The notes under the pieces: model-generated
What the model saw: only the letters and a program-made list of their open reading frames with translations
What the model was told of the DNA's origin: nothing
Databases searched by the model: none
Made by a program: the position numbers and the translations under genes
Part shown: in pieces, positions 1 through 64,000 of the stretch
Layout of the letters: every line of letters starts with the position of its first letter
Position numbering within the stretch: position 1 is the stretch's first letter
From: Desulfuromonadales bacterium
Lineage (GTDB): Bacteria > Desulfobacterota > Desulfuromonadia > Desulfuromonadales > SZUA-540
Direction: 5' to 3'
NCBI GenBank assembly: GCA_033549025.1
Contig: JAWSUS010000007.1
Coordinates: forward strand, 1-64,000
Length of the DNA: 64,000 nucleotides

Positions 1-513
1 TGTTCGGTCATTTTCAACCTCCTTGGACATGGGAATATTATCCCAAATCAGTGTCCAAGAAAACTGGAGCCGCCCCAGGATTACTTGGCTTCGCTTGTCA
101 AAAATAGTCTACAAGAAAAAGAACTGCGGCATCTTGAATATAAACGACTCTTGTCAATCCTTGGACTACTGAACGATGTACAGATCATTATTTTAAAATA
201 CTATTCCCTGGAAAGATCGAGGGGGGGTGATTTTGAAGAATTTCAGAATAAGCACAGAGATCTTATTAGAGCACCACTCGTCCACATGGGCTCAACCCCA
301 GAAGATTTTGACCGCAAGGCGATATTCGATGCTTATCGCTCCCAACTCTTAGAATTAGGCTTGATTAAGCCACGCTTCAAAAAGCCGAAGCGTGGCGAAC
401 TCCCTGAGTTTGATGAAAACACAGGAATGGTCAAGGCTCAAGGGCTTAGTATCACCCATCTTGGGCGGATGCTTTTACGATTAATTGATCAGGATAATGG
501 GCAGAAAAATTAA
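1..513 (+). CDS. Hypothetical transposon cargo protein (5'-partial or degraded)
   Basis: ORF 85..513; the frame is open back to base 1. AT-rich codons and no motif I recognise. Confidence 0.5.
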   Translation, partial: CSVIFNLLGHGNIIPNQCPRKLEPPQDYLASLVKNSLQEKELRHLEYKRLLSILGLLNDVQIIILKYYSLERSRGGDFEEFQNKHRDLIRAPLVHMGSTPEDFDRKAIFDAYRSQLLELGLIKPRFKKPKRGELPEFDENTGMVKAQGLSITHLGRMLLRLIDQDNGQKN

Positions 514-889
514 CCCAATGATGGACCAAACAGGGCACATTTCCTGTGGGACCAGCAAAGGCTCTACATCAAAACAACACCTGATTACCCCCTGCTTTCG
601 TTTTCTGATATCTCTAAATGGTAAAACAATGAGCAAATCTCCTGCCGGAAAAACCAACAATTCAATCGAGATAGCAAGCCAGAGGGGAGCCATATTTGGA
701 TACCCCTTGGATGTTATTATTGGCTGGCAGCACAATAAAAGTGGATCACCGACGGTTCCTCATGAAAGGAGGAGACAAGAGGGAGGTCAACCCGGCAACC
801 CTCTGCGACGATTACCAAAAAGAAGCCGATCTCGGGAAATCGGACAAAGGCATAAGTGGATAACGCGCCCGTGAAAACATTTTTACTCA

Positions 890-930
890 TGTCGCAGCAT
901 CTTTTGATTTGTCGCAGGAACTTTTGATTT
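890..930. repeat. Two tandem putative TnsB-binding repeats at the transposon end
   Basis: TGTCGCAGCATCTTTTGATTT (890-910) and TGTCGCAGGAACTTTTGATTT (910-930), 20-bp period, just inside the terminal ACA at 933-935. Confidence 0.8.
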
Positions 931-1793
931 TAACACCCGCCGATGAGGCCGGCATCGGAGATGGTGTGGTGGGGGCTGCGAAAGGGCCGTACGTTGAGCA
1001 GGGCGTTTTCCCTAGGCAGCAGGCCGATGATAGAATGGATCTTGGTCGTTTCCAGCGCTTCCTCAAAGGTCAGCGGCGGCAGAATGGTTGGCAGGCGGCG
1101 GGCCAGCATCGTCTTGCCGCTGCCGGGCGGACCGATCATCAGGAGATTGTGGCCCCCGGCGGCGGCCACCTCCAGAGCCCTTTTGACATGATCCTGTCCG
1201 CGGACCTCGGAGAAGTCGTCGCAGCCGGCGGGTAGGGCGGCCAGATCCGTTTCGTGATCGGCCTGGTGGGGTGAAAGGGCTCTTTCGCCATTGATGAACT
1301 CGACTACCTCGGCCAGGTCGCGCACACCATAGACGGGCAGGGCTTCGACAATGGCGCCCTCGCCGGCGTTCTCCCAAGGTACGATAAGTCCCTCCGTCTG
1401 CCAGTGGCGGGCGGCGACGGCGAGGGGGAGGGTGCCGCGGACGGGCTTGACCAGGCCGTCAAGGCTGAGTTCGCCGATCATGACGTATTTGCGGAGGTTC
1501 TCGCTTTTGACAATGCCGATAGCGGCCAGAATACCAATGGCCATGGGCAGATCGTAGGCCGTACCCTCTTTTTTCATGTCGGCCGGCGCCAGATTAATGG
1601 TGATGCGCCGGGTGGGAAAGTCGTACCCCGCATTTTTGATCGCCGACTTGACGCGATCCTTGCTCTCCCGAACCGCCCCTTCCGGCAGGCCGACCGTGGC
1701 GAATTGGGGTAACCCCTGGGCGATATCCACTTCTACATCAACAGGAAACGCTTCAATGCCATTGAGCGCTCCGGATAGTACCTTGGCCAGCAT
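930..1793 (-). pseudogene. comM: ComM/YifB Mg-chelatase-like ATPase, 5' part, truncated by the insertion
   Basis: Motifs [17 protein letters not shown], Walker A GPPGSGKT and [18 protein letters not shown], followed at once by C-stop. It is 287 aa versus about 500 aa for the family. Confidence 0.9.
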
Positions 1794-1841
1794 GCTCCCT
1801 CCCTAAAAATGAACCTATTAAAATTAAAGAACGCTTAATCT

Positions 1842-1890
1842 AAACAGAAAAGCCCCGGATCGCAAGCGATAATGCTGCGAGCCGGGGCCT
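1842..1890 (-). terminator. Putative intrinsic terminator after trxB
   Basis: GCCCCGG/CCGGGGC stem with a T-rich tail on the minus strand. Confidence 0.45.
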
Positions 1891-1915
1891 GGGTTCGAAA
1901 AGAGAGGAAAAGGCG

Positions 1916-2845
1916 CTACTGGCGATCCATGATGTATTTTTCCGCCATAATCGCGGCAACAGCGCCGTCACCGACGGCGGTGGCGATCTGTTTGAGGATC
2001 TTCTTGCGCACGTCGCCGGCGGCAAAGACCCCCTCCATGGAGGTGCGGCATTCGCCGTCGGTGAGGATGTAGCCCTCTGCGTCGAGGGTGAGGGTGTCGG
2101 CGAGAAAGTGGGCCTTGGGAGTGACGCCGATGGCGACGAAGAGGCCGGAAACTTCGAGCAGGCGCTTGTCGCCATTGGTCGTATCGGTCAGTTCGATGCC
2201 GGTCAGGCCGGAGTTATCCCCTTGCGTGCCGGTGACCTGGGCGTTCCAGAGAATCTCGATCTTATCGTTGTTTTTCAGGCGATCCTGCAGGATGGAGGTG
2301 GCCCGCAGCTGGTCGCGCCGATGAATGAGGTACACCTTTTTGGCAAAGCGGGTGAGAAAGAGGGCTTCTTCGGCGGCCGTGTCGCCGCCGCCGGCAATGG
2401 CGACAATCTGGTCGCGGAAAAAAGCCCCATCGCAAGTGGCGCAGTAAGATACGCCGCGACCAGTGAATTCCTGCTCACCGGGAATGTCGAGTTTTTTCGG
2501 TTCGGCCCCGGTGGTGATGATGACGGTGCGGGCGAGGACGGGTTTGTCGTCTACGGTGATACGACGCACTTCGCCGAGATCTTCCAGGCCCTGTACTTCG
2601 CCGTACTGAACTTCGAGGCCGAACTCCTGACAGTGCTCCTGAAAGCGCATCATAAGGTCGGGGCCATCGATGCCGCCGGGAAAACCGGGATAATTCTCGA
2701 CCTTGGTGGTCGTCATGACCTGGCCGCCCATGATCATGCGTTCGACGAGAAGGGTATCGAGTTTGGCGCGGGAGGTATAGAGCCCGGCGGTCAGGCCGGC
2801 AGGGCCGCCGCCAATAATCAGGGTATCGTAAATTTTTTCGGTCAT
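1916..2845 (-). CDS. trxB: Thioredoxin-disulfide reductase
   Basis: GGGPAG FAD motif, CATCDG active site, GGGDTA NADPH motif. Confidence 0.95.
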   Translation of the reverse strand: MTEKIYDTLIIGGGPAGLTAGLYTSRAKLDTLLVERMIMGGQVMTTTKVENYPGFPGGIDGPDLMMRFQEHCQEFGLEVQYGEVQGLEDLGEVRRITVDDKPVLARTVIITTGAEPKKLDIPGEQEFTGRGVSYCATCDGAFFRDQIVAIAGGGDTAAEEALFLTRFAKKVYLIHRRDQLRATSILQDRLKNNDKIEILWNAQVTGTQGDNSGLTGIELTDTTNGDKRLLEVSGLFVAIGVTPKAHFLADTLTLDAEGYILTDGECRTSMEGVFAAGDVRKKILKQIATAVGDGAVAAIMAEKYIMDRQ

Positions 2846-3039
2846 GGATCTCTCTCCTGGGAAAATTTGGTCGCCAAGATAACACAGTCGGAGAAAAAAG
2901 TGAAAGGCCTCTTAGTTTTGGTGGCGCGAAATGGCCATCAAGGAGGCCCTTGATTTCCCCCGGGCCTCTGGCTAGTATGGAGGCGTTTTGCACGGGGAAA
3001 AACGTGGGTTTGCAGGTACAGCGAAAGGTTTCGGATGTT

Positions 3040-3396
3040 ATGAAAAAAATGACGGGGTTTTTGGTCTGGTCACTGGTCTTTCTGCTGGTGCTGCTGGCTG
3101 CCGATCAGCTGCTGGTGCATGTGAAGCTTGAAGGCAAAGGGCTGACGGCCGTCCAGACCTTCTACCTCGATTTTCGCAGTCGCCTCTTTGCCCTTGTCGA
3201 CGGCCAACCGGCCCCGAGTGTTGAATCCCTCATCGAGCAGGCAGAGACTCCCGCCACCAAACCTGCCGGCCCCCCAGCGGCCGAAAAGTCCCCCCGCTAT
3301 CTCTACGTAGACCGGGATGGCGAACTGCATTTCGCCGAGAGTCTGCATGAGGTGCCGGCCGAGTTCCGCCAGGAGGCCCAGGCCCTGTCCGAGTGA
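3040..3396 (+). CDS. Hypothetical membrane-anchored protein
   Basis: ATG at 3040 inside ORF 2950..3396; N-terminal TM helix; C-terminal YLYVDRDGELHF motif. Confidence 0.65.
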   Translation: MKKMTGFLVWSLVFLLVLLAADQLLVHVKLEGKGLTAVQTFYLDFRSRLFALVDGQPAPSVESLIEQAETPATKPAGPPAAEKSPRYLYVDRDGELHFAESLHEVPAEFRQEAQALSE

Positions 3397-3432
3397 TGCC
3401 GGCTCCCTGGCCGGATTCCCGGGGTGGACTGC

Positions 3433-4233
3433 CTAGGGCAAATGGCCGTAGATTTCAGGGCGGCGGTCGTGATAGCAGCGGATCTGGGAGCGATATTCTA
3501 CCAGTTCGCTGAAATCAAAGGTCGCCGCCAGTTCGGTGTTTTCCTCCCCCCCTTCGGCCAGAACCTCCCCCCGGGCTGAGAGCAGCAGGCTCATGCCGAA
3601 AAAGTCGAGCTTTCCCTGAATACCGCAGCAGTTGGCCGCGACGACGAAAAGCTGGTTCTCAATGGCGCGGGCCCGCAGCAGGGTGCGCCAGTGCTCCTGG
3701 CGCGGCTTGGGCCATTCGGCCGGCAGGCAGATGATCTCGGCCCCTTCCAGGGCCATCTTGCGGAAGAGCTCGGGAAAACGCAGATCGTAGCAGATCGCCA
3801 CGCCCAGGCGACCGACAGAAGTCGATACGACCAGAGAATGGTCCCCTGCCGACAGGAACCGATCTTCTCCCATGGTGGAGAAGAGATGCAGCTTGCGGTA
3901 GGTGCCGGCGACCTTACCCTGGTCGATAACGTAGGCCGTATTGTACAGAGCCTTCCCCTCTTTTTCCGCCAGACTACCGACCAGCACCATGCCCGACTCG
4001 GCGCTCTGTCGGCAGAGCGCCTGCACGACTTCGGGTGTTCTTTCGGCCAGTTGACCGAGGCGCTTGTAGTCGTATCCCGTGCTCCACATCTCCGGCAGTA
4101 CCGCCAGCTGCACGCCCTGGGATGCCAGTTTTTTCAGAGAGGCAAGGGCCTGGGACAGATTGGTGTCAATGTCGCCGAGAGCTATGTTGAACTGGGCGGC
4201 TCCGGCCGTAATCTTACGGGTCTGTGACATCAT
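3433..4233 (-). CDS. Carbon-nitrogen (nitrilase-family) hydrolase
   Basis: Catalytic triad motifs LPE, YRKLHLF and ICYDLRFPE; ARAIENQ. Confidence 0.9.
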   Translation of the reverse strand: MMSQTRKITAGAAQFNIALGDIDTNLSQALASLKKLASQGVQLAVLPEMWSTGYDYKRLGQLAERTPEVVQALCRQSAESGMVLVGSLAEKEGKALYNTAYVIDQGKVAGTYRKLHLFSTMGEDRFLSAGDHSLVVSTSVGRLGVAICYDLRFPELFRKMALEGAEIICLPAEWPKPRQEHWRTLLRARAIENQLFVVAANCCGIQGKLDFFGMSLLLSARGEVLAEGGEENTELAATFDFSELVEYRSQIRCYHDRRPEIYGHLP

Positions 4234-4738
4234 GGGAAAATCCTGTCTGCAATGGCTAAACCGGTGGTTGACAAGGGTTTTACGGCGATGTTTCGGGGCG
4301 CAGTATAGCCCATCGCCGGGCCATTCGGCAAGAGCCCCGATCGTTCAAAACATCTTTTGATAATAATGCCCGCCTTTGAATGATGTCAGAATGGTCTCTC
4401 GGGTTCGCTGCGGGTGTGCAGGCCAGGGACAGGCTGGAATTCAAACTTAACAGCCAAGCGGAGAGCGAAAAAGGAAGACGGATATGAAAAAATTGTTGCG
4501 TATCTGCCTGGGATTCTGTTAAAAGACACGATAAAACATCGTTTGTTTTTAAGTGGTGTTCCGGCGTATAAATTTAAACGATGGCCCGTTCCTAGTTTTC
4601 TTGACCCCCGCTGGGAAGCATGCTAAGGATTTAGTCGCGTTCGGATAAAAAAGAAGGGTTTAAGGAACCATCCTTTCCCTTTGCAGGGATGATTTCCGTG
4701 CATTTTTGACGTCCACCTTTTTCGATGGATGATTTGAC

Positions 4739-5221
4739 ATGGCCAAGGTTGCCACTTTTTTTATCATGCTGGTTTTCTGGGTCCTTCTTTCGGGGATGTT
4801 TGACGCCTTTCACTTCACGCTCGGAGTGATCTGCTGTCTGCTGGTGGCCCAGTTCAGTCACAATCTGCTCTTTCCGGACGGAATGGGCGGCCGCTGGCTT
4901 CGCGATGTTTTCGGAATGCTTCTGTATCTGCCCTGGCTCTTCTGGCAGGTGGTCGTCGCCAATTTTCAGGTGGCCTATATCGTTATGCATCCCCGCATGA
5001 TGGATCTGATCGATCCGCAGCTTATCCGCTTCAATACCCATCTCAAGCGCCCCTTTTCCAAGGTGACCTTTGCCCAGTCCATCACCCTGACGCCGGGGAC
5101 CATTACCGTAAATGTTCACGAAGACGAGTTCACGGTTTACGCTCTGACCCGCAGCGGGGCCGAGTCCCTGCCAGGGGAAATGGAGCAGCGCGTGGCCAAG
5201 GCGCTGGAGGATAAAGCATGA
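4739..5221 (+). CDS. mnhE: Mrp/Mnh Na+/H+ antiporter subunit E
   Basis: SITLTPGT motif; first gene of an antiporter operon. Confidence 0.85.
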   Translation: MAKVATFFIMLVFWVLLSGMFDAFHFTLGVICCLLVAQFSHNLLFPDGMGGRWLRDVFGMLLYLPWLFWQVVVANFQVAYIVMHPRMMDLIDPQLIRFNTHLKRPFSKVTFAQSITLTPGTITVNVHEDEFTVYALTRSGAESLPGEMEQRVAKALEDKA

Positions 5222-5505
5222 TCACCCACATTGTCATGGCGGGGGCCATTTTTATTATTATGCTCATGGCCCTGTGTCTGATTCGGGTCGTCGGGGGCCC
5301 CACGGTGCTCGACCGTATTCTCGGAGGCAGTGTCATCGGTACCAAGACGACCGTCCTGCTGCTGCTTATCGGCATGATGTACGGCAATGTCGGCATGTTC
5401 GTCGATATTGCCTTGGCCTACGCCCTGCTGAACTTTATTGCCACCCTCGGGGCGACCAAGTACTTTTTGCGGCGCCAAACGGTCCATCTCGACGGCGAGT
5501 CCTGA
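5218..5505 (+). CDS. mnhF: Mrp/Mnh subunit F
   Basis: GPTVLDR and DIALAYALLNF motifs; overlaps mnhE. Confidence 0.85.
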   Translation: MITHIVMAGAIFIIMLMALCLIRVVGGPTVLDRILGGSVIGTKTTVLLLLIGMMYGNVGMFVDIALAYALLNFIATLGATKYFLRRQTVHLDGES

Positions 5506-5529
5506 GCGGGAAAGGAAAGAATTTAACCT

Positions 5530-5853
5530 ATGAGCATTGTTTCGGCGGTTCTGATAGTGGGAGGCCTCTTCTTTTTCGGCGTGGGAGTCGTCGGCATCCT
5601 GCGCCTTCCCGACTTCTACACCCGGCTGCACGGGGCCAGCAAATGCGACACCCTGGGCGCTTTTCTGATCCTCTCCGGGTTGGCACTCCATGTGCTCACC
5701 GTCTTTGACCTGGCCAATGTGCTGGTCAGTCTGAAAATCATGGCCATCGCTATTTTTATCTCAATCGCCAGTCCGACAGCGACCCATGCCATCACCGAGG
5801 GCGCACTGATCGCCGGCGTCGAGCCCTGGCGCAAGGGGAAGGGGGCAAAATGA
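5530..5853 (+). CDS. mnhG: Mrp/Mnh subunit G
   Basis: RLPDFYTRLHGASK motif. Confidence 0.9.
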   Translation: MSIVSAVLIVGGLFFFGVGVVGILRLPDFYTRLHGASKCDTLGAFLILSGLALHVLTVFDLANVLVSLKIMAIAIFISIASPTATHAITEGALIAGVEPWRKGKGAK

Positions 5854-6095
5854 TCTGGCAAGTCGATCTGCTGATCCTGGTGCTGGTCGTTATCTGCGCT
5901 CTGGCGACCATAACGATCAAGGATCTGCTCGGCGCTTCGGTTATTTTTGGCGTCTACAGTTTCATGATGTGTCTGCTGTGGGCTGAGATGGGCGCGGTCG
6001 ACGTAGCCTTTACCGAGGCGACCGTCGGCGCCGGTGTCAGTACAGTCCTGTTTATTGCCGCCATTTTACGGACGACCCGGAGGAGTAAAGATTGA
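5850..6095 (+). CDS. DUF4040/MbhD-like antiporter subunit (MrpA C-terminal-like piece)
   Basis: AVDVAFTEATVGAG motif; small hydrophobic protein in the operon. Confidence 0.8.
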   Translation: MIWQVDLLILVLVVICALATITIKDLLGASVIFGVYSFMMCLLWAEMGAVDVAFTEATVGAGVSTVLFIAAILRTTRRSKD

Positions 6096-6364
6096 AAACC
6101 GTCGCTTTGCTCGCAACGCTACTGACAGGGGCCCTGCTGTTGTACGGCACCAAGGATTTCGCCCCCTGGGCGGATCCGCAGTCGCCGGCCAGCACCCACC
6201 TGTCAGCTTATTACGTTGAGAATGCCGTGCGGGAAACCCATGTTCCCAATCTGGTGACCGCTGTTCTCGGGGACTACCGGGGCTACGATACCATGTTCGA
6301 GACGGTGGTTATTTACTGTGCCGGTTTGGCGGTCATCAGCGTGCTCAGGAGGCGCAAATCATGA
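6092..6364 (+). CDS. MbhE-like antiporter subunit
   Basis: NLVTAVLGDYRGYDTMFE motif; TTG start overlapping the upstream stop. Confidence 0.8.
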   Translation: MKTVALLATLLTGALLLYGTKDFAPWADPQSPASTHLSAYYVENAVRETHVPNLVTAVLGDYRGYDTMFETVVIYCAGLAVISVLRRRKS

Positions 6365-6840
6365 AGACGCTGAAGCAGCGCTATGAGGCGCGAGGGCTGG
6401 GGCAGGATCTCATTATCCAGACCTCGGTGCGCTTGATGGTTCCCTTTATTCAGTTGTTTGGCCTTTACGTTATCGTTCATGGTCATTACAGCCCCGGCGG
6501 CGGCTTTCAGGGTGGGGTGCTGTTGGGAGCATCCTTTATTCTGCTGGCCCTCGCTTTTGACCTCAAGATGTCCATGCGGCATTTTTCCGAAAAGGTCAAT
6601 AGGATTCTCGGCAATACCGGGGCCCTGATATATGTGGGGACGGGCGTGCTCTGTGCGCTGGTCGGCGGTTTCTTCCTCGATTACAGCGCTTTGGCGGCCC
6701 TTATCCCCATGGATCCCATCGAGTGGCGTTCTTTCGGCATTTTTATTGTCGAGGTCGGTGTCGGGCTGGCTGTCGCAAGTATCATGCTGTCGCTCTATTG
6801 GGATCTCAGTTCCAACGGCGACCTGGAAGAGGGGCTCTAG
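6361..6840 (+). CDS. mnhB: Mrp/Mnh subunit B
   Basis: HGHYSPGGGFQGG motif. Confidence 0.9.
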   Translation: MKTLKQRYEARGLGQDLIIQTSVRLMVPFIQLFGLYVIVHGHYSPGGGFQGGVLLGASFILLALAFDLKMSMRHFSEKVNRILGNTGALIYVGTGVLCALVGGFFLDYSALAALIPMDPIEWRSFGIFIVEVGVGLAVASIMLSLYWDLSSNGDLEEGL

Positions 6841-6841
6841 C

Positions 6842-7231
6842 ATGGAAGCGTTTATGGCGGAAGTGGTGGCCAAGTACAACTATTGGCTCTATGTGGTGCT
6901 GATGATGATCGGTTTTTACGCCATGATCGGCAAGCGCAATCTGGTCAAGAAACTGCTCGGCATGAATATTTTCCAGACGGCGATCATCCTGTTCTTCGTC
7001 TCTACCGGAGTCAAGCGCGGCGCCGCCATCCCCATCGTCGACAAATATGCCGCCCTCAAACAGGGGGTCGACGCCACCACCATCGTGAACCCTCTGCCCC
7101 ATGTGCTCATGCTGACGGCCATCGTCGTCTCCGTGAGTGTGACCGGAGTCGCCCTGGCGGTGCTGCTGCGGATCTATCGTGAATACGGCACCCTGGAAGA
7201 GGATGAAATTCTGGAGAAGATCGGCCAATGA
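6842..7231 (+). CDS. mnhC: Mrp/Mnh subunit C
   Basis: NLVKKLLG and NPLPHVLMLTAIVV motifs; ATG at 6842 inside ORF 6632..7231. Confidence 0.9.
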   Translation: MEAFMAEVVAKYNYWLYVVLMMIGFYAMIGKRNLVKKLLGMNIFQTAIILFFVSTGVKRGAAIPIVDKYAALKQGVDATTIVNPLPHVLMLTAIVVSVSVTGVALAVLLRIYREYGTLEEDEILEKIGQ

Positions 7232-8727
7232 CGAGCACCAACCTTCACCTCTATGTGCTGGCCGCCCCCTTGTTGACCGCTTTTGCCGTCAACCTGCTGG
7301 GGCGTGCTTCTCGCCGATGGATTGCTCCCCTGGCTCTGGGGGCGCTGAGTTTTTCAGCCATTGGCGCCGTGCTGTTGCTGTTGCGGGTTCTGCGTGACGG
7401 CGGCTTCTCCTACACGGTGGGTAACTGGCGGGCGCCTTTCGGCATCGAATTGCTCATTGATCCCCTGAGTGCGCTGATGCTGGTGCTGATCGCCGCGGTG
7501 GCCCTGCCGGCGACGGTGTCGGCGCTGAAAAGCGTGGAGCAGGAACTCCCCGGGCAGGAATATCTCTTCTTTACTCAATATCTTATCCTGATTGCCGGCC
7601 TCATGGGTTTGGTGGTCACGGCCGACGCCTTCAACCTGTACGTGCTGCTCGAGATCACCTCCATCACCACCTACGGTCTTATAGCCATGGGGAAGGGGCG
7701 GGCGCCGCTGGCCAGCTTCAACTACATCATCATGGGGAGCATCGGCGCCTGTTTTTACCTGCTGGGGGTGGGTTATCTCTATATCCTCACCGGCTCGCTG
7801 AACATGGCCGACATCGCCGGCATTCTCGGCTCCATCCAGGAGAGCCCGGCCTTGGCTACCGCCTTTGCCTTTATGCTGGTCGGCCTGTGGGTGAAGATGG
7901 CTTTCTTCCCGCTGCATGGCTGGTTGCCGCAAGCCTATTCCCTGGCGCCGACGGGGGCTGGTCTGCTCATTGCTCCCCTGATGACCAAGGTGACGGTCTA
8001 CCTGATGATCCGGGTCATTCTTTCGGTATTCACCCCAGGATATGCCTTTTTTCAGCATGCGGTGGTGCAGTCGGGCATCGTCTGGGTGGCGGCCGCCGCT
8101 ATCCTTTGTGCTTCGGCCCTGGCCCTGGCACAGCGGGATATGCGCCGGATGCTGACCTATATCATCATTGCCGAGGTCGGCTATATGGTGGGGGGCGTCT
8201 GGCTGGCCAACGCCAATGGTCTGACGGGAGCGATTCTGCATATCGTTAACGATGCGCTGATGACGCTCTGTCTCTTTCTGGCCGCTGCCGCCATCATCTA
8301 CCGCACCGGCAGTCTTGAATTTTCCAAGTTGCAGGGGCTCTATCGCAAGATGCCCATCACCATGGCCGCTTTTACGGTGGGGGCTTTCTCCATGATCGGT
8401 GTGCCGCCGACCTGCGGGTTTTTCAGCAAGTGGTACCTGATTCTCGGCGGCATCGATGCAGGCCAGTGGGGGTTTGTGGCGGCCCTGGTCATCAGCAGTC
8501 TGGTCAACGCCATCCTCTTTTTCCGCATCATTGAAAAGGGATTTTTCTTCGCGCCCGGCGAGGAGCACGGCCATGGTGACACGGGACATGACGAGGTGGT
8601 GGCCGAGGCACCGGCTCAGATGCTGCAGCCCCTGGTTCTGGTCGCGGTCGCTCTTATCGTGGTGGGGCTGAGTTCGGGAACCCTGGTTGAAAAGGTAATC
8701 CGGTTGGCCATCCCAGCCTCGTTCTGA
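7228..8727 (+). CDS. mnhD: MrpD/NuoN-like antiporter subunit, copy 1
   Basis: DAFNLYVLLE, KMAFFPLHGWLP and GVPPTCGFFSK motifs. Confidence 0.85.
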   Translation: MTSTNLHLYVLAAPLLTAFAVNLLGRASRRWIAPLALGALSFSAIGAVLLLLRVLRDGGFSYTVGNWRAPFGIELLIDPLSALMLVLIAAVALPATVSALKSVEQELPGQEYLFFTQYLILIAGLMGLVVTADAFNLYVLLEITSITTYGLIAMGKGRAPLASFNYIIMGSIGACFYLLGVGYLYILTGSLNMADIAGILGSIQESPALATAFAFMLVGLWVKMAFFPLHGWLPQAYSLAPTGAGLLIAPLMTKVTVYLMIRVILSVFTPGYAFFQHAVVQSGIVWVAAAAILCASALALAQRDMRRMLTYIIIAEVGYMVGGVWLANANGLTGAILHIVNDALMTLCLFLAAAAIIYRTGSLEFSKLQGLYRKMPITMAAFTVGAFSMIGVPPTCGFFSKWYLILGGIDAGQWGFVAALVISSLVNAILFFRIIEKGFFFAPGEEHGHGDTGHDEVVAEAPAQMLQPLVLVAVALIVVGLSSGTLVEKVIRLAIPASF

Positions 8728-8776
8728 ACCGGATTTTAATGTTTCCATGTCGCATGACGGAATGAAATAGGAGCCC

Positions 8777-10249
8777 ATGGCATACTCATCTTCAATATGG
8801 CCGCTGCTGGCTGTCGGCATCTCTCTGGTGGGGACGGTTCCCATCATGCTGTCGGGGCGCAAGCCCAACCTGCGTGAGAGCTGGACCCTGCTCATCGCCA
8901 TCGGCAAATTTCTGCTGGTGTTGTCCATGCTGCCGACGGTGCTGGCCGGCGGTACCTTTAGCCTGACGATCGCCGAGGTCTTTCCGGGGGTTCCCATCGC
9001 CCTGCACGTCGACGCCATGGGGATGTTTTTCGCCCTGGTCGCCTCTTTCCTGTGGATCTGTACGTCGGTCTATTCCATCGGCTACATGCGCGCCCTCGAA
9101 GAACATGGTCAGACGCGCTATTTCGCCTCCTTTGCCCTGGCCATCTCCGCCACCATCGGCGTCGCTTTTGCGGCCAACCTGTTCACCCTCTATCTCTTTT
9201 ACGAGGTGCTCAGTCTTTCCACCTATCCCCTGGTCACCCACGAACAAAATAACGAGGCCCGTTTTTCCGGTCGCAAATACCTGACCTATATCCTTGGCAC
9301 CTCCATCGGGCTGGCTCTGCCGGCCATGCTCATCACCTATGCGCTGGCCGGGACGCTTGATTTCCGTCACGGCGGCATTCTGGCCGGCAGCGGCGCCTCG
9401 CCTTATCTGCTGGCCCTTATCCTGGTCTTTTTCCTCTTCGGCTTCGCCAAGGCCGGCCTCATGCCTTTCCACGGCTGGTTGCCGGCGGCCATGGTGGCGC
9501 CGACACCGGTGAGCTCCTTTCTGCACGGGGTGGCCGTCGTCAAGGTTGGGGTCTTCTCCATCCTGCGGGTGGTGTTTCATATTTTCGGTCCCGATTTTTT
9601 GCAGGAGATCAACCTTGGGTTCATGATCACCACGGTCGCTTCGGTTACGCTGCTGGTTGCCTCCTTGGTAGCCCTGACTCAGGACAATCTCAAGCGCCGG
9701 TTGGCCTATTCCACCATCGGCCAGCTCTCCTACATGGTGCTGGGGGCCGGTATGCTCAGCGCCGCTGGTATGACGGGCGGCACCCTGCATATCGCCATGC
9801 ACGCCTTTGGCAAGATCACCCTCTTCTTCTGCGCCGGTGCCATTTATGTCGCCTCCGGCAAGAAATATATCAGCCAGATGGACGGTCTGGGCCGGCGAAT
9901 GCCGGTGACCTACTTCGCCTTTTTCCTCGGGTCTCTCAGCATCATCGGCATGCCCCCTCTGGGAGGATTCATCAGCAAGTGGAACCTCGCCATGGGTGCC
10001 CTGGAAGCCGGGCAGATCACCCTGCTCGTTGTGCTATTGGTGAGCTCTCTGCTCAATGCGGCCTATTTCTTCCCGATCGTGTACCGGGGATTTTTCGCCC
10101 AGCCAGCAGAGGGCGAAGATCGCGAAGAGGTTCGCGAGGCGCCTCTGCTGGTTGTAACCCCTCTGGCCGTCACGGCCTGCTGTTCCGTGCTGCTTTTCTT
10201 CTTTCCCGACGTATTTATCAAGCTGGCCAAGCTGGCCCTGGCCCTGTGA
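8777..10249 (+). CDS. MrpD/NuoL-like antiporter subunit, copy 2
   Basis: KAGLMPFHGWLPAAMVAPTPVS and LKRRLAYSTI motifs. Confidence 0.85.
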   Translation: MAYSSSIWPLLAVGISLVGTVPIMLSGRKPNLRESWTLLIAIGKFLLVLSMLPTVLAGGTFSLTIAEVFPGVPIALHVDAMGMFFALVASFLWICTSVYSIGYMRALEEHGQTRYFASFALAISATIGVAFAANLFTLYLFYEVLSLSTYPLVTHEQNNEARFSGRKYLTYILGTSIGLALPAMLITYALAGTLDFRHGGILAGSGASPYLLALILVFFLFGFAKAGLMPFHGWLPAAMVAPTPVSSFLHGVAVVKVGVFSILRVVFHIFGPDFLQEINLGFMITTVASVTLLVASLVALTQDNLKRRLAYSTIGQLSYMVLGAGMLSAAGMTGGTLHIAMHAFGKITLFFCAGAIYVASGKKYISQMDGLGRRMPVTYFAFFLGSLSIIGMPPLGGFISKWNLAMGALEAGQITLLVVLLVSSLLNAAYFFPIVYRGFFAQPAEGEDREEVREAPLLVVTPLAVTACCSVLLFFFPDVFIKLAKLALAL

Positions 10250-10290
10250 TCCTGAGGGGTCGTTGGCGATAAGGATAAAGGGAGGCTCCC

Positions 10291-10431
10291 GTGCACTCTA
10301 ACGACAAAAACGAATCGGAAGAAATCATGATTCTCGGCCACGATCCCTGGCCGGGATATAGGCCGGTGTTTTACGTGGTCTTTGCCATAGGGGTACTTTA
10401 CTTGGCTTTTATCTTCCTGAATACACTGTAA
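10291..10431 (+). CDS. 46-aa membrane microprotein (not in ORF track)
   Basis: GGAGG RBS and GTG start; MHSNDKNESEEIMILGHDPWPGYRPVFYVVFAIGVLYLAFIFLNTL with one C-terminal TM helix. Confidence 0.65.
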   Translation: MHSNDKNESEEIMILGHDPWPGYRPVFYVVFAIGVLYLAFIFLNTL

Positions 10432-10448
10432 TCAAGGGGTCCCGAAGC

Positions 10449-10712
10449 ATGAAGAGACAAGGGGAAGCGGACAACCGAAAACATGTTTTTGACAACCCCC
10501 GCAACGTGAGACGATTGCTGGTCATTTTTTATACCTGTGTCGTGCTGTTGCTGAGCCTGGATTTTTTCCATCATAAGCATGCCTACTTCCCTTGGGAGGA
10601 AGGCTTCGGGTTCTACGCGGTATATGGGTTTGTCGCCTGTGTCGTACTGGTGCTTGTAGCCAAGTACATCCTTCGTCCCCTGGTGATCCGGAAAGAGGAT
10701 TATTATGATTAA
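10449..10712 (+). CDS. Small two-TM protein in the antiporter operon
   Basis: 87 aa ending RKEDYYD; overlaps the start of the next gene. Confidence 0.75.
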   Translation: MKRQGEADNRKHVFDNPRNVRRLLVIFYTCVVLLLSLDFFHHKHAYFPWEEGFGFYAVYGFVACVVLVLVAKYILRPLVIRKEDYYD

Positions 10713-12483
10713 CGCCCTGCCCCCGGCATTGGTCCTCATAATCGGCGCCCTAGCGGTTCCCTTTTTGCGGGGGAAGGTCAGAAGCGCCTGGCTTCTCCTG
10801 CTGCCCGTGCTCAGTTTTGTCAATCTTCTGGGTTTGCCAGAGGGAAGCCACTGGATCGTACCGTTCATGGGGCATGAGCTGGTGTTGTCCAGGGTAGACA
10901 AGCTGAGCCTGATATTCGGCTACATTTTTCACCTAGTTTCCTTTCTGGCTATCCTCTATGCGCTGCACGTGGATGACAATCTTCAGCACGTCGCCGGTCT
11001 GATCTACGCCGGCGCTGCCCTAGGGGCCACTTTCGCCGGAGACCTGTTCACCCTCTTCGTGTTCTGGGAAGCCCTGACCATAAGTGCCACCTTCCTGATC
11101 TTGGCCCGTCGAACCTCCAAGGCACTGGGCGCCGGCTTCCGCTATTTCATTATGCATGTGGCGGGTGGACTTTGTCTTCTGGCGGGCATCGTGCTTTATG
11201 TCAACGAGACCGGTTCGTTCGCTTTCAACTATATCGGTCTGGGGGGTCTGTCCTCCTATTTGATCTTTATCGGTTTCGGACTGAACTGCGCCTGGCCGAT
11301 GCTACACACTTGGCTGAGCGATGCCTATCCCGAGGCGACGATCACGGGGACGATTTTTCTCAGCGCCTTTACGACTAAGACGGCCATCTATGCGCTGGCC
11401 CGAGCTTTTCCCGGCGCCGAGCCACTGATATGGATCGGCGCCGTTATGGCGGGGTTCCCCATTTTCTACGCGGTCATTGAAAACGACCTGCGACGGGTTC
11501 TGGCCTACAGCCTGATCAACCAGGTCGGATTCATGGTGGTTGGCATAGGGATCGGCACGCAATTGGCGATAAACGGGGCCGTGGCCCATGCCTTCAACGA
11601 TATCCTGTTCAAGGGGCTGTTGTTTATGAGTATGGGGGCGGTGATGTACCGCACTGGCAAGATCAATGCCACGGACCTGGGCGGGTTGTATAAGTCGATG
11701 CCCTGGACTTGCACGTTTTGCATCGTCGGCGCCGCCTCAATTTCGGCATTCCCCCTCTTCAGCGGGTTCGTCAGTAAGTCGATGGTCATGGAGGCCGCGG
11801 CGATAGGAGGGATGCGCTGGATCTGGTTAGTCCTGTTGTTCGCCTCGGCGGGGGTTTTTCACCATGCCGGCATAAAGATCCCCTTCTTCGCCTTCTTCTC
11901 CCATGATTCAGGGCTGCGCTGCAAAGAAGCTCCCCGTCATATGCTGCTCGCCATGGGGATAACGGCGATACTCTGTATCTTCATCGGCACTTTCCCCAAA
12001 TATCTCTACAGCCTGCTCCCCTACGCCACGGAGTATCAGCCCTATACCGCCAGCCACGTTATCGCCCAGACCCAATTGCTGTTCTTCTCGGCTCTGGCGT
12101 TCACCCTGCTATTGCTCTCGGGGATCTACCCGGCGGAGATGCGCTCAATCAATATCGATTTCGACTGGTTCTACCGCAAAGGGGGGAGGTTCTTCTACGC
12201 GCTGTCTGCCCATGTCTTTAATGGCCTCAATGCCTGGGCGGACAGGATTTTCGTGCAACGCCTGCCAGCGCGCCTGGCCAGCTTTTTTGCCGAACCGGGT
12301 GCGAATGTACAGAAATACGCTCTGCGATTGCTTTCCGAGGGAGCTGGCGATGACGGGGAGTATGCCGAAGGAGCCCGGCAGATCGACCGCCGCAGTCGCG
12401 CCGGTGCCTATCCGGTGGGTTTATGGGTTCTGCTGGCCGTCGTCTTTCTGGCCATCATGTCTGTGCTCTTTTTCGCGGTGTAG
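10705..12483 (+). CDS. MrpD/MrpA-like antiporter subunit, copy 3
   Basis: DLFTLFVFWE, HTWLSDAYPEA and LRRVLAYSLINQVG motifs. Confidence 0.85.
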   Translation: MINALPPALVLIIGALAVPFLRGKVRSAWLLLLPVLSFVNLLGLPEGSHWIVPFMGHELVLSRVDKLSLIFGYIFHLVSFLAILYALHVDDNLQHVAGLIYAGAALGATFAGDLFTLFVFWEALTISATFLILARRTSKALGAGFRYFIMHVAGGLCLLAGIVLYVNETGSFAFNYIGLGGLSSYLIFIGFGLNCAWPMLHTWLSDAYPEATITGTIFLSAFTTKTAIYALARAFPGAEPLIWIGAVMAGFPIFYAVIENDLRRVLAYSLINQVGFMVVGIGIGTQLAINGAVAHAFNDILFKGLLFMSMGAVMYRTGKINATDLGGLYKSMPWTCTFCIVGAASISAFPLFSGFVSKSMVMEAAAIGGMRWIWLVLLFASAGVFHHAGIKIPFFAFFSHDSGLRCKEAPRHMLLAMGITAILCIFIGTFPKYLYSLLPYATEYQPYTASHVIAQTQLLFFSALAFTLLLLSGIYPAEMRSINIDFDWFYRKGGRFFYALSAHVFNGLNAWADRIFVQRLPARLASFFAEPGANVQKYALRLLSEGAGDDGEYAEGARQIDRRSRAGAYPVGLWVLLAVVFLAIMSVLFFAV

Positions 12484-12529
12484 CTAAGGAACGGACCGCT
12501 CAGGCGGGCCGGCCCATCAGGGAGGTAAC

Positions 12530-13006
12530 ATGGTGAACCGATTCTTGCTGGCTCTTGATCCCTCACCCCATTCTCGTCAGGCCGCTGAATACCTCGCCGC
12601 CATTGCCGGTCAACTCAAGGGCAGCCAGGTCGTGCTGTTGAGTGTTCTGCCCACTTGGCCATCCGGCGTGAGCAGTCCGGTCACCGATGAGCCCGTCATG
12701 CTGACCGGGGAAGTTCATGGCGGGGAGGACGCCGGCGAACGGCTCGGCCAGGCCCAGGCATTCATGGCGGAGATCGTCGCGCTGTTTCAGCATCGCGGCC
12801 TCGAGGCGGACCGGATTCAGCGTCTCATCGTTCCCCAGGACAAGGGCGTCGCCGAAGACATCGTCGCCGCGGCCGAGAAGCACGAATGCGACACGGTGGT
12901 GGTGGGGCGGCGGGATCTTTCGGCCGTGCAGTCCATCTTTCTCGGCAGTGTCTCGTCCGAGCTCGTCAAAAATCTGGAGGGGCGCACGGTCTGGGTGGTG
13001 GAATAG
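12530..13006 (+). CDS. Universal stress protein
   Basis: LLALDPS, DTVVVGRR, LGSVS and TVWVV motifs. Confidence 0.9.
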   Translation: MVNRFLLALDPSPHSRQAAEYLAAIAGQLKGSQVVLLSVLPTWPSGVSSPVTDEPVMLTGEVHGGEDAGERLGQAQAFMAEIVALFQHRGLEADRIQRLIVPQDKGVAEDIVAAAEKHECDTVVVGRRDLSAVQSIFLGSVSSELVKNLEGRTVWVVE

Positions 13007-13036
13007 CAACGCGCCAAGCTTCCTCTCCGCACATTT

Positions 13037-14167
13037 ATGAAAGCCCTCTATCTCCACATCCCCTTCTGTCTGCGCAAGTGCCCTTACTGCGATTTTTTTT
13101 CGGTCACCCGAACATCCCCTCTCTTTCAGGAATTCCCCCGACTGCTGATGGCCCATCTGCGTCTGCAGGCTGAACGGGACCAGGCCGGCCCTTTTTCCAC
13201 CGTCTTTTTCGGCGGCGGCACCCCTTCGCTGCTGAGCCCGTCCTCCGTGGAGGCGATCCTGGCGGAGGTGGATCGTCTGTTCGGCCTCGAGGCCGAGGCG
13301 GAGGTGACCCTCGAGGCCAACCCCGGCACCCTGAGTCTCGACATTCTCTCTGGTTTCAGGGCGGCCGGAATCAATCGGCTCTCCCTGGGGCTGCAATCCC
13401 TCCGGGATGACAAGCTCCAGACGCTAGGGCGTCTGCATACGGCGGCAGAAGGCCGGCAGGCGGTAGGGTGGGCCAGGCAGGCGGGATTTGACAACCTGTC
13501 CTGCGACCTCATGTTCGGCCTGCCAGCGCAGTCGCTGTCCCAGTTGATGGCTGATGTGGAAGCCGTCCTCTCCCTGCAGCCCGAACATCTCTCCTGTTAT
13601 GGCCTGACCGTGGAAGAGGGCACCCCTTTTGAAGAACTGCAGCGCCAGGCGTTGCTGCACCCGGCCGCCGAAGACCTCGCCACCGAAATGTATGTGGCGC
13701 TGCATGAACGCCTGAGCGGCGCCGGCTACGACCACTATGAGATTTCCAACTACGCCCGGCCGGGGCACGCCTGCCGGCACAATCAGGTTTACTGGCGGCG
13801 CCAGGGTTATCTCGGCCTGGGGCCTGGCGCCCACAGTTTCAGCGACCAGGGCTGGGGGGAGCGTTGGGAGGTCCCCCCGGATATCGGCCGCTATGCCCGG
13901 GCCCTGAAGGAGGGGCGGGATCCGCGAACCCACCTCGAGACCTTTGACCGGCGCGGGGCCATGGCCGAAACCCTTTACCTCGGCCTGCGCGAGGCAGCGG
14001 GAGTCGACGAGGCGTGTTTCAGGGCGCGCTTTGGTCAGGGCGTAGCCGAGGCCTATCCCACCGCGGTACGCAAGGCGTCACCCCATCTGCTTTACGAAAA
14101 CGGGCGTTGGTATTTTGCCCTGTCAGGCTGGCTTCTCTACGATCATCTCATTCAGAATTTCCTGTAA
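13037..14167 (+). CDS. hemW: Radical SAM heme chaperone HemW (HemN-like)
   Basis: YLHIPFCLRKCPYCDF, GGGTPS, YEISNY and HNQVYW motifs; lies upstream of hrcA. Confidence 0.9.
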   Translation: MKALYLHIPFCLRKCPYCDFFSVTRTSPLFQEFPRLLMAHLRLQAERDQAGPFSTVFFGGGTPSLLSPSSVEAILAEVDRLFGLEAEAEVTLEANPGTLSLDILSGFRAAGINRLSLGLQSLRDDKLQTLGRLHTAAEGRQAVGWARQAGFDNLSCDLMFGLPAQSLSQLMADVEAVLSLQPEHLSCYGLTVEEGTPFEELQRQALLHPAAEDLATEMYVALHERLSGAGYDHYEISNYARPGHACRHNQVYWRRQGYLGLGPGAHSFSDQGWGERWEVPPDIGRYARALKEGRDPRTHLETFDRRGAMAETLYLGLREAAGVDEACFRARFGQGVAEAYPTAVRKASPHLLYENGRWYFALSGWLLYDHLIQNFL

Positions 14168-14197
14168 AAAGACGCGATTTTCTCCCGGGTTTTGCCC

Positions 14198-14226
14198 TTG
14201 ACAAAGCCAGGGGCCGTTGTTATGTT
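14198..14226 (+). promoter_or_regulatory. Sigma70-type promoter of the hrcA operon
   Basis: TTGACA-17 bp-TATGTT immediately before CIRCE. Confidence 0.7.
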
Positions 14227-14234
14227 GTTCACCG

Positions 14235-14261
14235 TTAGCACTCATAGGGTTCGAGTGCTAA
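14235..14261 (+). promoter_or_regulatory. CIRCE element (HrcA operator)
   Basis: Perfect TTAGCACTC-N9-GAGTGCTAA. Confidence 0.97.
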
Positions 14262-14316
14262 CAGGGTGTGGCAGGGCCGGGTCAGCCGGCTCCTGTTTTT
14301 TGTGGGACGGTGCGAT

Positions 14317-15357
14317 ATGGCAGAAGACCTGAATGAACGTGGTCGCCTGATACTGGAAGCCATCATCGAGGATTATATCGAGTCGGCTGAGCCGGTCGGT
14401 TCGCGCAGTGTGACCCGCCGCCATCAGATGGGGCTGTCGCCGGCGACGGTGCGCAATGTCATGGCCGACCTCGAAGATATGGGTTATCTCGTTTCGCCCC
14501 ATACCTCCGCCGGCCGGATTCCGACCGAAAAGGGCTATCGCTTTTACATCGATTCCCTTCTGCAGATTCGGCAACTCAGCCTGCGGGAACGCCAGGACCT
14601 GGAGCGCCGCTACCATTTCAGGGGGCTGCGGGTTGAAGAGCTTTTGCAGGAGGCGGGCAAGGCGCTGTCGGCCATCTCCAACTACACGGGGATCGTCATG
14701 GCCCCCCGTCTGGGCTCCACCGTCTTTCGCCATATCGAATTCCTGCGGCTGTCGCAGGGCAAGATTCTGGTGGTCTTTGTCTCCCAGAGCGGTCTGGTGC
14801 AGAACAAAATCATCGAGGTGGAGGAGCCCATCCGCCAGGATGAACTGGAAAAGATCACCAACATGCTCAACCATACCCTGACCGGGAAGACCATCCAGGA
14901 GATCAAGGAGAAGATCCTGGATGAAATGTCCCGGGAGAAGGCCCTTTACAACCAGCTCCTGCAAAGAGCGCTGCTGCTTTCGGGCGAGGCTCTCAAGGAC
15001 GAACTCGGCGGCCAGGTCTTTATCGAAGGGGCGTCCAATATCATGGAACAGCCCGAATTCTCGGATCTGGAGCGGATGAAACGGTTGTTCCGGACCTTTG
15101 AGCAGAAGAGTATGCTGGTCGACCTGCTCGACAAGAGTCAGAAGGCGCAGGGTGTGCAGATTTTTATCGGAAGCGCGACGGAATACAGTGAAATCGAAGG
15201 GTGCAGCCTGGTGACTTCCTCGTATTCCGATCGCCAGGGAACCATCGGAACCCTTGGGGTTATCGGCCCGAGCCGCATGCCCTATTCCATGGTCATCCCC
15301 ATAGTCGACTATACCGCTAAACTGGTAAGCCAGATTCTGGCTATCGAATCGGAGTAG
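14317..15357 (+). CDS. hrcA: Heat-inducible repressor HrcA
   Basis: SPATVRNVMADLE and PHTSAGRIPTEKGYRFY motifs; ATG at 14317. Confidence 0.95.
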   Translation: MAEDLNERGRLILEAIIEDYIESAEPVGSRSVTRRHQMGLSPATVRNVMADLEDMGYLVSPHTSAGRIPTEKGYRFYIDSLLQIRQLSLRERQDLERRYHFRGLRVEELLQEAGKALSAISNYTGIVMAPRLGSTVFRHIEFLRLSQGKILVVFVSQSGLVQNKIIEVEEPIRQDELEKITNMLNHTLTGKTIQEIKEKILDEMSREKALYNQLLQRALLLSGEALKDELGGQVFIEGASNIMEQPEFSDLERMKRLFRTFEQKSMLVDLLDKSQKAQGVQIFIGSATEYSEIEGCSLVTSSYSDRQGTIGTLGVIGPSRMPYSMVIPIVDYTAKLVSQILAIESE

Positions 15358-15369
15358 GAGAGCAAGACA

Positions 15370-15966
15370 GTGTCAGAGACCAAAAAGGATAATCAGGAGA
15401 TGCCCGCTGCGGGTGAAAACGAAGAGATGCCGGCCGCTGAGGAGATTCCCGTCGGGGAACCCGGTGCCGAGTCGGCTTCGGAAGCGGCCCTGGCCGCCGC
15501 CAAGGAAGAGGCCGCCCGCCATTATGATCAATACGTGCGGGCCTGCGCCGACCTGGAAAACTATCGCAAGAGAGCGCAGCGGGAGAAAGAGGATCTGGCC
15601 CGCTTTGCCAATGAAAATCTCATTCGCGAGTTTTTGCCGGTCCTGGACAATTTGGAGCGTGCCGTCGAGCATGCCTCGACGGAAGAAGAGGCCGCCAAGG
15701 GTCTGCTTGAAGGGGTGCGCATGACCATGGACCAGTTCCGGAAGGCCTTGGCTAAATTCGGCGTCGTTCCCATTGAAGCGCTGGGCAAGCCCTTTGATTC
15801 CGCCGTTCATGAGGCCATGGGGCAGATCGAAAGTGCGGACCAGCCCCCCAACACGGTCGCGCAGGAGCTGCAAAAGGGCTATCTGCTGAACGACCGGCTG
15901 TTGCGTCCGGCCCTGGTCATGGTGACGCGCGCGGCGGCAAAGACGCCCGAGACGGAGACTCCCTGA
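15370..15966 (+). CDS. grpE: Nucleotide exchange factor GrpE
   Basis: ENYRKR and QKGYLLNDRLLRPALV motifs. Confidence 0.95.
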   Translation: MSETKKDNQEMPAAGENEEMPAAEEIPVGEPGAESASEAALAAAKEEAARHYDQYVRACADLENYRKRAQREKEDLARFANENLIREFLPVLDNLERAVEHASTEEEAAKGLLEGVRMTMDQFRKALAKFGVVPIEALGKPFDSAVHEAMGQIESADQPPNTVAQELQKGYLLNDRLLRPALVMVTRAAAKTPETETP

Positions 15967-16018
15967 ACATTTCGGCAAAGAGAACAAACAGCTAAACGTC
16001 TAAAGGAGGATATATATC

Positions 16019-17932
16019 ATGGCTAAAGTAATCGGTATCGATCTGGGAACGACCAATTCCTGCGTGGCGATCATGGAAGGTGGCGAGCCCATTGTCATAG
16101 CGAATTCGGAAGGATCCCGCACCACCCCGTCCATGGTGGCTTTCACCGAAAGCGGCGAGCGGGTAGTCGGCCAGCAGGCCAAACGCCAGGCGGTGACCAA
16201 TCCCGAAAACACCCTGTTTGCCATCAAACGTCTCATCGGGCGCAAGTTCGACACGGAAGCGGTGGCCAAGGACATCAAGATCAGCCCGTTCAAGATCACC
16301 AAGGCGGAAAACGGCGATGCCTGGGTGGAAGCCCGCGGCAAGCAGTACAGCCCCCCGGAAATCTCCGCCATGGTTCTGCAGAAGATGAAGCAGACGGCGG
16401 AAGACTATCTCGGCGAGACGGTCACCGAGGCCGTCATCACCGTGCCCGCTTATTTTGACGATTCCCAGCGCCAGGCGACCAAGGATGCCGGCAAGATCGC
16501 CGGTCTCAACGTGCTGCGCATCATCAACGAGCCGACGGCGGCGGCCCTGGCCTACGGCCTGGACAAGAAAAAGGAAGAGAAGATCGCCGTTTTCGACCTG
16601 GGTGGAGGCACCTTTGACATCTCCATCCTGGAACTCGGCGACGGTGTTTTCGAGGTCAAATCGACCAATGGCGACACCTTTCTCGGTGGTGAGGATTTCG
16701 ACCAGCGCATCATCGACTACATCGCCGATGAGTTCAAAAAAGATCAGGGCATCGACCTGCGCGGCGACAAAATGGCTCTGCAGCGCCTGAAAGAAGGGGC
16801 TGAAAAGGCCAAGATCGAGCTGTCGTCCTCCATGGAGACCGACATCAATCTGCCCTTTATCACCGCGGATCAGAGCGGCCCCAAACATCTCAACCTCAAG
16901 CTGACCCGGGCCAAGCTCGAGAGCATCTGTGCCGACCTGCTCGACAAACTGGTCAACCCCTGTAAGGTCGCCCTCAAGGATGCCGGCCTGTCGGCTTCCG
17001 AGATCGACGAGGTCATTCTGGTCGGTGGCATGACCCGCATGCCGGCGGTGCAGAAAAAAGTGCAGGACATCTTCGGCAAGACGCCCAGCAAAGGGGTCAA
17101 TCCGGACGAGGTCGTGGCTATCGGGGCGGCAATTCAAGGCGGTGTCCTCAAAGGCGACGTCAAGGATGTGTTGCTGCTGGACGTCACCCCGCTCTCCCTG
17201 GGTATTGAAACCCTGGGTGGGGTCATGACCAAGCTGATCGAGAAGAACACCACCATCCCCTGCAAGAAGAGCCAGATTTTCTCGACGGCTGCCGACAATC
17301 AGCCCGCCGTCTCGGTGCATGTCCTGCAGGGTGAGCGCGAGATGGCCTCCGACAACAAGACCATCGGCCGTTTCGAGCTCGTCGGCATCCCGGCAGCCCC
17401 CCGCGGCGTTCCCCAGATCGAGGTGACCTTCGATCTGGATGCCAACGGCATTCTGCACGTATCGGCCAAGGATCTCGGCACCGGCAAGGAACAGTCCATC
17501 CGCATCACCGCCTCTTCCGGTCTGTCCGAGGAAGAAATCGAGAAGATGGTCAAGGATGCCGAGAGCCACGCTTCCGAGGACAAGAAGAAACGAGAGCTGA
17601 TCGAAGCCCGCAATCAGGCGGACAGCCTGGTCTACACCACCGAGAAGTCCCTCAAGGAGCACGGCGACCAGGTGGACGCCGACACCCGCAAGAAGATCGA
17701 GGAGGGCCTCGAAGCGCTGAAAAAAGCCATGGAGGGCAGTGACGCCGACGAGATCAAGAAGAAGTCGGAAGAACTGGCCCAGGCCAGCCACAAGCTTGCC
17801 GAGGCTATGTATGCCAAGGCCCAGGCGGCAGAGGGCGCGGCTCCGGAAGAAGGCGCCGCCGGTCCCAAAGACGCGGGTCCCGACGACGTGGTCGACGCCG
17901 AGTTCGAAGAAGTCGACGACTCCAAGAAATAA
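16019..17932 (+). CDS. dnaK: Chaperone DnaK
   Basis: [17 protein letters not shown] and C-terminal DAEFEEV. Confidence 0.98.
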
Positions 17933-17959
17933 CTGGATTCCACAGTTTATCTGCAGCCC

Positions 17960-17989
17960 GGTAGGGGCACGGTGCGCCGTGCCCCTACC
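17960..17989. repeat. GTAG-type REP-like palindrome between dnaK and dnaJ
   Basis: GGTAGGGGCACGG-TGCG-CCGTGCCCCTACC: perfect 13-bp stem, no U-tract. Confidence 0.6.
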
Positions 17990-18021
17990 ACCATTTTGAC
18001 CCCAGGAAAAAGGATCGACTC

Positions 18022-19137
18022 TTGGCCAACGGCAAACGTGATTATTACGAAGTACTGGAAGTCAACCGCAATGCCAGCGAAACGGAGATAAAAAAAGCTT
18101 ATCGCCGCCTGGCCATCAAGTTTCACCCGGACAAAAACCCCGGTGACAAGGAAGCGGAAGACCGCTTCAAGGAACTCTCCGAGGCCTACGCGGTGCTTTC
18201 CGATCCCCAGAAACGCGCCACCTATGACCAGTACGGCCACGCCGGTCTCGGCGGCGGCGGTTTTTCCTCTGAAGGGTTCGGTTTCGGCGGCAGTCCCTTT
18301 GAAGATATTTTTGGCGACATTTTCGGCGATATCTTCGGTGGCGGCACGCGACGCGGTCGGGGCAGACGCGGCGACGATCTGCGCTACAACCTGACCATCT
18401 CCTTCGAGGAAGCCGCTTTCGGCGTCGAAACCAAGATTCAGATCCCCAAGTACCAGAGCTGCGAGGCCTGCGACGGCTCCGGAGCCAAAAAAGGAACCAG
18501 CGCCAAAACCTGTCCCACCTGCCGTGGGGCCGGACAGGTGCGTTACCAGCAGGGTTTTTTCTCCCTGACCAGACCCTGTCCTGACTGTGCCGGTGAAGGG
18601 AAGATCATCGACAGTCCCTGCCCGGAGTGCAAAGGGAGCGGACGCATCAAGGGGAAGAAGACGGTTTCCCTGAAAATTCCGGCCGGGGTGGAAACGGGCA
18701 ACCGTCTCAAACTTAACGGGGAGGGGGAAGCCGGCTCCCAGGGCGGCCCCCCAGGCGACCTATTTGTGGTGATCACCGTGAAGGAACATCCCCTTTTCCA
18801 GCGCGAGGGGCAGGATATCCTTTGCGAGACGCCCATCTCCTTCGTGCAGGCCGCCTTGGGCTGTGAGTTTGAGGTGCCGACCCTGGAGAAGAAGGTCAAG
18901 ATCAAGGTTGCCCCCGGTACTCAATCGGGAAAGGTTCTCAGGCTGCAGGGTCTGGGCTTCCCATCCCTGCAAGGGTATTCCAGAGGGGATCAGCTGGTGG
19001 TGCTGCGGGTGGAGACGCCCACCAAGCTGACGGCGCGGCAGCGGGAGCTGCTCGAAGAATTCGCCCGGGAAGAGGGTGAGGAATGCCATCCCATGGGAAA
19101 GAGTTTCTTCACCAAGGTCAAGGAACTGTTCGGCTAG
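18022..19137 (+). CDS. dnaJ: Chaperone DnaJ
   Basis: HPDKN J-domain, G/F-rich region, four CxxCxGxG repeats. Confidence 0.97.
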
Positions 19138-19188
19138 TGAGAACGACCATGAAAAGAGCTTGACGTGGCCGTTTTGGAAGGGGGAGCG

Positions 19189-21081
19189 ATGAAAGGCATT
19201 GTAATCGGGTTCCTGGCCCTGTGGGTCGGTCTGGCCGGCGTACCAATGGCACTGGCTGTGGAAGAAGAACTATCGGCGATACCGGTCACGGTAGCGGCCG
19301 CACCCGACCTGCAGGCCTTTGAGGCGGGCAAGACCTTGTTGTCTCTGGGCCAGCCGGAGGCCGCCCTGGCGGCGCTGCGAACTTTTCTGGAGGATTATCC
19401 CGCTTCCGATTATGTGCCTCAGGCCCACCTTCTGTTGGCCCGGATATTTCAGAACCGTGGAGAGACAGATCTGGTTTTTCTGCACCTGGACCGTGTCCCG
19501 GAAAGTGCCAAGGGACCGGAAGGCCGGATCGTTGAAGGAGCCGCCCTCGTATCGGCCGGTCACCTTGAACGCGGCCTGGCTTTGTTGACGAAGGGGCAGC
19601 CCGCCTCTCTGTCGCCCGAAGTCCGGATGATGCGCCTGAACGCGCTGGCTGAGGCACATGCCCTGCAGGGCAGGCATCTCGAAGCGTTGGTGTTGATGCA
19701 CCGGATGGGGGAGCTGGATGCGGCGGTGCTCGGTCGCGCCCAGCGCGCCATGCGTGAAGAATTACGTGATGATGAGCTGGCCGAGGCCGCCTTCATGTTT
19801 GCCGGCGGCCCCTTAGGCCTTGAAGCCGATTACGTGCTCGCCTCCCGCGCTTTTGAGCGGGGAGAAAGGCAAAGAGCCGGGCTTGTGCTGGAGCGACTCG
19901 CCCAGACGAAAAAAGACTTTCCCTCCCGGGCGGAAGCCCTGAATCTTCTGGATCGGATAACCGGTCGGCCCTGGCTGCAGCGAACCATTGGGGCGGTGCT
20001 GCCTTTGAGTGGAAAGTTTGCCCCTTTTGGCGAACTGGTTCGTAAAGGCATGGCGCTTGCCGCTAACATCGAAGAGGTAGGCGCTTCGGAGGTCAATCTG
20101 GTTTTTCGTGATGGCGGAGGCGAAGCCGAGACCGCGGCCGCTGCCGTCAGAACGCTGGCCAGGGAAGACCGCGTCATGGCGGTAGCCGGTCCCCTGTCCG
20201 GCGTGGCCGCCGAAGCCGCTGCCGCGACCGCGCAGTCGGAGGCGGTGCCGCTCATGGCTCTCTCCCCGCGGGACGGGCTGGCCGCGATCGGCTCCTACGT
20301 GTTTCGAAATTCCCTGACCAGCCGCCTGCAGGCGGAGGCTTTGGCCCACTATGCCGTGGTAGAAAAAGGTCTGCACGGTTTCGCCGTTCTTTACCCGGAA
20401 AATAGACTGGGGCGGGAGATGGCGGAACTCTTCAGCGCGGCCGTGGAGGCACGCGGCGGGGTTGTGGTGAAGACCCAGGGCTTTCCAACGGAAGGCACGG
20501 ATTTTCGCCGCTCCATCAAATTGCTGCTGAACCAGGATCCTGATGCACCGGAAGAAGAAGCGGCGGAAGAAGGGGAGTCGGTCGAAGAAGAGACGTCTGC
20601 CTGCGCCACGCTGGATTTTGAGGCGCTCTTTATTCCGGATTACGCCGACCGCGTCGGCTTGCTGGTGCCCCAGTTGGCCTATTACGAGGTTGAGAATGTG
20701 CAGCTTCTCGGCATCAACGGCTGGAATTCACCGGAGTTGATCCGCGTGGCCGGCGATTATGTGGAAAAGGCCGTTTTTGTCGACGGCTTCTTCCCGTACA
20801 GCCCTTATCCCTTCGTGCAGGATTTTGTCGCGCGCTATTTCGAGGTCTACGGAGAAGAGCCGTCCATCCTGGAAGCTCAGGGCTATGACGTCGCCACCCT
20901 CTTGCTGTCGATTCTGTCGCGTCCGGAGATAAGGACGAGAGAAGACTTTCGGCAGGCACTCATGCAGGTCGTCAACTATCCCGGTGTCACCGGGGCGACC
21001 TCTTTCACCCCGGAGGGGGAGGCAGAAAAGGTTCTCTTTCTGCTGCAGGTTCAGAACGGAAATATCGTGCAGATCAATTGA
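19189..21081 (+). CDS. LpoA/LppC-like penicillin-binding protein activator (TPR plus periplasmic-binding fold)
   Basis: Signal peptide, helical N-terminal half, IGAVLPLSG, and AQGYD...GVTG C-terminus. Confidence 0.7.
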   Translation: MKGIVIGFLALWVGLAGVPMALAVEEELSAIPVTVAAAPDLQAFEAGKTLLSLGQPEAALAALRTFLEDYPASDYVPQAHLLLARIFQNRGETDLVFLHLDRVPESAKGPEGRIVEGAALVSAGHLERGLALLTKGQPASLSPEVRMMRLNALAEAHALQGRHLEALVLMHRMGELDAAVLGRAQRAMREELRDDELAEAAFMFAGGPLGLEADYVLASRAFERGERQRAGLVLERLAQTKKDFPSRAEALNLLDRITGRPWLQRTIGAVLPLSGKFAPFGELVRKGMALAANIEEVGASEVNLVFRDGGGEAETAAAAVRTLAREDRVMAVAGPLSGVAAEAAAATAQSEAVPLMALSPRDGLAAIGSYVFRNSLTSRLQAEALAHYAVVEKGLHGFAVLYPENRLGREMAELFSAAVEARGGVVVKTQGFPTEGTDFRRSIKLLLNQDPDAPEEEAAEEGESVEEETSACATLDFEALFIPDYADRVGLLVPQLAYYEVENVQLLGINGWNSPELIRVAGDYVEKAVFVDGFFPYSPYPFVQDFVARYFEVYGEEPSILEAQGYDVATLLLSILSRPEIRTREDFRQALMQVVNYPGVTGATSFTPEGEAEKVLFLLQVQNGNIVQIN

Positions 21082-21118
21082 TTATCGCGAGTTTTCCCGC
21101 GTCAAGGGGCCTTGCCGC

Positions 21119-22033
21119 TCAGCTCTCTTCGCCAAGTTGCAGCAGGGCAAAGAGCAGGCGGGTTTTTGCCATATCGACCTGCCTTGCCGCCGCCAGGGAC
21201 AGGGCTCTGCCGTAGATGGCGTCCAGCTCAAGGGGGCGCCCTTCCTGCCGATCGATCATCATGCTGGGGCGATAGTCGCCCATCGTTTCGGTTACCTCCA
21301 AAAGACGGGGAATAACCTCGGCCGCGTCAATAGGGGCACTGAGGCCCTGCGCGTTGGCGCCGGCGATGACTTCTCGCATGATGGCTTCCACCTCCTGCTG
21401 TACGGCGGCTGAGGCAAGCAGGCCGCCCGTGGGGCGCTGGGTCAGTGCGCAGAGTCCGTTGAAGGGGATATTCCAGATCAGTTTTTCCCAGCGGGCCTTG
21501 GCCAGATCAGCGACCGCCTCACAGGGGACGCCGGCCTTCCGGAAGAGTGCCGCTGTCTCTTCCGCCCGGGTCGAAGCGCCGCCCCTGAATTCTCCCAGCC
21601 GTATGGCCCCCTGCCCCAGATGGTGGACAGTGCCGGGTTCCCCGCGATTGGAGCACAAAAACGCCACACCCCCCATGACACGATCGTCGCCAAAGGTGGC
21701 GGCCAGCCGTTCTTCGTTCCCCAGGCCGTTTTGCAGGGTCAGAAGGGCCGTGTTTTTGCCCACCGCCGGTCGGCAGAGTTCGGGCAGTTGATCATTGTGA
21801 AAAGTTTTCAGCCCGACAATGACCAGATCAGCAGGATCCAGGTTGGCGGCCGCCCTGACTCCGCGCACCTCAGGGAGATGAAAGTCGCCATTTACCGAGG
21901 TGACGGTCAGTCCTTTCTCGCGGATCGCCGTATAGTCCCGCCTCAACAGAAACTGGACGTCATGGCCGCTTCGCTGCAGCATGGCCCCGTAGTAAAGACC
22001 GAGAGCTCCAGCTCCGATAATGGCTATTTTCAT
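21119..22033 (-). CDS. panE: 2-dehydropantoate 2-reductase
   Basis: GAGALG, LQNGLG, WEKLIWN, SMMID and ELDAI motifs. Confidence 0.85.
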   Translation of the reverse strand: MKIAIIGAGALGLYYGAMLQRSGHDVQFLLRRDYTAIREKGLTVTSVNGDFHLPEVRGVRAAANLDPADLVIVGLKTFHNDQLPELCRPAVGKNTALLTLQNGLGNEERLAATFGDDRVMGGVAFLCSNRGEPGTVHHLGQGAIRLGEFRGGASTRAEETAALFRKAGVPCEAVADLAKARWEKLIWNIPFNGLCALTQRPTGGLLASAAVQQEVEAIMREVIAGANAQGLSAPIDAAEVIPRLLEVTETMGDYRPSMMIDRQEGRPLELDAIYGRALSLAAARQVDMAKTRLLFALLQLGEES

Positions 22034-22222
22034 GATCCGAGCGTCCTTTCGTGAGCAGTGAATACCAGGTTGCCCTAAAGGCACAAAATAACACGAACAA
22101 CTAGAAATGACAGGTCAAAATGCGATGGCGGCGGGGTAACGCCAAGGCTCAAACCATCTGCACCTGTTGACCAAAGTGGCTGACTGTGGTATATTTTCAA
22201 GGTTTCCGAAAGGGGAAAAAGC

Positions 22223-22708
22223 ATGTTTAAAGTCGGTGATAAGGCAGTATACCCCGCACAAGGGGTAGGGGTGATCGAGGCGATTGAAGCCAAGGAGTTT
22301 GCCGGACAAAAGCATGAGTTTTATGTCCTTCGGATCGTAGACAGCGATATGCTCATCATGGTCCCGGTGTCCAATGCGGGCAATGTGGGTTTGCGGGGTC
22401 TGATCGGCAAGGACCAGATTCCCTCTCTTTACGATGTGCTCGGCGACAAGCAGACCGATGCCAGCGGCGGCGTCTCCTGGAGCAGAAGACAGCGGGAATA
22501 CAACGAAAAGATCAAGTCCGGCGATCTCTTTGAAGTGGCGGAAGTTCTCCGGGAACTCTATCTCATCAAGGAAGGCAAGGAGCTTTCCTACGGGGAGAAA
22601 AAGGTTCTGGAGCTGGCCCGCAAACTGCTGGTGAAAGAAATTGCGCTGGCTGAAGGCGCCGAGGAAAACCTGGTCGTCGAACGTCTGGAAAACTGCTTCC
22701 TGAACTAG
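22223..22708 (+). CDS. carD: CarD family transcription factor
   Basis: FKVGDKAVYPAQGVG and WSRRQR motifs; upstream of ispD-ispF. Confidence 0.9.
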   Translation: MFKVGDKAVYPAQGVGVIEAIEAKEFAGQKHEFYVLRIVDSDMLIMVPVSNAGNVGLRGLIGKDQIPSLYDVLGDKQTDASGGVSWSRRQREYNEKIKSGDLFEVAEVLRELYLIKEGKELSYGEKKVLELARKLLVKEIALAEGAEENLVVERLENCFLN

Positions 22709-22730
22709 GAGCGTGCCAACCATTTCCATG

Positions 22731-22764
22731 AAACCGGACGCCTTGGCGTCTGGTTTTTCTTTTT
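22731..22764 (+). terminator. Intrinsic terminator after carD
   Basis: AAACCGGACGCC-TT-GGCGTCTGGTTT followed by a T-rich tail. Confidence 0.6.
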
Positions 22765-22865
22765 CGCCTTCAAAGGGTCAACCGTTGTAGAGACGGGATT
22801 CACGACAGCCTTCAATCCCTGCTCCGCTCGGTTGCGGGGATGCGGCTCGTCTTTTTCGGAGCAGC

Positions 22866-23570
22866 ATGAGTGTCATCGTTCTGATCCCCGCCGCCGGCCT
22901 GGGGCGCCGTATGGGAGCCGCTGTCAACAAGCAGTACCTCCGTCTGGCGGGACGACCCATTCTGGCCCACACCCTCGCCTGTTTCGACTCTCATCCCCTT
23001 ATTGATGCGATTTATGTCATCTCCCCTGCGGCTGAGATCGCCTTCTGCCAGGAGGAGGTGGTGCGCCGCTATGGTTTCGCCAAGGTGCGAGAGGTCGTGG
23101 CCGGCGGCGCCCAGCGTCAGGATTCTGTGCGCCATGGCTTGCTGGCCTGTGGCGCGGCCCCCGGCGACATCATTCTGATTCATGACGGGGTGCGTCCCTT
23201 CTTCCCCGGCCACCGTCTGGCGGATCTCGTCGAAAGCGCCAAGCGCACCGGCGCCTGCCTGGCGGGCGTACCGGTCAAAGACACCATTAAAGAAGTGCGC
23301 CATGGGATGGTGTCTGGCACCCCGGATCGCAGCTGCCTCTGGCAGGCGCAGACCCCCCAGGCCTTCCGTTTCGAGATTATCGCCAAGGCCCACCAGCAGG
23401 CCCTGGCGGATGGTTTTCTCGGCACGGATGACGCCAGTCTGGTGGAGCGACTGGGACTGCCCGTCGCCATGGTCGAAGGCGACTACCGCAACATCAAGAT
23501 CACGACGCCGGAAGATTTGGTGGCCGCCGAGGCCATCTGGCAGGCCGGTCAGGAGGATTCCCCATGCTGA
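22866..23570 (+). CDS. ispD: MEP cytidylyltransferase
   Basis: [21 protein letters not shown] and KITTPED motifs. Confidence 0.95.
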
Positions 23571-24046
23571 GAGTCGGTCACGGCTACGATGTCCACGGCT
23601 TGGTGCAGGACAGGAAACTCATTCTCGGTGGCGTTGAAATACCCTATGAACTCGGACTGCTGGGCCACTCCGACGCCGACGTCCTTCTCCACGCCATCTG
23701 TGACGCGATCCTGGGGGCGCTGGCTCTCGGGGATATCGGCCGGCACTTTCCCGATACCGATCCGGCTTACCGGGGCATCTCCAGCCTGGTCCTGCTCAGG
23801 CATGTCATGACCCTGGCGGCGGCAAAGGGCTACACCATCGGCAATATCGATGCGACCGTCATCGCTCAGCGACCCAAACTGGCCCCGTATGTCGGGCAGA
23901 TGGTCAGCCATATTGCCGAAGCCTGCGCAACGGAGAGCACCAGAGTCAACGTGAAGGCGACCACGACGGAAAAACTGGGATTCGAGGGGCGGGGTGAGGG
24001 CATTTCGACCCACGCCGTTGTCCTTCTGCAGAAGATCAGGGACTAA
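23564..24046 (+). CDS. ispF: MECDP synthase
   Basis: GYDVH, GHSDADV and KATTTEKLG motifs. Confidence 0.95.
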
Positions 24047-24106
24047 AAGCACGGCTTTTTGATGGCCTGAAGGGCCTTTTTTACAGAACACAGGGAAGGA
24101 TTCCTT

Positions 24107-25795
24107 ATGAGTACGCCAGACGCTGCACCGGTATCTCACTTTATCCGCAACATCATCAGTGCCGACCTCAAGGAACAACGCGTGGTGGGGCCGGTGGTGA
24201 CGCGCTTTCCGCCAGAGCCCAATGGCTATCTGCACATCGGCCACGCCAAATCCATCTGTCTCAATTTCGGCCTGGCGGCCGATTTCGGCGGTCGCTGCCA
24301 TCTGCGTCTGGACGATACCAACCCGGAAAAAGAAAGCGTCGAGTATGTCGAGGCCATCAAGGATGCCGTGCGCTGGCTGGGTTTCGACTGGGGAGAGCAC
24401 CTCTACTACGCCTCGGATTATTACGAACAGCTCTACGACTTTGCCTGCCAGCTCATTGCGGCCGGCAAGGCCTATGTCGACAGCCTCAAGCCGGACGAGG
24501 TCCGCGCCATGCGGGGCACCCTGACCGAGCCGGGACAGGAGAGCCCTTACCGCAGCCGTTCCGCCGAGGAGAACCTGGACCTTTTTCACCGCATGCGGGC
24601 CGGCGAGTTTCCGGACGGCGCCCATACGCTGCGCGCCAAGATCGATATGGCCTCGCCCAACATGAATCTGCGCGATCCGGTCATGTACCGCATCCAGCGG
24701 GCGAGCCATTACCGTACGGGCAATCAGTGGTGCATCTACCCCATGTACGACTTCGCCCACCCCTTGTCGGACGCCATCGAAGGGGTGACCCATTCCATCT
24801 GCACGCTGGAGTTCGAAGATCATCGACCCCTCTACGACTGGTTTATCGATAATCTGAGCCTGCCCAGCCGTCCCCGTCAGTATGAGTTTGCCCGTCTCAA
24901 CCTCGAATACACCGTGATGAGCAAACGCAAGCTGCTGGAACTGGTGCAGAAGAAGGACGTGGCGGGCTGGGACGACCCCCGCATGCCCACCATCGCCGGC
25001 CTGTGCCGACGCGGGTTCACCCCGGCGGCTATCCGCACCTTCTGTGACCGTATCGGTGTCGGCAAGAGCGACAGCTGGATCGACATGAGCGTCCTCGAGG
25101 ATTGCCTGCGCGAAGACCTCAATGAAACGGCGCCCCGGGTGATGGGCGTGCTTCGCCCCCTCAAGCTCGTCATCGAGAATTACCCGGAAGACCAGGTGGA
25201 GGAATTCGAAGCGGCCAATCATCCGCAGCGCCCCGAAATGGGCAGCCGCCTCGTACCCTTCTGCCGGGAGGTCTATATCGACCGGGAGGACTTCATGGAA
25301 GATCCGCCCAAAAAGTTTTTCCGGCTGGCGCCGGGGCAGGAGGTCCGCCTGCGCTATGGCTACATCATCAAATGCGAGCGCGTCATCAAGGACGAGCAGA
25401 CAGGCGAAGTGCTGGAACTGCGCTGCAGCTACGATCCTCAGACCAGGGGGGCGGCGCCGGCCGACGGCCGCAAGGTCAAGGGGACGATCCACTGGGTGTC
25501 GGCCCGGCATGCGGTGGAGGCCGAGGTGCGGCTTTACGACCGTCTCTTCAGCCAGGCCAACCCGTCCGGAGACAAGGACGGCACCGACTATCGGAGCTAT
25601 CTCAATCCCGACTCCCTGGAGATCCTGGTGAAATGCCCGGTCGAGCCTTCGCTGGCGCAGGCTGCGGCAGGGCAGGTCTTCCAGTTTGAACGTCAGGGCT
25701 ATTTCTGTGTCGATTCACGGGATTCCGCGGCCGGAGCCCTGGTTTTCAATCGGGCGGCCACCCTCAGGGATTCCTGGGCCAAGGCGGGCAAATGA
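24107..25795 (+). CDS. glnS: Glutamine--tRNA ligase
   Basis: [19 protein letters not shown] and GWDDPRMPT motifs. Confidence 0.95.
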
Positions 25796-25936
25796 CCCTC
25801 CCCGAGAGTCCGTTGATCCGAAACCCTTGGTCAAATGGGGTTTCCATGACTGATATCCTGTGCTATTAAGGTGAGACCGTCAGCCCCGCGCTGGCGGCTC
25901 TCAATTTAATAGCACAGACAAGGAGAGTCTTTTTTC

Positions 25937-27418
25937 ATGACCTTGCGCGTTTTCAATACCCTCACCGGCAACAAAGAAGAATTCGTGCCGCTGCAGCCCG
26001 GCAAAGTCGGCATGTACGTCTGTGGCGTCACAGTCTACGATTACTGCCACATCGGCCATGCCCGGGCCAATATCGTCTTTGACATCGTCTACCGCTATCT
26101 GCGTTTTGCCGGTTATGATGTCACCTACGTGCGCAATTACACCGACGTCGACGACAAGATTATCAAGCGGGCCAATGAGCGGGGGATTTCCAGCAAGGAG
26201 CTCTCCGAAGAGTTCATCCGGGCTTTTGACGAGGATATGGCCGCTCTGGGCCTGGAACTGCCAACCCACCAGCCCAAGGCGACCGAGTTCATTCCCCAGA
26301 TCCAGGCCATTGTTCAGAGACTGATCGACAAGGGCATGGCCTACGAAGCGGATGGGGACGTCTATTACGCCGTCGATAAATTTCCCGACTATCTCAAACT
26401 GAGCAAGCGCAACATGGACGAGATGCGGGCCGGCGCCCGTATCGCGCCCGGGGAACGCAAGCGCAACCCCATGGATTTCGCCCTGTGGAAGGCCGCCAAG
26501 CCGGGGGAGCCCGCCTGGGAGTCGCCCTGGGGACCGGGACGGCCGGGCTGGCACATCGAGTGCTCGGCCATGTCGGTGGAATTTCTCGGGGAGTCCTTCG
26601 ATATTCATGGCGGCGGCAAAGATCTGGTCTTTCCCCACCATGAAAACGAAATAGCCCAGAGTGAAGGTGCTTTTGAGCAGCCCTTTGTCAAATACTGGCT
26701 GCACAACGGCTTCGTCAACGTGAACCAGGAGAAGATGAGCAAGTCCCTGGGCAATTTCTTTACCATCCGCGACATCCTGAAAAAATACGATCCCGAAGTG
26801 GTGCGCTTCTTCATCCTGTCGGCCCACTACCGTTCTCCCATCGATTTCTCTGACCAGAACCTGGAGGACGCCAAGGCCGGGCTGACCCGCTTTTACGAAT
26901 CCCTCAAAGCGGCCCACGATATCCTCGAGAAGACGCCGATTCCCAGCCAGGTCCCCTGTGAAGTAGTTAAAGACGAGGAACGGGAGGTCTATGACCGCAT
27001 CGAAGCCCTGGAAGACCGCTTCTGCGAGGCCATGGACGATGACTTCAATACCGCTCTGGCCATTGGCCATCTCTTCGAAGCGGTTCGCGGCATGAATCGC
27101 ATCATGGGCGAAAAGCGTTTCGACGAGTGCCCGCTGTCCCTGCTGGTTCTGAAAGACGGTCTGACCAAGGTCGAGAAGCTGGGGGGCGTCTTGGGACTCT
27201 TCCGTTCCGCACCGGCCGCCTGGCTTGCCAAAACCCAGGAAGAAGGTCTCGCCGACAGTGGCCTGAGTCCGGCGCTGATCGAAGGCTTGATCGAGGAACG
27301 CAAGCAGGCCCGAAAAAACCGGGATTTCGCCCGGGCTGACGCCATTCGCGACGAGCTGGCCGCCAAGGGCGTTCTTTTGCTTGACTCGCCCGAGGGAACA
27401 ACCTGGAAACTCAAGTAG
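25937..27418 (+). CDS. cysS: Cysteine--tRNA ligase
   Basis: [22 protein letters not shown] and KMSKS motifs. Confidence 0.97.
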
Positions 27419-27511
27419 TGGACGAAGGATAAACAGCGGCAAAAAGGCAAGACTGGGGGCGAATGAGCCCCCTTTTGCGTTTGGGACGCCCGCCGGCGAA
27501 AGGGTGCAGCC

Positions 27512-29506
27512 ATGGCACGATTCGAACTGAAATCTGACTATCAGCCGCGCGGCGATCAGCCGCGCGCCATCCAGGAACTGGTGGATGGAGTCCAACGCCA
27601 GGATCCGCACCAGGTCCTGCTTGGCGTGACGGGGTCCGGCAAGACCTTCACCATGGCCAACGTGGTCGCCGAAGTGCAGCGGCCCGCGCTGGTGCTGGCC
27701 CATAACAAGACCCTGGCCGCCCAGCTTTACGGGGAGTTCAAGGAGCTCTTCCCCAACAATGCCGTGGAGTATTTCGTCTCCTACTACGATTACTATCAGC
27801 CCGAAGCCTACGTTCCCTCCACCGACACCTTCATCGAGAAGGATTCCTCCATCAACGAAGAGATCGACAAGCTGCGCCACAGTGCTACGCGCAGCCTGCT
27901 CAGCCGGCGGGACGTCCTCATCGTGGCCTCAGTCTCCTGCATCTACGGTCTCGGTTCGCCAGAGGCCTATTACGGGATGCTGGTCGGGCTGGAAGAGGGG
28001 ATGGAACTTCCCCGCGACGAATTGCTGCGCAAGCTGGTGGAGATCCAGTACAGCCGCAACGACGTCGATTTCCACCGCGGTACCTTCCGGGTGCGGGGCG
28101 ATACCGTCGAGATCTTTCCCGCCTACGAAGAAGATCGGGCCCTGCGCGTCACCTATTTCGGTGATGAGATCGAATCGATCAGCGAGGTCGATCCCCTGCG
28201 CGGCAGGATCATCGACCGCCTGCCGAAGACGGCCATCTTCCCCGCCAGCCACTACGTGGCCACCAAGCCGACCCTCGACCGCGCCATCGTCGAGATCCAG
28301 GACGAGCTCAGGGAACGCATCCAGTATTTCCGCGCCAACAACATGCTGCTGGAAGCGCAGCGCATCGAACAGCGCACCCTCTTCGATATCGAGATGATGG
28401 AAGAGATGGGCTACTGTCAGGGGATCGAAAACTATTCCCGCTTTCTCGACGGTCGCCAGCCCGGTAAGCCGCCGGCCACCCTCTTCGACTACTTCCCCGA
28501 AGATGCCCTGCTTTTCATCGACGAGAGCCATGCCACGGTGTCTCAGATCGGGGCCATGTACCGCGGCGACCGCTCGCGCAAGGAAACCCTCGTCAACTTC
28601 GGTTTCCGCCTGCCCTCGGCGCTTGACAACAGGCCGCTGACCTTCGAGGAGTTTGAGGCCAAGGGGATACAGACGGTGTACGTTTCAGCCACTCCCGCCG
28701 ACTATGAACTCCAGAAGGCGCAAGGGGTGGTGGTGGAACAGATCGTGCGCCCGACGGGACTCGTCGATCCCCCCATCGAAGTGCGTCCGGCCGGTGAGCA
28801 GGTCGACGACCTTATTCACGAAATCCGGGCGACGGCAGCGGCCGGCGAGCGGGTGCTGGTGACGACCCTGACCAAGCGCATGGCCGAAGATCTCACCGCT
28901 TATCTTGAAGAGCTCCAGATCAAAGTCCGCTATCTCCATTCGGATATCCACACCGTGGAGCGCATGGAGATCATCCGTGATCTGCGCCAGGGGGTTTTCG
29001 ATGTCCTCATCGGCATCAACCTGCTGCGGGAGGGGCTCGATATCCCGGAAGTCTCCCTGGTGGCCATCCTCGATGCCGACAAGGAGGGTTTCCTGCGCAG
29101 CGAGCGCTCGCTGATTCAGACCTGCGGCCGGGCGGCCCGCAACGTCAACGGGCACGTCATCATGTATGGCGACCGCATCACCCGCTCCATGCAGGCCTGC
29201 ATCGACGAGACCCAACGCCGCCGCACCGCCCAGCTGGCCTACAACGAGGCCCACGGCATTACCCCGGAGACGGTCAAGAAGTCGCTGCGCACCATTCTGG
29301 AGGATATTGCCGAAAAGGATTATGTCGAGGTACCCCTGGCCGCGGAGGCGCCGGACAAATATCGCAGCGCCAAAGAAATCGAAAAGGAAATCAAGGAGCT
29401 GCGTCAGCAGATGCTGCAGGCGGCCGCCGAACTTGAATTTGAAAAGGCGGCCGAATACCGGGATCGCCTGCTGGCCTTGGAAAAGCACGATCTGGGGTTG
29501 AAGTAG
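27512..29506 (+). CDS. uvrB: Excinuclease ABC subunit B
   Basis: [18 protein letters not shown] and [10 protein letters not shown] motifs. Confidence 0.97.
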
Positions 29507-29605
29507 AAAGCGTGCCGCCGAGCGCAATGGCCTCGAAGCAAGCCGGGGAAAACCTGTTAAGCTGTTAGGACGAATGGACAAACCCGCATGTGATGGAGGT
29601 TAACG

Positions 29606-31444
29606 ATGAGCAAGCCGGGCATGGAAGAAAAACGCTCCCTGGAGGTGGCCGAAGCGGCCCGGGAGACGGAATGGCAGTTGCCAAGCTTTGTCGGCGAGAT
29701 GTTCATGGGGCGGTTCCGTCCCGACCTGATTCATCCCTACCCGGAACAGGATCCGGAAGACCGGCGGGCCGGCGACCGCATACTGGAGAAGGTAAAACTA
29801 TTTCTGGCGGCGGAGGTTGACGCCGATCGCATCGACCGGGAGAAGGAGATCCCGCCTGAGGTAATTGACGGGCTGCGGGATATGGGCTTGTTCGGCATCA
29901 AGCTGCCGACTGAATACGGCGGGCTCGGTCTGTCCCAGGTCAACTACAACCGCATCGTGCAGCTGGTGGCCAGCCACTGCGCCTCGACGGCGGTGCTGCT
30001 GTCGGCGCACCAGAGCATCGGGGTACCGCAACCGCTGAAGATGTTCGGCACCGATGAGCAGAAAGAAAAATATTTGCCACGGCTGGCCAAGGGGGAGATC
30101 AGCGCTTTTGCTCTGACCGAGCCCGGAGTCGGCTCCGATCCCTCCAAAATGACCACCACCGCGGTTCCCACTGCCGATGGCGAAGCCTACCTGATCAACG
30201 GGCATAAGCTGTGGATCAGCAACGGACCGGTAGCGGACCTGCTCATCGTCATGGCCCGCACCAACGATCCGGCGGAAGAGCGGCCGGAGATCACGGCTTT
30301 CGTGGTCGAAGGGCAGTCGGACGGGCTGACCACCGAACACCGCTGTGATTTCATGGGCCTGAAGGGGATTCAGAACGGCCTGCTGCGCTTCGACAATGTG
30401 CGGGTGCCAAAGGAAAATATCGTCCTTGGCCTCGGCACGGGGCTGAAACTGGCGCTGCAGACGCTGAACACCGGTCGGCTCACCCTGCCGGCGGCCTGCG
30501 GCGGGGCCATGAAGCAGGCGCTGGCCATGGCCACGGAATGGGCCAACGAACGCAGGCAGTGGGGGGCTCCCGTGGGGCACCACGAAGCGGTGGCCGCCAA
30601 GCTGGCGACCATGGCGGGCGAGATCTTTGCCGTGGAAAGCCTGGCCTGGCTGACCTCGGCCATGGCCGACCGAGGGGAGATGGATATCCGCCTCGAAGCG
30701 GCCCTGGCCAAGCTCTATTGCAGCGAGGCCCTGTGGCGTACGGTGGATGCGGGGGTGCAGATCCGCGGCGGCCGGGGGTACGAGACCGCCGAGTCGCTGC
30801 AGGGAAGGGGTGAGGCGCCCATGCCCATGGAACGCTTGCTGCGCGACGCCCGCATCAACCTCATCATCGAGGGGACGAGTGAAATTATGCGCCTGTTCAT
30901 TGCCCGCGAGGCGCTGGATCCCCACATGCGCGTCGCTGGCGCCTCGGCGACCTCGTCCAAAATCGACGTGGTGGGGGCCGGCAAGTTCTATGCACGCTGG
31001 TATCCGATGTTGTGGCTGCCGCGCTTCAAGGGCCCCGAGGGCTTCGAATTGCGGGGTTCCCTGGCCTCGCATCTGCGCTTTGCCGAGAGAGCCAGCCGCC
31101 GTCTGGCCAGGGATCTTTTCCACATGATGATGGTTCATCGGCAGGGTTTGCAGAAAAAGCAGATGATCCTCGGCCGCCTGGTCGATACGGGAGCCGAGCT
31201 GTTCGCCATGAGCGCGGTGCTGTCCCGCTGTGCCTCCCCGGGTTGTCCCGCCGGAGCCGAGGAACTGGCCGATCTCTTCTGTCGCCAGGCCAGAAGGCGG
31301 ATCAAGAGATTCCATCAGGAGGTCTATTGCAACGACGACACCCGTACCTACCGGGTGGCCCGCCAGGTGCTCAAAGGCTCTTTCCCCTGGCTGGAGGGCA
31401 ACATCGTCAGCACCTGGAAGCAAAAGGCACCTAAGGACGAATGA
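29606..31444 (+). CDS. Acyl-CoA dehydrogenase (long, VLCAD-like)
   Basis: FALTEPGVGSD, NGHKLWISN, GGRGY and IIEGTSEI motifs. Confidence 0.9.
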   Translation: MSKPGMEEKRSLEVAEAARETEWQLPSFVGEMFMGRFRPDLIHPYPEQDPEDRRAGDRILEKVKLFLAAEVDADRIDREKEIPPEVIDGLRDMGLFGIKLPTEYGGLGLSQVNYNRIVQLVASHCASTAVLLSAHQSIGVPQPLKMFGTDEQKEKYLPRLAKGEISAFALTEPGVGSDPSKMTTTAVPTADGEAYLINGHKLWISNGPVADLLIVMARTNDPAEERPEITAFVVEGQSDGLTTEHRCDFMGLKGIQNGLLRFDNVRVPKENIVLGLGTGLKLALQTLNTGRLTLPAACGGAMKQALAMATEWANERRQWGAPVGHHEAVAAKLATMAGEIFAVESLAWLTSAMADRGEMDIRLEAALAKLYCSEALWRTVDAGVQIRGGRGYETAESLQGRGEAPMPMERLLRDARINLIIEGTSEIMRLFIAREALDPHMRVAGASATSSKIDVVGAGKFYARWYPMLWLPRFKGPEGFELRGSLASHLRFAERASRRLARDLFHMMMVHRQGLQKKQMILGRLVDTGAELFAMSAVLSRCASPGCPAGAEELADLFCRQARRRIKRFHQEVYCNDDTRTYRVARQVLKGSFPWLEGNIVSTWKQKAPKDE

Positions 31445-31499
31445 CTCGGGACGGGTCGGAGGGAGCCGGGCACGACCGACCTGTCGCCACAGGGCTGAA

Positions 31500-31871
31500 T
31501 CAGACGGGGAGGGGACGTCTTTCCGCCAGGAATATCCAGCCCTTGGCGATGCGGTAGATGAGCCAGATGGCGGCCCCCGTCAGAATGAAGTAGCCGATAA
31601 CGACGATGAAGGTCAGCGCCCCCAGGAAAAGCCAGAGCAGGGTGAACCAGAAAGTGCGCATCTGCCAGCGGAAATGGCTTTCCAGCCAGGTGCCGGCGAC
31701 GTCCTCCTTTTTGATATAGTTCACGATGACGGCGGCAAAGAGAGAGATGCCGAGGAAGAAACTGGCGGCCTGCAGGGCGTAGACGGCATGGGTCACCTTC
31801 ACCAGCGGGTCCAGGTTCCGGCCGGTTTTAGGCTCAATTTCCAGCACGGGCGCTTCAGTCTGTTCGGTCAT
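31500..31871 (-). CDS. DUF4870-like membrane protein
   Basis: SHFRWQMRTFW and WLIYRIAKG motifs; ATG at 31871. Confidence 0.7.
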   Translation of the reverse strand: MTEQTEAPVLEIEPKTGRNLDPLVKVTHAVYALQAASFFLGISLFAAVIVNYIKKEDVAGTWLESHFRWQMRTFWFTLLWLFLGALTFIVVIGYFILTGAAIWLIYRIAKGWIFLAERRPLPV

Positions 31872-32018
31872 ACTTTCCTCCCTTTGATACCTTCTCATCT
31901 GCCGAGATTAAACCCATGCCCGGCAAGATGCAAGGACGACGGAATCTCCTGTTGAAATCTCCCAAGCGGTTCGGTAAGATGCGCTATTTCATCTTGTGTG
32001 AAAGGGCGTTACAAATCA

Positions 32019-33860
32019 ATGGGTTATAAAAACCTTCGAGAGTGTGTCCGCGACCTGGAAGCCCGGGGAGAACTTGTTCGCATCGAATGCGAGATCGATC
32101 CGAACCTGGAGGCGGCCGCCATCCAGAGAAGGGTCTATCAGGCGGGGGGACCGGCCCTTTACTTTGCCCGCGTCAAGGGCAGCCGCTTTCCCATGGTCGG
32201 CAATCTCTTCGGTACCCTGGAGCGGACCCGCACGATCTTTCGTGATACTCTCGATACCCTGGCTCGCCTGGCCGATCTCAAGATCAATCCGGCCTCCTTT
32301 CTAAAAAACCCCCTCAAATATGCCGGTGTGCCCCGCGGGGCTCTGCACCTGCTGCCCAAGCGGGTGAAGTCCGGCCCCATACTGGCCGGACGCACCAGTC
32401 TGAGCCAGCTCCCCCAGCTCAAGTCCTGGCCCGATGACGGCGGCGCTTTCATCACCCTGCCGCAGGTCTATTCGGAGAGCATCCGCAACCCCGGTTGGCG
32501 CCAGAGCAATCTGGGGATGTACCGGGTGCAGATATCCGGCGGCCATTACCGTCCCGAGGCGGAGGTGGGTCTTCATTACCAGATCCACCGGGGCATCGGG
32601 GTGCATCATGCCGAAGCCCTGGAACAGGGGGTGCCCTTTCGCGTCAATATCTTTGTGGGCGGGCCGCCGAGCCTGACGGTGGCGGCAGTCATGCCCCTGC
32701 CGGAGGGAATGCCCGAGCTCTCTTTTGCCGGAGTCCTGGGCGGGCACCGAATTTCGCTGGTGACACCACCGGGCCAACTGCCCATGCCGGCCGAGGCGGA
32801 TTTCGTCATCACCGGCACCGTCGACCCGCAGCGTACCCTGCCGGAAGGGCCCTTTGGCGACCACCTGGGCTATTACAGCCTTGCCCATGATTTTCCCGTG
32901 GTGCAGGTGGAACAGGTCTACCATCGTCACGGCGCCATCTGGCCCTTTACCAGCGTCGGGCGACCGCCGCAGGAAGATACGAGTTTTGGCGCTTTTATCC
33001 ACGAACTGACGGGCGACCTCATCCCCACCGTGCTGCCGGGGGTGCATGCGGTGCATGCCGTCGACGCGGCCGGGGTGCACCCCCTGCTGCTGGCTATCGG
33101 CAGCGAGCGTTATGTCCCCTACGCCCGACAGCGGCGCCCCCAGGAACTGCTGACCATCGCCAATGCCATTCTCGGTCAGGGCCAGCTGTCTTTGGCCAAA
33201 TATCTTTTGCTGACCGCGCGGGAGGATCAGCCCGATCTGGATGTGCACGATGTCCCCGGGTTTTTCCGTCACATTCTCGAGCGGGTTGACTGGCGCTGCG
33301 ATCTGCACTTCCAGACCTGCACGACGGTGGATACCCTCGATTACTCCGGCAGCGCCCTCAACGCCGGCTCGAAAGTGGTGATCGCCGCCGCCGGGGAGGC
33401 GCGCCGCCGTCTGACCGCCGACCTGCCGGCCGAGCTGAGCCTGCCTGCCGGTTTCTCAAATCCGCGGGTGGCCATTCCCGGGGTGCTGCTGATACAGGGG
33501 CCGACCTGTTCGCGTGCGCGACACACCACCGACCCGAGGATGGAGGCGTTCTGCCTTTCCTACGCGCCGGAAAGCGCCATCAATCGCTTCCCGCTGATCG
33601 TGGTGGTCGACGACAGTGATTTTGCCGCCGCCAGCCTGAACAATTTTCTGTGGACCGCCTTTACCCGCTCCGATCCGGCCCTGGATCTGTACGGCATCGG
33701 CGCGTCGATCACCGGCAAGCATTGGGGGTGTGCGGGGGCGCTGGTTATGGACGCTCGCAGCAAACCCCATCATGCCCCCCCTCTCATTGATGACCCCGCT
33801 GTGGAAAAGCGGGTGGATGCCCTCGGCGCTCCGGGCGGCCCTCTGCACGGGATCATCTGA
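32019..33860 (+). CDS. UbiD-family decarboxylase (possibly menaquinone pathway)
   Basis: NLGMYR, EGPFGDHLGYY and GRPPQED motifs. Confidence 0.9.
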   Translation: MGYKNLRECVRDLEARGELVRIECEIDPNLEAAAIQRRVYQAGGPALYFARVKGSRFPMVGNLFGTLERTRTIFRDTLDTLARLADLKINPASFLKNPLKYAGVPRGALHLLPKRVKSGPILAGRTSLSQLPQLKSWPDDGGAFITLPQVYSESIRNPGWRQSNLGMYRVQISGGHYRPEAEVGLHYQIHRGIGVHHAEALEQGVPFRVNIFVGGPPSLTVAAVMPLPEGMPELSFAGVLGGHRISLVTPPGQLPMPAEADFVITGTVDPQRTLPEGPFGDHLGYYSLAHDFPVVQVEQVYHRHGAIWPFTSVGRPPQEDTSFGAFIHELTGDLIPTVLPGVHAVHAVDAAGVHPLLLAIGSERYVPYARQRRPQELLTIANAILGQGQLSLAKYLLLTAREDQPDLDVHDVPGFFRHILERVDWRCDLHFQTCTTVDTLDYSGSALNAGSKVVIAAAGEARRRLTADLPAELSLPAGFSNPRVAIPGVLLIQGPTCSRARHTTDPRMEAFCLSYAPESAINRFPLIVVVDDSDFAAASLNNFLWTAFTRSDPALDLYGIGASITGKHWGCAGALVMDARSKPHHAPPLIDDPAVEKRVDALGAPGGPLHGII

Positions 33861-33887
33861 TTTTCGCCCTCTTCGGAAAGGACAACC

Positions 33888-34292
33888 ATGTCCCTCAAAT
33901 TTCTCGGACGTTACAAGGATTTTGGCTTGCTGCTGCTGCGCGTCGGCATCGGCGTCATGTTTCTCTTTCATGGTGCGCCCAAGCTCCTGGGAGGTCCGGA
34001 TAAGTGGACCAGTCTGGGCAGCGCCATGCAGTATCTCGGGGTCCACGCTTTTCCCATGTTCTGGGGTTTTTCAGCCGCCGTCACCGAGTTTTTCGGCGGC
34101 GTTTTCCTCATTCTGGGGCTCTTTTTCCGGCCGGCCTGCTTTTTTCTGGCCGTGACCATGGCCGTGGCGGTCAGCATGCACCTCGGGCGGGGCGAGGGAC
34201 TTATGGCGGCCTCTCATGCCATTGAAAACGGGATCTTCTTTCTTGGGCTGATCTTTATCGGACCGGGACGCTACAGTGTGGACAGGGGCTGA
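33888..34292 (+). CDS. DoxX family membrane protein
   Basis: LLLLRVGIG...HGAPKL and GPGRYSVD motifs. Confidence 0.85.
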   Translation: MSLKFLGRYKDFGLLLLRVGIGVMFLFHGAPKLLGGPDKWTSLGSAMQYLGVHAFPMFWGFSAAVTEFFGGVFLILGLFFRPACFFLAVTMAVAVSMHLGRGEGLMAASHAIENGIFFLGLIFIGPGRYSVDRG

Positions 34293-34313
34293 TAGGCCTC
34301 GGGGAAAGGACAT

Positions 34314-35237
34314 ATGAAGAAGCACGGTTTTGATCTGATCCAGGCCATCGGGGAAACGCCCCTGGTGGAACTGACTCGGCTGCAGCAGAATCCCCGGGTG
34401 CGGATTTTCGCCAAACTGGAAGGCAACAATCCTGGTGGTTCGGTAAAAGACCGCCCCGCCGCCTATATGATCCGCAAGGCCGAGGAAGCCGGGATTCTCG
34501 ACTCCGGAAAGGTGATTCTGGAGCCTACCTCCGGCAATACCGGCATCGCCCTGGCCATGATCGGTTCCTCCAAAGGATATCGGGTGAAGCTGGTCATGCC
34601 CGCCTGTGTGAGCCTGGAACGACGGGCCATCCTGGAGGCTTACGGGGCCGAAGTCGTCCTCTCGCCGGCTGACGAGGCCACGGATGGAGCCATCCGACTG
34701 GCCCACCGGATTCTGGAGGAAGAACCGGACCTCTACTATATGCCCAACCAGTATGGCAATCCGAACAACCCCCTGGCGCATTATGAAACGACGGGACCGG
34801 AGATCTGGCGGCAGACGGGGGGACGCCTCGACGCCTTCGTCGCCGGGATGGGAACCTCGGGGACCCTCATGGGCGTGGGTCGTTATCTGAAGGAGCAGAG
34901 GGGGGAGATTCAGATTGTCGGTGTCGAACCGCGCCTGGGCCACAAGGTGCAGGGCCTCAAAAACATGCAGGAGGCTATCGTCCCGGCTATCTATCACCAG
35001 GAGCGACTGGATGTGAAGCTGACGGTGGAGGACGAGGATGCCTTCGCTACGGCCCGGCACTTGGCCATGGACGAGGGTATCTTCGCCGGCATGTCAAGTG
35101 GGGCCGCCGTGGCGGGGGCCCTGCGTTACGCCGAGACCCTGGAAGAGGGCATTGTCGTCACTCTCTTGCCCGACCGGGGCGACCGCTACCTGAGCACCAC
35201 CCTCTTTCGTTCCGTCTGTGCCAACTGCCCGCCCTGA
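34314..35237 (+). CDS. cysM: Cysteine synthase (CysM/CysK family)
   Basis: NPGGSVKDR, TSGNTG, GMGTSGT and DRGDRYLS motifs. Confidence 0.85.
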   Translation: MKKHGFDLIQAIGETPLVELTRLQQNPRVRIFAKLEGNNPGGSVKDRPAAYMIRKAEEAGILDSGKVILEPTSGNTGIALAMIGSSKGYRVKLVMPACVSLERRAILEAYGAEVVLSPADEATDGAIRLAHRILEEEPDLYYMPNQYGNPNNPLAHYETTGPEIWRQTGGRLDAFVAGMGTSGTLMGVGRYLKEQRGEIQIVGVEPRLGHKVQGLKNMQEAIVPAIYHQERLDVKLTVEDEDAFATARHLAMDEGIFAGMSSGAAVAGALRYAETLEEGIVVTLLPDRGDRYLSTTLFRSVCANCPP

Positions 35238-35285
35238 TTTTTTCCTCGCCTTACATCGTCGGCCAGAGCTTTTCAATCTGGCTGG

Positions 35286-35328
35286 AAAAGCGGCTCACCG
35301 AGACCTTTCGGGAGCCGTTTTTATTTTT
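35286..35328 (+). terminator. Intrinsic terminator after the cysteine synthase gene
   Basis: AAAAGCGGCTC...GAGCCGTTTTT hairpin with a T tail. Confidence 0.6.
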
Positions 35329-35411
35329 ACGGCGGCGAAAAAGGCCGAGTTGACAGGCCCCAAACATCCGTTAGATTGAAGGAGTATGCCAACTCAACAG
35401 GAGGTGACGTC

Positions 35412-36521
35412 ATGAAGCGAACCATAGCCATGGTAGTGGCCGGGGGAATCTGGCTGCTCATAGCGGGCCTGCCGGTTCTGGCGGCTGAATTGCCCCTGGG
35501 CTTGCCGCCCGTGCCGATTCCTGAGGACAATCCCCAAACACCGGAGAAGATTGCCCTGGGTCAGCAGCTTTACGAGGATAAACGGTTCAGTGCCGACGGC
35601 ACCGTGGCCTGTGCCAACTGCCATCTGCTGGAAAAAGCCTTCGTCGATGGACTGCCGGTCTCCGAAGGGGTTGGCCAGCAGAAAGGCACCCGCAACGCTC
35701 CTACGGTGATCAATGCGGTGTATTACAAGGAACAGTTCTGGGACGGCCGCCGGCCCACCTTGGAAGAGCAGGCCAAAGATCCCTTTGTCAATCCGGTGGA
35801 ACATGGCCTCGAAACTCACGACCCCATTCTAGAGATTGTGCGCGCCAATCCGGACTATGTAAGACAGTTTGAAAAGGTGTTCGGGCTAAAGTCAGCTGAG
35901 ATCACTATCGATCACGTGGTTAAGGCTATTGCGAGCTTTGAGCGTACCATCATCTCGGGAAATTCGCCGTTTGATCGTTACCAGTACGGGGGCGACAAAA
36001 CGGCCATGTCCGAGGCGGCCATTCGAGGGCTGAATATCTATCTCGACAAAGGGCGCTGCCAGAGTTGCCACACCATCGGTGAACAAGATGCCCTGTTCAC
36101 CAACAACGATTACCATAATCTGGGCGTGGGGCTCGCCAAGATTGAACCACGCCTGAGGGAGATCGTCACCGCCTTCCGAAAAGCTCAGGCTGCCGGCGAA
36201 AATGTCGATGAAAAAGTGCTTACGGACGCCGACGTCTCTGAATTGGGGCGTTTTGCCATCACCTTGCGTCCTGCGGATATCGGCAAGTTCAAGACTTCGG
36301 GTTTGCGGAATATTGCCGTGACCGCCCCCTATATGCATGACGGCAGTCTCAACACCCTGGAAGAAGTGATCGACTTGTACGACCGGGGCGGCGAGGCCAA
36401 TCCCATGCTTGATGGCGGTATTCGGGTTCTCAATCTGACCGATCAGGAAAAGGCCGACCTCATTGAATTTCTGAAGCACCTGACCAGCCCGGAATATGCT
36501 CATCTGGCAACCCAAAATTGA
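35412..36521 (+). CDS. Di-heme cytochrome c peroxidase/MauG-family protein
   Basis: Signal peptide; CANCH and CQSCH; RNAPTV, QFWDGR and TAPYMHDG motifs. Confidence 0.9.
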   Translation: MKRTIAMVVAGGIWLLIAGLPVLAAELPLGLPPVPIPEDNPQTPEKIALGQQLYEDKRFSADGTVACANCHLLEKAFVDGLPVSEGVGQQKGTRNAPTVINAVYYKEQFWDGRRPTLEEQAKDPFVNPVEHGLETHDPILEIVRANPDYVRQFEKVFGLKSAEITIDHVVKAIASFERTIISGNSPFDRYQYGGDKTAMSEAAIRGLNIYLDKGRCQSCHTIGEQDALFTNNDYHNLGVGLAKIEPRLREIVTAFRKAQAAGENVDEKVLTDADVSELGRFAITLRPADIGKFKTSGLRNIAVTAPYMHDGSLNTLEEVIDLYDRGGEANPMLDGGIRVLNLTDQEKADLIEFLKHLTSPEYAHLATQN

Positions 36522-36534
36522 TCAAGGAGGCATC

Positions 36535-37611
36535 ATGAGCACGAAGGTCAATCGAAGAATTTTTCTGAAGCAGCTGGGGGTGGCCGCGGCCATGACGGCA
36601 GTACCTTTGAATCTGGTCGAAGTCGCTTGGGGCCAGGAAAAGGGGGAGAATTTCACTTTCGCGTACATCTCCGACCCTCACATTACCCACATCAGCGGCA
36701 GCAAGTTTGTCAACAATTTCGACAAGGGCCTCGAAAAAGCCATTGCCGAAGTCAACTTCATGTGGCCGCAGCCCGATTTCGTCGTCTTTGGCGGCGATCT
36801 GGCCCAACTGGGAAAAAAGGAAGAGCTCGATCATGGTTTGGAAATGATGTCCAAGCTCACAGTTCCGGTCAAATACGTCATCGGCGAACACGACTATTAT
36901 CTCGACCTGGGACAGTACTGGGAAGAGAAGATCAGCAAGCTTTATTACAGCTTCGATCACAAGGGCGTGCACTTTGTGGTGCTTAACAGCATCCTGACCG
37001 ATGATGACTGGACCCACAAACGCTGGCCGACGGCCATGGAACGCATGCTGCAGATGGCCCGACTCGATAATCCCAACGGGTCGCCCTTCATGGTCAAGGA
37101 AGCGCAGCGCCAATGGCTTAAACAGGATCTCGCCAACGTGGAAAAAAATAACCCCGTCGTGGTGATGTCGCATTCCCCGCTCTACAAGGTGTACAAGGGG
37201 TGGAACTTCTGGACGGAGGATGCCGAAGAGGTGCAGACCCTCTTGAAGCCTTTCAAAAAGGTGACCGTTCTACATGGGCATGTCCATCAGATCATGTACA
37301 ACCAGATCGGCAATATTTCTTTCCACGCCATGATGTCCACCGGTTGGCCCTGGCCCTATCCCGTCAGTTACAGTCAGGCTGCCAATGCCGTGCCCAAGAT
37401 GACCGTGTTTATGAACCGGGCCGATCCCTTCCATGAGCGGGATGCCACGGGCTGGTCGGCAATAAACCTCGAGAATGGCCGGGTTATCAACAACCTGGAA
37501 CTCTGGCAGAACACGCCCCGTTCGGTGCGCTTTGACGAAAAGGCCAAGCAGCCGGTCGACAGCCAATACCAGGATCCGGCCGACCAGATACCCCCTCAGA
37601 TTCATTACTGA
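36535..37611 (+). CDS. Tat-exported calcineurin-like metallophosphoesterase
   Basis: NRRIFLK Tat motif; SDPH, GGDL, GEHD, MSH and GHVH metal-binding motifs. Confidence 0.8.
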   Translation: MSTKVNRRIFLKQLGVAAAMTAVPLNLVEVAWGQEKGENFTFAYISDPHITHISGSKFVNNFDKGLEKAIAEVNFMWPQPDFVVFGGDLAQLGKKEELDHGLEMMSKLTVPVKYVIGEHDYYLDLGQYWEEKISKLYYSFDHKGVHFVVLNSILTDDDWTHKRWPTAMERMLQMARLDNPNGSPFMVKEAQRQWLKQDLANVEKNNPVVVMSHSPLYKVYKGWNFWTEDAEEVQTLLKPFKKVTVLHGHVHQIMYNQIGNISFHAMMSTGWPWPYPVSYSQAANAVPKMTVFMNRADPFHERDATGWSAINLENGRVINNLELWQNTPRSVRFDEKAKQPVDSQYQDPADQIPPQIHY

Positions 37612-37635
37612 TTTTCAGAAAAAGGAGGATCACCC

Positions 37636-38046
37636 ATGGGAAAATCTCTGCTCCGTGGTGTTCTGGCCTTGGCGATGGTCTTCGTGATGATGCCGGCGGC
37701 CATGGCTGATGAGTTCACCAAAGAAGATCTGGCCAAGTGGGAAAAAGATTTTATGGCCGTCGTCGAGGAAGGGGACAAGCTTTTTCATAGCGCTTTGGGG
37801 AGTAATGCCGTTTCCTGTGATATGTGCCATCCCAACGCGACCAACACCCATCCCGAGACCTATCCAAAAGTTCAGAAGCAGCTGGGCAAGGTCGCCTCGC
37901 TCCGGGACATGATCAACTGGTGCATCAAAAATCCTCTTGAAGGTGAGGGGATGGAGCTGGCAGCTGACGACCCGAAAATGATTGCCCTGGAGGCCTATAT
38001 TCATTACGAGCGTCGCGGTGTTCCGCTGGCGCCGGGCAAACACTGA
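37636..38046 (+). CDS. Periplasmic monoheme cytochrome c (SoxA-domain-like)
   Basis: Signal peptide, CDMCH, and MINWC with a possible Cys ligand. Confidence 0.8.
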   Translation: MGKSLLRGVLALAMVFVMMPAAMADEFTKEDLAKWEKDFMAVVEEGDKLFHSALGSNAVSCDMCHPNATNTHPETYPKVQKQLGKVASLRDMINWCIKNPLEGEGMELAADDPKMIALEAYIHYERRGVPLAPGKH

Positions 38047-38246
38047 TCCCTTCTGAAGAGGGGTGGCTCACTGGAGCTGCCCCTCTCTAAGAACCCGGCC
38101 TGACCCCTTTGATGAGCGATCCCTCCATTCTGCCTTTTCCTTTGCTGGTTCACGCGAAACACCATAATTGCTCTGAATTTTCCTCGAAAATTCTGGTATT
38201 CTGAAAAAACCCTGTCGGAAAATTTGCGATGAAGTGCGGAGACACC

Positions 38247-40700
38247 ATGCTAAAAAAGCTTCTGTCTATCCTGATTCTGCTCGTTTGCGTTTTATCGGCC
38301 CATGCCGAAGAGTCCACTCCTGAAGAGGAGTCCGCCGTCGTTTACCCGGGGGTGGCCGAGGTTGTGCCTTCTTTAGCCAGACTTCAGACGCAGACAACCA
38401 ATGCTCTCACCAAAACGCGTGATCTTGAAAATCTGTCGGACACGAAATCTCAGATCGAGCAGCTTCGCGTCAGGCAGGAGAAGCTTGGGCGCTGGATAAA
38501 AGAACAGGGCGATCCTGCCGGGTGGAATTACGACCGCTTGGCTGAAACGGTGTCCAAATTGACGGCACAAGAGGTCGAACTGGACAGGATAATGTCCGCC
38601 CTCGTCGAAAAAGTAGCGGAATTGGAGAAATTAAAAGAAGCATGGAAAGAGCGTCAGATTTATTGGCGGGATTGGCAGGATTCATTGACTTCTTCCGAAG
38701 CGAAGGTGGCGACGGAATCATTCAATAACGCCTCGGATCTCACGGCGGAAGTCCTTCAGGCCATTGAAAAGGCGATGCCAAGCCTGGTCGATCGGCAGAA
38801 AGAAGTGACCGCCCTGCAAGCGGCCAGCCGGGAAATGAGAACCGAAATCGAGTCCTACATGAAGGATTTTCGGCGGCAAACCTTCAGTAAAACAGGGGCC
38901 CCTTTTTATTCCCGCCAGTTTTATGCGGCTTTCAATGCTGACCTGCTCGATGCCGTGCTGGCTGGAGTGCACTCCGTGAAGGGGCAAGCCACGGGGTTTT
39001 GGCAGCGACAAGGCTGGGTTGCCCTTTTTCAGGCCATGCTGGCCCTGGGGTTGGCTGGCTTTATAAAGAGGTACAGGCGCTTGGCCGAGGTTACTCAGGA
39101 GTGGCACTTTATTCTTGACCACCCCTGGGCGACAGGAGTGTTCGTCTCCATCGTTTCTCTCGGTTTTCTTTACACCGATGTCCCGGGACCTTACCGCCTG
39201 GGGCTTTGGGCCTTGGCCGCCTTTTCCGCGGCGGTTCTGACGGCAGGCCTGCTTAAAAATCCCCGAAAAATTGCCATGGTTTACTCCGTGGCGATCCTTT
39301 CTGTTCTCTCAGTGGCCTTGCAGTTGATCTCCTTGCCCTCGCCGCTCTACCGGCTTTACCTGGCCACGATCGCCATGGTTGGCATTCCCTTCCTGCTGTT
39401 TATGGCCAAAGGCAATCAGAAGGTTCACAGCGGTCGGGTCAATGGCTTTACCTTGCTGCTTCGTCTGGGGGCGGGTGTCCTGCTGGTTTCTCTCGTCGCC
39501 CAGATTGGCGGTTTCAGTAATCTGGCTTCCCGTTTGATTGAGTCCAGCGTTGAGACCATTTTTCTCTACATTTTTACGACCATGAGCATTCGGCTGGGTC
39601 ATGGCGGAATCGATTTTCTCTTCAGTCGGCCCGCCTTCAGGACGAAACTTTTTTTCATCCAATTTGGCGTCGAGCTTCAAAACCGCCTGAAAGGGCTGGT
39701 AAAGGTCGCCTTCCTGGTCTTTGCCATCCTCTATTTGAGCCAGATCTGGGGCCTCTATGCGTCTGCCGGGCAGGCCGTGGATCAGATTCTGGGCTACAGT
39801 TTTACCCTCGGCGAAATCACGATTTCCGTCGAAATGATTTTGCTGGTGGCATTCACCGTTTATGTCTCCATTGTAGTCTCCTGGTTTTTAAAAGCTGTAC
39901 TTGAAGCGGAGATTTTCCCCAGAAAACACTACGATCGAGGGGTACGAGATGCTATCAAAAAATTGCTCCACTATTCTCTGGTTCTGCTCGGCTTTCTGTT
40001 GGCCCTTAGCATTGCGGGTATTGAACTGAAGAACCTGGCCGTTGTTCTTGGCGCCTTTGGTATCGGCATCGGTTTCGGTTTGCAGAATATTGTCAATAAT
40101 TTCGTCAGTGGCCTCATCCTGCTTTTTGAGCGACCGGTCAAGGTGGGTGACACTCTCGTTGTCGATGACGAGTGGGGGCTGGTCAAAAAGATCGGGTTAC
40201 GCTCGACCATTGTGGAAACCTATAACCGGGCCGAAATCATCGTCCCCAACTCGGACCTGATCTCCCAGAAGGTAACCAACTGGAGTCTTTCCACGCGGGT
40301 GGCGCGGGTGGTTCTCCCCGTGGGGGTAGCGTACGGAAGCCATGTTGAGAAAGTACTGAGCATTCTTGGGGAGGCAGCCAGGGCGAACCCGGATGTCCTG
40401 AGTGATCCTGAACCATCTCCCATTTTTACAGGATTCGGTGACAGCTCGCTTGACTTCGAACTCAGGGTCTGGGTCGAGGATGTCGGCCAGATGTTGGCGG
40501 TGAAAAGCTGGCTGGGCCAATATGTGGACAAACGTTTTCGTGAGGAGGGGGTGGAGATCCCCTTTCCGCAGAGAGATCTTCATGTACGATCCATCGACTC
40601 GGTGGTGCTGTCCAGCTTGAGAGAGAATACGCCGAGCCGTCAGGACGAAAAAAACCCGCAAGAAACTCCTGCCTCCGGGCAGGAGTCCTTGCGGGAGTGA
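38247..40700 (+). CDS. Large MscS/MscK-family mechanosensitive channel
   Basis: Periplasmic coiled coil, many TMs, GIGFGLQNIVNNFVSG and IPFPQRDLH motifs. Confidence 0.9.
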   Translation: MLKKLLSILILLVCVLSAHAEESTPEEESAVVYPGVAEVVPSLARLQTQTTNALTKTRDLENLSDTKSQIEQLRVRQEKLGRWIKEQGDPAGWNYDRLAETVSKLTAQEVELDRIMSALVEKVAELEKLKEAWKERQIYWRDWQDSLTSSEAKVATESFNNASDLTAEVLQAIEKAMPSLVDRQKEVTALQAASREMRTEIESYMKDFRRQTFSKTGAPFYSRQFYAAFNADLLDAVLAGVHSVKGQATGFWQRQGWVALFQAMLALGLAGFIKRYRRLAEVTQEWHFILDHPWATGVFVSIVSLGFLYTDVPGPYRLGLWALAAFSAAVLTAGLLKNPRKIAMVYSVAILSVLSVALQLISLPSPLYRLYLATIAMVGIPFLLFMAKGNQKVHSGRVNGFTLLLRLGAGVLLVSLVAQIGGFSNLASRLIESSVETIFLYIFTTMSIRLGHGGIDFLFSRPAFRTKLFFIQFGVELQNRLKGLVKVAFLVFAILYLSQIWGLYASAGQAVDQILGYSFTLGEITISVEMILLVAFTVYVSIVVSWFLKAVLEAEIFPRKHYDRGVRDAIKKLLHYSLVLLGFLLALSIAGIELKNLAVVLGAFGIGIGFGLQNIVNNFVSGLILLFERPVKVGDTLVVDDEWGLVKKIGLRSTIVETYNRAEIIVPNSDLISQKVTNWSLSTRVARVVLPVGVAYGSHVEKVLSILGEAARANPDVLSDPEPSPIFTGFGDSSLDFELRVWVEDVGQMLAVKSWLGQYVDKRFREEGVEIPFPQRDLHVRSIDSVVLSSLRENTPSRQDEKNPQETPASGQESLRE

Positions 40701-40731
40701 GTTCAAAAACTTTTCTGGTGGATAAAGGCTG

Positions 40732-41079
40732 TCAATCCCAGTTTTTGGAAAGTTTCTTTTTTTGTTTTTCCAGGGATTTCTGGCCGCTCTCGATGGCATC
40801 GACGAATTGACGGCGCCATTCCTCGGCGACCTCTTCTCCCTGGCTCAACATTTCGCTCGTTCGATCGTTGAGGTCTTCGACAAAATCCGCCAATGAGTGG
40901 ACCGTGTCCTGAATCCGGGCTTCCGCCTCGTTCCGAACTTTTTTGGAGTAGCGGACGATCTGTTTTCGCGTTTTTTTGCCCGACTGCGGGGCAAAGAGCA
41001 ACGCCAGGCCTGCTCCAATGACTCCTCCGGCGACCAACATCATGGCCCCCACGGTAGCGTTGTTTTCCCTCTCGCTCAT
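40732..41079 (-). CDS. YtxH-domain protein
   Basis: GAGLALLFAPQSGKKTR motif. Confidence 0.85.
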   Translation of the reverse strand: MSERENNATVGAMMLVAGGVIGAGLALLFAPQSGKKTRKQIVRYSKKVRNEAEARIQDTVHSLADFVEDLNDRTSEMLSQGEEVAEEWRRQFVDAIESGQKSLEKQKKKLSKNWD

Positions 41080-41242
41080 GGCATCCTCCTTATTTTTGAG
41101 TGGCATTTTCATTTAATCATAAAATAGACCTCCCGCAAGAAGCTTTGCTGATAACAAATAATGGGGATCGACCCAACCAGGTGTTGAGAGGGGGAGAGAA
41201 ACGTGCTAATTTGTCGCAGCCAATGGCAGGAAGGGGTTGCGA

Positions 41243-42232
41243 ATGAATAAGCGTCCTTGCATGGAAGTTCTCGGTACGGGACGGGCGGTGCCCGAAAAAA
41301 TTCTGACCAACCAGGATCTGGAGAAGATGGTAGACACTTCAGATGAATGGATTTTGGCGCGAACCGGCATTCGGCAGAGGCATATCGCCGAACCGGGGGT
41401 GCCTCTCTCTTTCTTTGCCGCCCGGGCGGCCCGGGAAGCTCTGGCTGATGCCGGAGTCGCCGCGGAGGAGATAGATCTGATTATTCTCGGTACGGTGACT
41501 GGGGACAGCAAGTTTCCCGCCACCGCCTGTGTCGTTCAAGACCTGATCGGAGCCAAAAAGGCGGCCGCTTTTGATATCTCGGCGGCGTGCGCCGGTTTTC
41601 TCTACGGACTGCAGCTGGCCGAAAGTATGATGGTCATGCAGGGGTATCGGCGGATATTGTTGATCGGGGGCGAGGTCCTTTCTTCCATGGTGAACTGGAA
41701 GGACCGCGATACCTGTGTGCTATTCGGCGATGGGGTGGGTGCCGTCGTGCTGGGTCCCACGCAAGATGCCAAGGGAGTGCTTGCCACCTATCTTCGCAGT
41801 GATGGCGCTTTTCGCGATCTTCTTTACAGCCCGGGCTGCGGCAGCCTGAATCCCCCCAGCCATGAAAACGTCGACAAGATGCTGCATACCATTCGCATGG
41901 AAGGTCGCGAGGTGTTCCGCCACGCGGTGACATCCATGGCCGATGCCCTCAATCAGGCTCTCGATCAGGCCGGCCTTGTCGTGGAAGACCTGGATCTGCT
42001 CATACCCCACCAGGCCAACCTTCGCATAATCGAGGCGGTAGGCAAGCGCTTTCGGCTTTCTGCGGACAAAATTTACGTCAACGTGGATCGCTACGGCAAC
42101 ACCTCGGCCGCCTCCATTCCTATAGCGCTGGACGAGGCGCGCAAAACCGGGCGTATTGCTTCAGGTTCCCTTGTCGGCATGGTGACGTTCGGCGCCGGCT
42201 TTACCTGGGCGGCCGCCGTGATCCGTTTCTGA
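41243..42232 (+). CDS. fabH: 3-oxoacyl-ACP synthase III
   Basis: DTSDEWI, AACAGF, PHQAN and YGNTSAAS motifs. Confidence 0.93.
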   Translation: MNKRPCMEVLGTGRAVPEKILTNQDLEKMVDTSDEWILARTGIRQRHIAEPGVPLSFFAARAAREALADAGVAAEEIDLIILGTVTGDSKFPATACVVQDLIGAKKAAAFDISAACAGFLYGLQLAESMMVMQGYRRILLIGGEVLSSMVNWKDRDTCVLFGDGVGAVVLGPTQDAKGVLATYLRSDGAFRDLLYSPGCGSLNPPSHENVDKMLHTIRMEGREVFRHAVTSMADALNQALDQAGLVVEDLDLLIPHQANLRIIEAVGKRFRLSADKIYVNVDRYGNTSAASIPIALDEARKTGRIASGSLVGMVTFGAGFTWAAAVIRF

Positions 42233-42418
42233 CCCTCTCTTTTTGTCTCCCCTGCTTGCCTTGATATCTTTTTGCGGTAAACTGAAATCAAAAGGAAAGG
42301 AGGACTAAGGGAATCGAGACATCACAAACGGACATAGAAAAATCGTCCCCGATGGGGGATATTCATCGTTCTGCCCCGCAGGACGAAGATGCCGGCAGTA
42401 AAAACCCGGCGGAAAAGT

Positions 42419-42453
42419 AAAAGGCCTCTCGACGGTACATCGAGAGGCCTTTT
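42419..42453. terminator. Bidirectional terminator between convergent fabH and the cytochrome gene
   Basis: AAAAGGCCTCTCGA...TCGAGAGGCCTTTT. Confidence 0.7.
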
Positions 42454-42467
42454 GACGTCAAAAAGGA

Positions 42468-43910
42468 TTACTCGCCCCGCAGTTTTCGAAGGACCTCCGG
42501 ATTTTCTTCATCTTCAGCCAGAATGACATGACAGGTCATGCAGTCGCCGGAAATCGTCTGACCATCCTCGCTTTCGTGCATGTCGTCATGGCAGCGAAAG
42601 CAGCCAATATCAAAGTTTTCCCCATGCCCAATATGATTGATGTAGGTGTTCCAGGCAATATTCATGCTGGGCCAGACGTTTTGTCGGTAGGCCGCCTGGG
42701 TTCCGCGTATGGCTGTCTGCAGCCATTGGGGTTTAGACGCCAACAGGTCGGGGTATCGTTCTTTGTACCAGGTCGTCAGGCGCTCGGCGATGGCGGTTTC
42801 CGCTTCATCCTGGCTGGTGTAGCTGGCGGTGATGGCGACAAGAGCCTGCTCCTTGATGAAAGGCAATTGTCTGGGAATCGCGCCGGAGAGGAGCTTTTCA
42901 TCCAGGGCCGCCTCTGGGCTGCGATAAATGTGAGTGGGCCGATTGTGGCAATCGATACAATCCATCTCTCTTGTTTCCAGGTGTTCCGTATCTTCTTGGG
43001 TGCCTGAACGGAAAACGGTCTGGGTGCCGTCGGCCCGGGTCAGGGTGACTACCGGTATAGTCAGGCGTTTTTCGTCGGATTGATAAGTAATGGTGTTTTC
43101 AGGCGCAACGTGCCAGTGGATGCCGTGGGCATTTTCTGTCAGGTTTCCCGCCGAGCCGATTTTCATCAGCATTACCGTCTGAACGTGGGTGTTTTTGTCG
43201 TCAGCCAGGAACTTGTCGTTGACGATGAGTTTTTCGCCGTGGAACTTTTCGGGCTGATGGCATTCTTCGCAGGTTTCGCGGGCGGGGCGCAAGCCATGAA
43301 CCGGCGTCGCAATCGGACGCGGATAGGTGTCGAGAGCGACGGCGAACAACTGCCTGGCCCCGGATATTTTAGACTTCACGAACCAGGTGGCACCAGAGCC
43401 GATATGGCACTCTACACAGTTGACCCGCGAGTGGGGGGAATTTTGGTAGGCGGTATATTCCGGTTCCATGACTGTGTGGCAGAACTTGCCGCAAAAGGCA
43501 TTGGATTCGAGGTAGTGATAGCCGCTGTAGCCGAGCAGGGAAAAGATGAAAAGGTTGGCACCGGTCAGAAAGATGCCGAGAAAAATGAGTTTGCGTACGC
43601 GGGCAAACCGCGTTTCGTCCGTAAAATGTTCTTTCAGGTAATCCAGCGTAAAAAGACGGACCTCCTCTTTCCCCTTCAGGAAAAACAGGCCCACAAAGAC
43701 CATTGCCAGTCCCCCCATGAAGGCGGGCCCGAGAATCATGTAAATGATGGCCCCCATGTAGGGATTGTCAATGTGCCACAGGGAATCGATTATCACCAGT
43801 CCGAGCAGAAAAGGGAATACCGCCGTGGTGATAATGGCTCCGACCAGAGAAACTCTGCTGCGAGCTATGCCTTTAAAAAATGCATCCAGGATGTTTTTCA
43901 GGTTTCCCAT
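42468..43910 (-). CDS. Inner-membrane NapC/NirT-type multiheme cytochrome c, ImcH-like
   Basis: Three N-terminal TMs; CGKFCH, CVECH, CEECH, CIDCH, CFRCH and CMTCH; GATWFVKSKISG. Confidence 0.8.
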   Translation of the reverse strand: MGNLKNILDAFFKGIARSRVSLVGAIITTAVFPFLLGLVIIDSLWHIDNPYMGAIIYMILGPAFMGGLAMVFVGLFFLKGKEEVRLFTLDYLKEHFTDETRFARVRKLIFLGIFLTGANLFIFSLLGYSGYHYLESNAFCGKFCHTVMEPEYTAYQNSPHSRVNCVECHIGSGATWFVKSKISGARQLFAVALDTYPRPIATPVHGLRPARETCEECHQPEKFHGEKLIVNDKFLADDKNTHVQTVMLMKIGSAGNLTENAHGIHWHVAPENTITYQSDEKRLTIPVVTLTRADGTQTVFRSGTQEDTEHLETREMDCIDCHNRPTHIYRSPEAALDEKLLSGAIPRQLPFIKEQALVAITASYTSQDEAETAIAERLTTWYKERYPDLLASKPQWLQTAIRGTQAAYRQNVWPSMNIAWNTYINHIGHGENFDIGCFRCHDDMHESEDGQTISGDCMTCHVILAEDEENPEVLRKLRGE

Positions 43911-44031
43911 GCCGTTGCCTCCTGTTGTGGGGGTGGAAAGGTGTCAGCGCCCAGTGTTTCGATGTCATATCATAAGTATAGCGGGTTTCAGTCAGGATAG
44001 CGTCCCGCCAGATCTCGGCAGGCCTGATTGT

Positions 44032-44069
44032 AAAAAAAGGCTACAACCCCATACTGAGTTGCAGCCTTT
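44032..44069 (-). terminator. Putative terminator downstream of the 73-aa microprotein gene
   Basis: AAAAAAAGGCTACAAC...GTTGCAGCCTTT hairpin; T-tract on the minus strand. Confidence 0.5.
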
Positions 44070-44155
44070 AATGTCAACACCCTGAAAATACATAGATAGA
44101 AAGCGTATACAACGAAAGAGAATGTGACCTCAGGGTGCTTTCGAACGCCTACAGG

Positions 44156-44377
44156 TTAAAATCCTGAAATGGCACTGAACCAACCTTGGGCGAGGCCGAT
44201 AGGGCCTCCGGCGGCGATAGCCCCCCCCACGAGACAGGCAATTCCCCAGATGCCGATCAGGGCGGCGAAGGCCAGGGTCAGAATAAAGGAGACCCTGAAG
44301 GTGATTCTCATCAAAACCAGGCCCAGTTGCGAATGAACCTTTTCTTGGACTTGAACAGCAGCCTGAACGTTGCTCAT
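44156..44377 (-). CDS. 73-aa membrane microprotein with a W-x3-C-x2-GG motif
   Basis: AAGGAG RBS; MSNVQ...LIGIWGIACLVGGAIAAGGPIGLAQGWFSAISGF. Confidence 0.75.
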   Translation of the reverse strand: MSNVQAAVQVQEKVHSQLGLVLMRITFRVSFILTLAFAALIGIWGIACLVGGAIAAGGPIGLAQGWFSAISGF

Positions 44378-44898
44378 AGGGTTCTCCTTTCTGTAAAAAA
44401 GTGCGGTTGATCTGCCCACTATTGTCTATCGGTTGAAAAAAGAATAACAGCCCAACGACAGAGTGTCAACAAAAAAAGATAATAAAAACGAGTATTTAGC
44501 TATCAACCCTGGTTTTCATGAAAAGAGGAAAGAGGGCCTGTCTATTTTTGATGAAACCGTAAATTGCAATATATTGGAAATTCTAGTTGTAAAGAGGTTC
44601 AGGCTCTCTGGCGTAGAAAAAAGTCAGGGCTGAAGTGCTGGATGTGGGCGCTTTGGTCCGGTGCAATCGGTGGCATAACCCTGTCGTTGCAAAGGTGGTG
44701 ACGACCTAAGAATGTTCAAAATGATGGGAAAAGGTGAAATTAAAATTTCCACTTAAGCGGTCAAATCGCTTGCACGCAAAACCTCCCTGTGGTAATTAGT
44801 TTAAAAAAGGTTGGTCGGGCTTGGAAACATTCCTCGAATGGTGAATTTCTGATCGGACTTTTGAGGCCGGTTGGAGCTAAAAGCTTTAGGAGAAGACC

Positions 44899-45060
44899 AT
44901 GAAGACAGCCTATCAGGTCAGGGCAGGAAAAGCGGTAACCAATTACCTTGCTTCCGCTAGCATGATTGGACTTTCCATTGCAGTCGGACTGGCAGTTTCA
45001 AGCGCTTTGGTTGCAGCTCTTTGGGCTCCGATGACCGTAGTGTTAAGCGGTCTCTTCTAG
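44899..45060 (+). CDS. 53-aa hydrophobic microprotein (not in ORF track)
   Basis: AGGAG RBS; MKTAYQVRAGKAVTNYLASASMIGLSIAVGLAVSSALVAALWAPMTVVLSGLF; terminator follows. Confidence 0.7.
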   Translation: MKTAYQVRAGKAVTNYLASASMIGLSIAVGLAVSSALVAALWAPMTVVLSGLF

Positions 45061-45097
45061 TTTTTGTTTTAAGCGCAAAGCGGCGACTACGATATCG

Positions 45098-45130
45098 AAC
45101 CTCCCCAGGGTCTCCTGGGGAGGTTTTTTT
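45098..45130 (+). terminator. Intrinsic terminator after the 53-aa microprotein
   Basis: AACCTCCCCAGG-GTCT-CCTGGGGAGGTT plus a T-tract. Confidence 0.8.
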
Positions 45131-45505
45131 GTGTGAATATGGCGCTTCGCTGAGCCTTGGGGCCACCCTGTGTCAACTGTGACCCACCGGTGAAACCTGT
45201 ACCTTTAAATCCTCCTGATTTAGGTAGTTTATTATTGCAATAATTCAAACACTGTGATAAAAACCGCTGCATCTGCAACACTCCTCACCACCCTTTAAAT
45301 GCTCTGCAAATTATATATGTTAATAAAAACAGCTTGTTAGATGCGTTGCGCGGCGCTGTGCAACATGTTGGCAGTGCGCAACGAATGGCGAGCTAAAAAC
45401 GCGCGGGGACCAAAATTTGGCTTAGGCTAGGAGTGGGGCTGTACGCCGGGTTTCCGTAAAGACTTTTCAGGTTAGTCAACAAATAGGTGGAAAGGGAAGG
45501 AAGTT

Positions 45506-46726
45506 ATGGATCAGATGCCAAAAACCCAGAGAATGACCTTGAATGAGATTGAAAGCATTGTCTCCGGACGACTGCTTTCCGGTGGTGCCGGATATTATTT
45601 TGGCGTCATCATTTCCGCGCTACTGGTCGTGGCAGCGCTCGTAGCCGGTGTTCACTCCTTTATTGTTGGACATGAGCACACTTACGGGGTAACCAGAGAG
45701 GTGCCCTGGGGGATTCTCATTGCGACTTATGTCTTCTTTGTCGTCACTTCCACGGGACTCTGTCTCGTGTCCTCGATCGGGCATGTTTTTGGAGTCGAGT
45801 CCTACATGCCGATAGCCAAGCGGTCGGTCTTTCTCTCCATCGCGACCATTCTGGCTGGATTTTTTGTTATTGCCTTCGAAATTAAAATCCCTTGGCGGAT
45901 GGCGATTTACAATGTCATTTCTCCCAACATCACCTCCAATATCTGGTGGATGGGTACACTCTACGGGGTTTACCTTGTCCTGATGATATTTGAGTTTCTC
46001 TTCCTCAACCTGAACAAACACAAACTGGCGGTGGCCATGGGTTTCGGTGGCGCGGTTGCTGGTATCGCCGCGCACAGTAACCTCGGCGCCGTTTTTGGCC
46101 TCCTTATGGGCCGCGAGTTCTGGCACGGTCCCTACATGTCCATTTACTTCATCGCTTCGGCCATGATGACCGGTACCGCCGTAATTTTTCTTTTCCACTA
46201 TCTTGCCTACAAGGTTAACGGCGAAGACCTGAGCCTTGATGGACCGATGGTGGCCTCCCTGGATGTGGTACGTCGCCTCGGGATCCTCCTCATCTGCGTC
46301 ATCATATTCTTCACAACCTGGAAAATGGTTGCTGGTGTTGCCGGCATGCCCGGTGGCAAGTACGAAGCGGTCATGGCTCTGGTCAAAGGGCCCTACGCCA
46401 TTAACTTCTGGCTGTTTGAGGCAGGGTTCGGCCTGATCTTCCCGCTGCTCCTTTTCATTCTCTCCAAGGGTAAAAACCTGATGATGATGTTCGTTGGGTC
46501 GGCGATGATGATTGTCGGTATTTTTATCATGCGCTACGACCTGGTGATCGTCGGCCAGATTGTTCCGGTTTATCATGAGCTCGGCGTCAATGAGTTCAGC
46601 CACCTCCTGTCCTACACCCCCTCCTTCCACGAGATCATTATCACTTTGGGTGGTTTTGGGGTGGCGTTCTTTCTCTTCCTGGTGGGAGAGAAGCTCTTTG
46701 CCGGACACAAAGTCGAACATCATTGA
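45506..46726 (+). CDS. NrfD/PsrC-family quinol oxidoreductase membrane subunit (CbcU-like)
   Basis: VPWGILIATYVFF, SNIWWM and MRYDLVIVGQ motifs; about 10 TMs. Confidence 0.85.
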   Translation: MDQMPKTQRMTLNEIESIVSGRLLSGGAGYYFGVIISALLVVAALVAGVHSFIVGHEHTYGVTREVPWGILIATYVFFVVTSTGLCLVSSIGHVFGVESYMPIAKRSVFLSIATILAGFFVIAFEIKIPWRMAIYNVISPNITSNIWWMGTLYGVYLVLMIFEFLFLNLNKHKLAVAMGFGGAVAGIAAHSNLGAVFGLLMGREFWHGPYMSIYFIASAMMTGTAVIFLFHYLAYKVNGEDLSLDGPMVASLDVVRRLGILLICVIIFFTTWKMVAGVAGMPGGKYEAVMALVKGPYAINFWLFEAGFGLIFPLLLFILSKGKNLMMMFVGSAMMIVGIFIMRYDLVIVGQIVPVYHELGVNEFSHLLSYTPSFHEIIITLGGFGVAFFLFLVGEKLFAGHKVEHH

Positions 46727-46772
46727 TGAGTTTCAGGTCTACTAGCGATAAGCATTTGAAGGAGAATATAGC

Positions 46773-47528
46773 ATGAAGAAAAATAAGGTCGAATTCGACG
46801 GCTTGCAGAATGAAGGAGTGGAGAATGCTCCCGTAGAGGATCGACGTCGTTTTCTGAAAATGGGCCTTGCCCTCACCGGTGTCTTTGCCGGCGGTACCCT
46901 TTACTCCGCCACCTCGGCGGTAAACAAGGTTTATGCTTCAGCTGGCGAGTATGCCAAGAAATATCCGTACAAGCCTCATTACAGCATGATCATGCACCAG
47001 GATCGTTGTATTGACTGCGAGCGCTGCATGGCGGCTTGTGTCAAGACCAATAATGTGCCCGAGTATGGTTACCGAACGACGATCCTCGAAAGAGAAGTCA
47101 AGGATGCCGTTGGCCAAAAGCGGGAATTTATTCCCGTCCTTTGCAATCACTGCAACCTTCCCCAGTGCACCAGGGTTTGCCCGACCCGGGCTACGTATAA
47201 AGATAAAGCCACCGGCATCGTCATGATGAACGCCGCTAAATGTATCGGGTGTTTGACCTGTCAGCAAGGGTGCCCCTACAATGCGCGCTATTTCAGCGAG
47301 GAAAAACATGCGGTCGACAAATGCAATTTCTGCATCGATACGCGACTGTCCAAAGGCGAGACCCTGACGGCCTGCTCTGAAGCCTGCCCTGCTGATGTCA
47401 GGGTGTTTGGTGACCTTTCGGATCCCAATAGCCGTATTTACCGTGAGGTTCATCAGATCGAGAAAACCGTCTGGGTTCTGCGGCCTGAGGCCGGTACGCG
47501 ACCCAATGTTTTCTATACTCGCGGCTAA
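46773..47528 (+). CDS. Tat-exported NrfC/PsrB-like 4Fe-4S protein (CbcT-like)
   Basis: RRRFLK Tat motif; four Cys clusters (CIDCERC, CNHC...C...CP, CIGCLTC...CP, KCNFC...C...CP). Confidence 0.9.
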   Translation: MKKNKVEFDGLQNEGVENAPVEDRRRFLKMGLALTGVFAGGTLYSATSAVNKVYASAGEYAKKYPYKPHYSMIMHQDRCIDCERCMAACVKTNNVPEYGYRTTILEREVKDAVGQKREFIPVLCNHCNLPQCTRVCPTRATYKDKATGIVMMNAAKCIGCLTCQQGCPYNARYFSEEKHAVDKCNFCIDTRLSKGETLTACSEACPADVRVFGDLSDPNSRIYREVHQIEKTVWVLRPEAGTRPNVFYTRG

Positions 47529-47587
47529 AGACTCGAGCCTGATTCCCAAAGGCTCTGACCCCATTTGTGAATAGCGGAGGTTTAATC

Positions 47588-48229
47588 ATGAATAAGTTCA
47601 TGTTGCGCGCATTTGGCGCCATATTGTTGACGTTGTTGGCGACGGCTCCGGCCCTTTGGGCCGAGGAAGAAGATTTTGGCGGTCCGGAGATCGCCTATGA
47701 GCAGCCGGTCAAAGGGGTATCTTTCAGCCACAAAACGCATGTGGGTGACTACGGTTTCTCCTGCGACAGCTGTCATGACGGTATCTTTGACATGATGGTC
47801 GGCGCCGCCTATGAAAATGGCGACTTTACGATGGACAGCCTGTATCAGGGCAAATACTGTGGCGCCTGCCACGACGGGTCCATGGCTTTTGCCGCCAATA
47901 CCCAGTGTGCCTCCTGCCATGTGCAGGATGGTGGCGATGTTATCTATACCGAGCCGGTCAAAGGGGTTCTTTTCAGCCATGATGTTCACGGCCAGGTCGG
48001 GCTGGATTGCGCCAGTTGTCACGATGGGCTCTTTGAAATGCGCTCTCTTGCTGCCCAGGAAAATGCCAACTTTGTCATGGAGGCTCTCTACGAGGGCGAG
48101 TATTGCGGCGCCTGCCATGACGGTTCTATGGCGTTTGCCTCCGATACCCAATGTGCGACCTGTCATATTGGCGTCAAGGGATTGCGTCGCGCTACTGGTT
48201 CCGCAACAAAAGAGCAAGCCGCTCACTAA
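47588..48229 (+). CDS. Periplasmic hexaheme cytochrome c (two tandem c7-type repeats)
   Basis: Signal peptide; six CxxCH motifs in two similar halves (PVKGV.FSH...CGACHDGSMAF...TQCA.CH). Confidence 0.9.
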   Translation: MNKFMLRAFGAILLTLLATAPALWAEEEDFGGPEIAYEQPVKGVSFSHKTHVGDYGFSCDSCHDGIFDMMVGAAYENGDFTMDSLYQGKYCGACHDGSMAFAANTQCASCHVQDGGDVIYTEPVKGVLFSHDVHGQVGLDCASCHDGLFEMRSLAAQENANFVMEALYEGEYCGACHDGSMAFASDTQCATCHIGVKGLRRATGSATKEQAAH

Positions 48230-48285
48230 GTTAACAAGAAAGATCAGGGAGGGGTGGTCTCTCCACCCCTCCCGCTTTTAAAGCC

Positions 48286-48486
48286 ATGGCAGAGCCGAAA
48301 AGACTGGCGCTAAAACTTATCCGGTTTGTGGTTATCATGATAGTCGCCTCTGTCATGACGGCGGCCGTGCTGATTCTCGCTGTGCCCGACCTGGGCAAAT
48401 GGCCCACGGTTATAAGCGCAGTGGGGATCGCCCTTCTCGTCGCCATGTATGATATGGGTCTCTTTAAGGGCGACTTTGAAATCTGA
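48286..48486 (+). CDS. Small two-TM hypothetical protein
   Basis: 66-aa ORF with two hydrophobic segments, co-oriented with its neighbours. Confidence 0.55.
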   Translation: MAEPKRLALKLIRFVVIMIVASVMTAAVLILAVPDLGKWPTVISAVGIALLVAMYDMGLFKGDFEI

Positions 48487-48576
48487 TTCGCAATTTCAGG
48501 CTACCCTGCCAGAATTTTCGCGTTTCGTGCCGAGTTTCCGTGCCCCTATTCCACCCTCTAGCTTGCTTCCTCTGTA

Positions 48577-49911
48577 TTGCTTATGCCCAAAGTAGACCAC
48601 TGTAAACAGTTGACTGTCATATTGAACAGCGTCGCCGACGGTGTCTTCACCGTTGACGATCGTATGCGGATTACCCTTTTCAATAAGGCGGCCGAGGAAA
48701 TTACGGGGTTTACCGAAGAAGAGGCGATGGGCAGGCATTGCCATGATATTTTCCGCACGGATGTCTGCTTTACGTCCTGTCCCGTCAAGGAAGCCCTGGA
48801 ATCCGGCCAGCCCGTTATAAACCGCGAAGTTGATATCATCACGAAGGAGGGGAAGAAGGTCCCCATCTCGATCAGTGCCTCGGTGCTGAAGGATGAAAAT
48901 GGTAAGCCTCTCGGCGGTGTGGAAACCTTTCGGGACCAATCCCTTATCTACGCCCTCAAAAAAGAGATAGAAGAAAAATACACCTTTCATGATCTGGTCA
49001 GTCGCAATCCCGCTATGCGACGTCTTTTCGATGTGCTGCCCGATATTGCCTCCAGTGAAGCGACCGTGTTGCTAAAAGGAGAAAGCGGGACCGGAAAAGA
49101 ACTTTTTGCGCAGGCCATTCATGATTTAAGTCCCAGGCGCAAGGGGCCTTTGGTCATTGTCAATTGTGGGGCTCTGCCCGAGCCTCTTCTTGAGGCTGAA
49201 ATATTCGGGGCCCGGCGAGGAGCCTATACCGGGTCCATCGAAAATCGCCCAGGACGCCTGGAGATGGCGGAGGGAGGCACTCTTTTTCTTGATGAAATTG
49301 GCGATCTGCCTCTCCCTTTGCAGGTTAAGCTGCTGCGGGTCCTCGAGAACCATGAATATCAGCCCCTGGGAGCGAGAAGCCCACAGAAGGCCGATGTCCG
49401 TTTTCTCACGGCGACAAACTGCGACCTCGAAGATATGGTTGAAAAAGGAACTTTCCGCCGGGACCTGTTTTTTCGCATCAATGTAGTGGCTTTGCAGATT
49501 CCGCCTCTACGTGAGCGTCCGGAGGATATTCCTTTATTGATCGATGTTTTCCTTGACCGTTTTAATCGGACCTACGGGAAGAAGATCAGGGGATTTTCTG
49601 GAGAGGCACTCCAGCTTTTACTTAGTCATCAATATCCCGGCAACGTCCGGGAGTTGCTTAATCTTGTGGAGCAGACGGTTATCCTCTGTCGGAGCGGAGA
49701 AATTGGCGTTGAACATCTTCCGGCCGGTTTCCTTGAGGCCAGCGACCGTGATGAAGATGTCAGCTTCGGGAGACGAAGTCGGATCAATAAAGCCATTCTT
49801 CAAGATCTGCTTGCCCGCTACGAGGGGAACCGGACCAAGGTGGCCAAGGAATTGGGAGTGGATCGAACCACCTTGTGGCGATGGATGAAAAAATTTGATT
49901 TAAGTAGCTAG
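48577..49911 (+). CDS. PAS-domain sigma54-dependent activator, OrpR-like
   Basis: PAS with C-x8-C-x3-C; GESGTGKE; GAYTGS loop; FLDEIG; PGNVREL; C-terminal HTH (LGVDRTTLWR). Confidence 0.9.
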   Translation: MLMPKVDHCKQLTVILNSVADGVFTVDDRMRITLFNKAAEEITGFTEEEAMGRHCHDIFRTDVCFTSCPVKEALESGQPVINREVDIITKEGKKVPISISASVLKDENGKPLGGVETFRDQSLIYALKKEIEEKYTFHDLVSRNPAMRRLFDVLPDIASSEATVLLKGESGTGKELFAQAIHDLSPRRKGPLVIVNCGALPEPLLEAEIFGARRGAYTGSIENRPGRLEMAEGGTLFLDEIGDLPLPLQVKLLRVLENHEYQPLGARSPQKADVRFLTATNCDLEDMVEKGTFRRDLFFRINVVALQIPPLRERPEDIPLLIDVFLDRFNRTYGKKIRGFSGEALQLLLSHQYPGNVRELLNLVEQTVILCRSGEIGVEHLPAGFLEASDRDEDVSFGRRSRINKAILQDLLARYEGNRTKVAKELGVDRTTLWRWMKKFDLSS

Positions 49912-49934
49912 ACTTTCAAGCCAAACAAAAAAAT

Positions 49935-49972
49935 AGAGCGCGTCTTCCTTTCAGGAAGACGCGCTTTTTTTT
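49935..49972 (+). terminator. Intrinsic terminator after the activator gene
   Basis: AGCGCGTCTTCCT-TTC-AGGAAGACGCGCT plus a T-tract. Confidence 0.8.
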
Positions 49973-49986
49973 ATGTCTGGCGGGTG

Positions 49987-50128
49987 TGCAACAATCCTGT
50001 TGCAGTCATTTGGCGTTGCATTAAGCAACATGTTGCAAATATGTTGCAACGATAGACTGTGGCGCTAAAAGGGCCCTTGCCGAGGGTCTGGACAATTGCA
50101 GGATGCATCAGTGTTGCAGGGCGCAACA
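49987..50128. promoter_or_regulatory. Cluster of YGTTGC-N5-GCAACA palindromes (putative upstream activator sites)
   Basis: CGTTGCATTAAGCAACA at 50014-50030, TGTTGCAGGGCGCAACA at 50112-50128, and extra TGTTGCA half-sites. Confidence 0.6.
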
Positions 50129-50225
50129 TGAGGGTTGAGTTAAATTCTGAGTCAAGCAAGAGATTAGCCAATGTAAGTCCCCGAATACACTATAAAAAAT
50201 CAAATAAATTTATAAAAACTGTTTT

Positions 50226-50241
50226 TGGCACAACTCTTGGA
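50226..50241 (+). promoter_or_regulatory. Putative sigma54 promoter (-12 variant)
   Basis: TGGCACAACTCTTGGA versus consensus TGGCACG-N4-TTGCW; correct spacing. Confidence 0.6.
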
Positions 50242-50279
50242 ATACTAGAGATCAAACAACAGCGGCACGGAGATAAGCC

Positions 50280-50639
50280 ATGGGAAGTCAAAATCTTAGA
50301 ACGAAATCGGGTGAAAAAATAGCAGTGCCCTACTACGGAGCCCTGGTAAGACCTAAATCTGGCTTTGAGAGTCTCTATCTTGTTGCAGATGTTGCAGCAG
50401 GAACAACTACAGCGTTGCAATTTGAGGTTTGCGTCTGGGATAAAAACAGGCGACCTAAAATAGCCGAGTGGTTGCAAGAGATAGGGGTAAAAGGCGTAAT
50501 TTGCAGCGACGAAAAAGTGGAAATGGAAGAACTTTTGGCCTGTGAAGGGATCTGGTTGGAAAAAGGCAAAATGGGAGATGCTACAGACCTGGTAGCCATG
50601 TATGTCAACAGTATTAATAGCATCGGAAACATTAACTAA
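50280..50639 (+). CDS. Divergent NifX/ORP-fold-like protein, paralog 1
   Basis: GGAG RBS; KIAVP start and WLQEIGVKGVIC...LACEGI pattern; paralog of 51712..52092. Confidence 0.6.
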   Translation: MGSQNLRTKSGEKIAVPYYGALVRPKSGFESLYLVADVAAGTTTALQFEVCVWDKNRRPKIAEWLQEIGVKGVICSDEKVEMEELLACEGIWLEKGKMGDATDLVAMYVNSINSIGNIN

Positions 50640-50658
50640 CAGCAAAGGAAGGTGTCTT

Positions 50659-50802
50659 ATGAGAGTCGAAAACAGCAAAAGCAAGCCGGTAAGTGACAAG
50701 TATCTTCGAAACACTCTGATGGCCATGGGCGTGGTCGCACTGTCTGCCAGCCTTTACGTAGCTTGGCCAGCCCTGGTCCATCTGGGCAGTAAAATGATTT
50801 AA
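50659..50802 (+). CDS. 47-aa membrane microprotein (Trp36 family)
   Basis: AAGGAAGG RBS; MRVENSKSKPVSDKYLRNTLMAMGVVALSASLYVAWPALVHLGSKMI. Confidence 0.75.
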   Translation: MRVENSKSKPVSDKYLRNTLMAMGVVALSASLYVAWPALVHLGSKMI

Positions 50803-50853
50803 GACGATCATTCAAAAAGCATTTAAAAAAACCTTTAAAAAACGGAGGACATT

Positions 50854-51015
50854 ATGAGAACCGAGAATCTTATCACTGATCCGATCAAAGCCACCTACAA
50901 ATATGGCGTCTATAGTGCAATGGGCTTCGTTGGACTCAGTCTTGCGGCCTTTATCGCTTGGTCCTTTACCTGCGCCGGCGGTGCCTTGGTCGAAGTGATT
51001 GGCAAAATGGTGTAG
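50854..51015 (+). CDS. 53-aa membrane microprotein (Trp36 family)
   Basis: GGAGG RBS; MRTENLITDPIKATYKYGVYSAMGFVGLSLAAFIAWSFTCAGGALVEVIGKMV. Confidence 0.85.
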   Translation: MRTENLITDPIKATYKYGVYSAMGFVGLSLAAFIAWSFTCAGGALVEVIGKMV

Positions 51016-51049
51016 CAGATCAAATAAACTTACAGGATAGGAGGCAGCT

Positions 51050-51211
51050 ATGAAAACCGAAAACATTATAAGTGAACCCATCAAAACAACGTATAAGGTT
51101 GGCGTTTACAGTTCTGTGGCCTTTGTAGGTATTTTCCTGGCAGCCTTCATATCCTGGTCTTTCTGCTGTGCGGGCGGCGCTATTATCGAAGGATTGAGCA
51201 AGCTGATTTAA
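51050..51211 (+). CDS. 53-aa membrane microprotein (Trp36 family)
   Basis: GGAGG RBS; MKTENIISEPIKTTYKVGVYSSVAFVGIFLAAFISWSFCCAGGAIIEGLSKLI; 33/53 identical to the previous ORF by hand count. Confidence 0.85.
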   Translation: MKTENIISEPIKTTYKVGVYSSVAFVGIFLAAFISWSFCCAGGAIIEGLSKLI

Positions 51212-51252
51212 GAGGGTAGAAAAAAGTTTAAGAGAACGACAGAAAGGGGGCG

Positions 51253-51414
51253 GTGATGATGTTGTACACAGGTAATAAACCAATAGGTTTGGGAGCTGGT
51301 ATTGGAATGCTTGCCGCGCTTGTGTTCATAGGGTTTATCACCTCCCTCTTTCTGCTGTGGTCGGTGTCCTGTATTGGTGGGGGCGCAATTGTCCTGGCGG
51401 GTGGATTTTGCTGA
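51253..51414 (+). CDS. 52-53-aa membrane microprotein (Trp36 family)
   Basis: AAAGGGGG RBS; GTG 51253 or ATG 51256; (M)MMLYTGNKPIGLGAGIGMLAALVFIGFITSLFLLWSVSCIGGGAIVLAGGFC. Confidence 0.75.
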   Translation: MMMLYTGNKPIGLGAGIGMLAALVFIGFITSLFLLWSVSCIGGGAIVLAGGFC

Positions 51415-51447
51415 GAATGCTTTAGGGCGTGTAGCGCCAGCGGCGGG

Positions 51448-51570
51448 TGTTGCAAAAAACAAGCAATGCATCAATTGTTGCACTTAAGTGAAACGCTTAA
51501 GTGGCCCATCTGCAAATAAAAACAAGATGGCCAGCCGCGTAGACTCATACGACATGTTGCAAATGTAACG
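51448..51570. promoter_or_regulatory. Second cluster of TGTTGCA-type activator sites
   Basis: TGTTGC at 51448 and 51476; TGTTGCAAATGTAACG at 51555-51570. Confidence 0.5.
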
Positions 51571-51663
51571 TCTGAAATTGGCCATATTTAAAGCGTCATA
51601 AGAAACAAGAGTCTAAGTAGCCGAAATCAAATCGGAATAAGAATTGGAAGAAATCTTAACTTA

Positions 51664-51679
51664 TGGCATGACTTTTGGA
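51664..51679 (+). promoter_or_regulatory. Putative sigma54 promoter (-12 variant)
   Basis: TGGCATGACTTTTGGA; same spacing and same TTGGA variant as at 50226. Confidence 0.6.
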
Positions 51680-51711
51680 GTAGGTGAGAGACGGTAGAAA
51701 AGAGGGGGTCT

Positions 51712-52092
51712 ATGAGAGCTGAAAATAGTGTAACCAAGCCCCTTTCAGGTGTTTATAGACACTTGTTGGAAAAAGACGAGTGCAATCGAATCGCCATCCC
51801 CTACTACGGCGCCATCATGAGGCCGGGGGTAGGTGTCGAGAAGCTTTATTTTATTGCGGATGTTGACAAGAAAAACTCATCTTTGAAGCGCGTGTTTCTG
51901 GAGGTATGGAATTCGAAGATTTCACCAGAACTCCCAAGCTGGTTACGTGATAAGGGTGTGAGTGGGCTGGTCTGCCGGGATGGTTGTCAGAGTTATCTTC
52001 AGCCGATGGAAGCAGCTGGAATCAAAGTGCTGTTGGACAAGGCCCTTGATCTTGCCTGGATTGAAGGTATGGCTACAACATCACGAAGATAG
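51712..52092 (+). CDS. Divergent NifX/ORP-fold-like protein, paralog 2, with an N-terminal extension
   Basis: RIAIPYYGAIMRP...VW...WLRDKGVSGLVC...AAGIKV aligns with 50280..50639. Confidence 0.65.
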   Translation: MRAENSVTKPLSGVYRHLLEKDECNRIAIPYYGAIMRPGVGVEKLYFIADVDKKNSSLKRVFLEVWNSKISPELPSWLRDKGVSGLVCRDGCQSYLQPMEAAGIKVLLDKALDLAWIEGMATTSRR

Positions 52093-52141
52093 AGTGCTGG
52101 TTAACCAAAGATGAATGTTATTGAGCAAGAGGTGGAACGAC

Positions 52142-52573
52142 GTGAGGATCGCCATTACAGCCAGAGGGTCCCACCCTTCCAGTGAAGTTGACGAATGTTT
52201 TGGACGGGCCTATTGGGTTTTGATTTTTGAGACCAAAACCGGAAATTATACGGCAATCAATAATTCAGAAATTCGAAATTCCCAGGAAAATGCGGGAGTC
52301 AAAGCGGCAAAACTGCTTGAGAATAAGAAGGTCGATGTATTGTTGACTGGGGAAACTGGCCCGAAAGCTTTCAGATCCTTGGTCGAAAAGGGAATAAAGG
52401 TGTTCCATGGAGCGTCTGGTTCAGTCGAGGAGGCCTTGAACACCTGGCTCAGAGGGGAGATGAAAGAGGCTGAACACGCCAATAGCCCAGGTAGTCCTTA
52501 TTGCCTGGTTGTTCAATCAAAAACAACGCAGGTCGATGCACCTAAGGTTCTGCTTGACCTGCTGAAGACATAG
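52142..52573 (+). CDS. NifB/NifX-family (orange protein/MTH1175-like) cofactor-binding protein
   Basis: RIAITA...VDECFGRA...AGVKAA...VLLTGETGPKAF...GIKV; GTG start after GAGG. Confidence 0.85.
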   Translation: MRIAITARGSHPSSEVDECFGRAYWVLIFETKTGNYTAINNSEIRNSQENAGVKAAKLLENKKVDVLLTGETGPKAFRSLVEKGIKVFHGASGSVEEALNTWLRGEMKEAEHANSPGSPYCLVVQSKTTQVDAPKVLLDLLKT

Positions 52574-52622
52574 AAAGGTTTTTCCGCCGCATTCCCAAAA
52601 GGCGGAAACCATGGAGGTGAAT

Positions 52623-52784
52623 ATGAAAAAACACCAAAAATTCTTTAAGGTCCTGAATTCATTTTACAGAATCGGTTTATACAATATTGTCGCGGCCATG
52701 GTTGTGTGGTGCTCGATTTTTGTCATCTGGTCGATTGTCAACTTTGTCGTGACCTCAAAAGTGGGCACGGGTGTTTTTATTTAA
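52623..52784 (+). CDS. 53-aa membrane microprotein (Trp36 family)
   Basis: GGAGGTG RBS; MKKHQKFFKVLNSFYRIGLYNIVAAMVVWCSIFVIWSIVNFVVTSKVGTGVFI. Confidence 0.8.
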   Translation: MKKHQKFFKVLNSFYRIGLYNIVAAMVVWCSIFVIWSIVNFVVTSKVGTGVFI

Positions 52785-52810
52785 GTTCATTGAATATTGA
52801 GGTTATTTGA

Positions 52811-52972
52811 ATGAAAACACAGTTCGTTCTTCCCATTGAAATCAGGCACGTTTTTAAAATCGGCCTTTTCATCGTTATATCAATGATTGGGCTTGCCGTG
52901 TCTGTCTTCATTCTTTGGGCGGTTTTTTGTATGGGGAGCGCCTGCATTCAGGTGCTGGCCACTGGCCATTAG
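52811..52972 (+). CDS. 53-aa membrane microprotein (Trp36 family)
   Basis: GAGG RBS; MKTQFVLPIEIRHVFKIGLFIVISMIGLAVSVFILWAVFCMGSACIQVLATGH. Confidence 0.8.
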   Translation: MKTQFVLPIEIRHVFKIGLFIVISMIGLAVSVFILWAVFCMGSACIQVLATGH

Positions 52973-53087
52973 CCGACTGTGCTCTTTGGTAAATAAAGAG
53001 GCTGATCAGGAAATTAGGCAATAGTAAAGAGACCTGGCTTCTCGATTCGATAAGTTGATCTCTAAATTTTTTGTGCTAAATGATGAA

Positions 53088-53855
53088 ATGAACCACTTAT
53101 CCGGACCTATAGATTTTTGGACCACGGATTTATTCCAGAGTAATAAATCAGCGGACAGTGTTCCTGGAAACGAATGTCCATGTTGCGGATCCATTAAAAT
53201 TTATGCTCTGGGTGATGGCCGGAAAAAATGTGGGATTTGTGGGAAAAAGTTCAGTCAAACTGCCAGAAAAAGGCGAATTTCCAAGGTTCTGTTAAGGCAG
53301 GTGGTTGAGCAGTTCGTTGCCATGGTGCCGGCAAAGCAGGCCGCTGGAGTTGTTGGGGTAAATCATAAAACGGCCCTAAGGGTTTACAGGGATATACGGA
53401 GGGCTCTGGTCCGAAAAAATCAGCAATTGGCCCTCCGGTATATGGAGGAATGTCAGTCGACGACAGATATTTTCGCCTGTAGCCCTGGAGAGGAGACTCT
53501 TCCGTTATTTGCTGTGGCAATTCAGAACCAGAAAATAGTGCTCTTACCTGCTCGATACCAAGGGTCGTGGATCAAGGTTCATTTCCCTGCTTCGGTAATT
53601 TATGCTGATCGCATGACAGCGATGACCCTTGATTTTGAAAACTTTGATCAAAAAACGCTTGGAAGCCACGCGGCATCATGGCCTGTAAAACCCTGGTTTT
53701 TTTGGCCTTATGCCAAGGAGCAATTCAAGATTTATCACGGCGGAATGAAGGTCAACTTTTGGCTTTTTTTGCACGAAATGGCCTTTCGATTCAATTTTTC
53801 CCTTTCTGGCGATCAAGAGGAGGGCATCATCGATGACCTTGTCGCCTGTTTATAG
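53088..53855 (+). CDS. IS1595-family transposase-derived protein, catalytically degenerate
   Basis: Zn ribbon CPCC...CGIC, HTH-like segment, VIYAD, and FW..AK...YHG...FLHEMAFRFN. The start codon is uncertain. Confidence 0.65.
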   Translation: MNHLSGPIDFWTTDLFQSNKSADSVPGNECPCCGSIKIYALGDGRKKCGICGKKFSQTARKRRISKVLLRQVVEQFVAMVPAKQAAGVVGVNHKTALRVYRDIRRALVRKNQQLALRYMEECQSTTDIFACSPGEETLPLFAVAIQNQKIVLLPARYQGSWIKVHFPASVIYADRMTAMTLDFENFDQKTLGSHAASWPVKPWFFWPYAKEQFKIYHGGMKVNFWLFLHEMAFRFNFSLSGDQEEGIIDDLVACL

Positions 53856-53909
53856 AAAGACCGTTTTAAACGGTCATGTGTTTTTCACTTTTAATGGAGG
53901 AGCGATGAA

Positions 53910-55748
53910 ATGAAGTTCTGCCGAATTCTCACTGTAGTTCTTGGTGTTTGGCTACTGGGTGCTGCTGTTCCTGCCCTGGCCAAAATGGCCCCCGATCCGA
54001 ATGCCTGTCTTCAGTGTCATGAAGATGTGGTATCAGCCGCCGAATTTATGGATTCGGTCCACGGGAAAAATGCCTGTACAAGCTGCCATGTAGAAGTTAC
54101 TGATCTGGATGAGCACTTGGCAGGGAATATTGAAATCAGCCCTGTAAATTGCGCGACCTGTCATTCCAATGAGGATAAAGCCCACGTTGACAGCGTGCAT
54201 GCCGAAAGCGGTATCGGCTGTGTTGAGTGCCACTCGGACATTCATGGCCAGCAAAAAATGGATAGTTCCAAAGTGGCCTTGGTGGAAAAATGCAGTGAGT
54301 GCCACGATGTCGAAAGCTATGTCCAGTCAAGCCATGGTATGGCCATTGCGGCCGGTAAAAATGATTCCGCCGCCTGTAACGATTGTCATGGTGTTCACAA
54401 CATAGCCAGGGTTCCGGACCCGGACACTGCAGAAGGTGGCGCCTTCAAATCAGCACCCTGTATTGCATGCCATGCTGATGAAGAAAAGATGGAGCATGCC
54501 GGGGTCAATGCCCATGCGGTAGAAACTTACCTCGAAAGTTACCATGGAAAGAATTACCGCCTTGGTTTTCCTCAGCAATCCGCCGGCTGCGCCGATTGCC
54601 ACAGTAGTCATGGTGTTCTGCCGCCTAGTCATGCTGAATCAACCATTGGCGAGGCGAAGATCGTCGAAACCTGTGCCACCTGCCATCCTAAAGCCACATC
54701 GCAATTTACCAAATTTTATGCACATGGCGATCATGGCGATCGGGAAAATTACCCGATCATGTATTACACCTTTATCAGTATGACGGGTCTTCTGGTCGGA
54801 ACGTTCGCCGTCTTCTGGATTCACACCCTCCTGTGGATGTTCCGCGGTTTTGTTGAAAACAGACAAAAGGCAGCCGCTCTAGCTGCGGGACACGAAGAAC
54901 ATCATATCTCCGAAGCCCACAAACAATATCGACGGTTTGAAAAACGTCATATTTTCCTGCACCTTACCGTAATAATCAGCTTCCTCGGGCTGTCCCTTAC
55001 CGGTTTGCCTCTGAAATTTGCTGATCAGCCTTGGGCCCAAACCATGATGTCGTTCTTTGGTGGGGTCCATTATGCTGGCCTTATTCATCGAGGGTGCGCG
55101 ATCCTGACCTTCTATTATTTCGTCGGCGCCATCCTGATGAGCATCGACTTCCTGTTTGTTCGCAAGGACATTAAAGCTCATCCCTTTGTCAGGCTGTTCG
55201 GCCCGGACTCTTTGATGCCAAACTTCCGGGATGTCCGCGATGTGACCGCGATGGTGCGCTGGTTCTTTTTCAAAGGGCCCAAGCCGACTTTTGAGCGGTG
55301 GACTTACTGGGAAAAATTCGATTTCCTCGCGGTCTTTTGGGGTATGTTTGCCATCGGCGGTTCCGGTCTGTTGCTGTGGTTTCCGGAAATTTTCGGCACC
55401 TTCCTGCCGGGCTGGATGTTCAACGTGGCGACCATCATACATTCCGATGAAGCGCTGTTGGCCACCGGGTTTATTTTTACTGTTCACTTCTTCAACACCC
55501 ATGGCCGTCCCGAAAAGTTCCCCATGGATTTTGTAATCTTCAATGGGCAAATGTCCAAAGAGGAATTTGTTGAAGAGCGTGGCGATCAATGGAAGCGTTA
55601 CGAAGAGGAAGGTACGACGGAGAATTACGTTGTCACCAAACCCAGCGGGGTGTTGTATGACTTCTTCTTCAAAGGATTTGGTTTCCTCGCCTTCTTCACG
55701 GGAATCACCCTGGCCATCCTGATGCTCTACGCATTTATCAGCGGATAG
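53910..55748 (+). CDS. cbcL: CbcL-type inner-membrane c/b cytochrome (9-heme c domain plus cytochrome b domain)
   Basis: Nine CxxCH motifs, then TM helices with LTGLPLKF, YWEKFDFLAVFWG, IIHSDEALLA and VHFFN. Confidence 0.85.
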   Translation: MKFCRILTVVLGVWLLGAAVPALAKMAPDPNACLQCHEDVVSAAEFMDSVHGKNACTSCHVEVTDLDEHLAGNIEISPVNCATCHSNEDKAHVDSVHAESGIGCVECHSDIHGQQKMDSSKVALVEKCSECHDVESYVQSSHGMAIAAGKNDSAACNDCHGVHNIARVPDPDTAEGGAFKSAPCIACHADEEKMEHAGVNAHAVETYLESYHGKNYRLGFPQQSAGCADCHSSHGVLPPSHAESTIGEAKIVETCATCHPKATSQFTKFYAHGDHGDRENYPIMYYTFISMTGLLVGTFAVFWIHTLLWMFRGFVENRQKAAALAAGHEEHHISEAHKQYRRFEKRHIFLHLTVIISFLGLSLTGLPLKFADQPWAQTMMSFFGGVHYAGLIHRGCAILTFYYFVGAILMSIDFLFVRKDIKAHPFVRLFGPDSLMPNFRDVRDVTAMVRWFFFKGPKPTFERWTYWEKFDFLAVFWGMFAIGGSGLLLWFPEIFGTFLPGWMFNVATIIHSDEALLATGFIFTVHFFNTHGRPEKFPMDFVIFNGQMSKEEFVEERGDQWKRYEEEGTTENYVVTKPSGVLYDFFFKGFGFLAFFTGITLAILMLYAFISG

Positions 55749-55816
55749 TCCGTATCGTTTCGGCATATATAAAAAGGCCCCTGGGGTATCCGGGGGCCTT
55801 AAAGGAGTAGCGAATA

Positions 55817-56047
55817 ATGGCAAATAAACAGGGAATCGGTTTGGCTGTAGTCGCTTTTGCCCTTTATATCATCGGTGGAGTCAGTACTTTCGGTGGGCTC
55901 ATTCTTATGGGAATGATGCGGGACCAAAATGTGCTGGGGTGGGGCGATGGTACCGGTATCGGCAGTCTTTTTCTCGCTGCCGGACTGTGCCTTTCCATTC
56001 TTGGTGTTCTGCTTATGCGACTTTTCCGCAACAGGGGCTTTGCTTGA
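55817..56047 (+). CDS. Small two-TM membrane protein downstream of cbcL
   Basis: AAGGAG RBS; 76 aa, hydrophobic. Confidence 0.7.
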   Translation: MANKQGIGLAVVAFALYIIGGVSTFGGLILMGMMRDQNVLGWGDGTGIGSLFLAAGLCLSILGVLLMRLFRNRGFA

Positions 56048-56050
56048 AAA

Positions 56051-56722
56051 TCAGTATCCTTTGTGGAATAGCCTTTTAAGAGCCGGTGTGACGACTTTCC
56101 GGAGCCACAGCATTAACCAGCCAAGCGGTGTCCCTTTAAGACGTATTTCATCGAGCAGTATTTGTTTTTCCGATAGGGCATGCTGGTCATTAGGGTTGAT
56201 GGCCAGCGCTTTATCGAGGTAGGTTAGGGCTTCCTCCTCCCGACGCAGCCGGGAAAGAGAAACCCCCTTGTTCCGGATGGCATGGGTATTTTCCGGCTCG
56301 ATATCTAAAACGCGATCGAAGCACTGAAGGGCCAGATCGTCCATCATCAGTTTGGATAGGCAGACGCCCTTCTGGCCTAAGGCAGTCACGTTTTTATCGT
56401 TCAGTTGCAGGGCCCTGTCCAGCATGGCAATGGATTCCCTGACGCGCGCCAAAATAGAGAGAACGACCCCGTAATTGGCAAACAGAAAATCCGCTGCCGG
56501 GGCTTTTTCAACGGCCTCCGCCAGCAGTTTCTCGCCCTGCTTTAAATCCCCTTCCAGGCAAAAGGCTTCCCCCTCAAAAAACAGGGCAAATCCTACATCG
56601 CCATTGTCTCGGGCTTCTTTGGCTACCTGCCGAGACAGAGCGATGGCGTCATCAGAACTGGTTTCTTCCAGGTCGGCAATCTGTTGGAATGCCTCAAAGT
56701 ATTTCTGAATGTCCTGAGCCAT
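56051..56722 (-). CDS. TPR-repeat protein
   Basis: Repeated A...KG..LS.L...AL...D.AL...P pattern; AAAGGAAAGG RBS. Confidence 0.8.
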   Translation of the reverse strand: MAQDIQKYFEAFQQIADLEETSSDDAIALSRQVAKEARDNGDVGFALFFEGEAFCLEGDLKQGEKLLAEAVEKAPAADFLFANYGVVLSILARVRESIAMLDRALQLNDKNVTALGQKGVCLSKLMMDDLALQCFDRVLDIEPENTHAIRNKGVSLSRLRREEEALTYLDKALAINPNDQHALSEKQILLDEIRLKGTPLGWLMLWLRKVVTPALKRLFHKGY

Positions 56723-56792
56723 GGTATGCCTTTCCTTTCGGTAGGTTGGTGGACAAGCTCGATGATAGCAAATCAAGTGTTAGGCTCAAACC

Positions 56793-56827
56793 AAAAAAAG
56801 GGTGCATCCCGAGGAATGCACCCTTTT
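56793..56827 (-). terminator. Terminator after atpE
   Basis: AAAAAAAGGGTGCAT...ATGCACCCTTTT. Confidence 0.75.
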
Positions 56828-56849
56828 CTGTCGACCAGTGGAACGAACC

Positions 56850-57116
56850 TTACTTCGCGAGAAGCTGCAGAACGTTTTCGGTGAAGGGGTTGGCGAAGAG
56901 GATGATCATCGCTACAACGAAAACGTAGATAGCGAGGGACTCGATCATCGCCAGACCGATCATCATGGTGGTCAGGATTTTGCCGCTAGCGCCGGGATTG
57001 CGAGCAACACCTTCAACAGCGCTCTTAATAGCGAGACCCTGGCCAAGGCCGGTTCCGAAAGAACCGATAGCCATACCGAAACCTGCAGCGATCATGCACC
57101 AAGCAAAAAATTCCAT
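56850..57116 (-). CDS. atpE: ATP synthase Fo subunit c
   Basis: GxGxGQG, ARNP loop and IESLAIY. Confidence 0.95.
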
Positions 57117-57189
57117 GTTACTTCTCCTTCTTTTCTGGGTTTATTGTTCCTATATGATATAGGACCTGGGTTTGACAAATATTAAGAAT

Positions 57190-57864
57190 TTAGTGGGCTT
57201 CCTCAAGCGCGCCAGCAATGTAGATCATGGCCAGCAGCGTGAAAACAAAGGCCTGGATAAAGGCGACCAGAACGCCCATCAGCATCATTGGTACGGGGAG
57301 GAGGAAAGGCACAAGAGCCAGGAAAATCATAAGGACGATTTCATGCCCGTACATGTTTCCGAACAGACGCAGAGAAAGGGACAGCGGCCGAGCCAGGTGG
57401 CCGATTATTTCAATGATGAAAATAAGAGGAGCCAGCACAAGAATGGGCCCCATGAAATGCTTTAAATAACTGATGCCATGCTCTTTAAGGCCAATGATAT
57501 GCGTCATGGCGAAGACGGTCAGAGCCAGGGCGCCGTTTGTGTTGAGGTTGGCCGTCGGCGGATAGAAGCCGGGGATGAGAGCGATCAGGTTGGAAACCAG
57601 GATGAACAAAGCAAAAGTGGCGATCAAGGGAAAGTAGGCTTTGCCCTTGGGCCCCATGGTTTCCTCGATCAGGTTTTCTACCCCGGAAACGACGGCTTCC
57701 ATGAAGTTCTGCATCCCTTTGGGGACGATTTGTACGCTACGCGAAGCGAGAAAGGCGACCAGGAGAAGCAGGATCATGACGAACCAGGTGTAGGTCACGT
57801 GTTCACCGATGTGAACGTGAAGTTGCTGTTCAAGCCATTGCAAAAAGAGAAACGGGTGAGTCAT
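57190..57864 (-). CDS. atpB: ATP synthase Fo subunit a
   Basis: LSLRLFGNM and IQAFVFTLL motifs. Confidence 0.95.
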
Positions 57865-57884
57865 GACAGTTTATGCCTCCTCGC

Positions 57885-58244
57885 TCAGAAAGAACGTTTC
57901 AGGGTCGTCCAGATAATGTTGATAACCACAACCGACAATCCCAAGGCCAGGCCGACTGGATGTACCTTTAGTACGACAATCAGGACAACCAGGATGGCAG
58001 CTAAGGCTCCCAGCCGAATAAAATAGCTGAGTTTAAAGCCCCTGGCGGATTGTTGCTGTGGATCTCCTATAAGCTTTTTCAGTGAAAAGTGCAGCCAGTG
58101 GTAACCCGTTATGGCTACAAGTCCCCCGGTTAGCACACCGAGAACAAACGGGAGTGATGTGCTGAAACTGCTCAGGGCAACCAGGATTCCGAGAATGAGC
58201 CAGTTGCGGCGGGACAGGTCACGCAGCAGGGTGTCGTCATTCAT
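57885..58244 (-). CDS. atpI: ATP synthase subunit I-like protein
   Basis: Four-TM protein directly upstream of atpB. Confidence 0.75.
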   Translation of the reverse strand: MNDDTLLRDLSRRNWLILGILVALSSFSTSLPFVLGVLTGGLVAITGYHWLHFSLKKLIGDPQQQSARGFKLSYFIRLGALAAILVVLIVVLKVHPVGLALGLSVVVINIIWTTLKRSF

Positions 58245-58491
58245 TTCCGCTGGAGTCCTGATTTTCCTTCTCCTGCCGTTTGAGCTCGCGGTCAGTCAGA
58301 ATGTAGATATTCCGAAAACCCGAGATGATCCCCAGAAGAAGAAATATAAGGGTAAACCAGGGGGAGGTATCAAGCCACCTGTCCAGGTAGTATCCCATGG
58401 CCAGGCCGATAAAGGTGCTGGCAACCATGGATATTCCTACACTCGACAGGAATCCGACGGTCTTGATCAGTTGACGTCTATCTTCAGCCAT
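58237..58491 (-). CDS. AtpZ/AtpI-family protein
   Basis: GYYLDRWLDTSPWF...LLGI..GF motif. Confidence 0.85.
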   Translation of the reverse strand: MAEDRRQLIKTVGFLSSVGISMVASTFIGLAMGYYLDRWLDTSPWFTLIFLLLGIISGFRNIYILTDRELKRQEKENQDSSGNE

Positions 58492-58587
58492 GAACCCCTT
58501 TTGGGCCTACCACTTACACCGCCCCATAAAAACCAGCCCTTATTAGCACAGGGACTATTTCATGTCAACCACGTTTATGGTGGTTAA

Positions 58588-59334
58588 TCAGTTGGATCCA
58601 CGTTTTCTGCCTTTCCAGTCGCGGAGGCTCCAGGACAGTTGGCTGCAGATGCCCCTCAGCAAAGCATGGTCCTCTACGCTAAGTCCGGCCCGGTGCGTGA
58701 GTTGACGTATCCGATGCATAACCGCGTCAGGGCGAGATGGATTGAGGAAGGCCGTACGGGTCAGAATTGATTCAATCTGGCCAAACAATTCCTCTAGATC
58801 TCCCTGGCTGGGGTGGGGGGACGTGGTGGTCGAAGAGGTGGGTTTAGGGGTGCGGGCCATCTCGTACAGAAAGAGTATGACGGCTTGCGCGAGGTTGAGC
58901 GAGCCAAGTGTGGCGGAGGTCTCGATGGTGGCGGCATGGGAACAGAGGGAGACTTCTTCGCTGGTCAGACCCGAGTCTTCGCGGCCAAAGACCAGACCGA
59001 ATCGGCCCTGCGGGGGCAGATTTTGCTGCAAAGCCGGAACTTCCGTAATGTCTAGAAGTTCACCCCTAAGCCTGCCCGAGCGCCGTGTGGTGGCCACCGA
59101 AAGAGTTAGATCACTTACGGCGGCGGCCAGATCGGGGAAGAGGCGGGCCTCGCCGAGCAGGTGGTTGGCCGCCACCGCGAATTTTCTGGCTTCGGCATGG
59201 AGGTGTTGGCAAGGGTTGACCAAGCGAAGATCGCCGCAGCCGAAGTTGGCCATGGCTCTGCACACCATGCCGATGTTGCCGGGGCTTTGCGGTTCGACCA
59301 GGATAATGCTGATATGGGCCAAAGAAGGGATCAT
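58588..59334 (-). CDS. TrmJ/TrmH-family RNA methyltransferase
   Basis: PGNIGMVCRAM.NFG, VFGREDSGL and SLNLAQAV motifs. Confidence 0.9.
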   Translation of the reverse strand: MIPSLAHISIILVEPQSPGNIGMVCRAMANFGCGDLRLVNPCQHLHAEARKFAVAANHLLGEARLFPDLAAAVSDLTLSVATTRRSGRLRGELLDITEVPALQQNLPPQGRFGLVFGREDSGLTSEEVSLCSHAATIETSATLGSLNLAQAVILFLYEMARTPKPTSSTTTSPHPSQGDLEELFGQIESILTRTAFLNPSRPDAVMHRIRQLTHRAGLSVEDHALLRGICSQLSWSLRDWKGRKRGSN

Positions 59335-59430
59335 AACCGCCGCCGATGAGACAAAATAAAAGGGCCACCTCTGGGGATCCGGCCTCAGAGGTGGCGGCAT
59401 GGAATTTAATGGTCGCGGAGAATCGGCCGG

Positions 59431-60726
59431 TTAAGCCCTGTCATGAAGGGCTTTAAAAGAGGCCCGGGCCGCCTCAATGGTCTGGTCAAGGTCATCGGTG
59501 GAGTGTTCCGCGCTCATGAAACCGGCCTCGAACTGGCTCGGCGCCAGATTGATGCCTCTGTCGAGCATCGACCGGAAGAATCTTCCAAAGGATGCCGTGT
59601 CGCTTTTGGATGCATCGGCGAAAGAGTAAACGGGTCCTTCGGTGAAGTAGGTGCAGAACATGCCGCCGACGCGCTGCAGACAGGTGGCAAAGGGGGCCGA
59701 TTTGGCTGCTTCGACAAGGCCTTTTGCAAGATAGGCACTTTTCTCCTCAATGCGCTGATAGAATCCTTCTTCCTTTAAAAGCTGCAGAGTGGCGATGCCC
59801 GCACTCATGGCCAGAGGATTGCCTGAGAGCGTACCGGCCTGATAGACGCCCCCTTCAGGGGACAGCTGTTCCATGATTTCCCGTTTGCCGCCAAAGGCGC
59901 CCACGGGAAGGCCGCCGCCAATAATTTTGCCCAGGCAGACGAGGTCACCCCGGACACCGAAGCGTTCCTGGGCGCCGCCATAGGCCACGCGGAAGCCGGT
60001 CATGACTTCATCGATAACAAGGAGTATGCCCTCGCGATCGCAGAGAGAACGCAAGCCGGCCAGAAAGCCCTCTCTGGGGGGGACGCACCCCATGTTGCCG
60101 GCGATCGGTTCAAGAATAATGCAGGCTACCTCGCCTTTGTTGGCCTCAGCGAGGCGCGTGACGTCATCGAGGTCGTTATAGGTGGCGGTCAGCGTGTATT
60201 TGGCAAAATCCGCCGGCACGCCGGGGGATGTCGGAACGCCAAAGGTGGCCGCCCCGGAACCGGCTTTCACGAGGAGGGAGTCGGCATGGCCATGGTAGCA
60301 GCCATCAAACTTGATGATCTTGTCCCGGCCGGTGAAGCCACGAGCCAGACGGATAGCGCTCATGGTCGCTTCGGTTCCAGACGAAACCATGCGCACTTTT
60401 TCGATGTTGGGATAGGCTTCACAGACCATTTCAGCCAGGGTGATCTCTTTCTCGGTGGGGGCTCCGAAAGAGGCGCCGCTGTCGGCGGCCGACTTGATGG
60501 CTTCAACCACCTTGGGATGGCAGTGCCCGAGAATCATCGGTCCCCAGGAGCCGACGTAATCAATGTAGCTGTTGCCATCGACGTCGTAAAGCCGGGATCC
60601 CTGGGCGCGACTGATGAAAACAGGGTCACATCCAACCGACTTGAAGGCTCTGACGGGACTGTTGACCCCGCCGGGTATGCTTTTCTTCGCCTGGGTAAAG
60701 AGTGTGGTGGACTTCTCGTGGTTCAT
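59431..60726 (-). CDS. hemL: Glutamate-1-semialdehyde 2,1-aminomutase
   Basis: [20 protein letters not shown] and [11 protein letters not shown] motifs. Confidence 0.97.
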
Positions 60727-60962
60727 GGGGCCCCCTTTTTCGCCCGGAAGGCGTGTTGAGAATGATGGATGTGACTTTTTGTTTGAGTCAAGGTGAGTAG
60801 AGGACTTGCTTAACACAGGGGCCATAACATGTCAAGAAGGTGAAAAATAACAGGAAGTTGTCAGCAGGTGCCGGGAGCCTTGATGGGGTGTGAAAATCGT
60901 GACAGGCGATTCGGCGGCAGAGGACTCCAGTTTTTAATCTGGCTGTCCGGGCGCATAACAAG

Positions 60963-60991
60963 TTGACAATGTTACGGTCTTATCTTATAAA
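60963..60991 (+). promoter_or_regulatory. Sigma70-type promoter of the rnf operon
   Basis: TTGACA-17 bp-TATAAA. Confidence 0.65.
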
Positions 60992-61050
60992 AACCGCTCA
61001 GACCAATCGGTATTTTTTGGGCTGTGTCCGCAGCCGCGCAGGGAGTATGC

Positions 61051-61632
61051 ATGGCCGAGCTTTTACTGATTCTGGTCGGTGCCATTTTCGTCAATAACTT
61101 CGTTCTTGCACGATTTCTTGGCATCTGTCCTTTCCTCGGAGTTTCCAAAAAAGTCGAAACAGCCCTCGGCATGGGGATGGCGGTCACTTTCGTCATGACC
61201 ATTGCCGCCGTGGTTACCTGGTTCATTCAATATTTCGTTCTCAATCCCTTTGGTCTCGAATACCTGCAGACCATTGCCTTTATTCTGGTCATTGCCTCGC
61301 TCGTCCAGTTGGTTGAGATGGTCATTCAGAAAGCCAGCCCCGTTCTCTATCAGTCGCTGGGCATTTTTCTTCCCCTTATAACGACCAACTGTGCGGTGCT
61401 GGGGTTGGCGGTGCTGAATATTCAGAAAGAGTACACCTTTCTGGAAAGCGTCATTTTCGCCATCGGGGCGGCGCTGGGCTTCACACTGGCCATGGTTCTT
61501 TTTGCCGGCTTGCGTGAGCGGGTCGATATGTGTCCCGTGCCGCGGAGTTTTCAGGGAACGGCCATCGCTCTGGTGACGGCAGGATTATTGTCGCTGGCAT
61601 TTATGGGTTTTGCCGGGCTGGTCAAAGGATAG
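61051..61632 (+). CDS. rnfA: Rnf complex subunit A
   Basis: [11 protein letters not shown] and [12 protein letters not shown] motifs. Confidence 0.95.
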
Positions 61633-61659
61633 GCCTCAGGCTGGAGGAAGACGAGTCGC

Positions 61660-62505
61660 ATGTTGGAAGCTGTAATCAGCCTGGGTGGAATCGGATTTTT
61701 GGCTGCTGTGGCCCTGGGGGCTGCCGCCAAAAAGTTTGCCGTCGAGGTGGATCCCCGTGAAGCGGCCATTCTCGAGGTGTTGTCGGGCGCCAACTGCGGT
61801 GCCTGTGGATACCCCGGTTGCGGTGCCTACGCCAAGGCCGTGGCTGCCGGTGAGGCTGCTCCCACGCTCTGCCCCGCTGGCGGGACAGAGACCGTTCGGG
61901 AGATTTCCCATATCATGGGGGTCGAGGCGGTTGCGGCAGAACCCGAAACAGCTGTGGTCCTGTGCCAGGGAGACAACGAGTCCGCGCAACTGAAATATCG
62001 TTATCTCGGCCTGGAGGATTGCCAGGCCGCTCAAAAGATTGCCAATGGTCCCAAGAGTTGCCCTGGCGGCTGTCTGGGGCTGGGATCCTGCGTCCGTGCC
62101 TGTCCCTTCGATGCCATAGAGATAACGGCTCAGGGCCTTGCCGTCATCGATCGGGAGAGATGCACGGGGTGCCGGAAATGCGTTTCTGTCTGTCCCCGTG
62201 ACGTTATCCGCATGACTCCGAGGGTGGCGACGACCCATGTGTTGTGCAACAGTCAGGACAAAGGTGCCCTCGTGCGGAAATATTGCCAGATCGGCTGCAT
62301 CGGTTGTCAGATCTGTAAAAAAACGGCGCCGGAAGCCTATGCCATTGAAAACAACCTGGCCCGAGTCGAGTATGCGCATCATGAGGCCGCGGCGTTGGCT
62401 GTAGCCAAATGTCCGACCAAGTGCATCCTGGATTTTTCACAGGCATATCCGCCGGGGAGCCACTGTGCCCCATCTTCCCCGCAATCCAAAGCAGGCGCCC
62501 TTTAA
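61660..62505 (+). CDS. rnfB: Rnf complex subunit B
   Basis: NCGACGYPGC plus ferredoxin motifs. Confidence 0.9.
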   Translation: MLEAVISLGGIGFLAAVALGAAAKKFAVEVDPREAAILEVLSGANCGACGYPGCGAYAKAVAAGEAAPTLCPAGGTETVREISHIMGVEAVAAEPETAVVLCQGDNESAQLKYRYLGLEDCQAAQKIANGPKSCPGGCLGLGSCVRACPFDAIEITAQGLAVIDRERCTGCRKCVSVCPRDVIRMTPRVATTHVLCNSQDKGALVRKYCQIGCIGCQICKKTAPEAYAIENNLARVEYAHHEAAALAVAKCPTKCILDFSQAYPPGSHCAPSSPQSKAGAL

Positions 62506-62542
62506 CGGGTCGGGTTTTCAGGTTCGAGAAAGATATCGGTGC

Positions 62543-63859
62543 ATGAAGTTCACAGCTTTTTCGGGAGGAGTTCATCCCCCCGACAACAAAAAATGGTCTG
62601 CCCATAAGCCTATTGAGGATTGTCCGCTGCCCGAGGAGCTGGTCATTCCTCTGTCTCAGCATATCGGCGCTCCGGCCAAGTGCTGTGTGACGCCGGGGGA
62701 CCGTGTCTTTAAAGGGCAGGTGGTGGGCGAGGCGCATGGATTTGTCTCTGTCCCCGTCCATGCCTCCACCTCCGGTGAAGTCATCGCGGTAGAATCCAGA
62801 CCCCACCCCTCCGGGAGCCTTCTTCCCGCCGTCGTTATTCGTCCTGACGGTGAGGATGTCTGGGCTTCGAGCCTGTCTACCGCCGACCCTGACGCTCTTT
62901 CCTGCCGTGAGATTGTGGACCGTATTCGTTCGGCCGGTATCGTCGGCATGGGCGGAGCGGCTTTTCCCGCGCATGTCAAACTCAGTCCTCCCGATGAAAA
63001 GCCGATCAACACCCTGATCATCAATGGTGTCGAATGTGAGCCCTATCTGACGGCGGATCACCGCCTGATGCTTGAGGAGACGGGTAAGATTGTCGACGGC
63101 ATGCGGATTGTCGAGAAGGCCCTCGGAGCTGATCGGGTCATCGTTGGCATAGAGGCGAACAAGCCGGATGCGATACACGTGATGATGGAAGCCTGTCGTC
63201 CTCATGGCATCGAGGTGGCGAGTCTGCCCGTGATGTACCCGCAGGGGGCTGAAAAGCAACTGATTGTGGCGCTGGTCGGTAAAGAAGTTCCCTCCGGCGG
63301 TCTGCCCATGGATATCGGTGTTGTCGTCCAAAACGTAGGGACCTGTGCCGCGGTATCCGATGCGGTTCGTCTTGGCCGTCCGCTGATCGAAAGGGTGGCC
63401 ACGGTTACCGGTGATGCGGTTGTCGAACCCAAGAACCTCCGCGTCCGCGTCGGAACTTCCCTGGCGCACATGGTGGCGGTTGCTGGTGGGAGCCAGGGGG
63501 AGGTCGGAAAAATTATCATGGGAGGCCCGATGATGGGGGCTGCCCAGCTGTCTCTGGATGTACCGGCAACTCGGGGGACATCCGGCGTTCTACTATTTAG
63601 TGAGGGGTTCGTCGATCCTCAGCCGGAAGGCCCCTGTATTCGTTGCGGACGCTGTGTTCAGGTCTGCCCATCCCGTATTCTGCCCACATCGATTGCCGCT
63701 TACGCCCGGGTTGATCTTATCGATGAGGCCGCCGGTCTCGGTGCCATGGACTGCATTGAATGTGGTTGTTGTGCCTATTCGTGCCCGGCCCGGATTCCTC
63801 TGGTGCAGGCGATCCGCTCTGCCAAAGGCGCCATCCTCGCCAAACGAAGGAAGCTTTAA
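62543..63859 (+). CDS. rnfC: Rnf complex subunit C
   Basis: GGVHP, GMGGAAFP, ECEPYLTAD, GGPMMG and two 4Fe-4S motifs. Confidence 0.95.
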   Translation: MKFTAFSGGVHPPDNKKWSAHKPIEDCPLPEELVIPLSQHIGAPAKCCVTPGDRVFKGQVVGEAHGFVSVPVHASTSGEVIAVESRPHPSGSLLPAVVIRPDGEDVWASSLSTADPDALSCREIVDRIRSAGIVGMGGAAFPAHVKLSPPDEKPINTLIINGVECEPYLTADHRLMLEETGKIVDGMRIVEKALGADRVIVGIEANKPDAIHVMMEACRPHGIEVASLPVMYPQGAEKQLIVALVGKEVPSGGLPMDIGVVVQNVGTCAAVSDAVRLGRPLIERVATVTGDAVVEPKNLRVRVGTSLAHMVAVAGGSQGEVGKIIMGGPMMGAAQLSLDVPATRGTSGVLLFSEGFVDPQPEGPCIRCGRCVQVCPSRILPTSIAAYARVDLIDEAAGLGAMDCIECGCCAYSCPARIPLVQAIRSAKGAILAKRRKL

Positions 63860-63860
63860 C

Positions 63861-64000
63861 GTGGAAAAACAGCTGTACCTTTCATCGTCTCCCCATATCC
63901 ATGCCGGGGAAACCACCGAAAAGATCATGCGAGCTGTTATCTACAGCCTCCTGCCTGCCTGTGGCGTGGCGATCTATTTTTTCGGTTTCAGGGCCCTGCT
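63861..64000 (+). CDS. rnfD: Rnf complex subunit D (3'-partial)
   Basis: GTG at 63861; ...SSSPHIH...IMRAVIYSLLPA...FFG, running off the window. Confidence 0.85.
   Translation, partial: MEKQLYLSSSPHIHAGETTEKIMRAVIYSLLPACGVAIYFFGFRAL

Follow-up and report, generated by a model that had tools for sequence, protein, structure and literature searches.

The window, the whole stretch of 64,000 nucleotides that was analysed, encodes a sigma54-dependent activator within an imcH-cbcUTS-cbcL inner-membrane cluster (Table 1). A preliminary description of the activator and two operons downstream of it, which stands in part, had overlooked these flanking imcH-, cbcUTS- and cbcL-type quinol oxidases. The imcH-type product has N-terminal helices, a CX3CH motif, a NapC/NirT-like region and a number of CXXCH motifs within the range of 5-9, the architecture given for ImcH in the available text of PMC6295460. 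The cbcL-type product joins nine CXXCH motifs to a b-type membrane domain, and its Val at 204 corresponds, by position only, to the conserved V205; no full-length relative was found in the PDB. The small membrane protein gene m8 is kept in 4 of 15 loci compared, and no Rfam matches were obtained in the window or in four loci. In Desulfuromonas soudanensis and D. versatilis the same oxidase genes, imcH, cbcS and cbcL, are clustered, a few locus tags apart; neither a PAS activator nor microproteins nor a domesticated transposase is mentioned in the available portions of the accounts of these species (PMC4914508, PMC8465243). In the literature outside subscription journals, no report was found on the activator clade, the microproteins or the pairing of the IS-derived gene with cbcL.

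Table 1. Features of the activator locus and its neighbourhood (positions in the window)
Position	Strand	Feature	Remarks
42468..43910	-	imcH-type inner-membrane cytochrome	NapC/NirT domain, one CX3CH and five CXXCH
44156..44377	-	m8, small membrane protein upstream of imcH	dN/dS 0.05-0.1
44899..45060	+	m7, probable distant member of the microprotein family	
45097-45126		Strong terminator-like hairpin after m7	
45275..45382	.	Third GTTGC half-site cluster	before cbcU, without sigma54 element
45506..48229	+	cbcUTS/Cbc4-like operon	three genes, as listed below
45506-46726	+	NrfD gene of this operon	
46773-47528	+	4Fe-4S protein gene of this operon	
47588-48229	+	Six-heme c7 cytochrome gene of this operon	
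48577..49911	+	PAS-AAA+-HTH sigma54 activator	PAS, Sigma54_activat, HTH_8; GAYTGS loop
49988..50127	.	UAS1	nine GTTGC/GCAAC half-sites in two blocks
50226..50240	+	Sigma54-type promoter 1	TGGCAC-N5-TTGG; -12 element TTGG instead of TTGC
50280..50639	+	IAxA, diverged Orp7-position NifB/NifX-fold protein	
50659-50802	+	m1 microprotein, WP type	
50854-51015	+	m2 microprotein	
51050-51211	+	m3 microprotein	
51253-51414	+	m4 microprotein	last of unit 1 block 50659..51414
51448..51570	.	UAS2	three exact and further degenerate half-sites
51664..51678	+	Sigma54-type promoter 2	TGGCAT-N5-TTGG; -12 element TTGG
51712..52092	+	IAxB, second Orp7-like protein	
52115..52573	+	Orp8/orange-protein-like NifB/NifX protein	PF02579
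52611-52784	+	m5 microprotein	
52811-52972	+	m6 microprotein	last of unit 2 block 52611..52972
53027..53108	+	Weak hairpin and T-run, then conserved TTTTTGTG...CGGACC element	before the IS-derived gene
53055..53855	+	IS1595-derived Zn-ribbon/HTH protein	DDE triad broken, single copy
53910..55748	+	cbcL-type bc cytochrome	nine CXXCH and b-type membrane domain

The activator of OrpR-like type that had been described is borne out by PAS, AAA+ (Sigma54_activat) and Fis-type HTH (HTH_8) domains. Its PAS domain contains the motif C55-x-D57-x6-C64-x3-C68, which fits C-x-D/E-x6-C-x3-C with spacing identical to that of the OrpR ligands C52/D54/C61/C65 (PMC8359166, available text), and such a motif occurs in 1 of the 23 EBP-like ORFs of the genome. 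These motifs suggest that the activator binds an Fe-S cluster, senses redox potential and controls both promoters; activation at low potential would follow by analogy with OrpR (DVU2106) of Desulfovibrio vulgaris Hildenborough (DvH). In a tree with two non-Cys outgroups, the activator groups with OrpR against the non-Cys activators, in a 59-row family (support 100/99) that takes in DvH-type OrpR. The proposed kinship with DVU2106 thus holds at the level of the family but not below it, for the activator lies in a separate 19-row clade (100/99) excluding DvH-type OrpR, a long branch with 48% identity. By this placement it is not an ortholog of DVU2106 in the narrow sense, and one genome contains both activator types. 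The DvH-type reference locus was a metagenome contig matching the published promoter; the published DVU2106 primer, which falls in a conserved AAA+ motif, had been rejected as a probe after returning 30 unrelated loci.

Activators with the GAYTG loop form a clade of 58 rows (SH-aLRT 100), which a quick tree, with cargo labels assigned by hand, divides into arms of 23 rows (support 88) and 35 rows (93). Cargo of orp ATPases or Mrp accompanies 14 of the 23 rows of the first arm, whereas in the second 25 of 35 rows adjoin cbcL or cbcUTS and none adjoins orp ATPases; outside the 58-row clade, orp-type ATPases are found in 14 of 15 rows. Since the sister arm retains orp ATPases, a swap of cargo is the parsimonious reading, and the division into an orp-ATPase arm and a quinol-oxidase arm supports rewiring of the module on phylogenetic grounds.

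The two IAxPYYG proteins were rightly described as a pair, being paralogous (40% identity). A profile built from the genes that immediately follow OrpR at canonical orp loci matched IAxA (E 9e-9), IAxB (E 2e-4) and the DvH-type Orp7 (E 6e-8), and profile-profile probabilities were 98.6% and 96.1%. The link of IAx to Orp7 runs through this intermediate profile only (direct hhalign probability 1.75%). The ORP/NifX protein that had been recognised in operon 2 shares 32% identity with the DvH-type Orp8 across 117 aa (E 5e-19). The Orp7-like and Orp8-like NifB/NifX proteins of an orp operon are thus both present, and the operon heads are orp7/orp8-like and of orp origin; a scan of named genomes with IAxB gave no matches. 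It had also been stated that the window lacks orp ATPases, and none was found among 54 scanned ORFs, nor elsewhere in the genome (100% complete by markers, with 9464 bases outside the search), where none of the 13 matches inspected has 4Fe-4S motifs. The 4Fe-4S MinD-like ATPases Orp3/Orp4 and MrpORP were not found in it, and the only Mrp detected is a stand-alone protein on another contig (C34). Matches to NifX and ATPases near C2:53-58 kb are nif genes and were ruled out as an orp locus.

The preliminary description had the layout of site cluster, sigma54-type promoter, IAxPYYG gene and cargo occurring twice. Both promoters were located, each before an IAxPYYG gene, but the second site cluster is weak and the IS-derived ORF is probably not cargo. 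No shuffled sequence among 1000 reached the number of half-sites in UAS1, whereas 104 of 1000 reached the three exact half-sites of UAS2, which is weak alone but has its half-sites at conserved positions. Over 12 non-redundant relatives, 80 half-sites were counted, whereas shuffled sequences gave 13.5 +/- 3.6. Every IAx gene (20 of 20) has a sigma54 element in front of it, and the half-sites form blocks near -235..-170 and -125..-95; promoter 1 is the only one in the genome with at least four upstream half-sites. The canonical -12 GC is missing in 55 of 59 promoters of the activator's clade and present in 19 of 19 outside it, and this non-GC -12 element is a new observation. The third half-site cluster (30 half-sites against 5.7 expected in six relatives), which the preliminary description had likewise overlooked, is a possible site of repression or autoregulation, from which the cbcUTS-activator transcript may be repressed. 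No half-site enrichment was found upstream of imcH (4 against 2.1), and no prominent IHF consensus lies between enhancer and promoter (one match with one mismatch).

According to the available text of PMC8359166 and PMC3897727, OrpR of DvH shares with this activator the PAS-AAA+-HTH layout, the Cys triad and Asp, sigma54 promoters adjoining the activator gene, and operons that begin with orp7-like and then orp8-like genes; the site cluster involved in OrpR autorepression likewise has a counterpart here in the half-sites that cover an upstream region without a sigma54 element. The same sources give OrpR a GGGCGYRTTTTGCGCCC enhancer, a GAFTDA loop, promoters with TGC at -12, and divergent operons, as against GTTGC half-site arrays, GAYTGS, TTGG and tandem operons at this locus, where microprotein cargo within a quinol-oxidase cluster stands in place of Orp3/4 ATPases or MrpORP. 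The GGGCGYRTTTTGCGCCC enhancer has three matches in the genome at two or fewer mismatches, none of them on the contig of the locus. Of the rewired redox module proposed earlier, the OrpR family, the orp heads, the absence of ATPases and the microprotein output are thus retained, but not the grouping with DVU2106 itself, an enhancer motif like that of OrpR or, probably, the IS-derived ORF as cargo of unit 2.

The six microproteins m1-m6, of which unit 1 holds four and unit 2 two, as had been described, belong to a single paralogous family of one-helix proteins. Purifying selection acts on them, dN being far lower than dS for all six against two genomes of the same genus. Orthologs of m7 in two other loci join the family; the m7 of the window did not itself score. 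The family occurs in 55 of 301 genomes of the class, matches nothing in Pfam, NCBIfam or the named Atlas families, and in a word-indexed search had named matches within this class only. Contigs from an RNA library, in which DNA carry-over is possible, cover the microproteins, one spanning 50661-52327. Stand-alone cassettes with the same half-sites and a sigma54 element were found elsewhere in relatives, at eight loci (L043, L045, L047 and L189-L193), and mark the microproteins as a real output. The pairing with the activator is not obligatory, since in one family of genomes (f6) 20 of 23 have microproteins and 1 of 23 the activator, and no sigma54/half-site promoter was detected at the microprotein copies there. 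Nor does CbcL, found in 249 of the 301 genomes, need the microproteins. Complex prediction for the CbcL membrane domain with m1 and m2 returned a score of 0.01 (mark 0.32).

It is very unlikely that the microproteins act as generic peptides of the membrane-stress or toxin type, whose position beside oxidases would be an inherited neighbourhood devoid of functional meaning. Their multiple dispersed copies adjoin unrelated genes in stand-alone cassettes, strong terminators follow 11 of 12 cassette ends checked, and their distribution is patchy; against this, their restriction to this class among the named matches, and an adjacency to imcH, cbcL or NrfD operons that survives three rearrangements, speak for a link. 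The three gene orders place them before the IS-derived gene and cbcL, in the interval between imcH and the NrfD operon, and within an activator-MIC-MIC-IAx-cbcUTS arrangement. That the Orp7/Orp8-like proteins and microproteins form a reduced kit for delivery or assembly of a cofactor (Fe-S or metal), rather than regulating electron flow, is also improbable, if less so. The ORP complex has been tied to Fe-S biogenesis via MrpORP (PMC6345978, available text), and NifX-fold heads are retained in every arm, also before the Fe-S-containing cbcUTS; the genes lost, however, are the Fe-S-carrying ATPases, stand-alone cassettes often hold microproteins only (L189-L193), and in one microprotein subtype a His is the only conserved metal ligand.

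The IS-derived protein aligns with IS1595-family (IS1016-like) transposases in the HTH and the C-terminal E..FRFN region, and its Atlas neighbours carry PF12760/PF12762. Unlike an active IS1595 element, it lacks the first D and the E of the DDE triad; the triad is intact in five full-length IS copies aligned, whereas all the copies linked to cbcL (9 of 9) have it incomplete. No terminal inverted repeats of at least 7 bp were found between its flanks, and the genome holds one copy, fixed before cbcL, which it abuts or overlaps. It is paired with cbcL in 29 of the 30 best matches and has its own conserved upstream element (the CGGACC palindrome has more than 100 loose matches in a genome scan), with no half-site enrichment (3 against 2.7). 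The operon 2 cargo as first described therefore keeps its ORP/NifX protein and two microproteins, while the IS-derived ORF probably is not sigma54 cargo of unit 2 and belongs with cbcL.

If the sigma54 transcript instead read through the IS-derived gene, cbcL would be the real output, and a low-potential oxidase would be under transcriptional redox control, unlike the constitutive cbcL of Geobacter sulfurreducens. In keeping with such read-through, 12 of 15 loci have cbcL 3' in the same orientation, the hairpin between m6 and the IS-derived gene is weak in this genome (-9.4 kcal/mol) and in a second one (-8.2), none was found in a locus with microproteins directly 5' of cbcL (L194), and one RNA-library contig spans the IS-derived gene and cbcL. 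In relatives, moreover, cbcUTS stands directly under the same promoter head, the activator-IAx head running into it in nine loci with no terminators in 7 gaps checked. Nevertheless, terminator-like hairpins of -13 or stronger occupy 9 of 17 microprotein/IS-gene junctions, a test that lowered the standing of cbcL as main cargo; the upstream element of the IS-derived gene is kept in two loci with a decayed activator loop and no sigma54 promoter (L223, L232), and no contig among those listed from the RNA library bridges m6 and the IS-derived gene. Read-through into cbcL as the main output is accordingly rated unlikely, with the IS-derived gene and cbcL most likely constituting a unit of their own that receives at most partial read-through.

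The reading preferred here, to which an even chance is given, is that an OrpR-family activator drives two orp7-headed operons in which microproteins have replaced the ATPases and adjust the quinol oxidases. The activator would sense low redox potential via a predicted [4Fe-4S] cluster, bind the GTTGC half-site clusters and turn on the two duplicated operons, in both of which single-helix membrane microproteins appear to have taken the place of the ATPase genes; these would then act on the neighbouring ImcH, CbcUTS and CbcL. The microproteins are accordingly presented as a conserved, undescribed family that is likely turned on at low potential and may tune the adjoining oxidases. Small proteins such as CydX and AcrZ, of about 50 aa or less and with one helix, have genes next to those of membrane complexes or share their regulation; the microproteins resemble them in size, helix and context, with no sequence relationship found. 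A sigma54 activator also adjoins a bc-type quinol-oxidase operon in G. sulfurreducens, where, according to the available text of bioRxiv 2021.04.15.440034, BccR (GSU0598) targets cbcBA, an operon with small hypothetical genes that is induced at low potential, and has no effect on the constitutive imcH or cbcL. BccR has a receiver domain instead of an Fe-S PAS domain, which rules it out as an ortholog.

A more far-reaching version, doubtful when all its parts are taken jointly, holds that the respiratory chain of Desulfuromonadia acquired an orp-derived Fe-S redox sensor on a single occasion. The Tyr contact loop and the non-GC -12 element (55 of 59 promoters against 0 of 19 outside) would constitute a private sigma54 dialect insulating the sensor from the other activators of the cell; PMC3467059, in its available text, cites Zhang 2009 on a Phe-to-Tyr loop change. 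Microproteins induced at low potential would bind to ImcH, CbcL or CbcUTS and gate them, and would so provide the missing switch from one route of electron export to another, of high or of low potential; the domesticated IS1595 transposase would be the transcription factor of cbcL itself.

The locus bears on the choice that metal-reducing bacteria make between quinol oxidases of high and of low potential. In G. sulfurreducens, imcH and cbcL are both expressed constitutively, and suspicion falls on a post-translational gate (bioRxiv 2022.08.31.506072, available text). The locus supplies a named candidate sensor, its putative sites and a few membrane peptides for deletion. The clade offers a natural test of whether Phe or Tyr in the contact loop is matched to the -12 dinucleotide, and the IS-derived gene illustrates cleanly the domestication of a transposase next to a respiratory gene. 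One 95% identical protein is named from a cultured close relative in the same genus, Desulfuromonas sp. AOP6.

The anatomy of the locus is real and conserved. It lies in a 3.39-Mb genome (completeness 100%), has a GC content of 43-49% in most 500-bp bins versus 58% genome-wide, and combines several unusual features: a quinol-oxidase cluster that has apparently captured a regulatory system, an undescribed microprotein output, a clade-wide non-canonical -12 element and a seemingly domesticated transposase. The closest named homolog of IAxB, the IAxPYYG protein heading the second of two units, is that of Desulfuromonas sp. AOP6 (95% identity). The names imcH, cbcUTS and cbcL were assigned from architecture (PMC6295460) and published clustering; imcH, cbcS and cbcL are reported as clustered in D. 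soudanensis and D. versatilis (PMC4914508, PMC8465243). An eight-heme membrane cytochrome, absent from the window, is present in the imcH-cbcL neighbourhood of five relatives' loci (L200, L206, L223, L228, L244). Elsewhere in the source genome (G000), contig C2 carries a nif cluster at 46000-58800 (nifH, D, K, E/N, X, B-like and nifV, with a molybdate transporter), the NifX matches of which were considered as an orp module and found to be unrelated, being part of the nif genes.

Features of the locus and its neighbours (window coordinates)
Feature	Position	Description
imcH-type gene	42468-43910	One CX3CH and five CXXCH; NapC/NirT domain
m8	44156-44377 (-)	Small membrane protein upstream of imcH; W-x-x-x-C-L-x-G-G stretch like the microprotein C-terminus; no score as microprotein-family member
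cbcUTS-type operon	45506-48229	NrfD, 4Fe-4S and six-heme genes
m9	48286-48486	Conserved two-helix small membrane protein before the activator; purifying selection
Activator	48577-49911	PAS, Sigma54_activat and HTH_8 domains
UAS1	49988-50127	GTTGC half-site cluster before promoter 1
IAxA	50280-50639	IAxPYYG protein heading unit 1
UAS2	51448-51570	GTTGC half-site cluster before promoter 2
IAxB	51712-52092	IAxPYYG protein heading unit 2
IS gene	53055-53855	IS1595-derived Zn-ribbon/HTH ORF
cbcL-type gene	53910-55748	Nine CXXCH and a b-type domain
m10	55817-56047	Conserved two-helix small membrane protein, 3' of cbcL in nearly all loci seen; purifying selection

The activator has a Cys motif (C55-x-D57-x6-C64-x3-C68) with the spacing of C52/D54/C61/C65 of OrpR, residues on which redox sensing reportedly depends in Desulfovibrio vulgaris Hildenborough (DvH) (PMC8359166). 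No other member of the genome's set of 23 EBP-like ORFs has this motif, and among 20 parsed contact loops its loop alone has Tyr (GAYTGS), a variant reportedly tolerated in DvH (PMC4641369). The PAS-Cys family is widespread (219 of 401 genomes of the phylum), and the activator's own clade gave 88 matches in 76 of 301 genomes of the class (at least 525 bits). A carefully built 61-row tree has a 59-row family (support 100/99) that takes in both the window activator and a DvH-type OrpR (L179), a long branch from a metagenome contig that matches published orp promoters, with 48% identity to the window activator; the latter belongs to a 19-row clade (100/99) from which L179 is excluded. The OrpR-like activator of the preliminary description is thus a member of the OrpR family but not an ortholog of DVU2106, the OrpR of DvH. 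We infer that the window's system operates like OrpR. In seven relatives' loci (L049:11837-13558, L050, L051, L130, L194, L204, L205), an activator gene downstream of cbcL encodes two tandem Cys-bearing PAS domains. Two activator orthologs, L223:7994-9433 (genome G110; GGYGNR) and L232:8081-9598 (genome G269; GPDGDG), have decayed sigma54-contact loops and directly precede the IS gene and cbcL, with neither IAx nor a sigma54 promoter at either locus; these activators may have turned into repressors or may be relics.

The IAxPYYG proteins have no Pfam match and are weakly similar to the ORP domain of MrpORP. Their profile picks up the gene that comes next after the activator where orp loci are canonical, and a profile built from those genes matches both IAx proteins and DvH-type Orp7. 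Since IAxB matches this Orp7-type profile and the protein at 52115 is Orp8-like, unit 2 starts orp7-orp8 as in DvH. Microproteins had been described as standing in place of the usual orp ATPases, and the lack of these ATPases extends beyond the window: family searches of the genome found no Orp3/4-type Fe-S ATPase and only a stand-alone Mrp. The locus is not an ORP complex locus. What follows the head, which consists of the activator, half-sites, promoter and IAx and often includes ORP, varies over 40 further loci: the cargo can be nitroreductase, cbcUTS, microproteins, or Fe-S ATPases and/or Mrp. A quick 74-row tree, for which cargo was labelled manually and near-duplicates from the 61-row tree were omitted, shows a 58-row clade that divides into arms of 23 rows (support 88) and 35 rows (support 93). 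The smaller arm carries orp ATPase/Mrp (14), nitroreductase (7) or unknown cargo (2); in the larger, 14 rows lie beside cbcL, 11 beside cbcUTS and 10 beside other or unknown genes, and none has orp ATPases, which are found in 14 of the 15 rows outside the 58-row clade. The simplest reading is a single switch from orp to respiratory cargo. A nitroreductase-like gene follows the activator-IAx head in six of the seven loci of one family, f8 (L225, L227, L230, L235-L237, L245). At L040:445-2464 (genome G259), the enhancer-promoter-IAx-microprotein cassette before IS-cbcL has independently been duplicated in tandem, much as in the window's genus.

Each of the 20 IAx genes examined has a sigma54-type element upstream. 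Within the activator's clade, 55 of 59 promoters have a base other than C at the "-12 C" position (the sum of four sets: 20/20, 4/4, 24/27 and 7/8); the base is C in all 19 promoters detected among family members outside the clade, where 23 loci were examined and four had no detected element. The loop Tyr is found in 48 of 58 clade rows of the quick tree versus 0 of 15 outside. Because a single lineage is concerned, the Tyr loop and the non-C -12 position do not count as independent signs of co-evolution. Some loci break the pattern by combining a Phe loop with TTGG (L130, L194) or a Tyr loop with TGC (L235, L236, L245), and of the 27 strict AT-context sigma54-like sites in this genome, 15 are likewise without the C. 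Canonical -12 GC has been regained in three of the seven f8 loci.

GTTGC half-sites form two positional blocks, with 80 seen versus 13.5 +/- 3.6 expected across 12 non-redundant loci. UAS1 contains nine, a number reached by none of 1000 shuffles, and was the sole dense cluster in a genome-wide scan; UAS2 contains three (104 of 1000 shuffles). The cbcU upstream region, where no sigma54 element was detected, has four (18 of 1000 shuffles), and its counterparts in six relatives have 30 versus 5.7 expected. No excess was found upstream of imcH, the IS gene or six control genes, and no DvH OrpR binding site on the window's contig.

The six microproteins of the two units (m1-m6) constitute a single family, its members 47-57 aa long with a single hydrophobic helix and an invariant Trp, and fall into two subtypes (WP and WS-x-x-C). 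In comparison with two same-genus genomes, dN is well below dS for all six, and m1 has 14-17 synonymous and no nonsynonymous changes. The family has 189 database members, with no Pfam domain in the 120 listed, and occurs in 55 of 301 genomes of the class. Stand-alone microprotein pairs, with or without IAx, retain 5-8 half-sites and the sigma54 element at eight loci, terminator-like hairpins are present at 11 of 12 cassette ends, and one locus (L231) has the order activator, two microproteins, IAx, cbcUTS. Two families of relatives (f6 and f9) have microproteins between imcH and an NrfD-type operon, a position shared with m7 of the window, with no sigma54 promoter detected there. RNA-library contigs from two studies cover the locus, one corresponding to 50661-52327 and another extending from cbcT to the activator, although DNA carry-over is possible. 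Within f6 (L195, L196, L199, L200, L202), near-identical copies of the microprotein pair occupy 2-3 loci per genome; at L195, L199 and L200 they lie behind a common sigma70-like promoter bordered by an inverted repeat rich in AT, which suggests a different regulator.

The IS gene is similar to IS1595-family transposases, but its DDE triad is incomplete in all nine copies aligned against IS copies having the triad and inverted repeats; no repeats flank it, and its dN/dS is approximately 0.18. Among 30 matches in 301 genomes (E 4e-44 or better), 29 are directly 5' of cbcL on the same strand; the gene overlaps the cbcL start in 6 of 18 loci and is within 54 bp of it in 11 more. In 9 of 17 loci, a terminator-like hairpin with a strength of at least -13 kcal/mol lies between the microproteins and the IS gene; the window's hairpin is weak. 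Upstream of the IS gene is a TTTTTGTG...CGGACC element of fixed spacing, which loci with a decayed activator loop have as well. The most plausible reading of the gene is that of a domesticated cbcL partner that has an upstream signal of its own, and its protein, because the Zn ribbon and HTH have been retained, is predicted to bind DNA. At L044 and L046, a 300-nt multi-hairpin spacer (with no Rfam match for that of L044) lies between the last microprotein and the IS gene and ends in a long stem and T-run.

Follow-up and report, generated by a model that had tools for sequence, protein, structure and literature searches.

An undescribed family of single-pass membrane microproteins in Desulfuromonadia and the predicted docking of one member onto the menaquinol oxidase CbcL

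Results

The microproteins encoded amid electron-export genes of a metal-respiring bacterium in the 64,000-nt stretch of DNA analyzed here (the window) constitute, judging by their sequences, an undescribed family of single-pass membrane proteins of approximately 46-68 aa. Sequence, complex prediction and analogy suggest that they are CydX-like small accessory subunits of menaquinol-oxidizing cytochromes, a reading to which we assign a probability of roughly 0.6. At least one of them, m1, probably docks onto CbcL as a missing small subunit, as indicated by the complex model described below.

Microprotein array

All six array genes lie on the + strand. The type A gene m1 (50659..50802) encodes 47 aa with a W-P-A-L-x-H tail and is followed by two type B1 genes, m2 (50854..51015; 53 aa, W-S-x-x-C-x-G-G) and m3 (51050..51211), which share 62% identity; m3 was modelled as one helix (residues 9-52, pLDDT 84). 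Type B2 m4 (51253..51414) and type B3 m6 (52811..52972) were assigned by sequence and grouping by position, and the type C gene m5 (52623..52784) lacks Cys40 and ends in x-F-I. An earlier note on this DNA had listed six + strand ORFs with RBSs, five of them of 162 nt and 53 aa. The coordinates were all confirmed, a purine-rich RBS-like stretch precedes each ORF, and m2 to m6 measure 162 nt each, but m4 reaches 53 aa only from a GTG. This GTG abuts its SD, and ATG 51256 or 51259 (52 or 51 aa) is the likelier start. Two RNA contigs from a related strain carried m4 without 14 nt directly 3′ of the Cys codon. The array had also been called hidden, which is not wholly so: 4 of the 10 homologue clusters looked up held NCBI records named "hypothetical protein."

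The six ORFs are, on comparative grounds, real genes under selection and not chance ORFs, because a profile built from other genera only (22 rows) ranked exactly m1 to m6 as the top 6 of 60,193 six-frame genome segments (E 3e-23 to 0.01; next segment, E 1.1) and because the dN/dS ratio was low. Relative to G001, they showed 99 synonymous and 40 non-synonymous changes (omega 0.081); m1 had 0 non-synonymous changes, with 14 (vs. G001) and 17 synonymous changes. The comparison with G002 was set aside for m6, which was off register, and for the concatenate. The dN/dS estimate was a check suggested in the earlier note, and it came out in favor of the genes. In addition, m5 was the top match of a profile built on the type C genes of G010 and G018 (E 1.8e-5). 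Contigs from four metatranscriptome runs (two studies), which show neither strand, level nor RNA origin, covered parts of m1 to m4, and none covered 50010-50310.

An ungapped alignment of the six peptides gave W36 and F/Y33 in 6/6, Y/F15 and G18 in 5/6, and P10, G27 and C40-x-G in 4/6. The claim of a gapless alignment with W36 throughout held for W36, but the tail of m1 aligns only with a 6-residue gap after it. Nor did strict length and register stand as a special signal, given the length range of the family and the occurrence of Trp in 78 and Tyr in 6 of 84 members at the conserved position. Each of m1 to m6 has one strongly hydrophobic 19-mer (KD 1.75-2.81), and no acidic residue is conserved inside the hydrophobic stretch of the family. 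Trp36 is probably a membrane-boundary anchor; a second aromatic residue usually stands 21 residues before the conserved Trp or Tyr, that is, at the other bilayer face. The N-terminal 15 residues are positively charged and should face the cytoplasm; the predicted topology is that of an N-in, single-pass inner-membrane protein with the Cys side in the periplasm. At W+4, Cys was found in 32 of 40 B-type members and in no A-type member; it is missing from type C and the g64 type B as well. His occupies W+5 in 25 of 44 A-type members (Tyr in 8, Trp in 4), and the B-type has no conserved His. The tail after the Trp is amphipathic (moment 0.37-0.39).

The array of six is present as described, but a seventh, divergent member had been overlooked. 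This gene, m7 (44899..45060, + strand; type-A-like, 53 aa, Trp42, own RBS), sits between imcH and nrfD and has a terminator-like hairpin downstream (45097-45126). In the local set it matched the A-type genes that adjoin multiheme genes of G018 (E 5e-5) and G024 (E 3e-4), and it is kept in G001 and G002. No sigma54 site was found upstream of m7, imcH or nrfD. A 73-aa ORF (44156-44377) was rejected as a further member, its homology being unsupported (hhalign 19%).

Cassette and promoters

Comparison of upstream regions showed that the cassette is preceded by a conserved putative sigma54 promoter with activator words and lies beside a gene for an OrpR-like activator. The latter (48577..49911, + strand) combines PAS and sigma54-activator domains with the C-x8-C-x3-C spacing of OrpR, a motif present in 13 of 13 cassette-neighboring activators. 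Repeated GTTGCA/TGCAAC words, enriched in 33 upstream regions, accompany promoter 1 (region 49998..50241, + strand; site at 50226, non-canonical -12 TTGGA) and promoter 2 (region 51448..51679, + strand; site at 51664, -12 TTGGA). The OrpR binding palindrome was not the enriched word in these 33 regions, and no RNA family was matched by Rfam in 49900-53950 (E ≤ 0.1).

Besides the microproteins, the cassette encodes on the + strand X1 (50280..50639), a divergent NifX/MTH1175-fold protein; its paralogue X2 (51712..52092; 40% identity over 65 aa); a canonical Nitro_FeMo-Co (NifX-like) protein (52115..52573; PF02579, E 3e-21); and an IS1595/IS1-derived protein (53055..53855) that by profile matches has a Zn ribbon and HTH, lacks the conserved acidic triad, and is fixed directly upstream of cbcL. 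The last gene is cbcL itself (53910..55748), encoding a CbcL-like bc-type menaquinol oxidase. Profile matches also identified an ImcH-like NapC/NrfH multiheme cytochrome gene (42468..43910, - strand) and the Cbc4-like NrfD, 4Fe-4S and c7 cytochrome genes (45506..48229, + strand).

Distribution and loci

The family was found in approximately 65 of 301 genomes, all of the class Desulfuromonadia, and was not found outside this class (351 genomes searched); false matches in G113, G294 and G073 were dropped before counting. An all-protein profile search gave 17 matches, 14 of them short and family-like and 3 long repeats that were dropped. In f29, a Geobacter-like group of 69 genomes, there were 2 true matches, and 6 further matches fell in long ORFs. 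With so few true matches in that group, GSU3409/GSU3410 were dropped as candidate named members.

Five subtypes were recognized, and their order was constant across three families. The earlier suggestion that the subunits are interchangeable fits poorly with the grouping of m1, m4, m5 and m6, each of which clusters with the gene at the corresponding position in other families. Type A (m1) was the most widespread subtype. Strong type B matches occurred in 26 genomes, and in approximately 39 genomes type A was accompanied by no strong type B match.

Of 89 family loci, 53 (31 of the 49 with full flanks) lay ≤1.4 kb from a respiratory cytochrome gene, a distance within which 4.8% of random positions fall; the other 36 were away from cytochrome genes. 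Family genes recurred inside cytochrome operons of different kinds, and type A alone persists directly upstream of cbcL in G202, G054, G033, G047 and G254 after loss of X, B and the IS-derived gene.

Comparison with known families and systems

The view that no described family corresponds to these peptides was borne out: Pfam, NCBIfam, PHROGs, PDB sequences, Foldseek (0 matches) and Rfam gave no family or structure match. The Atlas yielded only unnamed clusters under 0.9, and the best VIA-align Z (5.7) was to unrelated long helices. Profiles of the CydX/CcoQ/PetG type gave no Pfam match at E ≤ 0.1 (44 A-type, 40 B-type) and no NCBIfam match (44 A-type and the six window peptides); one member matched cytochrome b559 beta at chance level (E 0.046). 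A lipoprotein was rejected, the Cys at W+4 being neither family-wide nor preceded by L-A/S-G/A (W-S-x-x precedes it). Flp/type IV pilins were rejected for want of a conserved acidic residue in the hydrophobic stretch and of a Pfam pilin match; type I toxins (Hok/Gef, Ldr, Ibs) because Pfam and PHROG gave no match and Rfam none at E ≤ 0.1, a novel antisense RNA being possible; and light-harvesting alpha/beta or cytochrome b559-type proteins because there is no invariant membrane-helix His.

HmcD of the Desulfovibrio hmc operon is an approximately 47-aa single-pass protein encoded in an NrfD/multiheme operon in the same phylum. The microproteins resemble it in size, single pass and operon setting, but no member scanned had an NCBIfam or Pfam match, and the family was not found outside its class (351 genomes).

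Small respiratory subunits have precedents in CydX, CydH, CcoQ and PetN (PMC12648545, accessible part). Like CydX/CydH (cytochrome bd), CioY, CcoQ/CcoS (cbb3) and PetG/PetN (b6f), the microproteins are small, have one membrane helix, and are encoded beside a respiratory complex; like CydX-type subunits, they are predicted to pack against the membrane subunit that carries heme in a quinol-oxidizing enzyme and are dispensable in some lineages (same source). They differ in lacking a sequence match, in having five subtypes and dispersed homogenized copies, and in their predicted N-in orientation (CcoQ and CcoS are N-out according to the same text). The cognate oxidase operons (cydAB, ccoNOP, pet) were not linked to the family, whose neighbors are cbcL, imcH and NrfD-type genes. 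In the portion of the literature covered, CbcL has no small subunit, unlike the known oxidases with CydX-type subunits. Within that portion, which includes PMC6295460, PMC8235581, PMC6246609, PMC12133095 and PMC11972089 and leaves most subscription papers outside, no description of the family was found; three supplements of PMC11972089 contained none of the tried accessions.

The Orp system of Desulfovibrio vulgaris, whose OrpR has cysteines C52, C61 and C65, likewise combines a PAS-AAA+-HTH activator having Cys spaced x8/x3 with sigma54 operons containing NifX-fold genes (PMC8359166, accessible part). It differs in its upstream word (GGGCGYRTTTTGCGCCC vs. the GTTGCA/TGCAAC repeats); the cassette, in turn, has a non-canonical -12, lacks Mrp/MinD ATPases, and has membrane microproteins and cbcL as putative targets.

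Docking onto CbcL and the Val205 site

Modelling of a complex with CbcL, one of the checks outlined in the earlier note, was performed with CbcL 270-612, two hemes, m3 and m1 with their own alignments; the c-heme domain, with residue 202, was left out, and the CbcL alignment contained mostly cassette CbcLs. The model placed m1 on CbcL helix 388-413 with a score of 0.72, vs. 0.00 for the best of three controls; of the solved complexes, 116 of 157 attain the score mark, as do 2 of 215 mismatched pairs, figures only roughly valid for m1-CbcL. Runs shared at least 81% of contacts, with partner pLDDT at least 72, and a PDB sequence search turned up neither a CbcL membrane domain nor a member of the family whose solved structure the model could have copied. 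In the prediction, the small-residue face of m1 packs on the helix via a Gly/Ala395-Tyr402 groove, within a docking face comprising 346-350 and 382-413; the invariant His393 on this helix is a likely heme b ligand. The control in which CbcL was replaced in the presence of the A-B pair gave A-B pairing by itself no support (score 0.00), which was not counted as evidence against such pairing.

The 23 interface columns were more conserved in 16 cassette CbcLs (entropy 0.39) than in 21 others (1.21), vs. 0.51 and 0.61 for the whole membrane domain. In further genomes, CbcL 395 was Gly or Ala in 20/20 with the family, and Gly in 0/20 and Ala in 3/20 without it; residue 402 was aromatic in 19/20 vs. 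2/20. CbcLs of family-less genomes have the groove occupied by bulky residues, and it is absent from G205, a genome of f18 with no family gene. Val205-type CbcLs elsewhere on the tree also keep the groove where type A' genes are present. Exceptions were G039 and G025 (groove kept, no family match) and G161 (family match, groove eroded). The association may reflect a few joint losses, related genomes not being independent.

CbcL matches came from 248 of the 301 genomes, so the family is not an obligate CbcL subunit, and, from gene content, CbcL functions without it in most relatives. Around 19 cbcL loci of genomes without family matches, no diverged member was found nearby. Nor can CbcL be the sole partner, since G008, G060 and G015 carry the family, in Cbc4-like or imcH clusters, and have no CbcL match.

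The CbcL of Geobacter sulfurreducens (GSU0274) is self-gated through Val205 and Phe525 (bioRxiv 10.1101/2022.08.31.506072, accessible part). The window enzyme is likewise of the 9-heme bc-type with Phe at the 525-equivalent site, but differs in having His202 at the Val205-equivalent site, the Gly395/Tyr402 groove, and a sigma54 cassette in place of constitutive expression. Of the 32 CbcLs whose gene directly follows a family gene, none has Val at the gate site, whereas 42 of the 46 lacking such a neighbor do, a contrast that is a single phylogenetic split on both CbcL trees; a scan for fixed differences gave, besides the gate site, only sites 153 and 185. Sequence comparison showed the family and one CbcL subtype to be inherited together. 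The same preprint had already noted that a few species carry His, Gly or Ala at 205, and the accessible part of it mentions no small partner or cassette.

Discussion

The proposal that the peptides are subunits or modulators of the neighboring quinol-oxidizing cytochromes is likely, given the docking prediction, the groove conservation and the proximity of loci to cytochrome genes. The activator, as its motif suggests, would bind Fe-S and activate the cassette when the redox potential is low; m1 would then pack into the CbcL groove, and the bound peptide could stabilize the heme b domain or its active state. Control of cassette CbcLs, which have lost Val205, may have shifted from the gate within the enzyme toward transcription and peptide partners. 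Types B, C and m7 may serve further CbcL sites or the neighboring ImcH and Cbc4-like complexes, and dispersed homogenized gene copies could provide the dose for several complexes. A stronger form, in which the five peptide types act as an extrinsic switchboard, docked on CbcL, ImcH and Cbc4-like complexes under a redox-sensing sigma54 activator, choosing the electron carrier and replacing the Val205 gate, is tentative and seems to us rather doubtful.

The peptides could instead oligomerize among themselves, as A/B pairs or rings, and shape or fill the respiratory membrane, e.g., intracytoplasmic membranes, with no particular enzyme as partner. Tandem B and A pairs that have a promoter of their own and lie remote from cytochromes (L078, L079, L091 and L093), the presence of type A in all 26 strong-type-B genomes, and the amphipathic tail agree with this, as do the pairs of f18, which occur in 2-4 dispersed copies; copies from one genome share 95-99.7% identity (87% for one pair) and those from different genomes 66-82%, a mark of dosage selection. 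Self-oligomers nevertheless leave the matching CbcL groove and the m1-CbcL prediction unexplained, and the family was not found in 67 of the 69 Geobacter-like f29 genomes, although G. sulfurreducens reportedly has intracytoplasmic membranes (PMC10082016); we regard this alternative as unlikely. Membrane tethers or feedback regulators of the co-transcribed soluble proteins (X1, X2 and NifX, the IS-derived protein, or the activator), with a role in cofactor delivery or signalling and not at the cytochromes, would account for the cytoplasmic N-terminus, the X subfamily in 29 genomes including all 26 with type B, and X-A-B units without cbcL (L028, L051 and L052). They would not account for the genomes with type A and no strong type B, the many loci without X, or G193, G196 and G210, which have X and no family gene in the stretches examined. 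The Cys, moreover, is predicted to be periplasmic, away from X, and is missing from several types; with many loci also lacking a NifX-like gene, this tells against the earlier idea of Cys-bearing partners of cofactor carriers, and we judge a tether or regulator role quite improbable. Co-regulated redox-stress or type I toxin-like peptides hitch-hiking on the cassette, with no cytochrome link, would suit small hydrophobic ORFs in multiple copies, many stand-alone loci, a patchy distribution, and a cassette that crosses orders. They are hard to reconcile with the repeated placement in cytochrome operons of different kinds and the groove co-variation, and neither a Hok/Gef, Ldr or other toxin family nor an RNA family at 49900-53950 was matched, which makes this explanation very improbable.

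In metal- and electrode-respiring bacteria, how ImcH, CbcL and Cbc complexes are chosen by redox potential is open, and, according to the accessible part of bioRxiv 10.1101/2022.08.31.506072, the CbcL shut-off mechanism is unexplained. Under the accessory-subunit reading, m1 is a candidate for a missing CbcL subunit with a named predicted docking face (Gly395/Tyr402), and it may alter how CbcL is switched on or off. A natural non-Val205 CbcL subtype, with its likely regulator and promoter, is now available. CbcL homologues of the cassette type, the expression of which in G. sulfurreducens was proposed in that preprint, may need their 47-aa partner. If the peptides do form an extrinsic switchboard, the Geobacter model CbcL would be a derived, subunit-less form.

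The microprotein family

The six plus-strand ORFs (m1-m6, starting at 50659, 50854, 51050, 51253, 52623 and 52811) were present as the earlier note had described them, with W36 and F/Y33 in 6/6, Y/F15 and G18 in 5/6, and P10, G27 and C40-x-G in 4/6. The 53-aa length was less secure for m4, which attains it only via a GTG abutting its SD; in two RNA contigs from a related strain, 14 nt of m4 were absent. The profile search and dN/dS analysis proposed there gave positive results: the family was found in other genera, and a profile built from other genera only ranked the six ORFs first among 60,193 six-frame genome segments (E 3e-23 to 0.01; next 1.1). Of the changes separating them from their counterparts in the related genome G001, 99 were synonymous and 40 non-synonymous, giving an omega of 0.081. 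The m1 protein was unchanged across three genomes, with 14 and 17 synonymous changes in its gene. A seventh member, m7 (44899-45060, +), has its Trp at 42.

Type B (m2, m3, m4, m6) had strong matches in 26/301 class genomes (31 at E ≤ 0.001, minus three cross-hits to the type A variant A′ and two long ORFs), and type A (m1) in 66/301, or 65 once G073 was removed. The two types were homologous (hhalign 96%, E 2.8e-9). Family f29 held a true member in only 2/69 genomes, and in a survey of the phylum members occurred in 4/351 genomes, all four within the class. As had been supposed, the microproteins belong to no described family: none of the sequence, profile and structure libraries searched names them, named database records of homologues read "hypothetical protein", and no description was found in the openly accessible literature.

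The residue at the Trp36 position was W in 78/84 members and Y in 6/84, and a second aromatic usually lay 21 residues N-terminal of it. The "fixed register" claimed earlier thus mostly reflects membrane thickness and a short constant N-terminus, and members of 55-68 aa occur. About three Lys/Arg precede the hydrophobic stretch and under one follows it, which is consistent with an N-in topology. Small residues recur along the helix and the tail is amphipathic; the monomer was modeled as one helix.

Gene order A, B1, B2, C, B3 in G010 (family f8) and G018 (family f16), with five genes each, matched that of the window. In a 52-sequence tree, limited by the short sequences, m4 and m5 (type C) clustered with the third (support 96) and fourth (support 83) genes of both genomes, and m6 with the fifth gene of G018 (support 91); the fifth gene of G010 had no placement. 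The suggestion that the peptides are interchangeable was therefore not borne out, as m4, m5 and m6 group with same-position genes of other families.

Family f18 carries A′-A′ pairs divergent from imcH, plus further copies. Identity was 95-99.7% among copies in the same genome, apart from one pair at 87%, and dropped to 66-82% across genomes, even where the loci correspond. Judged from these identities, the A′ copies undergo concerted evolution, and this homogenization suggests that peptide dose matters. Copies at L128-L133, L143 and L144 had an identical near-consensus sigma70 promoter that contains or adjoins an inverted repeat rich in AT; in L131, a HipA-like gene lies between two of the copies.

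Cassette organization and promoters

The cassette comprises a sigma54 promoter, X (NifX fold), microprotein genes, an IS1595-derived gene and cbcL, with a PAS-sigma54 activator nearby (OrpR-like; 48577-49911). The synteny search proposed earlier bore fruit: all 26 type B genomes carry type A and the X subfamily, and C-x8-C-x3-C was found in 13/13 cassette activators. Overall, 53/89 microprotein loci (chosen by score and imperfectly de-duplicated) lay ≤1.4 kb from a respiratory cytochrome gene, compared with 4.8% of random positions; many gene copies stand alone, away from cytochrome genes.

The IS1595/IS1-derived protein (53055-53855, +), with a Zn ribbon and HTH and without a conserved acidic triad, is likely a domesticated transposase; it shows 25-33% identity across families, and nearly every cassette has its gene immediately 5′ of cbcL, with the two frequently overlapping at the start of cbcL. 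Upstream of imcH, a conserved 73-aa membrane ORF (44156-44377, -) has an RBS and a W-x3-C-x2-G-G stretch; its five homologues are unnamed or hypothetical, and it is at most a candidate relative of the microproteins. A separate two-helix membrane protein of ~75 aa adjoins cbcL in several genomes without family matches (L188:5796-6029, L194:3071-3394, L203:552-773, L205:7633-7866; also L019:11097-11390). In L083-L087, X lies directly 5′ of an NrfD/Cbc4-like operon with the same promoter type and no family gene in the stretch covered; X might thus act by itself in the assembly of Fe-S or NrfD components.

A sigma54-like site preceded 37/42 units tested. In 33 of these 37 regions (near-duplicates and one short region dropped; four are X-only units), GTTGCA/TGCAAC occurred 166 times vs. 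13.7 in shuffles (maximum 27 of 200). The -12 element was TTGGA in 21/33 and non-canonical in 32/33; almost always it was TTGGA, TTGTA or TTGAT, not TTGC, and this was conserved across two orders (50226 and 51664 included). In the window genome, only 3/487 sigma54-like sites had at least three such words, two of them being 50226 and 51664; the third (G000:C13:41148, -) is next to a different activator and precedes chemotaxis-like genes. Stand-alone B-A pairs retain the promoter and the words. In OrpR, an activator that works at low potential, the Fe-S ligands are spaced as in the C-x8-C-x3-C of the cassette activators (PMC8359166); the OrpR DNA site differs from the GTTGCA/TGCAAC words. At L018, L080, L082, L089, L090, L092, L096 and L097, an activator with two PAS domains (Cys motif in each, five checked) lies 3′ of cbcL and precedes a TPR gene resembling window 56051-56776.

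Predicted docking on CbcL

When CbcL (53910-55748) residues 270-612, two hemes, m3 and m1 were predicted together, m1, the partner scored, reached 0.72, 0.72 and 0.68 vs. 0.00 in all three controls (the score mark is reached by 116/157 solved complexes and 2/215 mismatched pairs, counts only rough for this case). Contact agreement was at least 81% and partner pLDDT at least 72, with m1 16-45 placed on CbcL 346-350 and 382-413. Cassette CbcLs varied less at this face than elsewhere in the domain (0.39 vs. 0.51 bits), and the other CbcLs varied far more there (1.21 vs. 0.61 bits). Among 40 further genomes, selected on family presence before residues were inspected, residue 395 was G/A in 20/20 with the family, whereas without it G occurred in 0/20 and A in 3/20; at least three of five signature residues occurred in 17/20 vs. 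0/20 (kin not independent in either count). Exceptions to the groove (Gly/Ala395-Tyr402) were G039 and G025, with the groove and no family match, and G161, with a match and an eroded groove.

A bolder reading is that the microproteins replace the Val205 gate. Changing the gate residues Val205 and Phe525 to Ala/Gly or Tyr abolishes the potential-dependent shut-off of CbcL, and His, Gly and Ala at 205 are already recorded in a few species (both from bioRxiv 10.1101/2022.08.31.506072). The L196 CbcL (619 aa) has Val205 and Phe525, agreeing with the published numbering; the window CbcL has His202 at the equivalent site. With a family gene directly 5′ of cbcL, the site was Val in 0/32 and Ile in 1/32; without one, Val in 42/46 and Ile in 4/46 (one contig-end copy, Thr, excluded). 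A 100/100 branch, cutting across orders, separated 16 cassette-linked CbcLs from 21 others, and Gly/Ala CbcLs also fell on the cassette side, so the contrast amounts to one event, not 78 observations. Val205-type CbcLs of A′-bearing genomes keep the groove, which thus tracks the peptide and not the gate. We consider gate replacement unlikely. In the main reading, type A is predicted to bind the His393 helix of CbcL and to stabilize or tune the heme b domain (probability about 0.6). Since CbcL is present in 248/301 genomes, the microproteins are not obligate for it; partners besides CbcL are also needed, because in G008, G060 and G015, which had no CbcL match, the family genes lie within Cbc4-like or imcH clusters.

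Proposed mechanism

At low potential, the putative Fe-S activator would be switched on, and sigma54 would then transcribe X, the microproteins and probably cbcL. Gene order and the overlapping IS-derived and cbcL frames in relatives argue for this co-transcription, with a hairpin at 53859 as a caveat. Other types might, more tentatively, serve further CbcL sites or sister oxidases. The microproteins would work like CydX or CcoQ (PMC12648545), and a role as subunits of that kind is proposed.
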